Assembly: GCA_964397745.1 (NCBI GenBank)
Contig: CAYNKH010000001.1
Span: 20,232 to 84,231 of the forward strand
DNA length: 64,000 bases
From: an uncultured Bacteroidales bacterium
GTDB lineage: Bacteria; Bacteroidota; Bacteroidia; Bacteroidales; ML635J-15
Direction: 5' to 3'
A model generated the notes under the pieces. The model worked only from the letters and a program-made list of their open reading frames with translations, did no database searches and had not been told where the DNA came from. The position numbers and the translations under genes are program-made. Shown piece after piece: positions 1-64,000 of this stretch (position 1 is its first letter; each line of letters starts with the position of its first letter).

Positions 1-1209
1 CCCAATCCAGCAATACAAGTTACTTATATGTGGGATTTTAATGGAACCACCTTAACTGGCGAGGTTGTAACTTATGATTTTGGTCAAAACCAATGTCTTG
101 TTGTAGGTTTAACAGCAACAGGTAATGGTTGTACTGCAAGTATGTATGATTCGGTTTTTAATCCAAATGTTTTTATAGATACTTGTACTATGTATCTTTC
201 ATATAACATAAGTCCGGCAGATGATAACCAAACTCCAAATGGAGCAATTGACATTACTGTGCAGGGAGGAACTGCCCCATTTGCGTACAATTGGAGCAAC
301 CAAGCAACTACCGAAGATATTAGCGGTTTATATCCTGGAACATATAGTGTGCAAATTATTGATGATATAGGCTGTGTATTAACACAAAGTTTTAATGTTC
401 CAATAAACGACAGTTTAAATCCAGTTGACACATTAGTAGTATCTGCATCATATTCTTTTAATAATGCCGATTGTACAGCAACAGTTACTGCCGATGTTTA
501 TGGCGGAACTCCACCTTATTCATATCAATGGAATAATCAACAAACAACTCAGTCGGTTTATGGTGGTTGTAGTGGCGATCTTTATTGCGTTACAGTAACA
601 GATGCTACAAATCAAGTTGCAGATGCATGTGTTACACTTTATTATGTGCAAGATACTTCTGTAACAATCACAACTACACTTCAAGCAACAATAGATACTT
701 GTCTCAATGCTATCTCGGGGCAAATATTTAATTTTACAATAAATAATAATACAATAACTGTAACATGGGAGTTTGCCGATACCAATCAAAATACATCATA
801 TATGGTTATTTCATATCCCGTTCAGGATTCAATAACCCCAGGTATTTACGAAATATTATTATATATATATTGCGATGATATGGGCAAATCAATTACATCA
901 TATAGCGACTACATTACTGTAAGTGAAGGAAATATTACAGGAATTATACCTGTTACATTAAAAACAGATTTTACGATATATCCTAACCCCGTAACAGATT
1001 TATTGAATATCGAAATTTCTGCCCTTGAAACAGATAATGTGGAACTAATTATCCTTAATGCTACTGGACAAATTGTATTTTCAAATAAAGAAAACATCCA
1101 TTCTGGACAAAACGTTTTTAACTACGATGTGTCATCTTTATCAAAAGGTATTTATCTGATAAATATTTACGGTAACGAGATTTATAAAGTTAAAAAGTTT
1201 ATCAAATAG
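1..1209 (+). CDS. T9SS-sorted secreted protein with SprB-type repeats (5' partial, continues off the left edge)
   Basis: The frame is open from base 1 (PNPAIQVTY precedes the ATG at 28). It has SprB-like repeats (NGAIDITVQGGTAPFAYNWSN; VYGGTPPYSYQWNN). The C-terminal ~80 aa (FTIYPNPVTDLLNIEI...GIYLINIYGNEIYKVKKFIK) follow the Por/T9SS sorting-domain pattern. Confidence 0.8.
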   Translation, partial: PNPAIQVTYMWDFNGTTLTGEVVTYDFGQNQCLVVGLTATGNGCTASMYDSVFNPNVFIDTCTMYLSYNISPADDNQTPNGAIDITVQGGTAPFAYNWSNQATTEDISGLYPGTYSVQIIDDIGCVLTQSFNVPINDSLNPVDTLVVSASYSFNNADCTATVTADVYGGTPPYSYQWNNQQTTQSVYGGCSGDLYCVTVTDATNQVADACVTLYYVQDTSVTITTTLQATIDTCLNAISGQIFNFTINNNTITVTWEFADTNQNTSYMVISYPVQDSITPGIYEILLYIYCDDMGKSITSYSDYITVSEGNITGIIPVTLKTDFTIYPNPVTDLLNIEISALETDNVELIILNATGQIVFSNKENIHSGQNVFNYDVSSLSKGIYLINIYGNEIYKVKKFIK

Positions 1210-1211
1210 TG

Positions 1212-1349
1212 TTTGTCCATAATGTTGGAGATCTGCGTTTTGATAAACTGTTGGGTGTTATTAGTGGTTTACCTCGACATTGCAACAGGTAAACTCAGTG
1301 CAAGTATCAGATAAGTTATGAAATGCGGCTCTCTGACATTATGGACAAA
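1212..1349. repeat. Long-range inverted repeat (14/14 bp arms) enclosing an inner hairpin
   Basis: 1212-1225 TTTGTCCATAATGT is the exact reverse complement of 1336-1349 ACATTATGGACAAA. An inner hairpin pairs GTTTACCT (1267-1274) with AGGTAAAC (1287-1294). It lies between convergent genes. Confidence 0.7.
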
Positions 1350-1374
1350 TCCTAATGTTAAAATATGCAGTTAA

Positions 1375-1779
1375 TTAATATGGTAACATTTTCATATAGT
1401 CAATTATTTGGTCAACACCCTGTTGTAGCGGCTTCTTAACCGCAGCACGCATCATCATATTAAGCTCTGCTCTAACAACTATACGAACAGCAGTTTCATA
1501 AACCGAAAGACTTTTAAGTTGTATCCATAAATGAAAATTGTAAGCGGAATTATCGGCAGCCTTTATTTTAATAGTTTTATGTGGTGTGCGTTCAATAATA
1601 ATTAATGACATTTTTTGACCTTTGATTATAAAACTACAAGCGTCTTCGCTTGCTTCCCAATCTTGCACATCAGGAGGCACCAAGCGGGAAATATTTCGCA
1701 AGTCTGCATAAAAATTAAAAATTCGTTCATCAGAGTTTGAAATTTTGCCAGTTTTACTGATTATTTGGAGTGGTTTCAT
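1375..1779 (-). CDS. Hypothetical protein, possibly SRPBCC/START-like fold
   Basis: 134-aa ORF with an ATG start and no signal peptide. Strand-like segments are followed by a long C-terminal helix (MMRAAVKKPLQQGVDQIIDYMK). The fold guess is from pattern memory only. Confidence 0.35.
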   Translation of the reverse strand: MKPLQIISKTGKISNSDERIFNFYADLRNISRLVPPDVQDWEASEDACSFIIKGQKMSLIIIERTPHKTIKIKAADNSAYNFHLWIQLKSLSVYETAVRIVVRAELNMMMRAAVKKPLQQGVDQIIDYMKMLPY

Positions 1780-1948
1780 TTTTTTAAGTCTATCTTTTTT
1801 GCAAAATTAATAAATTCTAACATAGAAAAAAGAATTTGTTAAATCATATAATCAGTATTACCAGAATATCCACATTACTATTAAAATATCGATTTTATAG
1901 CTAAACACTAATTGCAAATTCATTAGTTTCCCTTATTAAAAGATTTTC

Positions 1949-1956
1949 TATTTTTG
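1949..1956 (+). promoter_or_regulatory. Candidate -7 promoter box (TAnnTTTG) for mutS2
   Basis: TATTTTTG matches the Bacteroidota primary-sigma -7 consensus TAnnTTTG. It lies 15 nt upstream of the ATG at 1972. Confidence 0.35.
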
Positions 1957-1971
1957 TAAAAAATTAGATTA

Positions 1972-4461
1972 ATGATATATCCACAAAACTTTGAGAGTAA
2001 AATAGGGTTTGACTTAATTCGCAACAAGATAAAAGCATACTGTTTGGGAAATGCTGCAAAATTATTAGTTGACGAAATGGAGTTTTCCAATAGTATAGAT
2101 ACTATAAAAACATCATTGGACGAAATCCAAGAAATGATAACAATTTATAATCTCAATGATACTTATCCAGTAAAATCATATCCCGAAACTCATAATATAA
2201 TATCAAAATTAAAAGTGGAGGGCAGCAGTTTGCAGGTTACAGACCTTATTGATATTCGTATTTTACTTGATAATAGTAAAGCATTAATCGCTTTTTTTAA
2301 GAAAGATGATAAAAATGAATTTCCTAATCTAAAGAATAAAATAAAGGATTTAGTTTTTCCAAAATACTTATCAGACAGAATAGATGCAGTATTATCAAAA
2401 AATGGTACCATTAAAGATAATGCTTCTCCTGGGCTTAAAGAAATACGAAAGAATCTGCTGGCATCGAAAAGCTCAGTTGGTAAAAGCCTTAATAGTATTC
2501 TTGGCAAAATTAGAGATAGCGGATGGGTAAGTCGTGATTTATCTGCAACATTGGTTAATGGCAGACTTGTACTACCAATTGAATCAACATTTAAGAGAAA
2601 AATTGACGGGTTAATCCACGATGAGTCGGCAAGTGGAAAAACATCGTATATTGAGCCACGCGAAGTAGTTGAATTAAATAATACTATTCGTGAATTAGAG
2701 TTTGAAGAAAATAGAGAAATACAAAAAATCCTTTTTGATATCACAAACGAGTTTAGACCATATAAAGAAGAGTTGATATTAATTGCTAACATGGTAACAG
2801 AGCTTGATTTGTTGCGAGCCAAAGCCGCTTTTTCAGCTTCAATTGAGGCTATAAAACCAGCTATTGATGAAAATCCACAACTTGACATTATTAACGCAAA
2901 ACACCCACTTCTTTATCTTGCATTAAAAAAAGAAAAAAGGGAAATTGTACCTACAAGTTTCAAACTTGATAATGATAACCGGATTTTATTAATATCGGGT
3001 CCAAATGCAGGAGGAAAAAGCGTTAGCTTAAAAACGGCAGCTCTAATATCGTATATGGTTCAATGTGGTCTTCCTGTACCTGTTGGAGGACAATCAGAAA
3101 TAGGAATGTTTGATAATGTTTTTATGGACATCGGCGACCAACAATCCTTAGAAAATGATTTGAGTACATATAGTTCACATTTAACAAATATGAAGCATTT
3201 CTTGAAAAATGCAGATGGCAAAACTCTGATACTCATTGATGAGTTTGGCTCGGGAACAGACCCAGTTATTGGTGGAACAATCGCCGAAGCAATACTTGAG
3301 GAATTAAATTCAAAAAAATGTTTTGGCGTGATAACTACGCATTACTCGAACTTAAAAATAATGGCTTCAAATACGCCTGGTATTCAAAATGCAGCAATGT
3401 TAATTGATCAAAACAAAATGGAGCCTACTTTTATTTTAGAGATTGGAATGCCAGGTAGCTCTTATGCTATCGAGATTGCTCAAAGAATAGGTTTGCCACA
3501 AAACATTATTGAAAAAACTAAAGAAAAAGCAGGAAACGATCAAACCAATATGGATAAATTTCTTAGAAGAGTATTGCGAGATAAAAAATATTGGGAGCGT
3601 AAGCGTCAACAAATTCGTAAGCAAGAAAAATCATTAGAGGAAATTATCGAAAAAAATATCATAGAATTAGAAACCTTAAAGCAAAAAAAGAAACAAATAA
3701 TTGGTTCGGCTCAAAAGGAAGCAGAGCAATTACTTAAAGATGTTAATAAAAAAATTGAAAATACAATCAGAACCATCAGAGAAAGTGATGCCGATAAAGA
3801 AAAAACAAAATTCGCTCGTAAAGAAATTGAAGAATATAAAAAAGATTTTAAAGTAAATGCTGAAAACGATAACGATGAGATAGCTCGAAAATACGAGCAC
3901 TACAAGAAAAAACAAGAAGAAAGAAAAGCTCGAAAGACAAGGTCTGAAGATTCTGAGGATATTGAGCAAACTAAGAAACTGGAATTTGTGAAAATTGATG
4001 AAACTGCAATACATATTGGCAGTAAAGTTTGCATACAAGGACAAGAAGTTATTGGCGAGGTAACAGATATTGGCGATAAAAATGCAGTTGTAAGTTATGG
4101 TAATATGTACACAAGTATCGCTATAAATAAGTTGCAAAAGGTAAGTGAAGATGAGTATAAAAAACAAAACCGGTCGGCAAAAGGATTGCATTTTAATTAC
4201 AACGAGAAGGTCTTAAACTTTAAACCCTATATAGATGTTCGTGGCGAAAGAGTGGATGAGGCAATCGCAAAAATTACAGAACTTGTTGATGAGGCGGTAA
4301 TGCTTGGATTTAAAGAGCTTAAAATATTGCATGGAAAAGGTAACGGGATACTTCGGAAAAACATACGAGATTTTTTACGCACAATTTCACATGTTCAAAA
4401 TTGCTATGACGAAGAAATTCAGTTTGGCGGAAGTGGAATTTCTATTGTTAAGTTGAAGTAA
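1972..4461 (+). CDS. mutS2: Endonuclease MutS2 (MutS ATPase core plus C-terminal Smr domain)
   Basis: 829 aa. Walker A is LISGPNAGGKSVSLKT and Walker B-type is LILIDEFGSGTDP. A long charged coiled-coil linker leads to a C-terminal Smr domain (LKILHGKGNGILR). Confidence 0.95.
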   Translation: MIYPQNFESKIGFDLIRNKIKAYCLGNAAKLLVDEMEFSNSIDTIKTSLDEIQEMITIYNLNDTYPVKSYPETHNIISKLKVEGSSLQVTDLIDIRILLDNSKALIAFFKKDDKNEFPNLKNKIKDLVFPKYLSDRIDAVLSKNGTIKDNASPGLKEIRKNLLASKSSVGKSLNSILGKIRDSGWVSRDLSATLVNGRLVLPIESTFKRKIDGLIHDESASGKTSYIEPREVVELNNTIRELEFEENREIQKILFDITNEFRPYKEELILIANMVTELDLLRAKAAFSASIEAIKPAIDENPQLDIINAKHPLLYLALKKEKREIVPTSFKLDNDNRILLISGPNAGGKSVSLKTAALISYMVQCGLPVPVGGQSEIGMFDNVFMDIGDQQSLENDLSTYSSHLTNMKHFLKNADGKTLILIDEFGSGTDPVIGGTIAEAILEELNSKKCFGVITTHYSNLKIMASNTPGIQNAAMLIDQNKMEPTFILEIGMPGSSYAIEIAQRIGLPQNIIEKTKEKAGNDQTNMDKFLRRVLRDKKYWERKRQQIRKQEKSLEEIIEKNIIELETLKQKKKQIIGSAQKEAEQLLKDVNKKIENTIRTIRESDADKEKTKFARKEIEEYKKDFKVNAENDNDEIARKYEHYKKKQEERKARKTRSEDSEDIEQTKKLEFVKIDETAIHIGSKVCIQGQEVIGEVTDIGDKNAVVSYGNMYTSIAINKLQKVSEDEYKKQNRSAKGLHFNYNEKVLNFKPYIDVRGERVDEAIAKITELVDEAVMLGFKELKILHGKGNGILRKNIRDFLRTISHVQNCYDEEIQFGGSGISIVKLK

Positions 4462-4917
4462 GAATGTAATCCAGTAATTCTGTGATGTGCTGAGCCAGTC
4501 AAAGTGGACAAACACAAAGAAAAAGTTGCACAGAGAACAACAGAGCAGACACAGAGGCACACAGAGAGGGAAAATGTGTTTCTGTGAACCAGTGATATGG
4601 TTTTAGTGAATCTGAACTGTAATATGTTAGTGCAAAATGTACTATGTACTATTTTCTACTTACTTTTTTTGTGTTTTGTGATACAGTGATTCTGTGGATT
4701 AGTACGCAATTGGGGGGTTATAATCTGGATAATGAGATTCTAAAAAGTAGTAGTAGATTCGTTGTCGCAAGATTTTATAGTGTGGTGAAATTATGGTTTT
4801 CAAACGCTTTCAACCTTTTTTTAATCGCACGATGCAATCGTGTGATAGCGAGGAATACCGTTTACCGACTACCTTTTCCATGCAAATCTAATTAGTAAAT
4901 TCCTGAACAGTTTTATT
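4462..4917. repeat. Gene-free repeat island (CACAGAG periodic motifs, inverted CTGTG copies, CACGAT/ATCGTG hairpin)
   Basis: CACAGAG or ACAGAG occurs at 4529, 4540, 4550 and 4560, a spacing of about 10 bp. Inverted CTGTG copies lie at 4582 and 4692. A hairpin CACGAT-gca-ATCGTG lies at 4828-4842. The 83-aa ORF 4644-4895 sits entirely in this material. Confidence 0.6.
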
Positions 4918-7476
4918 TTATTTAACAACCAACGACAAGCGCTTATTTACATCATTTTTTGAACTAATTTCCAAATAATACGCTCCAGGTTCAATTTGTG
5001 TGTCAATTTTTAGTTCGGTATGCGAGTTTATTTTAGCAGATTTTGTCTGATAAACCAATCTTCCAAGTGCATCATAAATTGATATTGCAGCATCTTCGAG
5101 AGTATTTGTAGAATTTAGATATAAAACTTTACCGTCAAATGGGTTTGGATAAGCTGTAATTTCAGAATTTGCTATTCCCTTACAATCAGAATGAATAACC
5201 TCAAAAATCTCGGAAGTTCCGTCAAAATCAACTTGTTTTAAGCGGTAATATGCAGTTTTGGATGTTTTTGGAACTTCAAGCTTATAATTTTGTTTGATAT
5301 TTGTGTTTCCAGCTCTCTCAATAATGGCAACATCTTCAAAATTCTTTGCATCTAAAGATTGTTGAACAACAAAATAATCGTTATTAGTTTCGGAGGCTGT
5401 GGCCCATGTAAGAAGAATATGATTGTTTAGACATTTTGTGGAGAAATTGAGGAGAGTGATGGGAGTAATTATCTCACCTTCGCTAAGGGTTTGATAGTAA
5501 CTTATTTTTGCATAACAAGCATCGGTTGGTGAAGCATCTGTTCCGTAATCTGAATCATAAGGCAGACACATAAGTCTATAATTTGTTCCTGCTACTGTTC
5601 CAAAATTTACTGTGGCTGTTTGCGTACCTTGCCCAGTAACAACAACAGGATCTGTTCCTGCGGTAGTTCCAGAATATATTGTTGATGTTGTAAGATCTCT
5701 AATCATCCATTTGTAGTGTGTTGCATAAGGTGTTGCACCAATTGTAAAAGTGTAGTCGGTATTAGGAAGATATTCTGTTAAGTCGGGATGCGAAGTACAA
5801 GAGATTGCCCCACCTACCTCATCATTAATTTCGCAAGCTTTACAAGAAATCTTAATATCATCAAAATAATCAAACCCTGTACTATTTGCTGCAAAAGCAA
5901 CAATCAGATTTTCTGCTTTCGGTAAATCTGTTGTGGCATACCACCAATTACCATCAGGAAAATAATAGTTTACATTTGCCTGAGTCCATGAATAACCTGT
6001 AGATGTTCCATCATGAGTTTGATGATAATAAATTTCAGGACAATATGACTTGTAATTTTCATCAAAGGTATGTCCTGAATATGAAGTCTTAAAAGCAAAT
6101 CGTAGTGTAGCAGATGTGCCAGAACAATTAGCTGTATTAAACTCTCGTGTAATAATACTAGGGGTGTTATTTGGTGCAGGATTATTACAATCTGCCGTCT
6201 CTTTATAAATATAAGCTGCCCCTCCATTAACGCTACTTTGTCCTACTTGACCTCCGTTACCACCAGACGAACTAATGTAGGCATATGCACCTGTAGAATT
6301 ATTACAGCCATAACGCGAATGATATGAAAAAATATTACCAGTTGCCGAAGGATCAAATTGGTCAAATGCCACCGGACCATAAAAATCTGTAGAGCCATCA
6401 AAATTGTAAGTTAATGCACTACTATTAATATCTGGGACACTTGCTTTTGCAGAATTATCTGTAATTCGAATATCGTCTATTGTTATGTTTGTTCCTGAAG
6501 CCACAAAACAAATACTTAAATCTTGTCCTCCACAAATTTCGCCAGGAACACTAACAGTCTGATTTGAACAGCTAGTACCATAACTAAGAGACGATGTGTT
6601 GAGTTTCATCCAGCCGCTATAATGCTTATTGTATGAAGTATTAAAATTGCCGTATCCACCAACTCTTGCATAAACCTCTAAAGTGCTACTGCCACTTGAA
6701 CGTTTCATGTCGAAACTAATATCAACTCCTTTTCCACGAGGAACATGGAAAGTATTTGTCGCAAAATAGTTGGTTGAACTTGAGCTGTAATAGGCATAAT
6801 TCCCTCCTGTACAAGCGTATGTTGTCCCATTATTTCGACCCCATCCACTATAAGCTGCCAAATCAGGAGAAAAGGTTGCAAAATCTTCTTCATAAAGAGT
6901 TGAACCACTACTGCCACCAGAAGTGTTTACAACTTCAACATTATCAATTATAAATGTACCACTAGAATTATTTGTGTAAAACTGAATATTAATTGTTTAC
7001 CCAGCATAGGATGATACATCAATGGATTCGGAATAACAACTATAATTATAGCCCAATGTCAAAAGACTAGCGTAACTGCCAGTGCATCCAGTAGTTGAAA
7101 TACTAACAACAGGATAAGATACAAATTTATTAAATTTATAATCAAATGTTAAGGTGGTGCTGCCTGTTGCTGGAACACTTATTGAATTTGATTTTATGTA
7201 GTCTCCACTACCGTATGCATACCACGAATATCCATCACATGCCGATGATGAGCTGTTGCTATATGGTGATGTACTGCACCAATTTGTCAATAGATGAGTG
7301 CTACTATACGTACTTCCAAAATCCTCACTAAACAACACAGTTTGAGCTTTCCCAACAAAAGCAAAGAACAATAAAACCAACAAAATGCTTAGTTTCAGAT
7401 TGAACGAAAGCTCTTTATTTATGATAAAGCCCACATGTCGGTTCAATGATGCATTATATAGCTGTTTAACTTTCAT
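4918..7476 (-). pseudogene. T9SS-sorted secreted protein (two jelly-roll/MAM-like modules plus Ig/FN3-like region plus Por C-terminal domain) interrupted by one in-frame TAA at 6997-6999
   Basis: ORFs 6997-7476 (signal peptide LKLSILLVLLFFAFVGKAQT) and 4918-6861 are in the same frame (615 nt apart, which is 3x205). The gap translates without any other stop (TINIQFYTNNSSGTFIIDNVEVVNTSGG...). The C-terminus ITAYPNPFDGKVLYLN...GAYYLEISS...LSLVVK is a T9SS sorting domain. Confidence 0.6.
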
Positions 7477-7595
7477 ATATTTATTTCATAAATTACAATA
7501 TTAACAAAAACCAATAGTAATGTATGTCAGAATGGTCATGTTTTAGGCAAATTATATACAAATATACGGCATTATGCTTAGCACTTCAAATTAAT

Positions 7596-7700
7596 ATTAT
7601 GGACAAATGTAGGACATTTTGGGGAAAACTGTGATTTTGTGACTTTGCAAGGTATTTATCCTGTGGTCCTCTTATCCTGTAGTTCTGTGATTTGTTTAGG
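7596..7700. repeat. Dispersed-repeat material (13-mer shared with 1338-1350, then a CTGTG-rich stretch)
   Basis: ATTATGGACAAAT at 7596-7608 is identical to 1338-1350. It is followed by ctgtgattttgtgac...cctgtggtcc...ttctgtgatttg, which resembles the 4462-4917 and 49860-49885 material. Confidence 0.45.
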
Positions 7701-7802
7701 AATAATTGACCATTAATGATTAGCATTAACACAAAAAACATGTATATAGAATCGTGAATGAGAATTGAACTGATTTTACATCGCATTCGACAAAAACTTT
7801 TT

Positions 7803-7959
7803 ATGCCTGAAACAGGTTGACTGGTTAAAACTTAAACCTCTGATTTTTAAGGCATCGCATCTTAATATATACAGGGTAAGAAAGCTGCTCAGTATCAAAA
7901 TGTATTTTTTTGCGATAATAGTTGAAAAGTAAAAAAAGTGGTCAACCATATTCAGGCAT
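7803..7959. repeat. Imperfect 19-bp inverted repeat pair about 120 bp apart
   Basis: ATGCCTGAAACAGGTTGAC (7803-7821) pairs with GTCAACCATATTCAGGCAT (7941-7959) at 16 of 19 complementary positions. AGGCATCG is also directly repeated at 7850 and 7954. Confidence 0.45.
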
Positions 7960-7992
7960 CGATATTCTTAGTCCGAATCCAAAAAACCAAAA

Positions 7993-8805
7993 TTATTTTT
8001 TTCCAGTCTCCACTTGCCCACTTTCATAATTGTATTCCGAGCCTCCAAGTGAATGTGGAATCGAAAAAACAATTAACATTGACACAGAAGCAAGAATTAC
8101 TGCCCATTTTCTTTCTTTTTTGAGATTGAGAATTATTGCTGTAATCCAAATAATCAGAGCAATTAAGGTTTTATTGTCGGTAAAGTCTTTACCTAGAGGC
8201 CAGCCTGTCCAGTAATCTCCAAATGCGTAGTTTTGCATTATAGGTCCTAAAATAAAACCTCCAATAATTAGTGTAATAACTGTTAAATATGAAAAAAGAC
8301 GATAATTTCCAGTATTAAAAAATATGTAAAAAAGACTTACCAAGCTAAATAACATGGCTGAGAACATTGCAATTATATGTGGTATCAAAATATAATCTGG
8401 CACCTGTCCTTTAAAGCGAATTATTGCTGCGTTATCATCAGTTTGTATGATTTTTTCACCATTTTTAAATAATATTACGTAATACTGTAATTTTCCTGCT
8501 GGGGGTTGATCTGGCAACATTACTTTCCAGCTTTGTGCATCTTTTTCAAAAGGTGTAATTGTGTTTTTTGAGTCGCTTGGGTACTTATGAAAGCATATCA
8601 CTGCCGAGTCAAAAGCTTCTGAAACAGGAATCTCAACAAATGTTTGGTCGCCAATACTTGCAGAGCGGATTAATTTCATTTTATAATCTTTATCTCCAGG
8701 GATTTCTGATATTTTTAGCGGATATGTAGGCCCGCTTTGTCTTTGATAAATTGAAGCTCCGGCAGTTATTAAAATTGCTAATGTCCAAGCAAAAAATTTC
8801 CTCAT
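7993..8805 (-). CDS. Hypothetical membrane protein (N-terminal anchor, soluble domain, C-terminal multi-TM region)
   Basis: 270 aa. It has a hydrophobic N-terminus (FAWTLAILITAGASIY) and several hydrophobic spans in the C-terminal half. It starts 11 nt after the stop of the upstream M28 peptidase gene, so the two are likely co-transcribed. Confidence 0.6.
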   Translation of the reverse strand: MRKFFAWTLAILITAGASIYQRQSGPTYPLKISEIPGDKDYKMKLIRSASIGDQTFVEIPVSEAFDSAVICFHKYPSDSKNTITPFEKDAQSWKVMLPDQPPAGKLQYYVILFKNGEKIIQTDDNAAIIRFKGQVPDYILIPHIIAMFSAMLFSLVSLFYIFFNTGNYRLFSYLTVITLIIGGFILGPIMQNYAFGDYWTGWPLGKDFTDNKTLIALIIWITAIILNLKKERKWAVILASVSMLIVFSIPHSLGGSEYNYESGQVETGKK

Positions 8806-8816
8806 AATGATTAGTC

Positions 8817-10508
8817 TTAAAAATCTATTTTTATTTCAATAATCTCTTCGTTTCTAATTATTTTTACTATGGTTTTTTGTCCAGGTTCAAATTCGGACAT
8901 AGCATGCATATATTCATAAATTCCGCCAATTTTTTTGTCTCCTAGTTGAATTATTTTATCTCCTTTTACAATTCCTGATTTATCGGCTACGCCGCCAGGA
9001 CTTATTCCGTCAACTCCTAAGCCGTCAGAGCCTCGTGAAGTCATATCGGGCATTATCCCAAGCTTTACTTTCATTTCTCCACCATGACGAGCTTTTTGTG
9101 ATTGTTCAGACTGGACAAAATTAAGCTTTAAATTTGCTTCTGCGAGCTCATTTATTAGTGAAATGGATAGATTTGTAATGCTTAATAATCCATCAAAGTT
9201 TATTTTATCAATGTCATCAAAAGGGGTATGATAGTCGGTGTGCATTCCTGTGCTAAAAAACATTACGGGTATCTTTTCTGAGTAAAATGAAGCTTGATCA
9301 GAACCAGAAAAACCTCCTCCACCTGCATTTATTTTCAAACTGTCTGATTGCAGTAAATTTAGAACAGAATCAAATTGGCTTGCACTTGTTGCTCCCATTA
9401 TGGACAATCCGGCATCTCCTAAGCGTCCTACCATATCATAATTTATCATACATTTAATTTTTGATATAGTATCAGGCATATTTAGCACAAAATATTTGCT
9501 GCCAAGCAAGCCCTGTTCTTCGGCACCGAAAAGTACGAAAGCTATATTTACTTCAGGACTGTGTTTTGAAAAATATTCTGCCAGCATCATAACAACTGCC
9601 ACACCCGAGGCGTTGTCGTCAGCACCATTGTGAATTTGATATAATTCTGGTTTTCTTGAGCCAGAGTCGTATCCGCCAAAGCCTAAATGATCGTAATGTG
9701 CTCCAATAACAATCCAATCGTCAGATGTTTTTGAATTGATAAACCCTGCAATATTATATGTTGTTCCGAGTTTTTCGCTTGTTTTGATACTCATCTCCAA
9801 ATTAAGAATTGGCTGTTTTGAAATTAAAAAATCAAAAAGAGAGGCATCGTATTTATTCCCAGAATATCCTTTTTGTCGCAATAATTCAGTTAGTGTATTT
9901 CTGCTTATCTGAATTACTGGTAAGGATAATTGTGACGAAGATCTATTATATATAAATGGATAAAATTCTGTGTTTGCTCCTAAGTCAGTATCGGCGACTA
10001 TGATTAATGCTCCAGCTCCTCGTTCGAGAGCCATAATTCCAATTTCTACCAGTGTCCGATATTGTGTTTTTTTATTTTCAGAATTTCCTAATCTGTACAA
10101 AATACATTTTCCATCAACAAACAAACTAGAATCTTGCAAGTCTTCAACATATACAATTTCTGTTGAAATTTCATCATTGCCAGTAAATGTAAAGGGGGTA
10201 TAATCTTGTTCGGCAATTAGTTCTTTGTTGTTAATTCTTAAAAATGAGCTGGAATTAAGTAAAATGCCTGTTGTAATTTCAAAATCTTGCAAATAAGTTG
10301 ACCAAAATTTGTTGAGACCGAATTTATCTAGTTTGGCACTTAAAAATTTTGCTGATTTTAAATCCTCGTGTGTGCCTGCAAGTCTTCCTTCAAGGCTATC
10401 GTTAGACAGTGTTTCAATTACATATTTTCCTGTTAAAATATTTTGTCCTTTGATGTTTCCTGTAAAAACAAAAAAGAATAAAATTGATAGAGTTAAAAAT
10501 AGTTTCAT
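8817..10508 (-). CDS. M28 family metallopeptidase with C-terminal PDZ domain, secreted
   Basis: Signal peptide MKLFLTLSILFFFVFTGNIKGQ. M28 motifs are GAHYDHLGFGG, GADDNASG and FGAEEQGLLGS. The PDZ-like C-terminus is GISPGGVADKSGIVKGDKIIQLGDKKI. Confidence 0.85.
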   Translation of the reverse strand: MKLFLTLSILFFFVFTGNIKGQNILTGKYVIETLSNDSLEGRLAGTHEDLKSAKFLSAKLDKFGLNKFWSTYLQDFEITTGILLNSSSFLRINNKELIAEQDYTPFTFTGNDEISTEIVYVEDLQDSSLFVDGKCILYRLGNSENKKTQYRTLVEIGIMALERGAGALIIVADTDLGANTEFYPFIYNRSSSQLSLPVIQISRNTLTELLRQKGYSGNKYDASLFDFLISKQPILNLEMSIKTSEKLGTTYNIAGFINSKTSDDWIVIGAHYDHLGFGGYDSGSRKPELYQIHNGADDNASGVAVVMMLAEYFSKHSPEVNIAFVLFGAEEQGLLGSKYFVLNMPDTISKIKCMINYDMVGRLGDAGLSIMGATSASQFDSVLNLLQSDSLKINAGGGGFSGSDQASFYSEKIPVMFFSTGMHTDYHTPFDDIDKINFDGLLSITNLSISLINELAEANLKLNFVQSEQSQKARHGGEMKVKLGIMPDMTSRGSDGLGVDGISPGGVADKSGIVKGDKIIQLGDKKIGGIYEYMHAMSEFEPGQKTIVKIIRNEEIIEIKIDF

Positions 10509-10590
10509 TTATTTTAATTTTTATTTATTTGTTGCGAATCAGCAAAATCTTAGAAACAAAACACATTATTAATACTTATGTTCATAGCAA

Positions 10591-10953
10591 CTAAGGTTCA
10601 ATAATCAGATTAAACACATTTTTTCGTTTGCTGCCTTCTGATTGCCAATTTAGGTCTTCTATTTTTGTTGTATCGCCACTTTGTATAAAGCTTATTGATT
10701 GCACTAATTTTAGAAAATCGGAAGAGTTGTTTTTGAATTTTAAGTTTTTGGATTGAAACACAAGCACTTTTTCTTCGGGTTCAGCAACTGTTTCAAATCC
10801 GCCGTTATCGGAAGTTAAGCACAAAATGACCATATCTTTGCCCGTGTTATTAGTGCAATAGAATTTTGTGTCAACCACTAAAGTCCCTGTTCCAATAAAG
10901 AGAGCCGATAGAGAAAATAAAATTCCAATTATTATTTTTATTGTTTTATTCAT
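10591..10953 (-). CDS. Hypothetical small secreted or membrane-anchored protein
   Basis: 120 aa with an N-terminal hydrophobic signal (IKIIIGILFSLSALFIGTG). I recognise no family motif. Confidence 0.5.
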   Translation of the reverse strand: MNKTIKIIIGILFSLSALFIGTGTLVVDTKFYCTNNTGKDMVILCLTSDNGGFETVAEPEEKVLVFQSKNLKFKNNSSDFLKLVQSISFIQSGDTTKIEDLNWQSEGSKRKNVFNLIIEP

Positions 10954-11052
10954 TTATTTTCAAAATTTTATCGACTAAGATAATATTAATTATCTTAGCA
11001 GGAATTATTTTTTAAATGAGTTTGGTTTTTAGTTGATTATTTATACTTGATA

Positions 11053-11631
11053 ATGATGAAGGATATTTGTGTTTTTTGCAGTTCTAGTGAAGATTTGAGT
11101 GAAGACTATTATGTTTTAGCTGACGAGTTGGGAGTTTTGCTAGGTAAGAATAAAATGGATTTGATACATGGTGCTGGTACAATTGGTTTGATGGGGGCTC
11201 TTATGAAATCGGCGGCAGCATCGGGTTGTTTTGTTACTGGCGTTGTGCCCGAAAGACTTAACCGCAAAAATATTGTCTCGGATAAATTGCAAAAACTTGT
11301 GGTAACAACCGACATGAAAGAGCGAAAAGAGTATATGCGGTCTCATTCGGATGCTTTTATTGCATTGCCCGGAGGTTTTGGTACTCTCGAGGAGCTTTTA
11401 GAAATAATTACGCTTAAACAACTAAAATATCACAGCAAACCAATTGTAATATTAAACTACAAGGGATTTTATGATAAACTACTTGAGCAATTTGAGGTTT
11501 TTTACAATGAAGATTTTGCAAACCCCTCGTATAGAGAGCTCTATTTTGTTGCTAAAACATCTACAGAAGCAATAGACTATATCAAAAAATATGTCCCTAA
11601 AAATATTTATGATAAATATTTAGGTGCATGA
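11053..11631 (+). CDS. LOG family protein (TIGR00730-type nucleotide 5'-monophosphate nucleosidase)
   Basis: It carries the PGGFGTLEEL motif plus GAGTIGLMG, and the length is typical at about 190 aa. The track ORF begins at TTG 11047. I prefer the ATG at 11053 or 11056. Confidence 0.85.
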   Translation: MMKDICVFCSSSEDLSEDYYVLADELGVLLGKNKMDLIHGAGTIGLMGALMKSAAASGCFVTGVVPERLNRKNIVSDKLQKLVVTTDMKERKEYMRSHSDAFIALPGGFGTLEELLEIITLKQLKYHSKPIVILNYKGFYDKLLEQFEVFYNEDFANPSYRELYFVAKTSTEAIDYIKKYVPKNIYDKYLGA

Positions 11632-11896
11632 TATGCAAGAGATTTTATTTTTATTGATAAATACTATTTTGTTGTGTTAGAATTAGATTGTTAGCCTGAA
11701 CTATTATCTTCGATGAGAACTTCGCCGTTAGTCGCAGAATTAAAACTATCTGCTTAAGCGACTATATATTTCTCGTAACGTAAAAACGATTGATGTGTTA
11801 CGAACCATTTTGGGTAAGATTCATATATTTGAAAAATACAGGGTAGATATGTCTGTAACTTGTAGTTGATTAATTTGTGAACTATGTTATCGTTTA

Positions 11897-14800
11897 TCAA
11901 TTATCAGTCTTTACCAATTTTACTCTCATTTCTGCAGAGTTTTTATCAGTTTTTAATGCAATAAAATACACACCTGATTGAAAATTACTAATATCTAAGC
12001 AGGTAATTAAATCATTTATATTTTGTTCTATTACAAGCTTACCAGTTATATCATAAACTTTAAGGTACTCGAAAAGTGTGTTTTCTTGCACAATGTTGAT
12101 AAAGTCTTTAGCAGGGTTAGGATAGATTTCGATACTTGAATGATATTCCTCAACACCAATACTTAGTAGCACATTAATATAGACTGTTGCATTTTCATTG
12201 TTATAGTTTAACACATCAGTAGGAGTAAATTCAACATTTAGTGCCTGATTATCTCCAACCTCAAGGATTGTGTTAAAATCTGGATTGTATGCAAAACTTC
12301 CAGCTATATTTGCCGATGCATTTAGTTGAGTTGCTGACAATTCTGTTCCGTAATAAATGTCTGCTGGATTTTCCCAAGTAATTATTGGTGTTGCTTTAGT
12401 TATTTCAAAATTATCAGGATTATAAATAATATCATAATTATTGTTTATATTTAAATCTCCTTGTAGTATTGCGTATAATCCTGCATTTTCACCAGCCTCA
12501 CGAGTAAGTTCTCCGGTGAAATTATCATCTCCAATTAAAGAACCTGAAACTGTATAAGTAAATTCTGCAGGGTCAGCTTCTCCATATATTTTTGATTGAT
12601 TTGCATCGGCAGTTATCGAAATAGATTTTGGTGTTATTTCAAAATCATCAGAATTATAAATAATATCATAATTATTGTTTACACTTAAATCTCCTTGTAG
12701 TATTGCGTATAATCCTGCATTTTCACCAGCCTCACGAGTAAGTTCTCCTGTAAAATTATCACTTCCAATTAAAGAACCTGAAACGGTATAAGTAAATTCT
12801 GTAGGGTCAGCTTCTCCATATATTTTTGATTGATTTGCATCGGCAGTTACGGTAATAGGTTTTTGAGTTATTTCAAAATTATTTGGATAATATGTTATAT
12901 TATAATTATTGCTTAAACTTAAGCTGCCTTGCTGGATTTCATAATTTCCAACATCTTCTCCCGAAACTCGTGTTAAGTTTCCTGCAAAGCTATCACCAAC
13001 GGCTAAAGTTCCTGTATATTCGTATGTGTATTGAGCAGGATCTGCATTTCCATAAATTTTAGTTTGTCCAGCATCTGCAGTAACACTAATTTCTCCTTGT
13101 AAAATCTCAAACATATCGCCATTATAAATAATTATGTAATTTGGACTTATCCACAAGCTTCCTTGCAATATATTGTATGTGCCAACAGTTTCGCCCGATT
13201 CTCTTGTTAAAGCTCCTGAAAAATTATCGCCGCTTGCAAGAGTTCCTGTGTATGTATAGGTGTATGCAGGATTTGCTTCTCCATAATATTTTGTTTGATT
13301 AGGATCGGCAGTTACTGTAATTGATTTTTGCGTAATTTCAAAATCGGCTCCCATAAAGTAAGTATTGTAATTTGAGTTAAGAGCGAGATTTCCTTGGTTT
13401 ATTGCATATTCTCCAACAAATTCGCCTTCCTCACGTTCGAGTGCTCCTGTAAAACTATCCCACGGAGCGATAGGAGAAGATGTTGTAAAAGTAAATTCTG
13501 GATCATCATCTCCATATTCTTTAGATTGGTTTTCATCAACCATTATCCACAAACCTTTAGCTTTAATTTCAAAGTCAGCAGTAGCAAAACTTAAATTATA
13601 ATTGGACCCAAGACTTAATGTCCCTTGTGTTATTGCATAAAAACCAAGACTCTCGCCAGCAACTCTGCTTAATTCTCCTGTAAATTCGTCTCCAGATATT
13701 GGTGAGGGTAAGGCAGAGTAAGTAAGTATAGGGTCTTCATCACCATAAGCTTTAAACTGACCACCAATAACATTTACTGTTATTGGTTTAGCAGTAATTT
13801 CAAAATTCTCATCTGCAAGCGACATTATATAATTACTGCCAGCACTTAATGTGCCTATTGTAATTGCATAAAGACCAGCATCTTCGCCAGCTTCTCTGCT
13901 TAGTAGCCCAGTAAATGTATCTCCCGATGCAAGAGCAGGATTGGTACTATATGTAAATACACTAGGATCCGTTGTTCCATATATTTTAGTTTGACCAGCA
14001 GTAGGTGTTACAGTAATTGTTTTAGCAATAATTTCAAAATCATTACTTGTAAAATCAATTATGTAATTTGAACCTAAGCTTAATGTTCCCTGTTGAATTT
14101 CATAAAACCCTGCATCTTCACCTGTTACTCTGCTGATAGAACCTGTAAAAGCATCTCCTCCAATTAAATTAGGAGTGAAAGAATATGTTAATCCAGGATC
14201 TGTTTCCCCATAAATTTTAGATTGACCAGCATCTGCGGTTACATATATAGTACGTTCAATAATTGCAAAATTGTTTGTAATAAAGCTAATTTCATAATTT
14301 GGTCCAGCACTAAGAGTTCCTATTAAAATTTCATACAGACCAACAGTTTCACCTCCGTTACGAGAAAGTGTTCCAAAGAAATTATCTCCAGTTTCTAGAC
14401 TTCCAACAGTTACGGTATAATTTAATACAGGATCTGAATCTCCATATTCTTTTGTTTGACCTGCATCTGCAGTTACGGTAATAGCTTTTTTATTAACAAT
14501 TAAAGTTTGAGATAATTGAGGAGCTGCTAAATAAGTTTCATTTCCTGGCTGATTTGCATAAATCTCACAAGAACCTGCACTAATAATTGTAATAGTTGAG
14601 CCATTTGTACCACCACACATTGCAATATTATTATCAGAACTTGTAAAAATCACATCTAAACCTGAACTTGCATTTGCAGAAACAATAAAATCATTATCTC
14701 CATAAGTTTTAGCAGCAATAGGATTGAAGTTGCTTATTGTTTGAGGCATTTTATTACCTGTTCCAGTAATTGTAAAATGATACGGATTTTCATCATAATC

Positions 14801-16432
14801 ATTATTTGAAATATTAATTTCGGCAGTATGTAAACCCGAAAATGAGGGTGTAAAAATTATTGTAAATGTTGTTGAGCCACCTGGAACAACAGGCGAACTT
14901 GTGGCAGTTTGATTAATTATAAAATCAGCAGCATTGGTGCCAGAAATTACGATTTTTGGTGTTCCGTCAAGTATAAGATTGTCCACACCTGTATTTTCGA
15001 TTGTAAAAGTTAATTCAGCGCTACTACTCCCATAAACAACATTTCCAAAATCGAAAGTTCCCTCATTAGGGATTTGTGTCGCCTCTTGATATACGTTTAT
15101 TTCACGACAATTATGAAAAAAATACGAAGCACCAGCTTCTGGTCTGTTGTTATTCCCTTCGGCATCATAATCTTGATTCATTGCTCCTGTCAGAATAAAA
15201 CTATTACTTATCGCAACATCGCATCCAAAAAAATCTGCAGGAGTACGATCAAGGCTTACAATTTTTTGTTCTTGTGTCCAGTCAGCTCCATCGTAATAAT
15301 ATATGTATGATGAGCCAGCGGAATTTAATTCGTTTAATCCATTTTCATCATGATCTTCCAAATAAGCTCCTATAATTATATAATCTCCGTCAATATCTAC
15401 AGCACATCCAAACCTATCGCTTTCCTGTCTATCGGAGGCTATAATTTTCGAGTGAAACGTAAGACTTGCACCAGCACCAGGGTTGGAATAAATATATGCC
15501 GAGCCAACATTGGATAGAGATTCGCTTGCACCTTCTCCATAAGCACCAATAATAGCAAAATTATCGTTAATTGCTACATCATATCCAAAAAAACTTTGCG
15601 TTGTTGGTACAGGAGCAAGAAGTTTTGAGATTTGTGACCAAGTGCTACCGTTATAATAAAATACATAAGCCGCACCAGCCGAAAGAAATGTGTTTTCATG
15701 CTTATTATAAGCTCCTGCAATAATATAATTTCCCCAAAGATCAATCGAAAAACCAAAATAATTTTGAGTAGCTCTATCTGACGCAACAATTTTTTGAGTT
15801 TGTGTCCAATTAGTACCATTGTTTTTAAAAACATACATAGAACCTGCACTAGTTAAATTGTTAGCACCACTTACGTCTTCATCTTCGTTAAATGCACCGA
15901 CAACAATAAAATCTCCATCTATTGCAACAGATTGGCCAAAGTAATCGCCGTCAAAACGATCTGATGCAACTATTTTTTGAACTTCTGTCCAAGTACCAGC
16001 ATTATTATAAAAAACATAAGCCGAACCAGCATCCGTTTTAGCATCTGTACCTACAGCATCATGGTCTTCTTTCCATGCACCAACAACGGCATAATCTCCA
16101 TTAATATCAACCGAATAACCAAAATTATCTCCTGCACCACGATCAGAAGCAACAACTTTCTGTATTTCGACCCAAGTGCCACCTGTGTTCTGTAAAATAT
16201 AGGCTGCTCCAGCTTCTAACAATGTAGTACCGCCACCTGAGGCATCTTTATCTTGCCCCCAAGCTCCAACGATTGCAAAATCACCATCTATCGCCACTGA
16301 TTTGCCGTAATAATCTTGTGCATTCCTGTCAGAGGCCGATGCTTTAACAATTTGATCCCAGTTTTGAGCATAAGAACGCCCCGAAAACATGAATATAACG
16401 ATGATAATGAAAAAAAGGCTTGTCGTTTTCAT
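11897..16432 (-). CDS. Giant T9SS-sorted adhesin-like protein: seven-blade FG-GAP propeller, ASH/choice-of-anchor-D-like Ig domain, 9 MBG (YGx) repeats, Por C-terminal domain
   Basis: 1511 aa with a signal peptide. There are seven FG-GAP-like blades (YFGxSVAIDGDFAIVGA...AGAAYVF). An Ig domain reads TFDFGNVVYGSSSAELTFTIENTG...ISNNDYDENPY. Nine ~78-aa repeats have the form ITVTADAGQxKxYGxxDP...G.Y.I..G.L....NY.I. The C-terminus is IEIYPNPAKDFINIV...GVYFIALKTD. Confidence 0.9.
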   Translation of the reverse strand: MKTTSLFFIIIVIFMFSGRSYAQNWDQIVKASASDRNAQDYYGKSVAIDGDFAIVGAWGQDKDASGGGTTLLEAGAAYILQNTGGTWVEIQKVVASDRGAGDNFGYSVDINGDYAVVGAWKEDHDAVGTDAKTDAGSAYVFYNNAGTWTEVQKIVASDRFDGDYFGQSVAIDGDFIVVGAFNEDEDVSGANNLTSAGSMYVFKNNGTNWTQTQKIVASDRATQNYFGFSIDLWGNYIIAGAYNKHENTFLSAGAAYVFYYNGSTWSQISKLLAPVPTTQSFFGYDVAINDNFAIIGAYGEGASESLSNVGSAYIYSNPGAGASLTFHSKIIASDRQESDRFGCAVDIDGDYIIIGAYLEDHDENGLNELNSAGSSYIYYYDGADWTQEQKIVSLDRTPADFFGCDVAISNSFILTGAMNQDYDAEGNNNRPEAGASYFFHNCREINVYQEATQIPNEGTFDFGNVVYGSSSAELTFTIENTGVDNLILDGTPKIVISGTNAADFIINQTATSSPVVPGGSTTFTIIFTPSFSGLHTAEINISNNDYDENPYHFTITGTGNKMPQTISNFNPIAAKTYGDNDFIVSANASSGLDVIFTSSDNNIAMCGGTNGSTITIISAGSCEIYANQPGNETYLAAPQLSQTLIVNKKAITVTADAGQTKEYGDSDPVLNYTVTVGSLETGDNFFGTLSRNGGETVGLYEILIGTLSAGPNYEISFITNNFAIIERTIYVTADAGQSKIYGETDPGLTYSFTPNLIGGDAFTGSISRVTGEDAGFYEIQQGTLSLGSNYIIDFTSNDFEIIAKTITVTPTAGQTKIYGTTDPSVFTYSTNPALASGDTFTGLLSREAGEDAGLYAITIGTLSAGSNYIMSLADENFEITAKPITVNVIGGQFKAYGDEDPILTYSALPSPISGDEFTGELSRVAGESLGFYAITQGTLSLGSNYNLSFATADFEIKAKGLWIMVDENQSKEYGDDDPEFTFTTSSPIAPWDSFTGALEREEGEFVGEYAINQGNLALNSNYNTYFMGADFEITQKSITVTADPNQTKYYGEANPAYTYTYTGTLASGDNFSGALTRESGETVGTYNILQGSLWISPNYIIIYNGDMFEILQGEISVTADAGQTKIYGNADPAQYTYEYTGTLAVGDSFAGNLTRVSGEDVGNYEIQQGSLSLSNNYNITYYPNNFEITQKPITVTADANQSKIYGEADPTEFTYTVSGSLIGSDNFTGELTREAGENAGLYAILQGDLSVNNNYDIIYNSDDFEITPKSISITADANQSKIYGEADPAEFTYTVSGSLIGDDNFTGELTREAGENAGLYAILQGDLNINNNYDIIYNPDNFEITKATPIITWENPADIYYGTELSATQLNASANIAGSFAYNPDFNTILEVGDNQALNVEFTPTDVLNYNNENATVYINVLLSIGVEEYHSSIEIYPNPAKDFINIVQENTLFEYLKVYDITGKLVIEQNINDLITCLDISNFQSGVYFIALKTDKNSAEMRVKLVKTDN
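12401..14490 (-). repeat. Tandem 234-bp coding repeat array (9 MBG units)
   Basis: The TATTTC unit boundaries at 12401, 12635 and 12869 give a 234-bp (78-codon) period. Units 12401-12634 and 12635-12868 differ at only about 18 of 234 positions in my hand alignment. Other units are much more diverged. Confidence 0.85.
15554..16371 (-). repeat. 818-bp tract identical to 20051-20868 (copy 1)
   Basis: A line-by-line comparison shows identity at a constant offset of 4497 bp. The identical spurious ORFs in the track support this (15574-15849 equals 20071-20346; 15977-16195 equals 20474-20692). Confidence 0.9.
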
Positions 16433-16509
16433 AATAATAACGTTTTAAAAAACAATGTGTTTATTCGTTTTATAATAACAATGTAAATCTAAATTTAATT
16501 ATAACTACA

Positions 16510-16517
16510 CAAATATA
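16510..16517 (-). promoter_or_regulatory. Candidate -7 box (TATATTTG) for adhesin paralog 1
   Basis: The minus strand reads cTTATATTTGtg, about 78 nt upstream of the ATG at 16432. The same octamer is found upstream of paralog 2. Confidence 0.4.
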
Positions 16518-16621
16518 AGTTTTTTTGTCTGAATTTACACATTACTTTGTAATTTAATGTTTAATTTCCATCTAATAATATCAATTATTAATAAATTGAT
16601 TAAGTGAGAATAGGTAACAGT

Positions 16622-19600
16622 TTAATAATTGTCAGTTTTTACCAATTTAACTCTTATTTCTGCAGATGAGTTATCAGTTTTTAATGCAATAAAATACACT
16701 CCTGATGGTAAATTACTAATATCTAAACAGGTAATTAAAGCATCTAAGTTTTGTTCTATTACAATCTTACCTGTTATATCATAAACTTTAAGATGTTTGA
16801 AAAGTGTGTTTCCCTGCATAATATTGACATAGTCTTTGGCGGGGTTAGGATAGACTTCTATGCTTGAACGATACTCAGTAATATTACTATTAAGGAGTAC
16901 GTTAATATAAGCTGTTGCATTTGCATTGTTGTAATTAAAATAATTGTCTGGGATGAACTCAACATTTAACGCCTGATTATCTCCAACCTCAAGGATTGTG
17001 CTAAAATCTGGAATGTAATAAAAGTTTCCAGATATATTTGCTGATGCATTAAGCTGGTTTTCAGTTAGTTCAGTCCCATAATAAATGTCTGCTGGATTTT
17101 CCCAAGTAATTATTGGTGTTGCTTTTGTTATTTCAAAATTATCTGAAATATATGAAATAGCATAGTTGTTGTTTAGATTTAAATTTCCTTGTAATATTTG
17201 ATAAAACCCAACATTATCGCCTGTTTCACGTGTGAGCTCTCCTGTAAAACTATCGCCTCCAATTAAAGAACCCAAAACGGTATAAGTAAATTCTGTAGGG
17301 TCATCTTCTCCAAATACTTTTGATTGATTTGCATCAGCAGTTACGTTAATGGGTTTTTGAGTTATTTCAAAATTATTTGGATAATATGTTATGTTGTAAT
17401 TATTGTTTAGGCTTAAGCTACCTTGCTGGATTTCATAATTTCCTACGTTTTCGCCAGCCTCACGAGTAAGTTCTCCTGTAAAAATGTCAAAAATGAATAA
17501 ATCCCCTGTATATGTGTAAGTGTATTCAGTTGGGTTAGCATCTCCGTAGGTTTTGGTTTGCCCAGCATTTGCGAAAACACTAATTTCTTCGTGTAAAATC
17601 TCGAATACATCATCATTATATATAATTTGATAATTTGGATTTACCCACAAGCTTGCTTGTAATATGTTGTATGTGCCAACATCTTCGCCCGATTGTCTTT
17701 CTAAATTTCCTGAAAAACCATCTCCATTTTGGAGTGTTCCTGTATATGAGTAAGTGTATGCATCTGGATTTGGCTCACCATAATATTTTGATTGGTTAGG
17801 ATCGACAGTTACTGTAATTATTTTTCGGGTAATTTCAAACTCTTCTTCCATAAATACGATGCTATAATTTGAGTTAAGAGCGAGACTACCTTGGGTTATC
17901 ATATAAGCTCCAACATCTTCGCCTGGTACACGTGCAAGTTCGCCAGTAAAATTGTCTCCCAATGCGAGCGATGAGTTTATTGTATAAGTAAATACTGGAT
18001 CATCATCTCCATATTCTTTAGATTGGTTCGGATCAACTTGTACCGATAAGCCTTTTACTTTAATTTCAAAACTGGCAGCAGTAAAGTTTAAATTGTAGTT
18101 CGACCCAAGGCTTAATGTGCCTTGTGTTATAGCATAAAAACCTAGACTTTCTCCAGGTGCTCTGCTTAACTCACCAGTTAATTCGTCTTCGTTTGCTAAT
18201 GTTCCCATTAACCAATAAGCAAATGTAGGATCGGTATCACCATAAAGTTTACTTTGGTCAGGATAAACAACTATTGTAATTGGTCTAGCAATAATTTCAA
18301 AAACTTCATCTACAAACGTCAATATATAATTATCTCCAGCATCTAATGTGCCAAGTGTAATTGCATAAAAACCAACATCTTCACCAGCTACCCTTTCGAG
18401 TGCTCCAGTAAAAGTGTCTCCTTGTACAAGAGCTGGATAAATGCTATAAACAAATGCAGAAGGGTCTGTTGTTCCATAGGTTTTAGATTGGGTAGAATTG
18501 GGTGTAATCGTAATTGTTTTAGCAATAATTTCAAAATCATTACTTATAAAATCAATTATGTAATTAGAATTTAAGCTTAATGTTCCTTGTTGAATTTCGT
18601 AATTTCCTATATTTTCACCAGATACTCTTATTATTGAACCACTAAAAGCATCTCCGTCAATTATATTAGGATAATATGAATAAGTTAGTGTTGGATCTGA
18701 TTGTCCATAAATTTTAGATTGACCAACATCTGCGGTTACATATATAGTGCGTTCAATAATTGCAAAATCGTCTGTAATAAAGCTAATTTCATAATTTGGA
18801 CCAGCACTCAGATCCCCAATCAGAATTTCATACAGACCAACAGTTTCACCAGCGACACGTGTAAGTGCTCCAGAGAAATCATCTCCAGTTTCCAAACCTT
18901 CTGGACTCACAGTATAAGTTAACACAGGATCTATTTCACCGTAGTCTTTTGTTTGTCCTGCATCAGCAGTTACAGTAATAATTTTTTTATTAACAATTAG
19001 GGTTTGACTATCTTGTGGAGCTGCTAAGTAAATTCCATTACCTGGTTGATTTGCGTAAATCTCGCAAGAACCTACACCTGTGATTGTAATATTTGAGCCA
19101 TTAGTCCCTCCACAAATTGCGATATTGTTATCTGAGCTAGTAAAAATTACATCTAAACCTGAGCTTGCCGTTGCAGAAACAATAAAATCGTCGTCTCCAT
19201 AAGTTTTAACATCAATTGGGTTAAATTCACTTATTGTTTGCGGTATTTTAGCTCCTATTCCGATAATTGTAAACACAAATGGATTTTCATCATAATCATT
19301 ATTTGAAATTTTAATTTCGGCAGTATGTAAGCCTATAAATGATGGTGTGAAAATTATTGTAAACGTTGTTGTCCCACCTGGTATAACAGGCGAGCTTGTG
19401 GCTGATTGATTAAGTGCAAAATCAGTAGCATTGGTTCCATAGATTTCAATTATTGGTATTCCGTCAAGTATAAGATTATCCATACCAGTGTTTTCTATTG
19501 TAAAAATTAATTCTGGACTACTACTACCAATCTCAATATGCCCAAAATCGAAAGTTCCTTTTTTTTCAATTTCTGTTGTATCTTGATATACAAAAATCTC

Positions 19601-20929
19601 ACGACAATTATGAAATATATAAGCTGCACCAGCTTCAGGTCTCTCATTTTGACCGTCTGCGTCAAAGTCTTGATACATAGCTCCTGCAATAATAAAATTA
19701 TTACTTATTGAAACATCGTATGCAAAATAATCTACAATATTGCGATCAAGATTTACGATTTTTTGTTCTTGCGTCCATTCAAATTCATCGTAATGATATA
19801 TATATGCTGCACCAGCAAAATCCCTTAGGTTAAGACCATTTTCATCAAGAGAATGATTATAAGCACCTACAACAATATAATTTTCGTCAATATCTACTGA
19901 GCATCCAAAATTATCATTACTCAGTTGGTCGGAGGCCGCTATTTTAGATGAAAATGACAAAGCAGTTCCAGCACCAGGATTTGAATATATATATGCTGCA
20001 CCTGTATTGGTAATAAATTCGTTTTCATCCTCGCCTCTAGCTCCTACAACAGCAAAATTATCGTTAATTGCTACATCATATCCAAAAAAACTTTGCGTTG
20101 TTGGTACAGGAGCAAGAAGTTTTGAGATTTGTGACCAAGTGCTACCGTTATAATAAAATACATAAGCCGCACCAGCCGAAAGAAATGTGTTTTCATGCTT
20201 ATTATAAGCTCCTGCAATAATATAATTTCCCCAAAGATCAATCGAAAAACCAAAATAATTTTGAGTAGCTCTATCTGACGCAACAATTTTTTGAGTTTGT
20301 GTCCAATTAGTACCATTGTTTTTAAAAACATACATAGAACCTGCACTAGTTAAATTGTTAGCACCACTTACGTCTTCATCTTCGTTAAATGCACCGACAA
20401 CAATAAAATCTCCATCTATTGCAACAGATTGGCCAAAGTAATCGCCGTCAAAACGATCTGATGCAACTATTTTTTGAACTTCTGTCCAAGTACCAGCATT
20501 ATTATAAAAAACATAAGCCGAACCAGCATCCGTTTTAGCATCTGTACCTACAGCATCATGGTCTTCTTTCCATGCACCAACAACGGCATAATCTCCATTA
20601 ATATCAACCGAATAACCAAAATTATCTCCTGCACCACGATCAGAAGCAACAACTTTCTGTATTTCGACCCAAGTGCCACCTGTGTTCTGTAAAATATAGG
20701 CTGCTCCAGCTTCTAACAATGTAGTACCGCCACCTGAGGCATCTTTATCTTGCCCCCAAGCTCCAACGATTGCAAAATCACCATCTATCGCCACTGATTT
20801 GCCGTAATAATCTTGTGCATTCCTGTCAGAGGCCGATGCTTTAACAATTTGATCCCAGTTTTGAGCATTACTGCGTAAAGAAAACAGAATCATGACAATA
20901 ATAATAGAAAAAATGCATGTTGTTTTCAT
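16622..20929 (-). CDS. Giant T9SS-sorted adhesin-like protein, tandem paralog (FG-GAP propeller, Ig domain, 8 MBG repeats, Por C-terminal domain)
   Basis: 1435 aa with the same architecture as 11897-16432. Residues ~23-294 are identical to the paralog and the rest is diverged. The C-terminus is IEVYPNPAKDYVNIM...GVYFIALKTD. Confidence 0.9.
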   Translation of the reverse strand: MKTTCIFSIIIVMILFSLRSNAQNWDQIVKASASDRNAQDYYGKSVAIDGDFAIVGAWGQDKDASGGGTTLLEAGAAYILQNTGGTWVEIQKVVASDRGAGDNFGYSVDINGDYAVVGAWKEDHDAVGTDAKTDAGSAYVFYNNAGTWTEVQKIVASDRFDGDYFGQSVAIDGDFIVVGAFNEDEDVSGANNLTSAGSMYVFKNNGTNWTQTQKIVASDRATQNYFGFSIDLWGNYIIAGAYNKHENTFLSAGAAYVFYYNGSTWSQISKLLAPVPTTQSFFGYDVAINDNFAVVGARGEDENEFITNTGAAYIYSNPGAGTALSFSSKIAASDQLSNDNFGCSVDIDENYIVVGAYNHSLDENGLNLRDFAGAAYIYHYDEFEWTQEQKIVNLDRNIVDYFAYDVSISNNFIIAGAMYQDFDADGQNERPEAGAAYIFHNCREIFVYQDTTEIEKKGTFDFGHIEIGSSSPELIFTIENTGMDNLILDGIPIIEIYGTNATDFALNQSATSSPVIPGGTTTFTIIFTPSFIGLHTAEIKISNNDYDENPFVFTIIGIGAKIPQTISEFNPIDVKTYGDDDFIVSATASSGLDVIFTSSDNNIAICGGTNGSNITITGVGSCEIYANQPGNGIYLAAPQDSQTLIVNKKIITVTADAGQTKDYGEIDPVLTYTVSPEGLETGDDFSGALTRVAGETVGLYEILIGDLSAGPNYEISFITDDFAIIERTIYVTADVGQSKIYGQSDPTLTYSYYPNIIDGDAFSGSIIRVSGENIGNYEIQQGTLSLNSNYIIDFISNDFEIIAKTITITPNSTQSKTYGTTDPSAFVYSIYPALVQGDTFTGALERVAGEDVGFYAITLGTLDAGDNYILTFVDEVFEIIARPITIVVYPDQSKLYGDTDPTFAYWLMGTLANEDELTGELSRAPGESLGFYAITQGTLSLGSNYNLNFTAASFEIKVKGLSVQVDPNQSKEYGDDDPVFTYTINSSLALGDNFTGELARVPGEDVGAYMITQGSLALNSNYSIVFMEEEFEITRKIITVTVDPNQSKYYGEPNPDAYTYSYTGTLQNGDGFSGNLERQSGEDVGTYNILQASLWVNPNYQIIYNDDVFEILHEEISVFANAGQTKTYGDANPTEYTYTYTGDLFIFDIFTGELTREAGENVGNYEIQQGSLSLNNNYNITYYPNNFEITQKPINVTADANQSKVFGEDDPTEFTYTVLGSLIGGDSFTGELTRETGDNVGFYQILQGNLNLNNNYAISYISDNFEITKATPIITWENPADIYYGTELTENQLNASANISGNFYYIPDFSTILEVGDNQALNVEFIPDNYFNYNNANATAYINVLLNSNITEYRSSIEVYPNPAKDYVNIMQGNTLFKHLKVYDITGKIVIEQNLDALITCLDISNLPSGVYFIALKTDNSSAEIRVKLVKTDNY
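17129..18990 (-). repeat. Tandem 234-bp coding repeat array (8 MBG units)
   Basis: It shows the same 78-codon periodicity as the paralog (I[TS]V..D..Q[ST]K.YG..[DN]P). It has one unit fewer than paralog 1. Confidence 0.8.
20051..20868 (-). repeat. 818-bp tract identical to 15554-16371 (copy 2)
   Basis: See copy 1. Identity ends abruptly at both edges: 20050 vs 15553 and 20869 vs 16372 differ. Confidence 0.9.
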
Positions 20930-20995
20930 AGTAATGAAATTTCTATAACAATCAGCTTTTTGTTTATAATATCAAGATAAATGATATTATATGTG

Positions 20996-21003
20996 CAAAT
21001 ATA
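20996..21003 (-). promoter_or_regulatory. Candidate -7 box (TATATTTG) for adhesin paralog 2
   Basis: The minus strand reads cTTATATTTGca, about 67 nt upstream of the ATG at 20929. Confidence 0.4.
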
Positions 21004-21302
21004 AGGAATTTTTGTTAATGTTGGGATGGAGGGTTAGAAATTTTTAGAAAAAGCTTTAAATAAACTGATTTACCTCGCCATTATACGAAGTATTTGAGCA
21101 GAGCCATACACCCCACTCAGTTCCTTCCACTTCGTTTAGTGTTTTTTTCGCGTTTTCTTTTGACGTAGCTCGCCAGAGTTTAGTTTTCTGTGTTTTTTAC
21201 TTTTTTCGTGAAATACTCCCTGCGATTTTTGGATATCGGGGTTTTTTGTATGAACCGACAAAAAATAATTATTAGCCATCTTAGTTTGCAACTAACTTAT
21301 AT

Positions 21303-21720
21303 TTAAGTGTTTACAGGTAGTGGTTGAGTTTTTTTGAAAACTTCATTGTTGCGATCTCGCAATGCATCTCCAGCCGTACTTTTTGCTAGGACGCTATCCA
21401 TACCAAGATAATTTAGTTTCCCTGCCAAAGCTCGCATTCCGTCACAGACTTCGCCCATAGAATCGCAGCGAGAAAAAATCCCGAAGAGCATCACAACTAA
21501 TTGATGCCATGAGAAAAATGACTTGTAATAACGGTCAGTTCCGCATTGTTTTACTAAAATATCAAATTGATCTTTTGGTAATAAATTTATCAATTGTTTG
21601 AATACCGGCTGACCGACTAAATTTTTTTTTTTTGCAAAACAAATTTACGACATTAGTGCGAAACCTTATGGGAGTAGCCCTACTTTTGTTAAAATTTTAA
21701 TCGGTCAGTACTGGTTTTTT
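21303..21720 (-). mobile_element. Truncated IS4-family insertion-sequence remnant (N-terminal DUF4372-type transposase fragment plus upstream end)
   Basis: The 96-aa ORF 21303-21593 (F.ILVKQCGTDRYYKSFFSWHQLVVMLFGIFSRCDSMGEVCDGMRALAGKLNYLGM...KST..DALRDRNNEVF) fits the N-terminal region of Bacteroidota IS4-type transposases, but no DDE catalytic domain follows. Upstream there is a TAAATTTG box, a T12 run (21622-21633) and an 8-bp inverted pair (CTGACCGA/TCGGTCAG). Confidence 0.6.
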
Positions 21721-21796
21721 TATAAAATATAATGGCGTTTATCGTAATGTATTTGCGAAACCTCACTTTTTACTCTTCACTCTCGCCCCACCAACT

Positions 21797-22213
21797 TTAT
21801 TTAAAATCACTTTTACGCCTTTCTTTCTTTTCAGAAGTTTTGCGTTTTCCTTTTAACCTGTTCTCAATTGAGGCTTTTGATGGTTTTGTTTTGACACGCT
21901 TTTTATGTTTTTTTAGCGACTTATTTATCAATTCATAAAATCGAGCAATAACATTTTCTTTATTTTTATGTTGAGATCTATCTTCTTGTGAGGATAAAAA
22001 TAAAATGCTCTCATTATTAATTCGCGATTTTAATTTCTTGAGTATAGTGCATTTTTGTTCTTCTGAAAGAATTTGAGAATTTAAAACATCAAAACGCAGC
22101 TCTGCTTTAGAGTTAACTTTGTTGACATTTTGTCCGCCCGGACCAGTAGAACGGATAAACGAAAATACAAGCTCAGCATCTAAACTTCCAAGTTTTATAA
22201 TTTCATCATTCAT
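21797..22213 (-). CDS. arfB: Alternative ribosome-rescue factor ArfB (peptidyl-tRNA hydrolase, ICT1/YaeJ family)
   Basis: 138 aa with the GGQ motif (GPGGQNVNKVNSKAELRF) and a basic C-terminal tail (KKHKKRVKTKPSKASIENRLKGKRKTSEKKERRK). Confidence 0.9.
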   Translation of the reverse strand: MNDEIIKLGSLDAELVFSFIRSTGPGGQNVNKVNSKAELRFDVLNSQILSEEQKCTILKKLKSRINNESILFLSSQEDRSQHKNKENVIARFYELINKSLKKHKKRVKTKPSKASIENRLKGKRKTSEKKERRKSDFK

Positions 22214-22419
22214 TATCGTAAAGGCTTTAACAAATACTCCAAGCCATTCAATCTAATTTCATACATCGTATGAAGCAGCATTCCTAAATTCCCAGTAGGA
22301 AAACCTTTTGCGTGATACCAAACCAAATAGTGCTCTGGAATATCACAAATCACTCTTCCCTTGTACTTGCCAAAGGGCATTCGAGTTGCAACTAATTGTA
22401 ATAAAATTGTTTTGTCCAT
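22213..22419 (-). CDS. DUF3820 family protein
   Basis: 68 aa. MPFGKYKGRVICDIPEHYLVWY...GFPTGNLG matches my memory of the DUF3820 pattern. Its TAA overlaps the arfB ATG by 1 nt (TAATG). Confidence 0.7.
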   Translation of the reverse strand: MDKTILLQLVATRMPFGKYKGRVICDIPEHYLVWYHAKGFPTGNLGMLLHTMYEIRLNGLEYLLKPLR

Positions 22420-22424
22420 TGCTG

Positions 22425-22432
22425 CAAATATA
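22425..22432 (-). promoter_or_regulatory. Candidate -7 box (TATATTTG) for the DUF3820-arfB pair
   Basis: The minus strand reads TATATTTGcagcaATG. The box ends only 5 nt before the start codon, which would imply a leaderless or near-leaderless mRNA. Confidence 0.3.
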
Positions 22433-22561
22433 GTAAAAAGACTAAATGTTAAAGCATCAAAATCTATTTTCTCTGATTATCTAAACACAAAATTCACAAT
22501 TATTATATTCTTCTGGCACTCTTTTTGAACAAAAAGCTTTATCTTCGTAAAAAAATATAAG

Positions 22562-23863
22562 ATGAGAAAAATTCTAATATTATTATCTATAGTTTTTGTT
22601 GCCACAGCTGTTTACCCACAGTCTGTTGCGGTAAAAAAACCAATGGGGCGTTTTTGGTATAACTGTTTAACTAAACGTGTTGAAAGTCCTAAACGTGATG
22701 AACGTAGGATGAAAAAAGGTGTGCGAATTATCAAACGAAAAGATGTATCATCAAATCAACTTTATAAACTTTCGCTTATTTTCCAACAAGATGAATATCG
22801 CTTAGGATTTGTAAAAGGAGCATACCCAAGCGTTACAGATAAATCGAATGCAATAATTCTGTGCGATGCTTTTGAAAAGTTCTCACATCAAACAATTATG
22901 TGGGAGTATATTAAGCAGCAAAATCCTCGTTATGGGATTGAACCAACCGACATAAACTCCTTTCAAGATTATCTTACAATGAGGGACAGAAAAAAAGACC
23001 GTCAGTACGATAAAGATAAAAAGACTGATGGTGAAGATAAGACCAAAGATGCTGATAGTGAGAAAGATACCAAGGTTTCAGAGCCAGAATCCAAAACAGA
23101 AATAGTTGAAAAACCCGAAAAACCTATTGACAAACCCGAAGTCGAAAAAGAAATAATTAAGGAAGAAAATAACATCTCATCATCTGAGAAGATTGTTTTT
23201 CCTAATGCTGCAATATATTCAGGAACTAATAAAGGTTGCGACAACTATCTAAACGACAAACAATTTGTTGCTTTTGCAAATACTGTATCTCAATTTGAAG
23301 ATGACGAAGAAAAAGCAAAAATCTGTATGGAATATGTCTATACTTATTGTTTTACAACCGAACAGGTAATGAAACTTGGTGTTATCATAAAGTCTGAACC
23401 ACATCGCTATATTTTCTTTAAAACTGCTTATCCTAAAGTATATGATAAAGATAATTTTTTACACGTAAAACAGGTCTTGACAACCGATAAGTTTATACAC
23501 GGAATAAATGAAATCTACGAAGTTCCTAAATCGCCAAAACCTTATGGCGTACCGCTTGAAGTTGTTGCGGAATCGTGTGTCTTAAATGAGCAAGATTTCT
23601 CTAAAATCAAATCCGAAATTCGTAAGGAGACATTCTCATCAACTAGACTTGAAACTGCTCAAAGATTGGTTGAGCAATACGAATGTATTAGTTCGGCGCA
23701 GGTTAAAGAGTTATTGAGTTTATTCTCGCTCGAAACAGATAAAGTCGATTTTGCAAAGTTTGCCTATCCATTTACAAACGACCCCAAAAACTATAATTTA
23801 GTGAGAGATTATTTCACATCTCAATCTGGTAAAAATGCAATTAATGCGATTATGAATGAGTAA
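22562..23863 (+). CDS. DUF4476 domain-containing secreted protein with a central K/E/D-rich linker
   Basis: Signal peptide MRKILILLSIVFVATAVYPQ. Two DUF4476-like modules are present (…QVKELLSLFSLETDKVDFAKFAYPFTNDPKNYNLVRDYF…; …QVMKLGVIIKSEPHRYIFFKTAYPKVYDKDNF…). A low-complexity acidic/basic segment covers aa ~145-200. Confidence 0.65.
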   Translation: MRKILILLSIVFVATAVYPQSVAVKKPMGRFWYNCLTKRVESPKRDERRMKKGVRIIKRKDVSSNQLYKLSLIFQQDEYRLGFVKGAYPSVTDKSNAIILCDAFEKFSHQTIMWEYIKQQNPRYGIEPTDINSFQDYLTMRDRKKDRQYDKDKKTDGEDKTKDADSEKDTKVSEPESKTEIVEKPEKPIDKPEVEKEIIKEENNISSSEKIVFPNAAIYSGTNKGCDNYLNDKQFVAFANTVSQFEDDEEKAKICMEYVYTYCFTTEQVMKLGVIIKSEPHRYIFFKTAYPKVYDKDNFLHVKQVLTTDKFIHGINEIYEVPKSPKPYGVPLEVVAESCVLNEQDFSKIKSEIRKETFSSTRLETAQRLVEQYECISSAQVKELLSLFSLETDKVDFAKFAYPFTNDPKNYNLVRDYFTSQSGKNAINAIMNE

Positions 23864-23933
23864 GGGTTTGAAATTCGTTTTAATAATCAAAGTAATAGCT
23901 AAATTATAAAACTAAATTTCCTTAGATTTTTTT

Positions 23934-23941
23934 TATATTTG
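23934..23941 (+). promoter_or_regulatory. Candidate -7 box (TATATTTG)
   Basis: Matches TAnnTTTG, 19 nt upstream of the ATG at 23961. Confidence 0.4.
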
Positions 23942-23960
23942 CAGTAGTTAATAACTCTAA

Positions 23961-25481
23961 ATGAAGCATTTTCTTCAGATATTATTTTTGTTGTGTCCAA
24001 GTTTTATCTTTGCACAAGATTATCCGCTAACTGGTCATTTCCAAAACCTTAACGAAAAAAGTATCTATTATAATGATAATTCAACTCTTATTCGCCCAGC
24101 TACTGGAGTCGAAAATGAAATTTATGATAGCTTAATTTTTACAGTTGAAAAAAACGCTGATAAATCATGGCTAAATAGAAAAGTATTTCGCGAACATCTT
24201 TTTGTGCAAAATGATGAGCGATTCAAATTATTACTTGATCCAATTATAGATTTTAGATTAAATAGCCATAATTTTGTTGAAACAGGATATTTGAACACTC
24301 GTGGAATTCTATTAAGTGGTAATTTAGATTCAAAAATATATTTTAACACCTCTTTTTATGAGAATCAGGGGGTTTTTCCAATGCAAATTTATGATTATTA
24401 CGAGTTTTACAGTGTAATTCCAGGTTACGGCAGAATAAAACCTTTAAGCAGAACAAACGAATATGATTTTGGCACCGCTTACGGTAATATTTCTTTTCGA
24501 GCGACTGAAAATTTGAATTTCTCATTAGGATATGATAGACTTTTTATTGGTGATGGATATCGCTCAATGATTTTATCAGATTTTGCTGCACCGATGATGT
24601 ATTTTAAGACTTCTGTTAAATTCGGCAAATTTGAGTACAACAATATTTTTACAAAAGCACTTAATCCAAACTTTAACAATGTGATGGATTTTGATGTGCC
24701 AACAAGCATGAATAGTCGTTATCCATCAAAATATATTTCGTACAATACATTAACATATAAACTTAATAATTGGCAATTTTCTTTAATTGAAGCTCTTGTT
24801 ATGTCAGATGATTTGCCTAATTGGAAAGTGCCAGCTTATACTTTTTCGCCATTTTTTAGAACCGCTTATATTGATTATAAAAAGCAACTGACAAATAATC
24901 TTATTGGAGCTAATATTACATGGAGTAATCCGAGTATTGGAGTTTTTTATTCTCAATTTATGTTAGATTCTTGGTATGAAAATTACTCTCCTGATTTTGC
25001 TCTTCAATTGGGGTATAAGAATTTTGATTTCTTAAATGTGCAAAATTTATATTTTCAGATGGAGATTAATTATTCTTCAGATTATATTTACACTCATCCA
25101 AATAATGAATTGTATTATGGACATTATAACCAAGCTTTGGCACATCCTGCAGGAGCAAATATTACTGAGTTAATTATATTGTCAGCTTACTCTATTAAGC
25201 GATTCGAGCTTGTTGGAAAAATCAATTTTTACTACGATTATACAGATTCTTATATATGCAGCGATTTGCGTAATATTGGATTAGTTATTCCTACAAGATC
25301 ATATATATCTGGTGATTTCCTAAAAGCTGAGGCACAATTAATTTACAATGTAAATCGTGCAAACAAATTACAAGTTTTTTGTTCTTGCGATATTTTTATA
25401 GACCATAGAGTTTATGATACTTTTATGTTTTATCAATTGGGTATTCGTACTGCAATTCGAAGTAATTATTACGACTTTTAG
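23961..25481 (+). CDS. Putative outer-membrane beta-barrel protein, Wzi/RemB-like (tentative family)
   Basis: 506 aa with signal peptide MKHFLQILFLLCPSFIFAQ. Motifs are LFIGDGYRSMILSDFA and YGHYNQALAHPAGANI, and it ends in an aromatic residue (YYDF). It is a paralog of the next gene. The CDS is solid. The family name is from memory of capsule-assembly Wzi and gliding RemB-type proteins. Confidence 0.5.
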   Translation: MKHFLQILFLLCPSFIFAQDYPLTGHFQNLNEKSIYYNDNSTLIRPATGVENEIYDSLIFTVEKNADKSWLNRKVFREHLFVQNDERFKLLLDPIIDFRLNSHNFVETGYLNTRGILLSGNLDSKIYFNTSFYENQGVFPMQIYDYYEFYSVIPGYGRIKPLSRTNEYDFGTAYGNISFRATENLNFSLGYDRLFIGDGYRSMILSDFAAPMMYFKTSVKFGKFEYNNIFTKALNPNFNNVMDFDVPTSMNSRYPSKYISYNTLTYKLNNWQFSLIEALVMSDDLPNWKVPAYTFSPFFRTAYIDYKKQLTNNLIGANITWSNPSIGVFYSQFMLDSWYENYSPDFALQLGYKNFDFLNVQNLYFQMEINYSSDYIYTHPNNELYYGHYNQALAHPAGANITELIILSAYSIKRFELVGKINFYYDYTDSYICSDLRNIGLVIPTRSYISGDFLKAEAQLIYNVNRANKLQVFCSCDIFIDHRVYDTFMFYQLGIRTAIRSNYYDF

Positions 25482-27065
25482 ATGAAAAGGATTATTGCAC
25501 ATATTGTTTTTATAACAATTGCAACTGCGGTGTTTTCTCAGAATATCCCTGTGCGAGACCCTTATTTCATACGTGACATTGAAAAATCTTCACTGTCTTT
25601 AGAAAAAAAACAGCACTCGGCAATAAAACCTTATTATTTTACCGACCATAAAGATGTATGTGTTGATTCTGCTCAATATGAAAAGAGCTTTTTATATTAT
25701 GGATGGAATAGTAAGTTGGATAAAAAGCCTTCATCATTTTACGCATTACCTGTTTACCAAGTTTTTAATTGGTTTGATGATGATTTTGATTATCGTTATA
25801 ATCTCCATTTTGGTGGATTATTTGATTACTCTTTAGGCGAAAAATTTGGAGTGAGTTACCAATTATCTTCTTGGATTTTAGATGTCCCCGATTACCAAAA
25901 AGAAAAACTTTCAAGTACTATTTATTACAATCTTGGAAAAGCACTTCCTAATAACAGCAGTGTCCTAATCGAAAACGATATCCATATAACGTACTCACCT
26001 TATAGCTTTTTAAAATTAGAATTGGCAAATAGCAAAAACTTTTATGGTGACGGATATAGATCGTTTTTACTTTCTGATTTTGCTTCAAACTATCCATATT
26101 TTAAACTTGAAACTTCGTTTTTATCAATAAAATACTCTTGTGTTTGGGCTGTACACAAAACATTTTCTGCTAATCCTTTGGAAAATTATTATAAAAATAA
26201 GTTTGATGTTTTTCATTATTTAGATTGGAAAATCGGAAAGCGTTTTCATCTTGGACTTTTTGAGGCAATTATTACTACAAAAGATGACTTTTTTGATTTC
26301 GAATATTTTAATCCTATTATTTTTTTCCGTCCAGTTGAGTTCTCGCTTGGCTCCGAAGATAATGCGGTTTTGGGAACTAATATAAAATTTATAATTAACG
26401 ACCGAAATGCAGCTTACGGGCAATTTGTTTTAGATGATATTATTGTTGGACAGCTTATAAATGACATCAGACATAATGTAAATCCAGATTATACTGGTGA
26501 ATATGGCTGGTTTGCGAATAAATGGGCTGCACAGTTTGGATTCAAATCTTATGATATTTTTAAACTTAAAAATCTTGATTTTTTTACAGAATTTAATATC
26601 GCTCGTCCTTATATGTATTCTCATTTTAATCGTGAACAGAATTACTCACATTATAATCAAGCTTTAGCACATCCACTTGGAGCAAATTTTGTTGAGTCTG
26701 TGAGCGGAATTTCATATTTAGGGAAAAGATTTATTGTGGATGCAAAATTAATGTATGCAATCATTGGGGCAGATACCACAGGGTCTCATTTTGGACAAAA
26801 CATCTATAAACCTACAATGGACGGAAACCAAGGATATTCGTATATTGTAAACTCTTATGGAAATATAATTTTACAAGGTGTAAGAACCGAAATAATTACT
26901 GCTAAAATTGATATTGGCTTTATTCTTAAAAAAAATAAAAATCTATCTCTAAATCTTGGCCTTTTGATGCGTTATTCAAATCCTGAAATCGGAGATGCAA
27001 AAAGTCAAAACTTTGTTTACTTAGGTATAAAATCCAATTTTGTAAAAAGGGAAGTTTTGTATTGA
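25482..27065 (+). CDS. Putative outer-membrane beta-barrel protein, Wzi/RemB-like (tentative), paralog of 23961-25481
   Basis: 527 aa with a signal peptide. Motifs are NFYGDGYRSFLLSDFA and YSHYNQALAHPLGANF. The ATG directly abuts the upstream TAG (tagATG). Confidence 0.5.
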   Translation: MKRIIAHIVFITIATAVFSQNIPVRDPYFIRDIEKSSLSLEKKQHSAIKPYYFTDHKDVCVDSAQYEKSFLYYGWNSKLDKKPSSFYALPVYQVFNWFDDDFDYRYNLHFGGLFDYSLGEKFGVSYQLSSWILDVPDYQKEKLSSTIYYNLGKALPNNSSVLIENDIHITYSPYSFLKLELANSKNFYGDGYRSFLLSDFASNYPYFKLETSFLSIKYSCVWAVHKTFSANPLENYYKNKFDVFHYLDWKIGKRFHLGLFEAIITTKDDFFDFEYFNPIIFFRPVEFSLGSEDNAVLGTNIKFIINDRNAAYGQFVLDDIIVGQLINDIRHNVNPDYTGEYGWFANKWAAQFGFKSYDIFKLKNLDFFTEFNIARPYMYSHFNREQNYSHYNQALAHPLGANFVESVSGISYLGKRFIVDAKLMYAIIGADTTGSHFGQNIYKPTMDGNQGYSYIVNSYGNIILQGVRTEIITAKIDIGFILKKNKNLSLNLGLLMRYSNPEIGDAKSQNFVYLGIKSNFVKREVLY

Positions 27066-27094
27066 AAATCGATAGAACTATAATGGGATATAGT

Positions 27095-27116
27095 CACGAC
27101 AATCGTGCGGTAGCGG
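27095..27116. repeat. CACGA-caa-TCGTG-CGGTAGCGG hairpin module (family B)
   Basis: Lies 30 nt after the stop at 27065. The same module type occurs at 4828-4848 and 52277-52297. Confidence 0.6.
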
Positions 27117-27203
27117 TGTTGGTTCAGAACAAAAAAACTTGAGCAATCAAACCTGAAAACTCTAAAAAAAAGCAACAGTGTTCAATTTTTATGTTTTTTT
27201 TTG

Positions 27204-27211
27204 TAAATTTG
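27204..27211 (+). promoter_or_regulatory. Candidate -7 box (TAAATTTG)
   Basis: Matches TAnnTTTG, 21 nt upstream of the TTG start at 27233. Confidence 0.35.
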
Positions 27212-27232
27212 TCTTAACCTGATTAAGTAAAT

Positions 27233-28201
27233 TTGAAAAAGCGAATAAAATATTTTATAATTATAGCAGTATTTTTTAATACTGTGTTTGATGCTTTTAC
27301 GCAAGAAACTGACACAATAAAAATAAATGTTACTAATACCGTTTATGATACCGTACAAGTTTATAACAATGTCTATAAATACGATACTATTTACGTTGAT
27401 CCTTTTATTGACGCGTATGAGCTATCGCCCTCATATACAGGATTTTGGATGAGTTGGAAAACATATTCAAGTAATATTGGAGAGCTTAAAAATCAGAATA
27501 ATTACACACTCGGATTAGAACTTTCTGCAGTTAAGAATAGATTTTCGTTGTCAGCAGGTTTTTTCTTTACAAAAATTTTAAACGATTTTCAATTTTATGA
27601 CAAATACGAAATAATTGATAGCACAATAAATTATGATATTAATACAAATTCATATTATGAAATAGACACAACAGGTATCGACTTTTATATAACTGAAGAT
27701 ACTGTAATAATAGACAGCACATTCATTCTTGTTAACGACACTACATTTATATACTTAATAGATAGCACTGAAATAACTACATCTGATACCGTATTTCATA
27801 CAGTTTATGATACTACTCAAATCGATACAAGTTTTATCAGAACTGGCAAAATACAATATTTTGAAATTCCATTTATTTTTAGATTTAGAGTTTATCAAAG
27901 CACTAAAATCGAATTACTTGCTGGAGCTGGAATAATTATTGGGATACTTCAGTTCTCGGAGTTTTACTATCGACAGCAGGGAGAAAACCGTATTGTATTA
28001 ATCTCAGAGGAAGTCAAAAGAAAAATTATTCCGTCTATTTGGCTATCTGCGAAACTATCGTATTATCCATTAAAGAATGCAGGCGTTTTTATCGAGCCAC
28101 ATTATAATTTGGGGATAATGTCTCTATTTACATCTGAGTCCAAGCTTTTAATAGTGCCTAATCGTTTTGGAGTAAGATTTGGGATTAATTATAAGTTTTG
28201 A
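27233..28201 (+). CDS. Outer-membrane beta-barrel (porin-family-like) protein
   Basis: 322 aa with a TTG start; an in-frame TAA lies at 27222. Signal peptide is KYFIIIAVFFNTVFDAFTQ. A T/D/I-rich middle region precedes an alternating-hydrophobic C-terminal part ending in GVRFGINYKF, a terminal aromatic typical of OM barrels. Confidence 0.6.
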   Translation: MKKRIKYFIIIAVFFNTVFDAFTQETDTIKINVTNTVYDTVQVYNNVYKYDTIYVDPFIDAYELSPSYTGFWMSWKTYSSNIGELKNQNNYTLGLELSAVKNRFSLSAGFFFTKILNDFQFYDKYEIIDSTINYDINTNSYYEIDTTGIDFYITEDTVIIDSTFILVNDTTFIYLIDSTEITTSDTVFHTVYDTTQIDTSFIRTGKIQYFEIPFIFRFRVYQSTKIELLAGAGIIIGILQFSEFYYRQQGENRIVLISEEVKRKIIPSIWLSAKLSYYPLKNAGVFIEPHYNLGIMSLFTSESKLLIVPNRFGVRFGINYKF

Positions 28202-28740
28202 TTTACGATTATCGGGGCAAAAAAGTGGAGAGATGGGACTTGTCGTTCTTACATCAATTGCGATGCACTGAACTTGCCGAAGGGAGCAACGCCAAAGTGT
28301 CGAAGTGAGCGAAGCCGAGGTTTTCTTGCTTCAAAAATTTAAACAGTGAACAAAATATTGTAAACAGAACAACAGATTTTTCCCTACGGTCGAAACGCCT
28401 GATGTTTAGTGGTGGCAATGAGTCTGCTACAAGAGAATTACAATACAATGATTAAATCTAATTTGTCACTGACTTAACTCCCATATTAAAATGTCATTAC
28501 GAGCGCAGGGAGAAATCTGTTAATTCTTGAGTATAATTTAAATAATTTACTGCTTTTTTAACTAATACCTCTTCCTGAACGCAGAAAAGTTTAACTACAA
28601 GGCATACAAAAGAAAAACAAAGGGTACAAAGGAGGAAGAGTGAAGAGTTAAACTCGCCCACGATACCCCCCCTAACCCTAACGCTGGGTCCAACAGGAGT
28701 GTAGGCTTCCCATAAGAGGGAACAACAGGGTGCGGGTAGG
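28202..28740. repeat. Gene-free repeat island (mosaic of dispersed modules)
   Basis: Contains CGAAGTGAGCGAAGCCGAGG (28301-28320; compare 55440-55470). There is a degenerate tccctacgg module (~28389). GTCATTACGAGCGCAGGGAG sits at ~28494. The minus-strand block 28665-28740 is homologous to 55288-55380. ORFs 28254-28448 and 28497-28781 look like translation of repeats. Confidence 0.6.
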
Positions 28741-28772
28741 AAAAAAGTAAAAAGTGCTGCACATCGCAGCAC
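28741..28772 (-). terminator. Rho-independent terminator of sod
   Basis: On the minus strand, GTGCTGC-gatgt-GCAGCAC (28772-28754) is followed by TTTTTACTTTTTT. It begins 18 nt after the sod stop. Confidence 0.75.
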
Positions 28773-28789
28773 TCTACACAAAAATCAGA

Positions 28790-29482
28790 TTACAATAATT
28801 TAATTTTAGATTTTGCCTCTTTATAGTTTTCTTCAACTTTTGTCCAATCTAAAACATTCCAAATTGCATTAAGATAATCTGGTCGTTTATTTTGATATTG
28901 CAGATAATATGCGTGTTCCCAAACATCAATTCCGAGAATTGGGATTCCTCGCACTTTTGCTATATCCATTAAAGGATTATCTTGATTAGGAGTTGAAACT
29001 ACTGCAAGTTTTCCTTTTTTAGTTAATATTAACCAAGCCCAACCAGAACCAAATTGAGTAGCACCAGCTTTTTCTAATTCAAGTTTAAGATTTTCAAAAT
29101 TTCCAAACTCTTCATTTATCATTTTGGATAAATCTCCGTCTGGTTTAGATTTTGCATTTGGTGATAGAATATCCCAAAATAGTGTGTGGTTGTAATGTCC
29201 TCCACCATTATTGCGTACACCAGTATTAAATTTACTGACATTCAACATAAGATACTCTAGACCATGTTTTTCGGCTTCAGTTCCTTTAATTGCAGCATTA
29301 AGTTTGTTTACATACCCTTGATGGTGCTTTGTGTAATGGACTTCCATTGTTTTGGCGTCTATGTGAGGCTCTAAAGCACGATATTCATAATTTAATTTTG
29401 GTAATTCATGCACTTGTGCACTTAAACCGCTTGGTATCGCAAAAAAGATTAATAATGTTTTACTAAATATCTGTTTATTCAT
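28790..29482 (-). CDS. sod: Mn/Fe superoxide dismutase with N-terminal signal peptide (predicted exported)
   Basis: Motifs are HYTKHHQGYVNKLN, GGGHYNHTLFW (Mn-type signature) and DVWEHAYYLQYQNKRPDYL. A 22-24 aa hydrophobic leader (MNKQIFSKTLLIFFAIPSGLSAQ) precedes the usual ELPKL N-terminus. Confidence 0.9.
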   Translation of the reverse strand: MNKQIFSKTLLIFFAIPSGLSAQVHELPKLNYEYRALEPHIDAKTMEVHYTKHHQGYVNKLNAAIKGTEAEKHGLEYLMLNVSKFNTGVRNNGGGHYNHTLFWDILSPNAKSKPDGDLSKMINEEFGNFENLKLELEKAGATQFGSGWAWLILTKKGKLAVVSTPNQDNPLMDIAKVRGIPILGIDVWEHAYYLQYQNKRPDYLNAIWNVLDWTKVEENYKEAKSKIKLL

Positions 29483-29694
29483 GACTTTTATATTTTTAAT
29501 GTTTGATATTATAAACAGGCTTATTTAGAATTTGTTTAAATAGAGGGTTTTTTTTAGCGTTTTTTGATTATTAAGACATGTATAATGGTTTGTCAAATAA
29601 TAAAGTAAGCAAGTAAAAATGCCTTGTTTATTGTTTGGCAATTTCTAAAACTGTTTTTGTTTATAAATTTAAGAAGTAGCTAAGTATAATTTTT

Positions 29695-29702
29695 TAACTT
29701 TG
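29695..29702 (+). promoter_or_regulatory. Candidate -7 box (TAACTTTG) for ruvB
   Basis: Matches TAnnTTTG, 18 nt upstream of the ATG at 29721. Confidence 0.35.
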
Positions 29703-29720
29703 TAAACTAAAAGAAATTGC

Positions 29721-30743
29721 ATGGATAATTATATTCGTCCTGCTTCGGAAGAATTGACCAATCTTGATAAGGAATTTGAAAAGACCTTACGACCTTTGGA
29801 TTTTATAGATTTTAGTGGGCAGGAAAATATTGTTGAGAATTTAAAAGTTTTTGTTACAGCGGCAAATATGCGCGATGAAGCTTTAGACCATGTTTTATTG
29901 CATGGTCCTCCAGGCTTAGGCAAAACCACTCTTGCGAATATAATTGCTAATGAGTTAGATGTAGGATTTAAAGTTTCATCTGGACCTGTTTTAGACAAAC
30001 CTGGAGATTTAGCTGGACTGCTCACTAGTTTAGATGCCAATGATGTCTTATTTATTGATGAAATTCATCGTTTAAATCCAATTGTAGAAGAGTATTTATA
30101 TTCTGCAATGGAAGATTATCGCATAGATATAATGATAGATAAAGGTCCAGCGGCTCGTTCTGTGCAAATACCTTTAGAACCGTTTACTCTTATTGGAGCC
30201 ACTACTCGTTCGGGTTTATTAACAAGTCCTTTAAGAGCAAGATTTGGTATTAATTGTCATCTTAATTATTATACCACCAAAATTTTAGATAAAATCATTA
30301 AACGTTCTGCCTCAATTCTTGATGTTCCGATAATTGATGATGCAGCGGCCGAAATAGCCCGAAGAAGTCGTGGCACACCGCGTATTGCTAATGCACTTTT
30401 AAGACGAGTAAGAGATTTTGCTCAAGTAAAAGGAGACGGAACAATTGATATTAAAATTTCAAAATATGCTTTGGAGGCTTTAAATATTGATAAATATGGA
30501 TTAGATGAAATGGATAACAAAGTGTTGCTAGCAATTGTTGATAAATTTGCTGGAGGTCCAGTAGGATTAAAAACCATTGCTACTGCAGTTGGCGAAGACG
30601 AAGGAACAATAGAAGAAGTATATGAACCGTTTTTAATTATGGAGGGTTTTATTAAACGAACGCCACGAGGACGCGAAGCTACCGAAAAAGCGTATCATCA
30701 TTTGAACAAAACGAATCCTGATATTCAACGAAAATTATTTTAA
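29721..30743 (+). CDS. ruvB: Holliday junction branch-migration helicase RuvB
   Basis: 340 aa with Walker [12 protein letters not shown], Walker [10 protein letters not shown] and the [18 protein letters not shown] motif. Confidence 0.95.
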
Positions 30744-30745
30744 TT

Positions 30746-33091
30746 ATGAAAAAGATTGTATTATTTTTATTCTCAATTATCCTTACTACATTAGGCTTTT
30801 CACAAAAATATCACAGCGATATTATTGACGTTAAAGAATATCTAATTGTCCTTGACATTACTGATATTACTGGTGCATATATTGAAGGCTATACAAGTTT
30901 ACGATTATCGCCAGTGCAAGAAAATACAAATCTATTTTTACTCGACTTGCAAAACCTTGCCATAGATTCGATTACATGCAACCAGTCAGAACTCAACGGA
31001 TACACATATAACGATACTCTTATAAGCATTGATCTCTCAAATAGTTTTAATCCCACTGACGAAATTACCATTAATGTTTATTATCATGGTAATCCTCAAA
31101 AAGACCCATCTGGTTGGGGCGGTTTTTATTTTATGAATGGATACGCATTTAATCTTGGTGTAGGTTTTGACGATATCCCTCATAATTATGGCAGAGTATG
31201 GTTTCCTTGTAATGATGATTTTACTGATAGAGCGATATATAAAACAATTATTACTACTCAGCAAAATCATACCGCAGTTTGTGGCGGAGAGTTGATACAG
31301 GTTACTGAAAATAATGCTGAGCAAACAAAAACTTATGAGTGGCATCTCGATTATGAAGTACCAACATATCTTGTTTCTGTTGCGGTCGGAGAATACAGGT
31401 TACTGTCGCATATTTATGAAGGAATAGAAGCGAATATTCCAGTTGAGTTTTATATTTACCCTGGAGATAGCGTACGAACAGCAAACTCTTTTGTTAATAT
31501 TGATAGCGTTTTGCGAATTTACGAAACAAAATATGGTGCATATCCATGGAATAGAGTCGGATTTGTTTCGGTGCCTTTTAACAGTGGAGCTATGGAGCAT
31601 GTAACAAATATAGCTATGGGCAGAGGTTTTATTGACGGGACTCTTAATTACGAAGACTTGTTTTATCACGAATTAGCTCATATGTGGTTTGGAGATTTAA
31701 TTACTTGCTCCTCGGCAGAAGATATGTGGATAAACGAAGGTTGGGCAACATACAACGAAACTGTTTATAAAGAATACTTATATGGTATCGATGCTGCAAG
31801 AAGATCTCGTAATTATTCTCACGAAAAGGTACTTCGTTATTATCATATTGAAGATGGTGGATTTCATCCTCTTTATCCGATGGATCAAAGTCTAACATAT
31901 TCTAGTACAGTTTATGAAAAAGGTGCAAGTACAGTCCATTCATTACGAGGATATCTTGGAGATGATATGTTTTATAGTGGAATCACTCAATTTTTACAAG
32001 AAAACGCCTATACCTCTCTTTCATCTTATGATATGAGAGATTTTCTTACCGATTTTTCTGGGATAGATATGACAGACTTTTTTGATGCCTGGGTGTTTTC
32101 TCCTGGATTTATACATTATTCAATTGACTCGGCTATTGTTCAACAAAATGGAGCAGAATATGATGTTAGAGTTTATATGCAGCAAAAACTTCGTGGGCGT
32201 GAGACTTATGCTAACTCAAACAGAGTTGAAGTTAGCTTTATGAGACCTGATTATAGTGTGCAAACAGAACTAATGGAATTTGACGGACAATTTGGAGTGC
32301 AAACATTTTCAATCCCTTTCGAGCCTGTTTTAACTTTATGTGATTATAACCAAGTTTTAGGTGATGCCACAGTTGACGAAGTCAAGTTTTTAAAGTCAAC
32401 AGGTTATACACATTATTATTACATGTATTTTATGGCCGATGTAAGAGCAGTAAATGAAAATGATAGTACCTTCTTTCGTGTAACTCACAATTGGGCCGGT
32501 CCCGATGCTTTTAAAACCGAAATCCCAGGGCTTAATATTGCTGACCATAGATACTGGACTATCGAAACATTGCAAACAGGGGTGTTTAAAGCAAAAGCAC
32601 GTTTTACTTACAATAATAGCCTTAATCAAAATGGATATATTGATAATGACTTTATTACAAACAGTCTCGATTCTTTAGTGCTATTATATCGCCCGAATAA
32701 AGCTGCCGATTGGAATATTGAGCCTGCAAACCACTCCCCAATACTTAAAACTTTTACTGTTGATTCAGTTAAGTCGGGTGAATACTCTATAGCTTTGTGG
32801 GACTGGGATTTATATACAGATATGAGGAATCAGAGGGTTATTGTAAATCTTGCAGATATTTATCCAAATCCAAATACTGGTAATTTTTATTTAAAAACAG
32901 AGGAAGATTATTCTGGAACTGCACAAATAATAAATAATATCGGAGAAATTATCTATCAGAAGAGTATTCAAAATACAGATACTAACATTAGGTTTGAGCT
33001 TAGAAATATACCAGATGGATTGTATTTTATAAAATTGATTGATGATAAAACTAATAAAGTTATAGTAAAAAAAATAATTGTTCAAAAATAG
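30746..33091 (+). CDS. M1 family metallopeptidase (aminopeptidase N-like) with T9SS C-terminal sorting domain
   Basis: It has a signal peptide, the GAMEH exopeptidase motif, and HELAHMWFGD-x18-E (NEGWATY) as zinc site. The C-terminus is IYPNPNTGNFYLK...GLYFIKLIDD. It starts 2 nt after the ruvB stop. Confidence 0.85.
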   Translation: MKKIVLFLFSIILTTLGFSQKYHSDIIDVKEYLIVLDITDITGAYIEGYTSLRLSPVQENTNLFLLDLQNLAIDSITCNQSELNGYTYNDTLISIDLSNSFNPTDEITINVYYHGNPQKDPSGWGGFYFMNGYAFNLGVGFDDIPHNYGRVWFPCNDDFTDRAIYKTIITTQQNHTAVCGGELIQVTENNAEQTKTYEWHLDYEVPTYLVSVAVGEYRLLSHIYEGIEANIPVEFYIYPGDSVRTANSFVNIDSVLRIYETKYGAYPWNRVGFVSVPFNSGAMEHVTNIAMGRGFIDGTLNYEDLFYHELAHMWFGDLITCSSAEDMWINEGWATYNETVYKEYLYGIDAARRSRNYSHEKVLRYYHIEDGGFHPLYPMDQSLTYSSTVYEKGASTVHSLRGYLGDDMFYSGITQFLQENAYTSLSSYDMRDFLTDFSGIDMTDFFDAWVFSPGFIHYSIDSAIVQQNGAEYDVRVYMQQKLRGRETYANSNRVEVSFMRPDYSVQTELMEFDGQFGVQTFSIPFEPVLTLCDYNQVLGDATVDEVKFLKSTGYTHYYYMYFMADVRAVNENDSTFFRVTHNWAGPDAFKTEIPGLNIADHRYWTIETLQTGVFKAKARFTYNNSLNQNGYIDNDFITNSLDSLVLLYRPNKAADWNIEPANHSPILKTFTVDSVKSGEYSIALWDWDLYTDMRNQRVIVNLADIYPNPNTGNFYLKTEEDYSGTAQIINNIGEIIYQKSIQNTDTNIRFELRNIPDGLYFIKLIDDKTNKVIVKKIIVQK

Positions 33092-33100
33092 GATTAAATT

Positions 33101-34393
33101 ATGAGTTTTGTTAAAGAGTTGGAATGGAGAGGCATGATACGTGATATAATGCCAGGAACCGAAGATTTATTAAAGAAGGAATTTGTTACAGCTTATGTGG
33201 GTATAGATCCAACAGCAGACTCCTTGCACATTGGTCATTTGGTGAGTATAATGATGTTGAAACATTTACAATTGAGCGGACATAGACCTATTGTGGTATT
33301 GGGCGGAGCAACTGGAATGATTGGAGACCCTAGTGGGAAATCTCAAGAACGTAATTTATTAGACGAAAAAACTTTAAGACATAATCAGAAAGCTATTAAA
33401 AATCAAATTTCTAAATTTCTCGATCTTGATACCGATAATAAAAACAAAGCAGAATTGGTTAATAATTACGATTGGATGAGCAAGTTCTCATTCCTTGACT
33501 TTATTCGCGACATTGGTAAACATCTTACTGTGAACTATATGATGTCGAAAGACTCTGTAAAAAAACGAATAACGGGCGAAGATAAAAGCGGTATGTCATT
33601 TACTGAATTTACATATCAGTTGGTGCAGGGCTACGATTTTTTGCATTTGTACACAAACTATGATTGTAAATTGCAGATGGGTGGTAGCGACCAATGGGGA
33701 AATATTACTACTGGAGCAGAATTAATACGCCGCAAAATAGGAGGGGAGGCTTTTGCTCTTACCTGCCCCCTTATTACAAAAGCTGATGGCGGTAAATTTG
33801 GAAAAACTGAATCTGGAAATATTTGGCTAGACCCCGAACGTACAAGTCCATATTCGTTTTATCAATTTTGGCTTAATGTATCAGATGAAGATGCAGTTAA
33901 ATACATCAAAATATTTACCATTTTAAACCAAACTACAATAGACAATATTGTAAATCAACATAATGAATCACCGCATTTAAGAATACTTCAAAAACGACTT
34001 GCCGAAGAAATTACAACAATGGTGCATTCAAAAGAAGAACTCCAAACGGTAATCGAAGCATCAGAAATCCTATTCGGAAAATCTACAAGCGAAAGTTTAA
34101 AAAAACTTGATGAAAGAACTTTTTTAAGCGTATTTGAAGGTGTGCCAATGTACGAAGTAAACAAATCTGATATCGAAAATGGAGTAAATGTTTTTGATTT
34201 ATTAACAGATTACACAGAGATTTTTCCATCAAAAGGAGAACTCCGTAGAACAATTCAAGGAAACGGATTGAGCATTAATAAAGAAAAGTACACAGACCTT
34301 GAAGGAAAAATAAACTCATCATTTTTAATTAATAGTAAATATATCTTAATTCAGAAAGGTAAAAAAAATTACTTTTTGATTTTAACTAAATAA
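33101..34393 (+). CDS. tyrS: Tyrosine--tRNA ligase
   Basis: 430 aa with a HIGH-type motif (DSLHIGHL), a KMSKS-type motif (KFGKT) and a C-terminal S4-like domain. Confidence 0.95.
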
Positions 34394-34438
34394 TACGAAC
34401 TTTGTAATAATTACATTGTTATCAAAACCAAAAGCACT

Positions 34439-35572
34439 ATGAAAAATAAAATTACAATTTTAACAATAGTATTATTCCTGCATGGTTTCGTTTTCTTTGG
34501 CTTTTCGCAGGAAGATGCTACTACAATTTCGAAATATCAGGAGTTCGCATTATTTATTACTGGGCAGGAGTTTCCAGCATCCAACACTGATACCACAATT
34601 GATCGAGCTTTTTGGATAGACTATCAATCTAAAATTAATGAAGACTGGCCAAGTATGGATAGCTCACGCTTAACACCTATGCGTATTTGGAGCAATCAAG
34701 TAATAAAACCTCATATAAATGATAGTTTAACATTGTTTTATCCATTTTCTGGCCCAGATTTTTTACATGCCCACGTTCTGTTTCCAAATGCAAGCGATTA
34801 TCTTTTTCTCGCTCAAGAGCAGCTTGGCGAAATACCTGATATCTCAAATGCAAGTGAGCGAGAGCTTTCAGATTATCTAGATAAGTTTTATTACTCAATA
34901 CGTGATATTTATAAAAGAAGCTATTTTATTACTGGACGAATGAATACAGACTTACATAATGCAAGTATCAAAGGTGTGCTACCTGTGATAATCTTTTTTA
35001 TGTCGCAAACTGAACATGAAATACATGACATAAAATATGAAACCTTTGATGCTAATGGCAATTTTAAAGAACTAAAATCAATTACTGGTAGGTTTTCCGC
35101 AACTGAATGTGTTAAAATATCATTTAGCGAGGCTAAAAGTGAAAAAATAAAAACACTAAGATACTTTCGTTGCGATATCTCCGATAGTGGTTTTGCATCT
35201 ACACCGATATTCAAATCATATTTAGACAAACTCGACACGGTAAATACTTATGTCAAATCTGCATCATATTTATTGCATTATGGAACATTTAATATCATTC
35301 GAAATATTATATTAGATAATTCTGAAACAGTTTTGCAAGATGATACAGGTATCCCATTAAAGTATTATGACCCTGCAATATGGACTGCAAAACTTTTTGG
35401 GGTTTATGTGAAACCAATATCCGATTTTACAAGTCCATACCTTATGCAATCTGACCTTAAAGCAATTTATGACAAAGGAGAAGACATTGATTCATTACCA
35501 TTTTCGTTAGGATATCATTGGCGAACAGGAGAACAAAATCAAATGTTTTTTATAAGAAACAAAACAGAATAA
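34439..35572 (+). CDS. Hypothetical secreted protein
   Basis: 377 aa with an N-terminal signal (ITILTIVLFLHGFVFFGFSQ). I recognise no family motif. Confidence 0.55.
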   Translation: MKNKITILTIVLFLHGFVFFGFSQEDATTISKYQEFALFITGQEFPASNTDTTIDRAFWIDYQSKINEDWPSMDSSRLTPMRIWSNQVIKPHINDSLTLFYPFSGPDFLHAHVLFPNASDYLFLAQEQLGEIPDISNASERELSDYLDKFYYSIRDIYKRSYFITGRMNTDLHNASIKGVLPVIIFFMSQTEHEIHDIKYETFDANGNFKELKSITGRFSATECVKISFSEAKSEKIKTLRYFRCDISDSGFASTPIFKSYLDKLDTVNTYVKSASYLLHYGTFNIIRNIILDNSETVLQDDTGIPLKYYDPAIWTAKLFGVYVKPISDFTSPYLMQSDLKAIYDKGEDIDSLPFSLGYHWRTGEQNQMFFIRNKTE

Positions 35573-35583
35573 AACAACTAATA

Positions 35584-36165
35584 ATGTCAAAAAGAGCCTT
35601 AAAAAAGGGAACTATGGTTTATCCATTGCCCGCAGTAATGGTAAGTTGTGGATCGACACTCGAAGAATATAATATTATTACTATAGCATGGACAGGAACA
35701 ATTTGTTCTAATCCGCCAATGTGTTATATATCTGTACGAAAAAACAGACATTCGCACAAAATAATTGCGAAAAATATGGAGTTTGTTATTAACCTAACCA
35801 ATAGTAAACTCGCTTATGCTACGGATTGGTGTGGTGTAAAGTCTGGTGACAAACACAACAAATTTAAAGAAATGAAGCTTACTCCTGCCAAAGCTCAAGA
35901 AGTTTCGTGTCCAATAATTGAAGAATCGCCACTTAATATTGAGTGTAAAGTAACACAAATTATAGAGTTAGGTTCGCACGATATGTTTATTGCAGAAGTT
36001 CTTGCGGTTAATGCAGACGAAGCTCACTTTGATAAAGAAACTGACCAGTTTTATCTTGCAAATGCAGAAATGATGTGCTATTTGCATGGTAAATACTATA
36101 ATGTTGGAAAAAAAATTGGTAAGTTTGGGCATGCTGTTCAAGGTACAGGTAAAAAGAAAAAATAA
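35584..36165 (+). CDS. Flavin reductase family protein (FMN-binding split barrel)
   Basis: The N-terminus YPLPAVMVSCG...NIITIAWTGT.CS.PPM is typical of flavin reductase-like domain proteins. I use the ATG at 35584; the track start at 35518 would overlap the upstream gene. Confidence 0.75.
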   Translation: MSKRALKKGTMVYPLPAVMVSCGSTLEEYNIITIAWTGTICSNPPMCYISVRKNRHSHKIIAKNMEFVINLTNSKLAYATDWCGVKSGDKHNKFKEMKLTPAKAQEVSCPIIEESPLNIECKVTQIIELGSHDMFIAEVLAVNADEAHFDKETDQFYLANAEMMCYLHGKYYNVGKKIGKFGHAVQGTGKKKK

Positions 36166-36227
36166 GGTTTACAATTATAGTTGTGAACATTTGCTTGTTT
36201 TATGTGTTATGAAGGTAAAATTATATT

Positions 36228-36653
36228 ATGGACACAGTTGATATTAAATGGAATGAACAAATGTCTTTCACTGTTGATGTGGATGGACACTCGTGTGTAA
36301 TTGATGCAAAAACAGATGTTGGAGGATTAGATGAAGGACCAAGACCAAAACCCCTGTTGTTATCTGCTCTTGGTGGTTGTACTGCAATGGACGTGATTTC
36401 TATTTTGCGAAAAATGCGGATTGAACCAGAAAGTTTTCAGGTTGTTGTTGATGGCGAGTTAACAGAGGAGCATCCAAAACATTATCACACAATTATTATA
36501 AAATATGTTTTGATAGGGGAAAATATTAAGCCCGAAAATGTTAAAAAAGCAGTTAAACTTTCAGAAGAGTCTTATTGTGGAGTTAGCCATGTGCTAAAAA
36601 AAGCAATAGAAATAAAGACTGAAATATATATAAATGGGGAAAATATTGAGTAA
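36228..36653 (+). CDS. OsmC family peroxiredoxin-like protein
   Basis: 141 aa with two conserved cysteine contexts (LSALGGCTAMDV and SEESYCGVSHVL), as in OsmC/Ohr family proteins. Confidence 0.8.
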   Translation: MDTVDIKWNEQMSFTVDVDGHSCVIDAKTDVGGLDEGPRPKPLLLSALGGCTAMDVISILRKMRIEPESFQVVVDGELTEEHPKHYHTIIIKYVLIGENIKPENVKKAVKLSEESYCGVSHVLKKAIEIKTEIYINGENIE

Positions 36654-36692
36654 AAATTATATTTCCTCATCTTTTACATTTGTCAGTAGCAC

Positions 36693-36716
36693 AGACACTC
36701 TTGTGTCTTTTTTTTT
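36693..36716. terminator. Rho-independent terminator between convergent genes
   Basis: AGACAC-tctt-GTGTCT is followed by T9 (36709-36717). It lies 40 nt after the OsmC stop and abuts the stop of the minus-strand lipoprotein gene. Confidence 0.7.
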
Positions 36717-36719
36717 AAC

Positions 36720-37406
36720 TTATTCTCTAACTTCAATATCGGTTTTTTTTGTTTGATATATTCCAGAGCATGATGCTCCAGCAGAGCTTGTTTCTTGAGG
36801 AGTTATTTCGGTTTTTCTTCTTAGATATATGGTGTTTGTTCCGACACTTAACCTATTCGTCTGGTTAGCTGGAATTATAATTGATGTTGCACCTGATGTG
36901 TTTTGATAAACGTTTATAAAATCATCTTCCAATATACCGTCGATATAAATAAGAATGCTTTCTTCTTGAGCAAGTGGCTCTCCAATAAAATCAAGTGTAA
37001 ATGAGTTTCCTTTTATTATTGTGTCAGGATGTTCTGGCAATCCAATTTCGTTGATGTAAATTTCATTAAGAAAACTATTCATGTCGGTATCTGTAAATAT
37101 ATACCTCGCAGAGTCTATAAAACCCTCAAATTCTTTTTCATAGTAAGCCAAGGCTGATTTGAAGCGTAGTAGTTGGTTATTACAAATAATCTTGCTTGGG
37201 TCAGATAACTCTAGTTTTGTTCCAGTAATGCCTCCAAAAAAGAAGGAAGCCCGTGCATAAGTAATATCAGCTGATTGATTATATACCATTTCGTAATTTA
37301 CGTATATTCTATCCTGATTAACATCCGAACTGTTTTCACGCTCACATGAACTAAAAACAAATAAAGCTGCTGCAAAAACAATGCTTATTAAAACTATCTT
37401 TTTCAT
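36720..37406 (-). CDS. Hypothetical lipoprotein
   Basis: I prefer the internal ATG at 37406, giving MKKIVLISIVFAAALFVFSSCEREN (a lipobox-like FSSC). The longer track ORF would overlap prmC. Confidence 0.6.
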   Translation of the reverse strand: MKKIVLISIVFAAALFVFSSCERENSSDVNQDRIYVNYEMVYNQSADITYARASFFFGGITGTKLELSDPSKIICNNQLLRFKSALAYYEKEFEGFIDSARYIFTDTDMNSFLNEIYINEIGLPEHPDTIIKGNSFTLDFIGEPLAQEESILIYIDGILEDDFINVYQNTSGATSIIIPANQTNRLSVGTNTIYLRRKTEITPQETSSAGASCSGIYQTKKTDIEVRE

Positions 37407-37422
37407 ATTTATTTCATTTGGT

Positions 37423-38370
37423 TCAACAAATATACAAATTTTTAAAACTCGATTTGACAAATCTTGGTTTTTTATTCATATCTTTAATAATAATATTTGA
37501 AACGAATCCAACAGTTTTGCACAACTCTACAATCTCTTTTGAGAATTTTTCGTTTATTTCCAACCACAACACACCAGTAGGTTTTAGTAATGTCTTTGCT
37601 TTATTTATTATGGCATGATAAAATACAAGAGGATTTGCATCTGTAACAAAAAGAGCTAATTTTGGCTCAAATTCTAACACATTAGCGTGCATAAATTGCT
37701 TCTCTGACATAGTAACATAAGGCGGATTACTAATTATTACATCAAGCTTTTCGTTAATAGGAATCTCAGTCTCTGAAAGAATATCAAAATTTATAAATTC
37801 AAGGTTTACATTATTTACCTCAGCATTTTTTTGTGCAATTATTAAAGCTTCTTTCGAGACATCCAATGCAAAAACTTGCGAATTTCCCAGTTCTTTTTTT
37901 AAACATATTGGAATACATCCAGAGCCTGTGCCAATGTCAAGAATTTTAATTGATTTCTCTTTGTGTTCTTTAATAATACTATCAACAAGTAATTCTGTTT
38001 CTTGTCGTGGGATTAGAACATTTTTATCCACAAAAAATTTACTGCCATAAAACCAGGCTGTATTAGTAACGTATTGAACTGGTTCTCCTTGTTCTAATCG
38101 TATTTGATTTTTTGTAAGTTTTAGGTAATTCTTTTCGGATATCATTTCATCTTTAGCCAATAGAAAGTCGGTTCGACTAAATTTTAGCATTTCACAAATA
38201 TAAAATTCCGAAATAGCTCTCGCCTCATCTTTCGAATATCTTTTCTCTAGAGATTTAATTAATTGGCTATTAAACTTTTGTAGCTTTATCACTTTTGTTA
38301 TTTGAGACAAATTTAATAAAATGATTCGAAATAATTTGAAAACAAAACGGCATTTTTTTAAATATGGCAC
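37423..38370 (-). CDS. prmC: Release factor glutamine methyltransferase PrmC (HemK)
   Basis: SAM motif ILDIGTGSGCI and catalytic NPPY (IISNPPYV). The true start is probably downstream of 38370, because the first ~25 aa look non-conserved. Confidence 0.85.
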   Translation of the reverse strand: MPYLKKCRFVFKLFRIILLNLSQITKVIKLQKFNSQLIKSLEKRYSKDEARAISEFYICEMLKFSRTDFLLAKDEMISEKNYLKLTKNQIRLEQGEPVQYVTNTAWFYGSKFFVDKNVLIPRQETELLVDSIIKEHKEKSIKILDIGTGSGCIPICLKKELGNSQVFALDVSKEALIIAQKNAEVNNVNLEFINFDILSETEIPINEKLDVIISNPPYVTMSEKQFMHANVLEFEPKLALFVTDANPLVFYHAIINKAKTLLKPTGVLWLEINEKFSKEIVELCKTVGFVSNIIIKDMNKKPRFVKSSFKNLYIC

Positions 38371-38467
38371 TGTATTTGGTTTTTGTGGATTGGTAACTTT
38401 TTGAAAATGTCTGAATTTTCTCCGGTGGTTGTTTCCAAATGATTGCCGGAGTTTTTATTTACAGATT

Positions 38468-39028
38468 TTATCTAATAACTTCAAACTTGCCAGATTTTAA
38501 AACTTTGATTATATCCGAACTTTTTGCTGAGCTAAATTCATTCAGTTGAATTGGAACTATATAATCGACAGCAATTTTAATTTCATTAACGATATTAAAA
38601 AAACCTAATGGAGGTCTTTGGCCAGCTAAATTTGCCGATGTTGAAACTAAAGGCTTATTATATTCACCAAGTAACTGTTGACAAAAACCACATTTAGTTA
38701 TTCTTATAGCTATTGTGCCATCTGGAGCAACAATGTTTGGAGCCAAGTTTTTTGCTTTAGGATAAATAATTGTTAGCGGTCCTGTTGATGCCTCAATTAA
38801 CTGATAAGCTACTTCTGGAATTTTTTCTACGTACTTTTCCAACATTTCGACATCTTTCACAAGAATAATCATACTTTTACTCTCAACTCTTTGTTTAATT
38901 GCATAAATAGAAGCAATTGCATCAGCATTATCGGGGTCACAGCCTAAACCCCAGATAGTATCAGTTGGGTATAAAATGACACCACCTGAATTTAACACAT
39001 TAATAGTTTCTGCAATTATCTCTTTCAT
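38468..39028 (-). CDS. tsaC: L-threonylcarbamoyladenylate synthase (TsaC/YrdC type)
   Basis: 186 aa with YPTDTIWGLGCD and TSANLAGQ motifs of the YrdC/Sua5 domain, and no Sua5 C-terminal extension. Confidence 0.85.
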   Translation of the reverse strand: MKEIIAETINVLNSGGVILYPTDTIWGLGCDPDNADAIASIYAIKQRVESKSMIILVKDVEMLEKYVEKIPEVAYQLIEASTGPLTIIYPKAKNLAPNIVAPDGTIAIRITKCGFCQQLLGEYNKPLVSTSANLAGQRPPLGFFNIVNEIKIAVDYIVPIQLNEFSSAKSSDIIKVLKSGKFEVIR

Positions 39029-40134
39029 ATATTTTGGTAAAATTTCATTATGTTAGAACTAACAAGTTTATTATCAAAAAGTTTAAGCCTTTGAGTTCCT
39101 TCTCTTACAAGATTTTGAGCTAATTCAGAACTATCCAAAACTGATCTAATCGCGATCCCGATATGCTTTGAGTTTAGTGGATCAACCTGAATAGCAGCAT
39201 CTCCTGCAATTTCGGCAGGACTTCCTACATCAGATGTAATAACAGGTACACCTGAACTAAAAGCCTCAAGTATTGGTATTCCAAAACCTTCATATAGCGA
39301 AGGAAAAATAAATAGTTTGCAATTCTGATAAATTGATGGCAATTCATCATTGTTTACATTGCTTAAAAAATGTATGCGATCATTCATATTATGTTCATCT
39401 ATATAAGCTTTTAGTTTCTTATAATAAGATGTTTTTCGTCCAACAAAAACAATATCTGTTTTTATGTTGAAATAGTAAACAGCTTTGATAATATTTAGTG
39501 CATTTTTGCGGGTTTCAAGTGTACCAACATTAAGAATATAATCGTTTTTTAAACCATATTTATCTAATACTTTCTGCGAATTTTCAGCATTTGCTTTTTG
39601 CGTAAATGCCTGATTACAAGATTGATATATTACTTCTATTTTATCATCTTTTATTCCAAAATGCTTAATAATATCTTTTTTTGTATGCTCACTAATTGCA
39701 ATTATTTTATCGGCAACTTTACAAGCATGCGAAAACTTTTTTAAATACAGTTTTCTGTCGATAATTGGATATAGTTGTGGGATTTCTAAGAAAATTAAAT
39801 CATGAATTGTAACAATTTTTTTAACAGAAGTTTTTTCAATACCAAATGGTAATTCGTTACTCAAGCCATGATAAATATCTATGTCAGATTCGACAATATC
39901 TTTTGTTATTGAAAATGTTCTCCAGTAAGTTTTTCCAGCTTTTAAATTTGTTTTTGGGCTGATAACATTCTTTGTGTATTTTTCTTGCAGTAGGTTTGTT
40001 TTTTGCTCTGGACTAAACATAATATACTCATGCTCTGGAAAATTATTATGTAGCGATCTAATAACATCTCTACTATAATTTCCGAGTCCACTTTTGTTTT
40101 GGAATGCTCTTTTTGCGTCGAAACCTATTTTCAT
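39025..40134 (-). CDS. Glycosyltransferase family 4 (GT-B fold)
   Basis: 369 aa with the C-terminal E-x7-E region (PSLYEGFGIPILEAFSSGVPVITS). It overlaps the tsaC start by 4 nt. Confidence 0.8.
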   Translation of the reverse strand: MKIGFDAKRAFQNKSGLGNYSRDVIRSLHNNFPEHEYIMFSPEQKTNLLQEKYTKNVISPKTNLKAGKTYWRTFSITKDIVESDIDIYHGLSNELPFGIEKTSVKKIVTIHDLIFLEIPQLYPIIDRKLYLKKFSHACKVADKIIAISEHTKKDIIKHFGIKDDKIEVIYQSCNQAFTQKANAENSQKVLDKYGLKNDYILNVGTLETRKNALNIIKAVYYFNIKTDIVFVGRKTSYYKKLKAYIDEHNMNDRIHFLSNVNNDELPSIYQNCKLFIFPSLYEGFGIPILEAFSSGVPVITSDVGSPAEIAGDAAIQVDPLNSKHIGIAIRSVLDSSELAQNLVREGTQRLKLFDNKLVSSNIMKFYQNI

Positions 40135-40247
40135 TTTAATATTTAATTCATTAAGTCTTAGCGTATTAGTTTTTAATTATCTCAGGATATTGTTGCCAAA
40201 TTTCGCCATTAAGTTCTTTTCCATTCTAAAAATAAAACCATAAAAAT

Positions 40248-41066
40248 TTACACTGCAACTTCATTATCTCTCAAAGCATCATTAAGCGATGTTTTTTTAT
40301 CTGTTGATTCTTTTCTTTTCCCAATAATTAAAGCACAAGGCACATTATACTCACCAGCTGGGAATTTTTTAGGTAGAGTTCCAGGAATTACAACTGAGCG
40401 TTCGGGAACATATCCTTTATATTCTATAGGTTCGCTGCCTGACACATCAAATATTTTTGTTGATCCAGTTATTACCACATTAGCACCTAAAACTGCTTCT
40501 TTGCCAATATGCACTCCTTCTACAATAATACATCTCGATCCAATAAAACAATTATCTTCAATAATTACTGGGGCGGCCTGTACAGGCTCCAATACTCCAC
40601 CAATACCAACTCCACCCGAAAGATGCACATACTTCCCAATTTGAGCACATGAACCAACAGTTGCCCAGGTATCGACCATGGTGCCTTCGCCAATATATGC
40701 ACCTATATTTACATAAGATGGCATCATTATTACTCCAGGCGACAAATATGAGCCATATCTTGCTACTGCGTGCGGAACAACTCTAACATCTAATTTATCA
40801 TAATTGTTTTTCAATGGAATTTTATCGTGATATTCAAAAATACCAACTTCAATTTTTTGCATTTTTTGCAAAGGGAAATATAATATAACTGCTTTTTTTA
40901 CCCAATCGTTTACTTTCCATTTATTTTTGATTTGTTCTGCAACTCGAATTTTACCTTTATCCAAAAGCTCAACAACTGCCCTAATGGCTTTAATTACAGA
41001 CTTTTCTTTCAATAATTTGCGATTTTCCCAAGCGGACTCTATGTTTTTTTTGTAATCTATTAGCAT
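40248..41066 (-). CDS. dapD: 2,3,4,5-tetrahydropyridine-2,6-dicarboxylate N-succinyltransferase
   Basis: It has hexapeptide-repeat left-handed beta-helix sequence (GAYIGEGTMVD..., GVGIGGVLEP...IIEDNCFIGSRCIIVEGVHIG). The N-terminus YKKNIESAWENRKLL is typical of DapD. I use the ATG at 41066. Confidence 0.8.
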   Translation of the reverse strand: MLIDYKKNIESAWENRKLLKEKSVIKAIRAVVELLDKGKIRVAEQIKNKWKVNDWVKKAVILYFPLQKMQKIEVGIFEYHDKIPLKNNYDKLDVRVVPHAVARYGSYLSPGVIMMPSYVNIGAYIGEGTMVDTWATVGSCAQIGKYVHLSGGVGIGGVLEPVQAAPVIIEDNCFIGSRCIIVEGVHIGKEAVLGANVVITGSTKIFDVSGSEPIEYKGYVPERSVVIPGTLPKKFPAGEYNVPCALIIGKRKESTDKKTSLNDALRDNEVAV

Positions 41067-41186
41067 GGCATCAATTTTAAAACTCAAAATTAGTAAAATT
41101 GATTTAAAGACATAGACTATTACCAATGAAATTTAATAAAATAAAAAGTGAATGAGGAAGAGAGAAGATTGAAGAGAAAAATAGAT

Positions 41187-41246
41187 AAAAAAAGCAATCG
41201 GAGGCTGAGGGTTTTGACTTGCCAAAATGTCTCGAAGCCACCGATT
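41187..41246 (-). terminator. Rho-independent terminator of the M48 peptidase gene
   Basis: On the minus strand, AATCGGTGGCTTCGAG...CTCAGCCTCCGATT forms a long imperfect stem starting within the stop codon. It is followed by GCTTTTTTT. Confidence 0.65.
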
Positions 41247-42480
41247 ACTTTTTTGTTAAATTTTGTACTCTTTGCAGCATTGGAGGGTGCGAATAGGAAG
41301 TAAATACAACCCAAGGATGTGGTGTTAGGTTACTCATATTATGCGAACTTAGTTTTTTAAGTGCAGTAATTAAATGTTCTGAGAGTCCGTAGTTCGCAGC
41401 AAAGTCATCGGCTTGAAACTCAGCTCTACGACTAAAATATGCGGATACAATTCCAATTACTGATGATAAAGGGCTGTAAATAATTCCAAATGCTATCAGA
41501 GCAATATGAAAGCTTGCCGCATTAACGCCTAAAGCCTGAGATAATGGATCGCTTCCTACAAACAAACCAAAAATAAACAATGTTACACCAGTTTCAAGGA
41601 TTGAAGTAAATAAGGATTTGTAAATATGTTTATGTTTATAATGTCCAATTTCGTGAGCCAATACCGCAACAATTTCATCTGTTGTCATTTCTTTAATCAA
41701 AGTATCATACAACACAATTCGTTTTTTTGGACCCATTCCGCTAAAATAAGCATTTGCTTTTGTTGATCTTTTAGAGCCGTCAATTACAAAAATATTAGAG
41801 ATGTTAAAACCAGCTTTTTTACCAAATTCCATAATAGCGGTGCGGAGTTCTCCATCTTCAAGTGGAGTTTGTTTGTTAAACAAAGGCACAATCAAAGTTG
41901 AGTAAAACATATTCATAAATATAGAAAAGGCAACAACAATTGCCCAAGCATAAAGCCAAAACCAATCTGGGTTTAAGTCATAAAACAATATAATAATCGA
42001 AAAAATTCCAGCCCCGATTATTCCCATAAGAAACAATGATTTTATTTTATCTAAAATAAATATTTTTGGCGTAATTTTATTAAAACCATATTTGTTCTCA
42101 ATTACAAAAATATTATACAGAGCAAACGGCATTGATAAAATATCCATTGCAAAAAATATGATTGCAAAAAACAGCAATGGCTTTACAATATAATGCTCCG
42201 AAATATTACCCGCAATTCCATCAACAAAAGCAAAACCATCGAAAAGTAACATCAAAACAATCAAAACAAAGCTAAAAATTGAGCTTATTGTTCCAAATCG
42301 GTAGTTTTCGGTCTTATATCGCTGCTGCTTTTTGTATTTATCGAAGTCATAAACATCTTTAAGCTCTTCAGGAATTGGCTTATTAAACCATGATGCATTA
42401 AGAAAATCAAGAATTTGCTCAAAGAAAAAACCAAGAACAATAATTGCAAGTATAATAATAAAGATTAATTCGCCAGTCAT
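41245..42480 (-). CDS. M48 family metallopeptidase (Ste24/CAAX prenyl protease-like, multi-TM)
   Basis: 411 aa with several N-terminal TM spans and the HExxH motif VLAHEIGHYKHKH. Confidence 0.85.
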   Translation of the reverse strand: MTGELIFIIILAIIVLGFFFEQILDFLNASWFNKPIPEELKDVYDFDKYKKQQRYKTENYRFGTISSIFSFVLIVLMLLFDGFAFVDGIAGNISEHYIVKPLLFFAIIFFAMDILSMPFALYNIFVIENKYGFNKITPKIFILDKIKSLFLMGIIGAGIFSIIILFYDLNPDWFWLYAWAIVVAFSIFMNMFYSTLIVPLFNKQTPLEDGELRTAIMEFGKKAGFNISNIFVIDGSKRSTKANAYFSGMGPKKRIVLYDTLIKEMTTDEIVAVLAHEIGHYKHKHIYKSLFTSILETGVTLFIFGLFVGSDPLSQALGVNAASFHIALIAFGIIYSPLSSVIGIVSAYFSRRAEFQADDFAANYGLSEHLITALKKLSSHNMSNLTPHPWVVFTSYSHPPMLQRVQNLTKK

Positions 42481-42649
42481 AATTATTTTTTTTTACAAAA
42501 GTACGAAAACAACAATGCTATTCAATAAAAGTTTATAATTTATCGCTTATATGGTTAAGAGGTTGTGAAAATAACCTTATCCATCAATACTATTTTTCAT
42601 AAAATGCAGGTTTTTACTTTTATATAAGTATTTTTATTAATTTTGCAGC

Positions 42650-43405
42650 ATGAACATAAAAAAGTCGCTCATATTAGTTTTTGCTATTTTATCCTCAAGC
42701 ATAGTTTTTGGGCAGGTAAAAGACAGCAGCCTCAATATTTGGCAGTGTGAAATAAACTATTCGTTTCAAGTTCCTGGCGGCGATATGGCTGATAGATTTG
42801 GAGTTAATTCAACAATAGGCGTTGGACTTAATTACAAATTCAAATCGAATTGGACAGTTGGTTTTGAAGTAAGTTATTTATTTGGTGGAATCCTCAAAGA
42901 TAGCAGTAGTGTTTTAGAAGGTCTAATGACCAATAACGGGGAAATTATTAACGAACATGGCGAATACGGTACTGTATTACTAACGGAACGCGGATTTTAT
43001 TCTGGAATTAAACTTGGTAGAGTTTTTCCTGTTGGAAAGTCAAATCGTAACTCTGGAATTGTTTTTAATGTAGGTGCGGGTTTGTTGCAGCATCACATTC
43101 ATATAGAGAACAAAGACAATAACACACCTCCAGTTTTGGGCGATTATAAAAAAGGATACGATCGTTTAACAAATGGTTTAAGTATGCGTGAGTTTGTTGG
43201 ATATCAATATTTAAGCAATAAAAACGCTTTGAATTTTTATATCGGACTTGAATTTTATCAAGCATGGACTAAATGCCGGAGAGATTTCAACTTTGATACT
43301 ATGGAACGTGATGATACACCACGAAACGATTATCTTTTCGGCATCAGAGCTGGGTGGATTTTGCCTATTTACAAAAAAAACCCTAACAAATTTTATTATT
43401 ATTAA
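42650..43405 (+). CDS. Hypothetical secreted or outer-membrane protein
   Basis: 251 aa with signal peptide MNIKKSLILVFAILSSSIVFGQ. It has alternating beta-like segments and ends in aromatics (KFYYY). A TAATTTTG box lies at 42638-42645. Confidence 0.55.
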   Translation: MNIKKSLILVFAILSSSIVFGQVKDSSLNIWQCEINYSFQVPGGDMADRFGVNSTIGVGLNYKFKSNWTVGFEVSYLFGGILKDSSSVLEGLMTNNGEIINEHGEYGTVLLTERGFYSGIKLGRVFPVGKSNRNSGIVFNVGAGLLQHHIHIENKDNNTPPVLGDYKKGYDRLTNGLSMREFVGYQYLSNKNALNFYIGLEFYQAWTKCRRDFNFDTMERDDTPRNDYLFGIRAGWILPIYKKNPNKFYYY

Positions 43406-44655
43406 TGATGTTGCTATTTTACAAAATTGCCACAAGACTTTACTTTTTCGGAATTAAAATAGCTTCAATATTCAATGTTAAGGCTGCTGCCATAATAACA
43501 GGACACAAAAACTGGCGACAAAAATTAGCAGAACAAATGGAACCAAACTCCGAATATATATGGATGCATTGTGCATCATTGGGGGAGTTTGAGCAAGGAA
43601 GACCATTAATAGAAAAATTCAAATCCGATCCTCTAACAAAAAACTATAAGATTATTCTTAGCTTTTTTAGTTCGAGCGGATACGAAGTACGCAAAAATTA
43701 TCAATTTGCCGACATCGTTTGTTATTTACCTTTCGACACAAAAAAGAATGCACGAGATTTTGTAAAAATTACAAATCCTAATTTTGCTGTTTTTGTAAAA
43801 TATGAATTTTGGCATTATTTTCTTGATGAGTTAAATTCTAAAAATATTCCTGCTTATATCATATCTGCGATATTTAGAGAAAAACAATTGTTTTTTAAAC
43901 CTTATGGCAAGTTCTTCTTAAAAACTCTACATACGTTTAAACACATATTTGTACAAGACGAAAACTCTAAGCAATTATTGACAGATAAAAACATAACTAA
44001 TATTGACGTATGCGGAGATACCAGAATGGATAGGGTTATCCAAATTGCATCTGAAACATATGAAAATGTTTTTTTAGAAGAATTTTCGAGAGGAAAACAT
44101 ACTATTGTTTGTGGTAGCACTTGGCCAGAAGACGAGGGAATCTTATCACAATTTATAAATGCGTCTGATAAGAAATTCAGATTTATTATTGCTCCTCACG
44201 AGGTTAATAATAAACATATAAGAGGCTTATTGCAATTAATTAATAAGCCAGTAATATTTTATTCCGATATTACTAATCAAACACCTAGTGATTATAGCGT
44301 TGTGATTGTTGATGTAATAGGCTTATTGTCAAAGCTTTATCGATTTGGGGAAATTGCCTTTGTAGGTGGCGGTTTTGGAAAAGGTATTCATAATATATTA
44401 GAGGCTGCAGTTTATAATATTGCTGTTGTTTTTGGACCTAATTACAAAAAATTTAAGGAAGCTGACGATTTGGTTGAGATTGGTGCTGGTTTTAGCATAA
44501 AAACGCTCCATGACTTAACAAATATAATAAATAACATTACTAATAATAAATTATTTGTGTCTGACACGCAAATTAAGGCAAAAGCTTACATAAGCCATTC
44601 TTCTGGTTCTACGCAACATATCTTTGACAAATTGCATTTAATCGGTGAATTTTAG
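43405..44655 (+). CDS. waaA: 3-deoxy-D-manno-octulosonic acid (Kdo) transferase
   Basis: 416 aa with the N-terminal IWMHCASLGEFEQGRPLIE motif and a GGSF/GG.G-type C-terminal GT region typical of WaaA/KdtA. Confidence 0.85.
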   Translation: MMLLFYKIATRLYFFGIKIASIFNVKAAAIITGHKNWRQKLAEQMEPNSEYIWMHCASLGEFEQGRPLIEKFKSDPLTKNYKIILSFFSSSGYEVRKNYQFADIVCYLPFDTKKNARDFVKITNPNFAVFVKYEFWHYFLDELNSKNIPAYIISAIFREKQLFFKPYGKFFLKTLHTFKHIFVQDENSKQLLTDKNITNIDVCGDTRMDRVIQIASETYENVFLEEFSRGKHTIVCGSTWPEDEGILSQFINASDKKFRFIIAPHEVNNKHIRGLLQLINKPVIFYSDITNQTPSDYSVVIVDVIGLLSKLYRFGEIAFVGGGFGKGIHNILEAAVYNIAVVFGPNYKKFKEADDLVEIGAGFSIKTLHDLTNIINNITNNKLFVSDTQIKAKAYISHSSGSTQHIFDKLHLIGEF

Positions 44656-44997
44656 CAATTTCCGTAAGTCTTTTATATGAATAAATTGTTAATTACTTTT
44701 ATTTAGACAGCTTAAAGTAAAAGCATGTATCACTTTGATATTCAGGAGAATGCCGTGAATAATATAGGGCTTTAGATAAATTGAACATTTCATTGTTCAA
44801 AAGAATTATAAAATAGTTGTAATACCCAAAAGTATCAATGCTTTATGCGGTTAATATTTTTTTTTGTCAAAAAGCTTGTAATTGTTTAAGTGTCTGATTT
44901 TGCGATTCTTACATGTGTCATTATTTTTTGCTCTTTTAGATGTTAATAACCTATCCTTTTTATTTGAAAAAAATAGTATATTTTTATAATGCCAAAT

Positions 44998-45018
44998 TCA
45001 TCCAATATAATAGGATGA
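44998..45018. promoter_or_regulatory. Palindrome or hairpin in the nrdJ leader (TCATCC-N9-GGATGA followed by a T-run)
   Basis: tcatccaatataataggatga is followed by gttttt, about 67 nt upstream of the nrdJ ATG. It could be an operator or an attenuator-like hairpin. No function is established. Confidence 0.25.
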
Positions 45019-45084
45019 GTTTTTATTGAAAAAGAGAATTATTAAAATTCATAAAAATATTAACATACAAACATTATCAGAACT

Positions 45085-47664
45085 ATGTATCTGAAGGAAA
45101 AAATGAAAGAACAAGATTTAAAAAAAGAAATTAAAAAAAAGACCTTTACTGATTCGGAGGCTATGCTTGCAAGTCAGGATTACTTTAAAGGAGACCAGTT
45201 GGCAGCTCGAGTATGGATTAATAAATATGCGTTAAAAGATTCTGATGGAAATCTTTACGAACTTACTCCTGATGATATGCACCGTCGTTTAACAAGAGAG
45301 ATTTCTCGTGTTGAGCAAAAATATGATAACCCAATGTCGGAGGAGTTGATTTACAGTTTACTAAAAGACTTTAAATATATTGTTCCTCAAGGTGGTCCCA
45401 TGTCGGGCATAGGAAATAATATGCAAATTGTCTCATTATCAAATTGTTTTGTTATTGGACATACTAAGACAACCGACTCGTACGGAGGTATATTAAAGAT
45501 TGATCAAGAACAGGTGCAACTAATGAAACGCCGCGGTGGTGTTGGACATGACTTGTCGCATTTACGTCCCAAAGGATCTCCTGTAAAAAACTCGGCTTTA
45601 ACCTCAACAGGGATTGTGCCTTTTATGGAAAGATACTCAAACACAACTCGCGAAGTTGCTCAAGACGGTCGTCGTGGTGCACTAATGCTTAGCGTATCTG
45701 TTAAACACCCTGATAGTGAGGATTTTATTGATGCAAAATTGACGCATGGTAAAATTACTGGAGCAAACGTATCAGTAAAAATTACCGATGATTTTATGAA
45801 ATCATTAACCGAAAAGAAAAAGTTTGTACAACAATATCCTATTGACGATATATCTCCAACATTTATAAAAGAGGTGGATCCCGAGAAGATTTGGAAAAAA
45901 ATAATTCATAATGCTTGGAAATCTGCTGAACCAGGTATTTTATTTTGGGATACTATTATTAATGAGTCTGTGGCTGATTGTTATTCAGACCTTGGTTATA
46001 AGACCGTTTCAACAAATCCATGCGGTGAAATTCCTCTTTGCCCTTACGACTCATGTCGTCTTTTAGCTATAAATTTATATTCTTATGTTGACAACCCATT
46101 TCAAAAAACTGCTAAATTTAATTTTGCTAAATTTACTGAGCATGTTGGGTATGCCCAAAGAATCATGGACGATATTATCGATTTAGAACTTGAAAAGATT
46201 GATGGTATTTTAGCAAAAATCAATTCTGATCCCGAAGATATGGAGATTAAAAGAATTGAGCGAAAACTTTGGGAGAATATCAAACGAAAAGCCGAAGAGG
46301 GTAGAAGAACAGGAATCGGTATCACTGCTGAAGGCGATATGCTTGCATCATTAGGGCTGAGATACGGCTCAGAAGACGCAACCGATTTTGCCACCGAAGT
46401 TCACAAAACGCTTGCTATTGAAGCATATAGATCTTCAGTAAATATGGCAAAAGAACGCGGCTTTTTTAGTATCTACGATGCTCAGCGTGAAAGAAATAAC
46501 CCGATGATTAAACGTATCAAAGAAGCAGACCCAAAACTTATCGAAGATATGGAAACTTGGGGAAGAAGGAATATTTCTTTGCTAACAATCGCTCCCACAG
46601 GTACAACAAGCTTAATGACACAAACAACTTCGGGTATTGAACCAGTTTTTCGCCCATTTTATAAGCGTCGCAGAAAAGTGAATCCTAACGATCCTGAGTC
46701 AAGAATAGATTTTACTGACGATCAAGGCGATAACTGGGAAGAATATAATGTTTTTCATCATAAGTTTATAACATGGTTGCAAGTTAACAACTATAATGTT
46801 GAGGAAGTGAAAAATTATGATTCTAAAACACTTAATGAACTTGTAGCAAAATCGCCATATTATAAGGCAACTGCTGAAGATATTGATTATATAGCAAAAG
46901 TAAAAATGCAAGGCTCTATTCAAAAATGGGTAGATCACAGCATAAGTGTAACCATAAATATGCCCGAAAATGCTTCAGAAGAAACTGTTGGAGACTGTTA
47001 TTTAGAAGCATGGAAATCTGGTTGTAAAGGAATAACTGTCTATCGGGAAGGTTCAAGAGACGGCGTGTTGGTTTCAAATAACGATAAAGACAACAAGCAT
47101 CGAAAAAACATCGAACTTAAAAGGCCTAAAGTGCTCGAAGCAGATATAGTTAGATTTCAAAATAATAAAGAAAAATGGATTGCATTTATTGGTCTTATGG
47201 ATGGTTCGCCCTACGAAATTTTTACTGGTCGTGTCGAAGAGGATGTCCTTAATGTTCCTACTGCTGTGGACTGTGGACAAATAATAAAAATGCGTTTCGA
47301 AGACGGCACCTCAAGATATGATTTCCAGTATAAAAACAGGTATGGATATATGACAACTTTTGAGGGTCTCTCCCATACTTTTGATAAAACTTATTGGAAC
47401 TATGCAAAACTTATTTCTGGTGTGCTTCGCCACGGAATGTCGATAGATAAAGCCGTAGAACTCGTTTCGTCATTAGAATTAGATAGTGATAATATTAACA
47501 CTTGGAAAAATGGTGTCGAAAGAGCATTACGTAAATATATCCCAAATGGTACAAAAGCCTCCAAAAAAGGTGACAAATGCCCAAGCTGTAGCATGGACGA
47601 CACATTAGTTTATCAAGATGGCTGTGTTATTTGTTCGGACTGCGGATATTCAAAATGTGGATAA
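45085..47664 (+). CDS. nrdJ: Adenosylcobalamin-dependent (class II) ribonucleotide reductase with C-terminal Cys-rich zinc-ribbon tail
   Basis: 859 aa. RNR core motifs are NPCGEIPL, TIAPTGTTS and GCKGITVYREGSR. The C-terminus is CPSCSMDDTLVYQDGCVICSDCGYSKCG. An alternative start is the ATG at 45103. Confidence 0.9.
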   Translation: MYLKEKMKEQDLKKEIKKKTFTDSEAMLASQDYFKGDQLAARVWINKYALKDSDGNLYELTPDDMHRRLTREISRVEQKYDNPMSEELIYSLLKDFKYIVPQGGPMSGIGNNMQIVSLSNCFVIGHTKTTDSYGGILKIDQEQVQLMKRRGGVGHDLSHLRPKGSPVKNSALTSTGIVPFMERYSNTTREVAQDGRRGALMLSVSVKHPDSEDFIDAKLTHGKITGANVSVKITDDFMKSLTEKKKFVQQYPIDDISPTFIKEVDPEKIWKKIIHNAWKSAEPGILFWDTIINESVADCYSDLGYKTVSTNPCGEIPLCPYDSCRLLAINLYSYVDNPFQKTAKFNFAKFTEHVGYAQRIMDDIIDLELEKIDGILAKINSDPEDMEIKRIERKLWENIKRKAEEGRRTGIGITAEGDMLASLGLRYGSEDATDFATEVHKTLAIEAYRSSVNMAKERGFFSIYDAQRERNNPMIKRIKEADPKLIEDMETWGRRNISLLTIAPTGTTSLMTQTTSGIEPVFRPFYKRRRKVNPNDPESRIDFTDDQGDNWEEYNVFHHKFITWLQVNNYNVEEVKNYDSKTLNELVAKSPYYKATAEDIDYIAKVKMQGSIQKWVDHSISVTINMPENASEETVGDCYLEAWKSGCKGITVYREGSRDGVLVSNNDKDNKHRKNIELKRPKVLEADIVRFQNNKEKWIAFIGLMDGSPYEIFTGRVEEDVLNVPTAVDCGQIIKMRFEDGTSRYDFQYKNRYGYMTTFEGLSHTFDKTYWNYAKLISGVLRHGMSIDKAVELVSSLELDSDNINTWKNGVERALRKYIPNGTKASKKGDKCPSCSMDDTLVYQDGCVICSDCGYSKCG

Positions 47665-47725
47665 AGAGTTTAGAAGTTGATTGTCAACTTACTTTTCTAC
47701 ATTCCTTATATGTCTTAGTGAGCTT

Positions 47726-47763
47726 AAAAAGACTGTTCCACAAACAGTCTTTTTTTCTTTTTT
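47726..47763 (+). terminator. Rho-independent terminator after nrdJ (potentially bidirectional)
   Basis: AAAAAGACTGT-tccacaa-ACAGTC is followed by TTTTTTTCTTTTTT. The A-run on the left would provide a U-tract for the opposite strand. Confidence 0.75.
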
Positions 47764-47931
47764 ACCTGAGTTTTGTGTAACTTTTAAAGTGCAGATTAAT
47801 GTGAAGAGCAGAAGATTCTGCTCGAATTATTATATTATATGAGGGCTTTATTGTTAATCCAAAAGTAGAAATTAACTAAATAAAATAATATCTTACATTT
47901 GATTTTGGGTCTTAGACTCCGCAAATATGCC

Positions 47932-49710
47932 TCATTTTTTTATCCCCAATTCCTTATAAGCTCCGTCTATACCATACTTAATAGCTTTATCTGCAAATTG
48001 CTTGTGTGTGTTATCTCCTTTTAGCATTAATATTTTTGCTTTTATCAAATATGCATAAGCATTTGTATTGTCCTTTTCAGTTATTGAGTTGCATATTGCA
48101 AGAGCATCATTCAATTTGGCTTCACTGTTTTTTAAAAGTTTTAGATTTGGGATTTTCATCCTCATAGATTTTATTGGCTCATAATATTCAAACTCAAGGG
48201 AATTAGGTTTATATTTGCAAGCCTCTAATAGCTTAACAAGAGCTTCATTATTAAAGGATTGTTGATAAAAAGGATTTTTGTCTTTAGCAATATTAAATTG
48301 CTTTACTGCATTTTGATTATTTCCTTGAAAAATATAAATAAGCCCTTTTAGATTATAAATAAATTCTTTTCCGTCAAAACTCTCCATAGTCTCAGCCAAT
48401 TCGATAGCTTTATTAACTTTTTGCATGGCCGCTTCTGCATCATGATTATTGAGCTGAATCATTGCTAAACCAAAATCAGATTTGACAATATAAGAGTTTG
48501 CAACAAATTTAATATCCTCATCACTAAGTTTAATACTGTAAAAATCCATAACCTCTGCTTCTAGCAAATTTTTATTTTGCAAGCTACTCTCAAAAAAAAT
48601 AGAAGCATTTTTATAATCATAAAGAGCGATATATGCTGAGGCTTTAAGATTATCAAGGACAGCACTTTTTGCAATTTGTTGAAATCCGGCATTCACAATT
48701 TCTATCACTTTTAAATACTCAGTATTATTAAATGCTCGCAATGCTCTGATAAAATAATAAGGCATAAGACTATCATTGCAATATTTTAAGTTTGTGTTGC
48801 GTATTTCGGAAGCCTTTTCAATTTGATCGGCAGGTATAAGAGACAATGCTTTTTCATAAGCTTCGCAATAATCTTCAAATCTGTTAGTCTGAAAATGTAA
48901 ATCACCAAGATTAGTGTAGGCCATATATGAGTTTGGAGCAATTTCAAGGGATTTTTTTACACTTTTCTCTGCAAGATCATACTCAAGACGGCTAAAATGT
49001 ATTGAAAATTTTAGATAATAAAAATCGGCAATCGTACTGTCCAAACTGATAGCCTTGTCTATATCTATCAATGCCTCATCAAGAACATTAAGACCCATTA
49101 AAATATACGCACGATAATAGTAATAATCAGGCATTTCTGGGTCTAATTCTATCGCATCTGAAAGATCGCTATATGCAAAATGAACCTGGTTTGTTTGAAT
49201 ATAAAAATTTGCCCGTGTTATTAGATAATCGGTATTTGTATTATCGAGGTGAACAGCTCTTGTAAAATCAAGCATAGCATTGTCAGCATCCTTACGTGCC
49301 TGATAAATTAAACCTCTAGTCATATACAAATGCGCCGTTGTGTCGCTTAGTACTAAACCTTGACTTACAGTCTCCCAGGCGTTATCTAAATCGCCTAATT
49401 CGAACCACGCTCTGGCACAATGAGAATAACAATTTATGCAATTTGGATTAAGCTCAATAGCTTTATTATAACTATTTATGGCGGAGCTGTATTCTGACAA
49501 ATTTAAAAATGAATACCCAAGACTTTGCTGATATTTATAATTATTAGGCTCGGTAGCGATTAGCGGATTTAAAATTGAAATTGCCTCCTCAAATTGAAAA
49601 CTATCCATAAGATTTTCGGCCTCTTTGTATTGTTCGTCATTTGATTGCGAAACAGCTGGTATTCCAGACATCACAAGTAAAACAGCACATAATATTTTTA
49701 AATATTTCAT
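47932..49710 (-). CDS. Tetratricopeptide-repeat protein, secreted
   Basis: 592 aa with signal peptide MKYLKILCAVLLVMSGIPAVSQ. It has many 34-aa TPR-like units (A...Y..AI.L.P....Y..RA). Confidence 0.75.
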   Translation of the reverse strand: MKYLKILCAVLLVMSGIPAVSQSNDEQYKEAENLMDSFQFEEAISILNPLIATEPNNYKYQQSLGYSFLNLSEYSSAINSYNKAIELNPNCINCYSHCARAWFELGDLDNAWETVSQGLVLSDTTAHLYMTRGLIYQARKDADNAMLDFTRAVHLDNTNTDYLITRANFYIQTNQVHFAYSDLSDAIELDPEMPDYYYYRAYILMGLNVLDEALIDIDKAISLDSTIADFYYLKFSIHFSRLEYDLAEKSVKKSLEIAPNSYMAYTNLGDLHFQTNRFEDYCEAYEKALSLIPADQIEKASEIRNTNLKYCNDSLMPYYFIRALRAFNNTEYLKVIEIVNAGFQQIAKSAVLDNLKASAYIALYDYKNASIFFESSLQNKNLLEAEVMDFYSIKLSDEDIKFVANSYIVKSDFGLAMIQLNNHDAEAAMQKVNKAIELAETMESFDGKEFIYNLKGLIYIFQGNNQNAVKQFNIAKDKNPFYQQSFNNEALVKLLEACKYKPNSLEFEYYEPIKSMRMKIPNLKLLKNSEAKLNDALAICNSITEKDNTNAYAYLIKAKILMLKGDNTHKQFADKAIKYGIDGAYKELGIKK

Positions 49711-49920
49711 AAAACAAATTTTAGATTGTCAAAGTTATAAAAATTAAATGAAAAACTGATAATTGCGCTCCAGTAATATGTTCACAGTTCAGTTCATCAA
49801 CTGTTTCAGACATTAGCAATTTATACAAATCCGTCGGATAGCCAAGAACCGAGAACAGTTTTTCTGTGTCTCTGTGAAGTGCTGATAACTCAGATAAATA
49901 GTTTATATATTGCGATGAAA
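49711..49920. repeat. Gene-free spacer with dispersed-repeat modules
   Basis: GTAATATGTTCACAGTTCAGTTCATC (49773-49798) is related to the inverse of 4606-4628. TTCTGTGTCTCTGTG (~49862-49876) is the inverse of the CACAGAG motifs at 4529-4566. Confidence 0.5.
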
Positions 49921-50553
49921 TTAAATTTTTCTTAAAATAATGCTTCTGTTTTTATCTAAATATACAATCTCAAATCCAAATTTTTGGCTAATATATTCAA
50001 AAGTATCAAGTGAATAAAAGCAAACATGAGTGGGGTCTTTTATGTAGTACCAATCTAAAAAATTATCGGGATTTACGTTAAACTCGGTCATTATAGACAA
50101 ATAACCGCCTGGTTTAAGATGAGAAATGATTGTTTCAAGTTCTTTGGAAGGGGAGAAAAAATGCTCAAAACACTCTGTGGCAAAAATAAAATCATATTTT
50201 TTATTCAAAAGACTAGGAAAGAAAAATGGGTCATAATAGTCGCATTCTATATTTTGTAGGTTTAGAAGTTTAGACAATACAGAATCAGGACCACAGCCGT
50301 AATCCAGTCCATGCATGGTTTTGTTGATGTATGTTAAACTTGGTTCGATAATGCGATTCAAAAACTCAACATAGCCTTTTGCTTCGATGTTATTTTGATG
50401 GAGGGCGTATCTTTTTTTTTCTTCATCTGCACCTAGATATGAATTGGGAGAAAGAAAAACCAATTTGCAAACAGAACAGAAAAAATAAATATTGTTATTA
50501 AAAGGTTTTTTTTCAAATGTAGATGTGTGATTATTGCATAAAGGACATTGCAT
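49921..50553 (-). CDS. Class I SAM-dependent methyltransferase with N-terminal CxxC...CxxC zinc ribbon
   Basis: 210 aa with MQCPLCNNH...FFCSVCKLVF, then a SAM motif (GLDYGCGPD) and FATECFEHF. Confidence 0.75.
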   Translation of the reverse strand: MQCPLCNNHTSTFEKKPFNNNIYFFCSVCKLVFLSPNSYLGADEEKKRYALHQNNIEAKGYVEFLNRIIEPSLTYINKTMHGLDYGCGPDSVLSKLLNLQNIECDYYDPFFFPSLLNKKYDFIFATECFEHFFSPSKELETIISHLKPGGYLSIMTEFNVNPDNFLDWYYIKDPTHVCFYSLDTFEYISQKFGFEIVYLDKNRSIILRKI

Positions 50554-50618
50554 AATTTGGTTTTTTTATTTCGTTCGTTCTTAGTTCACTCCCAACTCTA
50601 GTTCACTCCCCACTCCCC

Positions 50619-51287
50619 TTATTTCATCAACTCATACAGCTCATAAGTATTAATTATCTGGATATTTTTCGCTTCGGCTCTAATAATATTATCATTGTGC
50701 AGCTCTCTTATTGCTCTGCTAAGAGAGGGGCGGGTAACTCCAAATATTTCTGCTAACTTTGATTGCGAAAACGGTAAGGTAACATAATTAGAGTTTGAGT
50801 TTTTTGCTAAATTTAAAATATAAAACGCAAATTTTCCTTTAATACTGTGGAAGGACAAAAACTTTAACTTCTGAGATAAAAATTGGGCCCTACCCGAAAT
50901 GTTATTCATAAAGTTTGTTAGGAGCTTGTCGTTCTTTTGCATCATTTTTACAAACTCTGATTTAGGAATCTTTAATATTTCGGTTTTTGTTTGTGATATT
51001 ATATTTACTGGAAAAGTATTGTTTTGCCCAAAAATAAAAGCTGGAGCAAGGGGACGTGGGCTTTCAATTTCTTCAATTATTACAGTTTTGCCACCAATGT
51101 CAATCATTTCTCCTCGACTTATACCATTTATTACTATCATAAGATGTTCAACATTGTCATCTTGATAAGCAATTAGATCTCCAGGCTCGTAATACTTGGT
51201 TTGGTAAAAAATCCCATCCAAAATATTTAACACCTCCGCAGGGGAAATGCCTTTAAAAAGTGGGCTATTTGATAATTTTTCATTCAT
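50619..51287 (-). CDS. Crp/Fnr family transcriptional regulator (candidate HcpR)
   Basis: It has an N-terminal cNMP-binding-like beta-roll and a C-terminal HTH (SQSKLAEIFGVTRPSLSRAIRELHNDNII). It is divergent from the ferredoxin-hcp operon. I use the ATG at 51287 (MNEKLSNSPLFKGI). Confidence 0.8.
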   Translation of the reverse strand: MNEKLSNSPLFKGISPAEVLNILDGIFYQTKYYEPGDLIAYQDDNVEHLMIVINGISRGEMIDIGGKTVIIEEIESPRPLAPAFIFGQNNTFPVNIISQTKTEILKIPKSEFVKMMQKNDKLLTNFMNNISGRAQFLSQKLKFLSFHSIKGKFAFYILNLAKNSNSNYVTLPFSQSKLAEIFGVTRPSLSRAIRELHNDNIIRAEAKNIQIINTYELYELMK

Positions 51288-51329
51288 ATTCAGGTAATCT
51301 CGTGCAAATATGCAAAATAGTTTCAATTT

Positions 51330-51345
51330 TGTAACAATTGTTACA
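51330..51345. promoter_or_regulatory. Perfect 16-bp palindrome TGTAACAATTGTTACA, candidate Crp/Fnr (HcpR) operator
   Basis: Read directly from the sequence. It has the 5-N6-5 geometry of Crp/Fnr sites. It sits in the divergent spacer, centred about 30 bp upstream of a TAATTTTG -7 box. Confidence 0.6.
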
Positions 51346-51366
51346 CATCGACAACATTAATCGTCG

Positions 51367-51374
51367 TAATTTTG
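51367..51374 (+). promoter_or_regulatory. Candidate -7 box (TAATTTTG) of the ferredoxin-hcp operon
   Basis: Matches TAnnTTTG, 28 nt upstream of the ATG at 51403. No TTTG -33 element lies at the expected spacing. Confidence 0.4.
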
Positions 51375-51402
51375 TTTCAAAGTTAAAATAAAATTTAAAA
51401 TT

Positions 51403-52263
51403 ATGATACGCGAAATTGTTAAAATAGACGAAGATAAATGTGACGGTTGCGGTTTATGCATTCCAAATTGTCACGAAGGTGCTTTGCAAATCATAGATGG
51501 CAAGGCAGTATTGGTTAGCGATTTGATGTGTGATGGTCTTGGGGCATGTTTAGGACATTGTCCGCAAGGAGCTATCGAAATTGAGACTCGTGAAGCTGCT
51601 CCGTATGATGAAGTAGCTGTAGTTAAGGATATTATACCTAAAGGAAAAAATGTGATGGTTGCTCATTTGAGACATCTCAACGATCATAATGAACATGATT
51701 TTTTCAGACAAGCAATTGAATATCTTGAAGCTAATCGCAAAGATTTACCGTGGGATTTAACTGAAGTAAAGTCTGAAATTCATAAAATTAGAACTGAAAA
51801 GTCTTCATCTTGTGGATGTTCTGGTTCTGCCGAAAAAACTTTTAACTCTGCTCATGATTGTCAATCTCTCGGCGACGTGCCTTCTGCATTAACTAATTGG
51901 CCAGTAAAAATGCACTTAGTAAATCCAAACGCTCAGCATTTTAAAAATTCAGATCTTCTTTTAGCTGCTGATTGTGTAGCTTTTAGCATGGGCAATTTTC
52001 ATCAAACAATATTAAAAGGTAAAACTATGGCAATTATGTGTCCTAAGTTAGATACCAGAACAGAAGCCTATGTTGAAAAAATCACAAGCTTAATCGATGA
52101 TGCTAAAATAAATACAATTACGGTAGCTATGATGGAAGTGCCATGTTGCAATGGCTTATTACGATTTGTGCAACTGGCTTTACAAAAGGCAAAACGAAAA
52201 GTGCCAGTAAAAATCATTGTGGTATCAGCAGCAGGGCAAATATTAAATGAAGAGTGGTTGTAA
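51403..52263 (+). CDS. 4Fe-4S dicluster domain protein (ferredoxin-like, hcp-associated)
   Basis: 286 aa with two CxxCxxCxxxC-type motifs (CDGCGLCIPNCHEG; CDGLGACLGHCPQG) and a Cys-containing C-terminal domain (CGCSGS, CPKL, VPCCNG). Confidence 0.8.
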   Translation: MIREIVKIDEDKCDGCGLCIPNCHEGALQIIDGKAVLVSDLMCDGLGACLGHCPQGAIEIETREAAPYDEVAVVKDIIPKGKNVMVAHLRHLNDHNEHDFFRQAIEYLEANRKDLPWDLTEVKSEIHKIRTEKSSSCGCSGSAEKTFNSAHDCQSLGDVPSALTNWPVKMHLVNPNAQHFKNSDLLLAADCVAFSMGNFHQTILKGKTMAIMCPKLDTRTEAYVEKITSLIDDAKINTITVAMMEVPCCNGLLRFVQLALQKAKRKVPVKIIVVSAAGQILNEEWL

Positions 52264-52276
52264 ATTCTCGTTACCT

Positions 52277-52297
52277 CACGATTGTATCGTGCGGTAG
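52277..52297. repeat. CACGAT-tgt-ATCGTG-CGGTAG hairpin module (family B)
   Basis: Lies 14 nt after the stop at 52263. The same module occurs at 4828-4848 and 27095-27116. Confidence 0.6.
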
Positions 52298-52356
52298 AGA
52301 AAATCCGAATTAAAATAATATAAAAAAATGTTTATCAATAGAATTAGTATTTGGAA

Positions 52357-52460
52357 CAGAATGTTCGGGAGCAAGGCTTTCGAAGTGTTGAAAATCAAGG
52401 CGTTTGCTTTTGCAAATAACTGTTTTCAACACGAGAGTAACACAGCTGTCAGACATTCTG
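52357..52460. repeat. Three-tier nested inverted repeat (104 nt) between the ferredoxin gene and hcp
   Basis: The outer arms are CAGAATGT (52357-64) and ACATTCTG (52453-60). The middle arms are GTGTTGAAAA (52385-94) and TTTTCAACAC (52423-32). The inner arms are TTTGC (52403-07) and GCAAA (52412-16). Confidence 0.65.
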
Positions 52461-52501
52461 GGCAAATACTATATTATTAACTAAAATAGGAGAAATAAAT
52501 T

Positions 52502-54151
52502 ATGTCAATGTTTTGTTTTCAATGTCAAGAAGCAGCTAAAGGAACAGGCTGTACAATTAAAGGTGTCTGCGGAAAAACAGACGAAGTTGCTAACATGCAA
52601 GATCTTTTGATCTATGTTACAAAAGGAGTATCTATTTTTGCTCAAATGGCAAGAGAAAAAGGTATAGTATCAAAAAATGTAGATCATTTTGTATTTGATG
52701 CTTTGTTTACAACTATTACTAATGCGAATTTCGATTATGATGTAATAATTGGTAAGGTAAAAAATGGTCTTAAAGTTCGTGAAGAAATCAAAAATGAGTT
52801 TATTAAGGCAGGTGGAACTGTGCCTGAGAAACTTCATTCATCTGCAACTTGGACAGCTAATACTGACGAGGAATTTGAGAGAAAATCAAAACTTATTGGA
52901 GTATTATCTATCGAAAATGAAGATATACGTTCATTAAAAGAATTACTAACTTATGGTCTTAAAGGTATCGCAGCTTATGCCGAACATGCTTTTAATCTTG
53001 GTTTTAATAACGATGAGGTACACAGCTTTTTACAAAGAGGACTTGTTGCAACTACCGAAGATAAAACTGTTGATGAGTTAGTCGCTTTAGTTCTTGAGTG
53101 TGGTAAGTTTGGTGTTGATGTTATGGCTTTATTGGACAAAGCAAATACCGATACTTATGGTAATCCAGAAATTACCGAAGTAAATATTGGTGTTCGTAAC
53201 AATCCAGCAATTCTTATTAGCGGACACGACCTTAAAGATCTTGAGGAATTGTTAGAGCAAACTCAAGGTACAGGTGTTGATGTTTATACTCACAGTGAAA
53301 TGCTTCCAGGACATTATTATCCAGCATTTAAAAAATATGAAAACTTTGTTGGTAATTACGGAAATGCCTGGTGGAAACAAAGAGAAGAGTTTGAGACTTT
53401 TAATGGTCCTGTACTTTTCACAACTAACTGTATCGTTCCGCCTTTAGATAAAGCAACTTATACCGATCGTATTTATACAACTGGAGCATCTGGTTTAGCA
53501 GGAGCAAAGCACATTCCAGCACGTGAAGATGGTAAAGTGAAAGATTTTTCTGAAATTATTGAACATGCAAAAAAATGTAAAGCTCCAACTGAAATCGAAA
53601 CTGGTACAATCGTTGGTGGATTTGCTCACAATCAAGTTTTGGCTCTTGCAGATAAAGTTGTGGATGCTGTAAAAACTGGTGCTATTCGTAAATTCTTTGT
53701 AATGGCAGGTTGTGATGGTAGAATGAAATCTCGTGAGTATTACACAGAGTTTGCTGCAAAATTACCTAAGGATACTGTCATTCTTACCGCTGGTTGTGCA
53801 AAATATCGTTACAACAAACTTGAGCTTGGTGATATTGGGGGAATTCCACGTGTACTTGACGCAGGACAATGTAATGACTCGTATTCGTTAGCAGTTATTG
53901 CTTTGACACTTAAAGATGTGTTTAAAGTGGACAACATCAATGATTTACCAATAGCATACAATATTGCATGGTACGAACAAAAAGCTGTTATTGTGTTGTT
54001 GGCTTTACTATATTTAGGTGTGAAAAACATTCACTTGGGTCCAACATTGCCAGCTTTCCTTTCGCCTAATGTAGCAAAAGTTCTTGTTGATAATTTCGGA
54101 ATTGCAGGAATTAATACAGTTGACGAAGACATGAAGATGTTTTTAAACTAA
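52502..54151 (+). CDS. hcp: Hybrid-cluster protein / hydroxylamine reductase
   Basis: 549 aa with the N-terminal Cys cluster [23 protein letters not shown]. The length and the GCDG and AGCAKYR motifs are typical of Hcp. Confidence 0.95.
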
Positions 54152-54184
54152 TTTAATAAATTAAAAAAGTTTAATAACTAAAAA

Positions 54185-54244
54185 ATGAACAATGACGATT
54201 AATACCAAAATAAAATTGTAAATTAGTCGTTGCTGTTCATTTTT
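54185..54244 (+). terminator. Rho-independent terminator after hcp
   Basis: ATGAACAATGACGA (54185-98) pairs with TCGTTGCTGTTCAT (54227-40) at 13 of 14 positions, including two G-U pairs. It is followed by TTTT. Confidence 0.55.
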
Positions 54245-54293
54245 AATTACTAATTTTATTTAAAAAGAGAAATTGATGTATGATAAAAAAAAC

Positions 54294-54430
54294 GTATCGT
54301 CCCCAAAGGGACTTGTAGGAAGTTCATTGATAGATTTTACAAATGTTCTGTCCCTACGGGACTAATGCCGTAGGTATCAAATATTGGTGAGATCAGTATA
54401 ATAAAACCAAAAGTCCCGTAGGGACGATAC
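54294..54430. repeat. Family A element: 137 bp with 10-bp perfect terminal inverted repeats and three GTCCC-loop-GGGAC hairpins
   Basis: The terminal repeats are GTATCGTCCC (54294-303) and GGGACGATAC (54421-30). The hairpins are GTCCCcaaaGGGAC (54299-312), GTCCCtacGGGAC (54350-62) and GTCCCgtaGGGAC (54413-25). It is homologous to 57267-57473. Confidence 0.75.
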
Positions 54431-54505
54431 ATTATTGCACAAATTTAAAAATAATTTTATCGCAAAATATTGAATTTAATTACTAATTTTATAAAAAATA
54501 TTACT

Positions 54506-54844
54506 ATGAAAATTACAAAAATTAACGAACCTGAAATTGCACAAACTCCTCACAAAGTTGATGTTAGGAAATTGTATGAAAAAGAAACTGCACAGGTTAT
54601 GCACATTACTCTAAAGCCAGGCGAAGCTCTTAAACCACACTTTACACCAGTTGACGTTTTTTTCTACATTTTGGAAGGAACTCCTGAAGTTATGGTTGGT
54701 AATGAAACAGTTAAAGTTGAAGCAGATTCTCTTGTTGAGAGTCCAAAAGATATTGTACATTGTTTGTACAATAATTCTGATTCTATCGCAAGAATATTAG
54801 TGGTAAAAGCACCAAAACCCACTTCACAAGCTAGATTACTTTAA
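54506..54844 (+). CDS. Cupin domain protein
   Basis: 112 aa from the ATG at 54506. It shows a small single-domain cupin pattern (HITLKPGEALKPH....DVFFYILEGT..V.VG.E...V...SLV..P....H.L.N) and is a paralog of the next gene. Confidence 0.7.
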   Translation: MKITKINEPEIAQTPHKVDVRKLYEKETAQVMHITLKPGEALKPHFTPVDVFFYILEGTPEVMVGNETVKVEADSLVESPKDIVHCLYNNSDSIARILVVKAPKPTSQARLL

Positions 54845-54848
54845 TATT

Positions 54849-55178
54849 ATGTACAAAAAATCATATCAAACTGCTGAGTTACGAGATAATCCCTTTAATG
54901 CTGATGTAAGAGTTTTATTTACTGATAAAACTGCTGAGTTTTTGCATCTTAAACTAGAACCTGGAAAAATATTGGCGAAAGTTAGAATAGACATCCCAGC
55001 TTATTTTTATGTGCTTGAAGGAAAACCTGAGATAATTATCGACGATAAAATTCAAATAATAGAAAAAGATGAGTTTGTTTATTGTCCCGCTGGAAGCGAG
55101 CATTGCATAAATAATCATGGCAGCGATACTGCAAGAATTTTAATTGCAAAAACATTTATCTCAAATTGCAATAAATAG
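54849..55178 (+). CDS. Cupin domain protein (tandem paralog)
   Basis: 109 aa (LHLKLEPGKILAKVRIDIPAYFYVLEGKPEIIIDD...VYCPAGSEHCINNHG). It starts 4 nt after the previous stop. Confidence 0.7.
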   Translation: MYKKSYQTAELRDNPFNADVRVLFTDKTAEFLHLKLEPGKILAKVRIDIPAYFYVLEGKPEIIIDDKIQIIEKDEFVYCPAGSEHCINNHGSDTARILIAKTFISNCNK

Positions 55179-55582
55179 TAAAGATTTCACGTGGGAGGCA
55201 CCACTGACGTGGTCTTTTCTGTTGGTTTGTAATGTGTTGAAAAGATGCTTCACACTTCGATGCAGTACATCATTTTTCAAACTTCACTTTTTCCCTACCC
55301 GCACCCTTTTGTTAAAAAGGAGGACTACACACCTGTTGCATACAGCATTAGCATTGGTCTTCCCCTTTAGGAGCCAGGGGTAGCGTTGGCAAGCGTAAGC
55401 TCTTAATTCTCTTAATCCCTTAAATGATAAAAACACTTACGAAGTGAGCAATTTGTACTGAGCGGAGCCGAATTAAGTTAACGATAAGTCAAAACCTTTC
55501 CTTACTTTTGTTTATGCGATTCACTATATTTGTAACCCAATAGAAATAATATTACACATCATCAAATCGTAAAAACATCTAA
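55179..55582. repeat. Gene-free repeat island (mosaic of dispersed modules)
   Basis: 55288-55380 (CTTTTTCCCTACCCGCACCCTTTTGTT...CTACACACCTGTTG...CAGCATTAG...) is homologous to the minus strand of 28665-28740. GTGTTGAAAA (55246) also occurs at 52385. CGAAGTGAGC (55440) also occurs at 28301. The ORF 55144-55383 looks non-coding. Confidence 0.6.
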
Positions 55583-56224
55583 CTAAAAAGCCAGTAAAAC
55601 ATTTAATAGCTCTTCTGGATTATCGACAAGATAGTCGGGGTTTTTAGTTTTTAATATTTCACGAGAATTAAAACCGTGGCTAACTGCTACAATAGGAATA
55701 TTAATTCTTTTTAAAGCTTCTATATCTCGTGTTTCATCACCAACATAGATTACATTATTTCTGTTAAGTTTATATTTAGCGATAAGCCTTGACAATGTTT
55801 TATCCTTACCGAAAATATTTTTACCTGAATGAACAAAATCAAAAACATTATCTAATGTGTTTTGCTTGAGAAATAAATTTATGATTGTAACAGAGTTTGA
55901 GCTTAGTACGCCTAGTTTAAAATCTTGTTTCTTTAGTTTATGAAGAACTTCAATCATACCAGGTATTGGTTTTATGTTTTTAATTTCCTTTTTAAGATCT
56001 TTTTTAATTTTAATTGCCAATTTAGGTATTTTGATTAAAGGGATGCCGCATTCACGCAAAAAACTCTGCGTATTCATAGACCTAAATTTTTCTTTGTCAT
56101 CGTAATTAACTTTTTTGCAATTATAATCTGCCGCAATGGCATTATATAAATTGGCAATTGTTTCGAGAGTATCAGCAATTGTACCGTCAAAATCAAAAAT
56201 AATGGTCTTGCGTAAATCGGACAT
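55583..56224 (-). CDS. HAD superfamily hydrolase (phosphoglycolate phosphatase-like subfamily IA)
   Basis: 213 aa with motif I IIFDFDGTIADT, motif II LGVLSSN and motif IV VGDETRDI. Confidence 0.8.
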   Translation of the reverse strand: MSDLRKTIIFDFDGTIADTLETIANLYNAIAADYNCKKVNYDDKEKFRSMNTQSFLRECGIPLIKIPKLAIKIKKDLKKEIKNIKPIPGMIEVLHKLKKQDFKLGVLSSNSVTIINLFLKQNTLDNVFDFVHSGKNIFGKDKTLSRLIAKYKLNRNNVIYVGDETRDIEALKRINIPIVAVSHGFNSREILKTKNPDYLVDNPEELLNVLLAF

Positions 56225-56257
56225 ATAGAAATGATTTATGTAACAAAGTTAGCAAAT

Positions 56258-57217
56258 TTATTTACTATTTGATTTTTTTGCAACAACTATCATCTCTTCT
56301 CCATAATTTAGCATAGACATTGTTTTATAAATTATGTCATGAGCTAACAAGCCCAGCCAAATAACAAATTTTGGGACTTTTGTTACCTTATTGAAAAAGT
56401 TTTGCCGTTCAGAATTGGAAATTCCTTCTTGATTACTTTTTTTGTTCTTGTTTTTGCGTCCTTTAAGCCATGGCAGTACCGTAAACATCAAAAAAAGCTT
56501 TAATTCATAGCTTGATTTAATTTTGATAATTTCAAAACTTTCATTTTCGAGTAAAGTTCTAATGCTTGCTTTAGAAAAATAGTTAATATGCTCTAATGAC
56601 ATCATGCTCCATTTCTCTTTTTGTTTTCGTGCAACTTTACTGTTTATTTGGGGAACCTGAAAGACAAAATATCCATCATCCTTTAATATTTGCTTTACTT
56701 TTTTTACTACCTCTGCAGGTTTTTCGATATGTTCGAGCACATCCCACATAGTTACAACATCCCAATTGTTTGAAGGAAGGTTTATGTTGAAAAAATTATC
56801 GTGAGCAACATTTAGCTCTAAATCATTTACTGCGTAATGGTGCATAAGTTCTGATATTTCAACTCCTGAAGCATCAAAACCCATAAGTTTGGCGGTATAT
56901 AAAAAGTGTCCCCAACCAACGCCGATGTCATATAGTTTGCCCGTTTTTTTGTATTTGCGAATTAATTTTATACGTAGTTTATGCCTTCGGATTTTTATAT
57001 AATTATTTCCTTTTCGCACCGAACTAAGCACTTCTTCGTCTCGGTAATCGTCATAATGAATATGCTCACGATAGTATTGAGGTATAAAAACAAATTTACA
57101 GTTTTGGCATTCTGTTACTTTAAAATCAGACCGCTCAAATTTTAAACTAAATTTTTGTGGGTTTTTATTCCCACAAACTTCACAATGTATATTTTCTAAA
57201 TATTTCATATTGTTCAT
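56258..57217 (-). CDS. Class I SAM-dependent methyltransferase with N-terminal zinc ribbon and C-terminal hydrophobic tail
   Basis: 319 aa with CEVCGN...CQNCKFVF, then a SAM motif (LYDIGVGWG) and MWDVLEHI. A hydrophobic segment (LKLFLMFTVLPWL) lies near the C-terminus. Confidence 0.75.
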   Translation of the reverse strand: MNNMKYLENIHCEVCGNKNPQKFSLKFERSDFKVTECQNCKFVFIPQYYREHIHYDDYRDEEVLSSVRKGNNYIKIRRHKLRIKLIRKYKKTGKLYDIGVGWGHFLYTAKLMGFDASGVEISELMHHYAVNDLELNVAHDNFFNINLPSNNWDVVTMWDVLEHIEKPAEVVKKVKQILKDDGYFVFQVPQINSKVARKQKEKWSMMSLEHINYFSKASIRTLLENESFEIIKIKSSYELKLFLMFTVLPWLKGRKNKNKKSNQEGISNSERQNFFNKVTKVPKFVIWLGLLAHDIIYKTMSMLNYGEEMIVVAKKSNSK

Positions 57218-57266
57218 TACTGTTGTCTGATAAAACTGTTTTTAAAGCTCTTGCAATATTTGAAAT

Positions 57267-57473
57267 GTGTCGTCCCTAACGGGACTTTTAAAACACTGAT
57301 TACTAAACTTTACCAATGTCATGTCCCTACGGGACTGATGCCATTAGATAGCAAATTTTGGTTATAAAACCCATTCCAATAAAGCTAAAACTCTGCTGGA
57401 CTGACGCCGTTAGGTGTCAAATTTCTGTAATAGAACCAATCCAATAAACTTGAAAGTCCCTTAGGGGCGACTC
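57267..57473. repeat. Family A element, longer copy (internal subunit duplicated)
   Basis: The ends GTGTCGTCCC (57267-76) and GGGGCGACTC (57464-73) are complementary at 8 of 10 positions. The hairpins are GTCCCtaacGGGAC (57272-85), GTCCCtacGGGAC (57323-35) and GTCCCttaGGGGC (57456-68). An inner GGACTGAYGCC-ttagRT..CAAATTT subunit is present twice. Confidence 0.7.
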
Positions 57474-57577
57474 ATTCTTTTTTTTACATATTACACATTT
57501 TTTAATTTTTACTGATAATTAATGATTGTTCATGCAAAAATAATAAACTTGAAAACCGATACAAGCTATTTTGAAAA

Positions 57578-58657
57578 TTACTTATACAAAAAACCAGCAA
57601 CAATTGCAAAGTGATCAGAATCTTCGGTTTTAATAATTTCGTGCGAAACACATTTATATTTTTTATCAAATAAGATATAATCGATTCTTTGTTTTATTCT
57701 AAAATTATCCCAAGTGTGTCCTGGATATTTTCCTTTGCTTGCAAAACTATCTTTTAAACCTTTTGAAATTCTAAAATAAGTATAAGTTAAAGGTCCATCA
57801 TTAAGGTCACCACAAACAAAGACAGGATATGAGCAAGAGTCTATGGAAGCTCTTACGTTTTCTGCTTGTTGAGCTCGTGATTTTAAAGAGGATAAATATT
57901 TTTTTAAAACTGTTTTTATTTTTGTTTTATCGTCAAACTCTGCAAACTCTTCAATAACAGTGTAATCATTTTGATCCAATTGTATTGATTGTAAATGCAA
58001 ATTATAAACTCTCACAGTATCTTTGTTAAGCAAAATATCTGTATAAATAAAACCATTAAAACTATTGTCGAATTTATGTTCGAAAGTGTTAAGTATGGGG
58101 TATTTAGATATTGTTGCCAACCCAAAATTCTGCCCTCCAACTGCTGTTGCAATTGCTGAGCGATATATATTATCTGTTTCTAATAAAAGAGCGATTGAAT
58201 CTAATGTGATAAAACTTTTTGATTTACTGTTCCAATAAGCCTCTTGTAAACATAGAATATCAGGATTTTCGTTATGTATTGTTTTTAAAATATTTGCTTT
58301 AATTTGCGGATTATCCTGCCAACTATAAAGTCCAAATACCATCACATTATAGGACATTATTTTAAAGTCAGGTGCTTTTTTGCCAGCTGATATTAGCGAT
58401 GTTACAGGAAAAATTAGATTTATAAATTTTATGCCGATTAAAATTGCAGTTATAGAAATTAGAGAGTATTTCCATTTTATAAACAACCATACAATTACAA
58501 AACACAGATTTATCGCAACTAATCCAACATAAATGAATGGTAACAGAGCTACAGCAAGAGTTTTTTCGGGAGAAATCCGTACAGAAATATACACTATAAT
58601 TAATATTGCGGCAACAATAATATTTATAAAAAGAGCTGTTCGCTTTATTGTTTTCAA
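57578..58657 (-). CDS. Endonuclease/exonuclease/phosphatase (EEP) family protein with N-terminal TM anchor
   Basis: 359 aa with three N-terminal hydrophobic spans. The EEP fold motifs are ILCLQEA, GDLND and a C-terminal DSDHFAI. Confidence 0.75.
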   Translation of the reverse strand: MKTIKRTALFINIIVAAILIIVYISVRISPEKTLAVALLPFIYVGLVAINLCFVIVWLFIKWKYSLISITAILIGIKFINLIFPVTSLISAGKKAPDFKIMSYNVMVFGLYSWQDNPQIKANILKTIHNENPDILCLQEAYWNSKSKSFITLDSIALLLETDNIYRSAIATAVGGQNFGLATISKYPILNTFEHKFDNSFNGFIYTDILLNKDTVRVYNLHLQSIQLDQNDYTVIEEFAEFDDKTKIKTVLKKYLSSLKSRAQQAENVRASIDSCSYPVFVCGDLNDGPLTYTYFRISKGLKDSFASKGKYPGHTWDNFRIKQRIDYILFDKKYKCVSHEIIKTEDSDHFAIVAGFLYK

Positions 58658-58658
58658 G

Positions 58659-59561
58659 TTAGTTATTTTTACTTTGGTTAAACAGCTTTTCTTTCTCGCT
58701 TTTTGATAAACTTGAGTAACCAGATTGAGCGATTTTTTCTAATATTTTATCTATCTCATCTTGTTCGGCTTTTTTTCTGGCATTATACTCCATATCGTTT
58801 TCAGGACGGGTTTGTTGTTTTTTATTCTTGTTTTTATATGTGATTTTAATATCTTTTGAGGGTTTAAAAAACTCTTTAACTCCGTTTAAGAATCTTGATA
58901 TCCAAATTGTAATATCTGTTCCTTTTCGATAATATATAATAAAAACGAATCCAATAAATGCCCCACCCAAATGAGCAATATGTCCGCCTGCATTATTTAT
59001 TGGAATACTAATAAGATCGAGGACAACAATTCCAATTGCAAGATATTTAAGTTTTACACGCCCAAAAAACAGCATATAAACCTCTTGATTTGGCACAAGC
59101 GTTGCAACCGCAATAACAATCGCCATTACCGATGCAGATGCCCCAAGAGCTATTGAAAACAAAGCTGCAAACGAAAATGCAGGTATCAAGTTATATGCGG
59201 CGATATAAAAAACTGCTCCTGATAATCCTCCAAGAATATAAACTCCTAACAATTGTCTTTGAGAGAGGAATTGCAAAAAAAGTCTGCCAAACCAGAAAAA
59301 TATCAATAAATTAAAAAGTATATGCAAAAAACTTGCATGAGTGAACATGTATGTTATTATAGTCCAAGGCTTTTTGATTAGCGTATCAATATCGGCTGGG
59401 ACAGCAAGAAGTTGAACTAAATCGAAATTAGTTATCCCAAATAAGAAACAAATAACTTTAGTTACAATGATAAGCCCAAAAACAATTAAGTTAATGTATA
59501 TCAAGACATTGAAGTTGTTTCTTCCTTTAAGGCTATATTTTAATTCATCAATAAATCTCAT
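58659..59561 (-). CDS. Rhomboid family intramembrane serine protease
   Basis: 300 aa and multi-TM. The catalytic Ser context is ALGASASVMA and the His context is AHLGGAFIG. A charged C-terminal tail follows. Confidence 0.8.
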   Translation of the reverse strand: MRFIDELKYSLKGRNNFNVLIYINLIVFGLIIVTKVICFLFGITNFDLVQLLAVPADIDTLIKKPWTIITYMFTHASFLHILFNLLIFFWFGRLFLQFLSQRQLLGVYILGGLSGAVFYIAAYNLIPAFSFAALFSIALGASASVMAIVIAVATLVPNQEVYMLFFGRVKLKYLAIGIVVLDLISIPINNAGGHIAHLGGAFIGFVFIIYYRKGTDITIWISRFLNGVKEFFKPSKDIKITYKNKNKKQQTRPENDMEYNARKKAEQDEIDKILEKIAQSGYSSLSKSEKEKLFNQSKNN

Positions 59562-59562
59562 A

Positions 59563-60294
59563 TTAATTCCAACGATTAAACTGTTTTTTCTTCCAGAAGA
59601 GAATTAGGATTAAACCAAACAGCATTCCGCCAAGATGAGCAAAATGTGCAATATTATCGCCAACTCTGTTAACAAATCCGAGATACAGCTCAATTGCAAT
59701 AAATATCATTACAAGGTATTTCGCTTTTATTGGGATAGCAAAATAAACATATAGCAATACGTTTGGAAATAACATCCCAAAAGCTAAAAGTAAGCCATAA
59801 ATTGCTCCCGATGCTCCTACAGTAGGTGTGTTTATCATAAGGTTGAGGTCTCTTAATTGTGGGTCGATATAATTTTTACCACTCATAAGAATTTTACCTC
59901 CTTCTTTAAGCACCAGTTGTACTTGTTCGGCTGGCATTTGGCTCATTAGTGAATTTATTTCTATGTGCATAACACCAAGATGTAGAGCTGCCGCTCCAAG
60001 TCCTGTAAAGAAATAATAAATAAAAAAACGTTTTTGTCCCCAAACGTCTTCGAGAATCTTGCCAAACATATACAAAGCGAACATATTAAAAAACAAGTGC
60101 CAAAAGTCGCCGTGCATAAACATGTGAGTTATTAGCTGTATAGGTTTAAAAAACTCGGATTTAAAGCTGTATGCAGCAAAATACAATTGTAAGTTTGGAA
60201 AAAACATGCTTAATACAAACATAGCGAGGTTTATTATCAGCAAGGTTTTAACAACTGGTGGCAAATCAAAAAATCCTTTTCTTTGGTACATCAT
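59563..60294 (-). CDS. Rhomboid family intramembrane serine protease
   Basis: 243 aa with HMFMHGDFWHLFFNM, catalytic GASGAIYGLL and HLGGMLFG motifs. Confidence 0.85.
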   Translation of the reverse strand: MMYQRKGFFDLPPVVKTLLIINLAMFVLSMFFPNLQLYFAAYSFKSEFFKPIQLITHMFMHGDFWHLFFNMFALYMFGKILEDVWGQKRFFIYYFFTGLGAAALHLGVMHIEINSLMSQMPAEQVQLVLKEGGKILMSGKNYIDPQLRDLNLMINTPTVGASGAIYGLLLAFGMLFPNVLLYVYFAIPIKAKYLVMIFIAIELYLGFVNRVGDNIAHFAHLGGMLFGLILILFWKKKQFNRWN

Positions 60295-62111
60295 TAATTT
60301 AGTTTCCTTTCAATTTCGTCAATACTAATAATTTCAAGTATCTTTTTTCCTTCCACAGTATGATTATGATTTGCACATGACATTAGTCGGTAAAACAAAT
60401 CTTGCATTTCTTGTTCATGCAATTGTTTACCAATTTTAAAAGCTGCTGTTTTAGCGAGCGACAATGCAATTTTTTGATGTAAGACCAATTCGGCACTTCC
60501 TACTATTTCGCCAAGCACGTAAATCATTTGCTCAAGCGTTTTTTGCGGATCAATATCGGTAAGGTCTCCAGGCACACCACGTATTTCAAATTTATCACTC
60601 CCTAACAGAACAATTTCAAAGCCGATATTGTTTAATTCACCCATAAGCTCGAGCAAAACTGCACGGTCGTTTGGTGAGGGCTGATATATTACCGGAAATA
60701 GTGTTTTTTGCACAACTCCTCTGCGTGTTTCTAAAAGCTTTAAAAATCGCTCAAACAAAATCCTTTCGTGTGCTCTCTTTTGATTTATTAAAATAAGACC
60801 AGATTTGCCTGAGGTTAAAATATATTTATTTTTGAGCTGAAAGAAAATGTTTGTTTCGTTATTTACAACATTCAAAAAATTGCTTTGTTGAGTGGTACTT
60901 TCTTGAGGGAGGAAAAAATCATCGGGTGTTTTTTCTTTTCCCGAATCATAAAGACTTTCCCAGTTATTTGGTATGTTTTCTCGATGATATTTTTTTTCAT
61001 TTGGTTTTTCAAATGGGTTATAATCAGGATTTATTGGGATATTAGGAGCTCTAAAGCTGGTTTTTGATGTTAAGTGGGCATCTCTTGTGACATTTTCTTC
61101 AAACTCAAGACCTGGAACTATGTTAAACTTACCGAGAGATTCTTTTACTGCGGCATTTAAAATTTGAAAAATAGCTTGTTCGTCTTCAAATTTAATTTCA
61201 GTTTTTGTCGGGTGTATATTTATATCAATATTTGCTGGATTTATGGTAAAGTAAATAAAAAATGATGGGTGTTCACCTTCGGGTATTAATTTATCAAAAG
61301 CCATTGATACTGCTTTTCGAAAATATGGGTGATACATATATCGATTATTGACAAAAAAGAATTGTTCGCCAGTAGATTTTTTAGTTCTTTCAGGTTTAGC
61401 AATAAAGCCAGATATTTCGACTATAGAAGTTTGTGTATTTACATTTATCAGGTTGCGATTAATGTTTTTTCCAAAAACGCTAATAATTCGTTGTCGTAGA
61501 TTTTCAGATTGCAATTGAAAAACAGGGTTGTTATCTGACACAAAAGTGAATGCAATATTAGGATTTGTGAGTACAATTCGGTGTAATTCGGTTAATATAT
61601 GTCGGTATTCTGCTCTATCAGATTTTAAAAATTTTCGACGTGCGGGTATATTATAAAATAAATTTTTTATGATAAAATTACTCCCCTTTGTACATGCTGT
61701 CGGTTCTTGCGAAGATATTTCGGAACCCGAAATGCAAATATGAGTACCCAACTCCTCATCTACGACTTTTGTTTTGAGTTCAACTGAGGCTACTGCGGCA
61801 ATTGATGCTAATGCTTCACCACGAAACCCCATGGTTTTAATTGCAAAAAGGTCTTCGGCTTTCGATATTTTTGAGGTAGCGTGCCGCTCAAAACTCATTC
61901 TTGCATCTGTTGGCGACATACCGCAACCATTATCAATTATTTGTATAGATGTTTTACCAGCATCTTTAATTGAAATCTGAACTTCTGTTGCACCTGAGTC
62001 AATGGCATTTTCAACTAACTCTTTAATAACCGAGGCTGGACGCTGGATTACCTCACCAGCAGCAATTTGGTTTGCTACAGCATCGGATAATAATTTTATT
62101 AGGTCTGACAT
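60294..62111 (-). CDS. mutL: DNA mismatch repair protein MutL
   Basis: 605 aa with GHKL ATPase motifs (ELVENAIDSGA, DNGCGM, GFRGEAL) and a C-terminal dimerisation domain. Its start and stop overlap the neighbouring genes. Confidence 0.95.
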   Translation of the reverse strand: MSDLIKLLSDAVANQIAAGEVIQRPASVIKELVENAIDSGATEVQISIKDAGKTSIQIIDNGCGMSPTDARMSFERHATSKISKAEDLFAIKTMGFRGEALASIAAVASVELKTKVVDEELGTHICISGSEISSQEPTACTKGSNFIIKNLFYNIPARRKFLKSDRAEYRHILTELHRIVLTNPNIAFTFVSDNNPVFQLQSENLRQRIISVFGKNINRNLINVNTQTSIVEISGFIAKPERTKKSTGEQFFFVNNRYMYHPYFRKAVSMAFDKLIPEGEHPSFFIYFTINPANIDINIHPTKTEIKFEDEQAIFQILNAAVKESLGKFNIVPGLEFEENVTRDAHLTSKTSFRAPNIPINPDYNPFEKPNEKKYHRENIPNNWESLYDSGKEKTPDDFFLPQESTTQQSNFLNVVNNETNIFFQLKNKYILTSGKSGLILINQKRAHERILFERFLKLLETRRGVVQKTLFPVIYQPSPNDRAVLLELMGELNNIGFEIVLLGSDKFEIRGVPGDLTDIDPQKTLEQMIYVLGEIVGSAELVLHQKIALSLAKTAAFKIGKQLHEQEMQDLFYRLMSCANHNHTVEGKKILEIISIDEIERKLN

Positions 62112-62437
62112 TATTGGCTAAAAAATTTAATTAAGGGTGTTAGGTCAACTGCTATTAAAATGTATGCCAAAAAGAACAATACTGCCATTATGACAAAAAG
62201 CCTTATTGTCGAACTGCGACTACGATATGCTCTTCTTGGCATCTTTGGTCTAAAGCTACCTTTTATAGTAGCACCAGGTTTGTATTCATCGTCTTCTATG
62301 CTTATTTGTGCTTTACCACGCAATTCACGAAGCTCTCGACGCCTTTCTTTTCTTTCTTCTTTCTCTGGATCATAAAAGCGTGGCTTATAGTCGTAAACAT
62401 TATATTCAGGTAATTTAAAAAAACCTCCTACACCCAT
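62111..62437 (-). CDS. Hypothetical small membrane protein (basic N-terminal region, C-terminal TM helix)
   Basis: 108 aa, Arg/Lys/Glu-rich, then LFVIMAVLFFLAYILIAV. It is translationally coupled to mutL through an overlap at 62111. Confidence 0.55.
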   Translation of the reverse strand: MGVGGFFKLPEYNVYDYKPRFYDPEKEERKERRRELRELRGKAQISIEDDEYKPGATIKGSFRPKMPRRAYRSRSSTIRLFVIMAVLFFLAYILIAVDLTPLIKFFSQ

Positions 62438-62510
62438 AATTATATATTTTTTACAAAAGTATCAATTTTTTAGAACTCTTCTTAGTCTTACTAACTGAAT
62501 TTTGACAGGA

Positions 62511-64000
62511 TTATTTTCTACTGTCCTTATTTTTGTCATTCTTGATTAACAATAAGAACTTTTTTAATATGTCTATGCTTTCGGGAGAGTAGCCTGCCAA
62601 AAGTAATGGAACAACATATAACACAGACAAAACACTGCTCCTTATAATAAGATCGATGATCAATGAATTTAGCGAAGGTATTAGGGTTGAGATAAAATAG
62701 GCAAAACCGCCAGTTAGAATCATGACAATATGTTTATAGTTGTATGGCTGAGCATTAAACTTTATTTGAACGAAGATAACTTGTATTATCCCTAAAGCAA
62801 TAAAAGCAATAAAAGAGGCCATTGCTGCTCCAATAATGCCATAAGAAGGTAATAATAAAATGTTTAGTATTACAATTAAAAAGATTAGGAATAGCATCAG
62901 ATAACTATGTTGTCTATAATATTTGCTGTACTGAATGATTGTGCCACTAATTGCAGAAACACTTTGAACAACAAATGCTAATGAAATTAACAAAATAACA
63001 TATCTGCCTGTCTCAAATACTGGAGGGAGAAACTGCATGATATTATTGATATTTCCCCAAATAATTATAAAAATCAATATCGACAACAAAAGAAGGTTGT
63101 GAGTGCTTTGCTTATAAATGGTTTTTATACTTTCCCATCTGTCTGCTTTTATGTCTTCGGCTATTATAGAGCCAGATATTCGAATCAAAGCTCTCGCTGG
63201 CAAAAGTATTATTGTACCAAAAAAGAATGCTGTTGAATATACACCCGTAGCACTTAAATCGCAGTAGTGATTGATTAAATAACGGTCTATCTGGTAAACT
63301 CCAATACTGCTAAAACCTGAGATAATGCCAAATCCAGCAACGCTAATAATTTCTTGAACAAATTTTCTCTTTAAAAATGCAAACGATGGCTTTAGCGAAA
63401 TGTGATTTTTATGTAATAGTAGCAAGCTAATTAATAATACTGGTACTCCGTAAGCCACGGTGTAATAAATGATAAATGCATTAAAGTCGAAAACATTAAA
63501 ATAAAATAGGATTATCCCCAAGAGGTTTAGTATCCTCAGTAAAAACTCTTTAACAAAAATACCAAACGAAGCATTAAACAAAATTCTGTTGTATGAGTCT
63601 ATCAGCAAATAAAATATTGAGATAAATATTAAGGGAATAAGCAAGTAAACATATTCAGCAAATAAAGGTGATCTTTCGATGTTAGAGCTGATTAAATAGG
63701 GTTTGGAGAGATAATATGCAATTGCACAAATAAGAAAACCAAGAGTTCCTACCGATAGCAAAAGGAAAAGAAAGCCATTGTTTTTATTTTTGGTATCTCT
63801 AAAAAACGGGAATAACTTTACTGTTACGTTCATAAACCCAAGTGTACCTACTTGCCCAAATATTGCTGAAATAGATATTAGCAAATTTGTTAGTCCAATT
63901 TCGGCAGTCGAAAAAATTTGAGGCATTATCAAGCCAATATTGATAAAGCCGATGAGAGCTCCCAATGCGGAATAAAAAGAACCTTTAATAGTTTGCCTTG
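62511..64000 (-). CDS. MOP/Wzx-type polysaccharide flippase (5' partial, a few codons off the right edge)
   Basis: It has at least 12 hydrophobic spans. The frame stays open to base 64000 (..RQTIKGSFYSALGALIGFINIGLIMPQIF), which resembles the conserved N-terminus of Bacteroidota oligosaccharide flippases. Confidence 0.75.
   Translation of the reverse strand, partial: RQTIKGSFYSALGALIGFINIGLIMPQIFSTAEIGLTNLLISISAIFGQVGTLGFMNVTVKLFPFFRDTKNKNNGFLFLLLSVGTLGFLICAIAYYLSKPYLISSNIERSPLFAEYVYLLIPLIFISIFYLLIDSYNRILFNASFGIFVKEFLLRILNLLGIILFYFNVFDFNAFIIYYTVAYGVPVLLISLLLLHKNHISLKPSFAFLKRKFVQEIISVAGFGIISGFSSIGVYQIDRYLINHYCDLSATGVYSTAFFFGTIILLPARALIRISGSIIAEDIKADRWESIKTIYKQSTHNLLLLSILIFIIIWGNINNIMQFLPPVFETGRYVILLISLAFVVQSVSAISGTIIQYSKYYRQHSYLMLFLIFLIVILNILLLPSYGIIGAAMASFIAFIALGIIQVIFVQIKFNAQPYNYKHIVMILTGGFAYFISTLIPSLNSLIIDLIIRSSVLSVLYVVPLLLAGYSPESIDILKKFLLLIKNDKNKDSRK

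Follow-up and report, generated by a model that had tools for sequence, protein, structure and literature searches.

Duplicated bacterial genes can evolve in concert by gene conversion, as is known from tufA/tufB and the rRNA operons. Within the Bacteroidales, the hagA, rgpA and kgp products of Porphyromonas gingivalis are T9SS cargo. For these genes, domain rearrangement and allelic exchange have been proposed to diversify surface proteins (PMC5266723). In Helicobacter pylori, babA, babB and babC give chimeric genes whose junctions lie about 60–240 bp from the start codon (PMC4552749). In the RF1/RF2 example, phylogenetic incongruence parts converted from unconverted segments (PMC4530459). 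We have applied the same reasoning to a tandem gene pair of an uncultured Bacteroidales bacterium, located in a stretch of 64 kb that was analysed as a whole (the window), in which one gene has in all probability overwritten part of its neighbour.

Results

Architecture of the tandem genes

Gene A, the downstream paralogue (11897..16432, 1511 aa), and gene B, the upstream paralogue (16622..20929, 1435 aa), lie on the minus strand. The original prediction had given the correct reading frames and signal-peptide sequences for both, and its domain order (seven FG-GAP_2, Ig-like, eight to nine MBG_2, Por_Secre_tail) is borne out by Pfam. Each product comprises a signal peptide, seven FG-GAP_2 repeats, an Ig-like domain of the HYDIN/VesB type, MBG_2 repeats (nine in A, eight in B) and a Por_Secre_tail (PF18962, E ~1e-14 in both). 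The additional 78 aa of A go back to a 234-nt MBG unit that was recently duplicated in tandem (12398..12931, minus strand); neighbouring units are 89% identical. The N-termini are hydrophobic and end in SYA↓Q and SNA↓Q, so that both proteins pair a Sec signal peptide with a C-terminal Por_Secre_tail, as expected of T9SS cargo. At least three further open reading frames of the window (28–1209, 4918–6861 and 30746–33091) encode a T9SS sorting domain.

An AlphaFold (AF2) model of B residues 1–560 (pLDDT 93) displays 7 x 4 strands. Its best PDB matches in a Foldseek search are the headpieces of integrins alpha4, alpha6, alphaV, alpha5 and alphaX (E 1e-22 to 1e-17, probability 1.00, TM-score ~0.5), and the succession of a seven-bladed FG-GAP beta-propeller and an Ig-like domain is that of an integrin alpha subunit. 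A and B are old tandem paralogues with predicted T9SS-secreted, integrin-alpha-like surface proteins as products, and their architecture suggests that these are putative ligand-binding adhesins. Protein-database searches with B residues 1–560 and A residues 284–700 retrieved only distant FG-GAP proteins (≤57% identity) and no protein fragment of the source organism. Exact-protein look-ups of A, of B and of a 161-aa C-terminal B fragment, whose extent was predicted from the way Logan contigs were seen to break at k=31, returned no entry, and a literature search yielded no paper on the MBG/FG-GAP/T9SS combination.

The motif CTTATATTTG matches the window at two places only, one upstream of each gene. 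The B motif (20996..21005, minus strand) is located 67–76 nt upstream of the B ATG and outside the tract described below; the A motif (16510..16519, minus strand) is located 78–87 nt upstream of the A ATG, within the 189-nt spacer between B and A. Going by the published Bacteroides promoter consensus, CTTATATTTG is a candidate -7 promoter motif of the Bacteroidota type (TAnnTTTG). Directly upstream of the B promoter region lies the truncated N-terminus of an IS4-type transposase (DUF4372, Pfam E = 1.7e-18; 21303..21593, minus strand). The blastn similarity to the B-type allele of a related lineage (L016) ends at window position 21251, near this remnant. The neighbourhood consists of ordinary chromosomal housekeeping genes (mutS2, ruvB, tyrS, the ribonucleotide reductase large subunit and a Kdo transferase), and none of the scanned open reading frames of the window encodes a reverse transcriptase, an invertase or an integrase.

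An identical tract in otherwise diverged genes

Positions 15554..16371 of A and 20051..20868 of B (both minus strand) lie in the same orientation at an offset of 4497 nt and do not differ at any of their 818 nucleotides, just as had been claimed from a line-by-line comparison. No exact run at that offset is longer, and the window has no other repeat with an identity of 95% or more. Outside the tract, A and B are about 77% identical. In both genes the tract spans gene nt 62–879. From the Ala of the signal-peptidase site (SxA↓Q) it runs into the fifth FG-GAP repeat, where it ends, and thus covers repeats 1–4 and part of repeat 5, as predicted, with the encoded residues now placed at 22–293. The abrupt edges could also be confirmed. 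On the 5′ side (beyond window positions 16371 and 20868) the identity between A and B falls to ~0.7 over the signal-peptide codons and to ~0.4 farther upstream; on the 3′ side it drops to 0.6–0.8.

When comparing synonymous positions, the tract stands apart from the remainder of the pair, with 0 differences at 181 sites versus dS values of 0.41–1.8 in all other gene segments. To obtain a null distribution, the 756 mismatch positions were redistributed across the 4299 aligned A/B sites. In 5000 trials the longest identical run averaged 36.8 nt and never exceeded 86 nt, as against the 818 nt observed, for which an analytic estimate gives P ~1e-91. The identity therefore extends far beyond what the background divergence would allow. 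A second patch near the 3′ ends, which the original prediction had put forward, fares less well. A and B do have 47 nt in common (12351–12397 and 17079–17125), but the 48-mer that had been quoted occurs only once (at 17078), and 47 nt is within the chance expectation for genes this alike, for which the longest run has its 95th percentile at 50 nt. We thus rejected it as a second conversion tract and do not count it as independent evidence of conversion.

Relatives place the paralogues together only within the tract

Scans of genomes and metagenomes yielded relatives at ~76–93% protein identity (best segment), whereas no same-species contig over the tract was found in them. One metagenome-assembled genome (L001) holds a B-type and an A-type copy in the same order; this pair is uniformly ~76% identical, is never identical over more than 55 nt in a row and contains no tract of the 818-nt kind. 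A second relative (L008) likewise shows the 3′ end of B followed by the 5′ start of A. Since both lineages have the pair arrangement, the tandem genes predate the tract. Three more relatives (L002, L003 and L004), inspected in the search for one-copy or three-copy variants, have one copy each in differing genomic contexts and are too diverged (59–79%) for an origin by deletion at the tract to be read from them. No variant of either kind that can be linked to the tract was found among the relatives examined.

The informative sites of sequence quartets are split accordingly. In the tract they group A with B at a ratio of 63:0:0. In nt 880–2000, by contrast, 85–104 sites join A to its orthologue and B to its own, versus 7–18 for A with B. 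Identity matrices agree with these counts. The paralogues hence belong together inside the tract and the orthologues belong together outside it. Together with the L001 pair, which lacks the tract, this makes recent gene conversion, as originally proposed, the best-supported reading.

The same comparisons bear on two other ways in which paralogues could become identical over such a length, namely selection at the nucleotide level (e.g. on an embedded RNA or regulatory element) and a very recent duplication of the whole gene with fast divergence elsewhere. Nothing specific speaks for them, although the N-terminal motif AQNWDQI is kept family-wide. Orthologues differ by 20–28% at the nucleotide level over the same 818 nt, so that the sequence is under no nucleotide-level constraint. 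Moreover, dS outside the tract amounts to 0.4–1.0 and both paralogue types are already present in L001, so that the duplication must be old. We consider both ideas extremely improbable.

Direction of transfer

Compared with its orthologues in L016 and in the upstream copy of L001, which serve as proxies of unconverted B and are short-read metagenome contigs with mosaic patterns from other lineages (~90% identity), B is only 72–73% identical in the tract but 89–93% identical after nt 880. The corresponding divergence is 218–228/815 versus 74–129/1121 positions. Between nt -42 and +67, B and L016 are 93–98% identical. A behaves differently. It differs from its orthologue, the downstream copy of L001, at 160/818 positions (19.6%) in the tract and at 233/1115 (20.9%) outside it, i.e. 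the two are about 80% identical in both parts. Its alignment with the closer relative L008 passes smoothly over the 5′ boundary (93%, then 90–98%). The A-type orthologues from L001 and L008 thus continue with A across this boundary, whereas B breaks away from the B-type sequences. Breakpoints occur in B only, at nt 62–90 and at nt 879/880. Since both copies of the tract are A-type and A is continuous at the 5′ boundary while B is not, we infer a transfer from A as donor to B as recipient. The copy at 15554..16371 would accordingly be native donor sequence and the copy at 20051..20868 converted recipient sequence, the donor having remained unchanged while the recipient was overwritten.

It could be argued that a third source, be it another paralogue or foreign DNA, gave the same 818-nt segment to A and B independently. 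B-type alleles of different lineages have exact patches of 341–375 nt in common and are otherwise 78–90% identical, which suggests DNA exchange between lineages at this locus, and the visible portion of the genome is 64 kb. Against this, the tract in A is as diverged from its orthologue as the rest of the gene, L008 runs on continuously over the 5′ boundary of A, where no breakpoint is seen, and the window holds no third copy. A common outside donor is therefore very improbable.

Junctions and the assembly

The 5′ junction zone in B, defined by the boundary alignment and a list of exact runs, is a 29-nt block, ATGCTCAAAACTGGGATCAAATTGTTAAA, at 20840..20868 (minus strand). It encodes AQNWDQIVK and is identical in A (16343–16371), in B and in the unconverted B-type allele of L016. 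The 5′ end of the conversion lies somewhere within this block. On the other side, according to the same two sources, B switches sharply from one type to the other between gene nt 879 and 880 (3′ junction, 20046..20056, minus strand). At nt 879, B agrees with A and not with the B-orthologues; at nt 880 it agrees with the B-orthologues and not with A. In the unconverted-B proxies the identity with A at this point is only ~5 nt long, and the exact-run list contains no run of at least 14 nt between A and B types in nt 786–931.

These junctions are also relevant for the question of whether the head of B is B-type in reality, and A sequence was placed there by a graph mis-join, a strain-chimeric assembly or mis-mapped polishing. 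The contig is apparently metagenome-derived, since its MutS2 is 100% identical on Logan metagenome contigs, and related short-read contigs break within these genes, L008 ending 228 nt into A. On the A side, three independent Logan assemblies reproduce portions of the window. The longest match (L025) covers window positions 1–12380 with 4 mismatches and ends exactly 30 nt into the 47-nt patch common to A and B, and a fourth Logan contig, from the same run as L025 (L028), covers 21467–28324 on the other side. These contigs cover the flanks of the tract only, and no independent contig spans it. Nonetheless, a spurious patch would require two mis-joins, and ~5 nt of A/B identity at the 3′ junction is too short for a join in a k-mer graph. 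Mis-mapping of reads during polishing is implausible because the native types are ~72–73% identical here. The reading frame is intact, and an X-R-Y-R-Z order has a single graph path, so that a correct traversal of the repeat is feasible. The anatomy of the junctions thus makes an artefact appear unlikely, and, taking both sides together, we regard this explanation as improbable. Short-read assemblies of such genes are fragmented by exact repeats of this kind, as the contig breaks in the relatives illustrate.

Discussion

From these data it is reasonable to propose that the tract very probably goes back to a single and very recent homologous recombination event of the non-reciprocal kind (gene conversion) from A to B, and that A and B owe their identity there to the recent overwriting of part of one gene by the other. 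With the downstream gene A as template, 789–818 nt of B (from gene nt 62/91 to 879) would have been overwritten. RecA-type strand invasion may have repaired a break or gap in B, the invaded copy being A on either the same chromosome or its sister, and the 29-nt block common to all alleles serving as the anchor for one end. Copying or heteroduplex repair would then have stopped where there is no notable identity, without a subsequent crossover. Break repair without crossover is the likely mechanism as judged from the junctions. Since the native identity of A and B is only ~72% in this region, which is low for RecA-driven exchange, such an event must be rare; still, paralogues this different locally were able to exchange ~0.8 kb. 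As an example of gene conversion, from an uncultured member of the Bacteroidales, the pair is clear but ordinary and reveals no new mechanism, yet donor, recipient and both junctions are resolvable to within a few bases.

As a result, the first 272 mature residues of A and B, i.e. FG-GAP repeats 1–4 and the first strand of repeat 5, are now alike. Each gene has kept its own promoter region, signal peptide, repeats 5–7, Ig domain, MBG stalk and sorting domain. The overwriting would have changed the head of B at about 95 amino acids (~35% of these residues) and at a one-codon indel, all in a single step. One event would thus have remodelled the first four-plus propeller repeats while leaving promoter and signal peptide untouched. 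The head of B is today a chimera of A-type repeats 1–4(5) and B-type repeats 5–7. Consequently, these surface proteins call for orthology and selection analyses segment by segment.

The original prediction had further seen in the two copies a substrate for deletion or amplification that would yield chimeric adhesins. The first part is sound in principle, given perfect 818-bp direct repeats 4.5 kb apart, and loss or amplification of the 4.5-kb unit through them is plausible. The second part was overstated. A deletion would yield the promoter and signal peptide of B on an otherwise A-identical mature protein, and a triplication would add the promoter and signal peptide of A on a B-identical one. 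Recombination in the identical tract would swap promoters and signal peptides only and would create no new mature protein. The chimeric adhesin already exists in the form of present-day B.

A more far-reaching view is that the A/B pair and the allele pool of co-occurring related lineages form a 'head-swapping' contingency locus with repeated exchange of propeller and stalk segments between paralogues and lineages. Hints in this direction are the patches common to B-type alleles, the duplication of an MBG unit, and the nearby IS remnant and rearrangement. Binding specificity would then be re-assorted in T9SS surface proteins, and the 818-nt tract would be one snapshot of an ongoing process. We consider this doubtful. 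Three established switching systems were considered as well and rejected. A DGR, whose template and variable repeats differ at adenine positions, is at odds with identical copies and with the absence of reverse transcriptase, integrase and invertase domains from the scanned open reading frames, and an invertase switch likewise lacks such genes there. Silent-cassette antigenic variation of the pilE/pilS, vlsE or msp2 type, in which many promoter-less donors recurrently convert segments of one expression site, does not fit a window with two copies only, each of which is full-length and has a start codon, a signal peptide and a promoter-like motif of its own, nor a sister lineage (L001) without the tract.

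Among known proteins, the integrin alpha-subunit headpiece resembles the predicted model of B in its seven-bladed FG-GAP beta-propeller and thigh/Ig domain. The sequence identity is 12–15%, however, no beta-subunit partner is evident for B, and B differs in its MBG-repeat stalk and its anchoring by a T9SS sorting domain. As to the genetic process, tufA/tufB, the rRNA operons and RF1/RF2 have in common with A/B that the identity of the paralogues far exceeds the background. Yet those are housekeeping genes that have long been kept alike, whereas A and B have a single recent patch, diverge freely otherwise and, unlike in long-maintained concerted evolution, have a related lineage (L001) without the patch.

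The bab genes come closer, as there too paralogous genes for outer-surface adhesins recombine non-reciprocally within one genome, and their members are full-length and of the expressed type rather than silent cassettes. They differ in that their loci are dispersed and not in tandem, and in that they encode autotransporter-like outer-membrane proteins instead of T9SS cargo. Conversion of bab moves a phase-variable CT repeat and thereby alters expression, while no simple-sequence switch was noticed on reading A and B. The bab events have been seen experimentally and in many isolates; for A/B, a single event is deduced from one sequence. With hagA, rgpA and kgp of P. gingivalis the pair has the order Bacteroidales and the large surface proteins in common. 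Those genes are dispersed and have been compared in many strains, and their products bear cleaved adhesin/haemagglutinin domains in place of an FG-GAP propeller on an MBG stalk. Whereas their common sequence resides in the C-terminal adhesin modules, that of the tandem pair A/B resides in the N-terminal head.

Two tandem surface-protein genes share an identical tract

The tandem genes B (16622-20929, minus strand, 1435 aa) and A (11897-16432, minus strand, 1511 aa; after a 189-nt spacer downstream of B) each encode seven FG-GAP_2 repeats, a HYDIN/VesB-like Ig domain, MBG_2 repeats (eight in B, nine in A) and a Por_Secre_tail T9SS sorting domain, as assigned by Pfam. The original prediction was right about the ORF coordinates, both signal peptides and the order of the domains. 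B residues 1-560, modelled with AlphaFold on a 40-sequence alignment (mean pLDDT 93), are predicted to form 7 × 4 beta-strands and then an Ig sandwich; the best PDB matches of this model in Foldseek are integrin alpha headpieces (E 1e-22 to 1e-17, TM ~0.5). A PDB search by sequence alone returned no match except for the sorting domain. It is therefore from the architecture that we infer an adhesin role. In its stalk, A has one 78-aa MBG unit more than B (12398-12931, minus strand); neighbouring 234-nt MBG units in A are 89% identical, which points to a fairly recent internal tandem duplication.

The segments 15554-16371 and 20051-20868 are identical at 818 of 818 positions at an offset of 4497 nt, just as had been claimed, and form the longest exact run at this offset. 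A self-comparison of the whole window revealed neither a third copy nor any further repeat with 95% identity or more. In the alignment, the tract comprises gene nt 62-879 (counted from each ATG; minus strand), i.e. residues 22-293. It starts at the Ala of the signal-peptidase site (SYA|Q / SNA|Q) and ends between strands 1 and 2 of the fifth FG-GAP repeat. In 50-nt windows the identity is 1.00 along the entire tract, dropping to 0.6-0.8 on the gene-3′ side and to ~0.7, then ~0.4, on the gene-5′ side. A codon alignment of A and B showed no synonymous change at any of the 181 synonymous sites of the tract; in all other segments dS is 0.41-1.8 (dN/dS 0.14-0.42). When the 756 mismatches were re-placed at random over the 4299 aligned sites, the longest identical run averaged 36.8 nt and reached 86 at most (99.9th percentile, 70); at the divergence of the flanks, 818 matches in a row have a probability of ~1e-91. 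A 48-mer quoted as shared near the 3′ ends occurs only once. What the genes do share there is a 47-nt patch (12351-12397 = 17079-17125), which lies within chance expectation because the 95th percentile of the permutation is 50 nt.

Related loci point to a recent transfer from A to B

A genome scan yielded L001, a contig of a related MAG with a tandem pair in the same order as in the window (a B-type 1430-aa copy, L001-up, then an A-type 1509-aa copy, L001-down). These copies are ~76% identical all along, with a longest identical run of 55 nt. A second related contig, L008, carries a B 3′ end, a spacer and an A 5′ start, and the metagenome scan recovered a B-type gene on the 78.6-kb contig L016.

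At the nucleotide level, B is 90% identical to L001-up in repeats 5-7 and 92% in the Ig domain, but only 72% in the tract. The corresponding values for A against L001-down are 78%, 80% and 80%, and for B against L001-down 70%, 75% and 80%, the tract sequence of B being that of A. Within the tract, 62-63 quartet-informative sites group A with B and 0 group A with L001-down and B with L001-up or L016, whereas at nt 880-2000 the counts are 7-18 and 85-104. Likewise, inside the tract B differs from its orthologues at 218-228 of 815 sites, after it at 74-129 of 1121, while the divergence of A from its orthologue is unchanged (160/818 in the tract, 233/1115 outside). Across the 5′ boundary, A is continuous with its closer relative L008 (93%, then 90-98%). 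For B, identity to L016 is 93-98% over nt -42 to +67 and then collapses to 55-83%. B-type and A-type proteins differ in ~35% of residues in the tract interval, plus a one-codon indel. Taken together, the identities, the informative sites and the 5′-boundary continuity indicate an old duplication and a recent, lineage-specific tract with A as donor and B as recipient. The proposed recent gene conversion is thus supported by incongruent sites and by an L001 pair devoid of the tract, and can be given a direction: from these comparisons, the tract very probably results from a recent A-to-B conversion of 789-818 nt with mapped junctions.

At the 5′ junction, the final upstream A/B difference lies at nt 61 and the first site where B is unlike L016 and like A at nt 91; A, B and L016 all share the 29-nt block in between. 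At nt 870, 872, 873 and 879 B carries the A base where L016 and L001-up differ; from nt 880 onward it follows L016 and L001-up where A differs. These bounds set the converted length. Only ~5 nt are shared around the 3′ switch, and between nt 786 and 931 no exact A-type/B-type run of at least 14 nt was found. Such an anatomy fits a repair-type conversion as the presumed mechanism, in which one end would have been anchored in the short identity block and the other would lie wherever synthesis or heteroduplex correction stopped.

As the window appears to be metagenome-derived, the identity might instead have been created during assembly or polishing, which we consider very improbable. Short-read contigs do break up inside the A/B genes, and exact-protein look-ups and protein-database searches found no independent contig across the tract. 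Yet an inserted patch requires two joins, the 3′ one without usable k-mer overlap, and the unique-repeat-unique-repeat-unique layout is a single graph path. Moreover, native B-type sequence is only ~72-73% identical to A in the tract interval, so polishing by mis-mapped reads is implausible. Three Logan contigs, each from a different run, encode a MutS2 that is 100% identical to that of the window. The longest, L025, covers window 1-12380 with 4 mismatches and breaks off after exactly 30 nt of the 47-nt patch, as a k=31 graph predicts; a fourth, L028, covers 21467-28324. L008 (3049 nt) stops after the first 228 nt of its A-type gene, 166 nt into the tract-equivalent region, and L017 (4219 nt), another related contig, starts at ~nt 822 within its B-type gene. 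Similar repeats in those genomes could account for such breaks, as could simple low coverage.

Consequences for the locus

Just two copies of the motif CTTATATTTG exist in the window (16510-16519 and 20996-21005, minus strand), one per gene, 67-87 nt upstream of the A and B ATGs. Because it precedes each ATG and fits the Bacteroidota -7 promoter consensus TAnnTTTG, each gene probably has its own promoter, both outside the tract.

Perfect 818-bp direct repeats 4.5 kb apart are a classic substrate of RecA-dependent deletion or duplication, and to this extent the original prediction holds. The chimeric adhesins it expected would not arise as new mature proteins, however, since a crossover would fall within identical sequence: a deletion would put a mature protein identical to A behind the B promoter and signal peptide, and a triplication would add one identical to B behind the A promoter and signal peptide. 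It is present-day B that is the novel chimera. Among the related loci, no copy-number variant attributable to the tract repeats was found.

Recombination at the locus may be recurrent, between paralogues and between lineages, as hinted at by exact patches shared by B with L016 (341 nt; gene B nt 1651-1991, window 18939-19279) and L008 (375 nt; nt 1865-2239, window 18691-19065) on a background identity of 78-90%. Outside its patch, L016 is 99-100% identical to L001-up. The patches would reflect either recent between-lineage recombination or strain-chimeric short-read metagenome contigs.

Genomic neighbourhood

A and B lie in ordinary chromosome (G+C ~33%), among mutS2, sodA/B, ruvB, tyrS and genes for an M28 peptidase, a LOG-family protein, an RF-1-domain protein, the ribonucleotide reductase large subunit, a Kdo transferase and a hybrid-cluster protein; uncultured Bacteroidales MAGs are the nearest relatives. 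T9SS cargo genes are abundant in the region, which has three further Por_Secre_tail ORFs: an SprB-repeat protein (28-1209, plus strand), a DUF3244 protein (4918-6861, minus) and an M1 peptidase (30746-33091, plus).

Directly upstream of the B promoter region lies a truncated IS4-type transposase N-terminus (DUF4372, 96-aa ORF, 21303-21593, minus strand, E = 1.7e-18). L028 ends inside this remnant, at 21467, as expected if the remnant sequence recurs elsewhere in the genome. Synteny is broken between window 1352-4486 and 20930-21251 and their counterparts, L016 4227-7419 and 9681-10000. L016 has mutS2, a DEAD-box helicase gene without a match in the window and gene B in co-linear order on a single strand; in the window, mutS2 is on the strand opposite to A and ~7.4 kb past the A 3′ end, an arrangement confirmed on the mutS2 side by three Logan contigs (L025-L027). 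An inversion or rearrangement with one putative breakpoint beside the IS remnant would account for this pattern.

Comparison with known systems

A programmed cassette system and a DGR were considered and rejected, as their defining features are absent at A/B; no reverse transcriptase, invertase or integrase was found among the window ORFs scanned. The closest analogue in logic is the bab genes of H. pylori, where conversion generates chimeric adhesin genes with 5′-proximal junctions (PMC4552749). In taxon and secretion route, it is hagA/rgpA/kgp of P. gingivalis, where allelic exchange and identical repeats, found within single genes as well as shared between them, are proposed to diversify surface proteins (PMC5266723).
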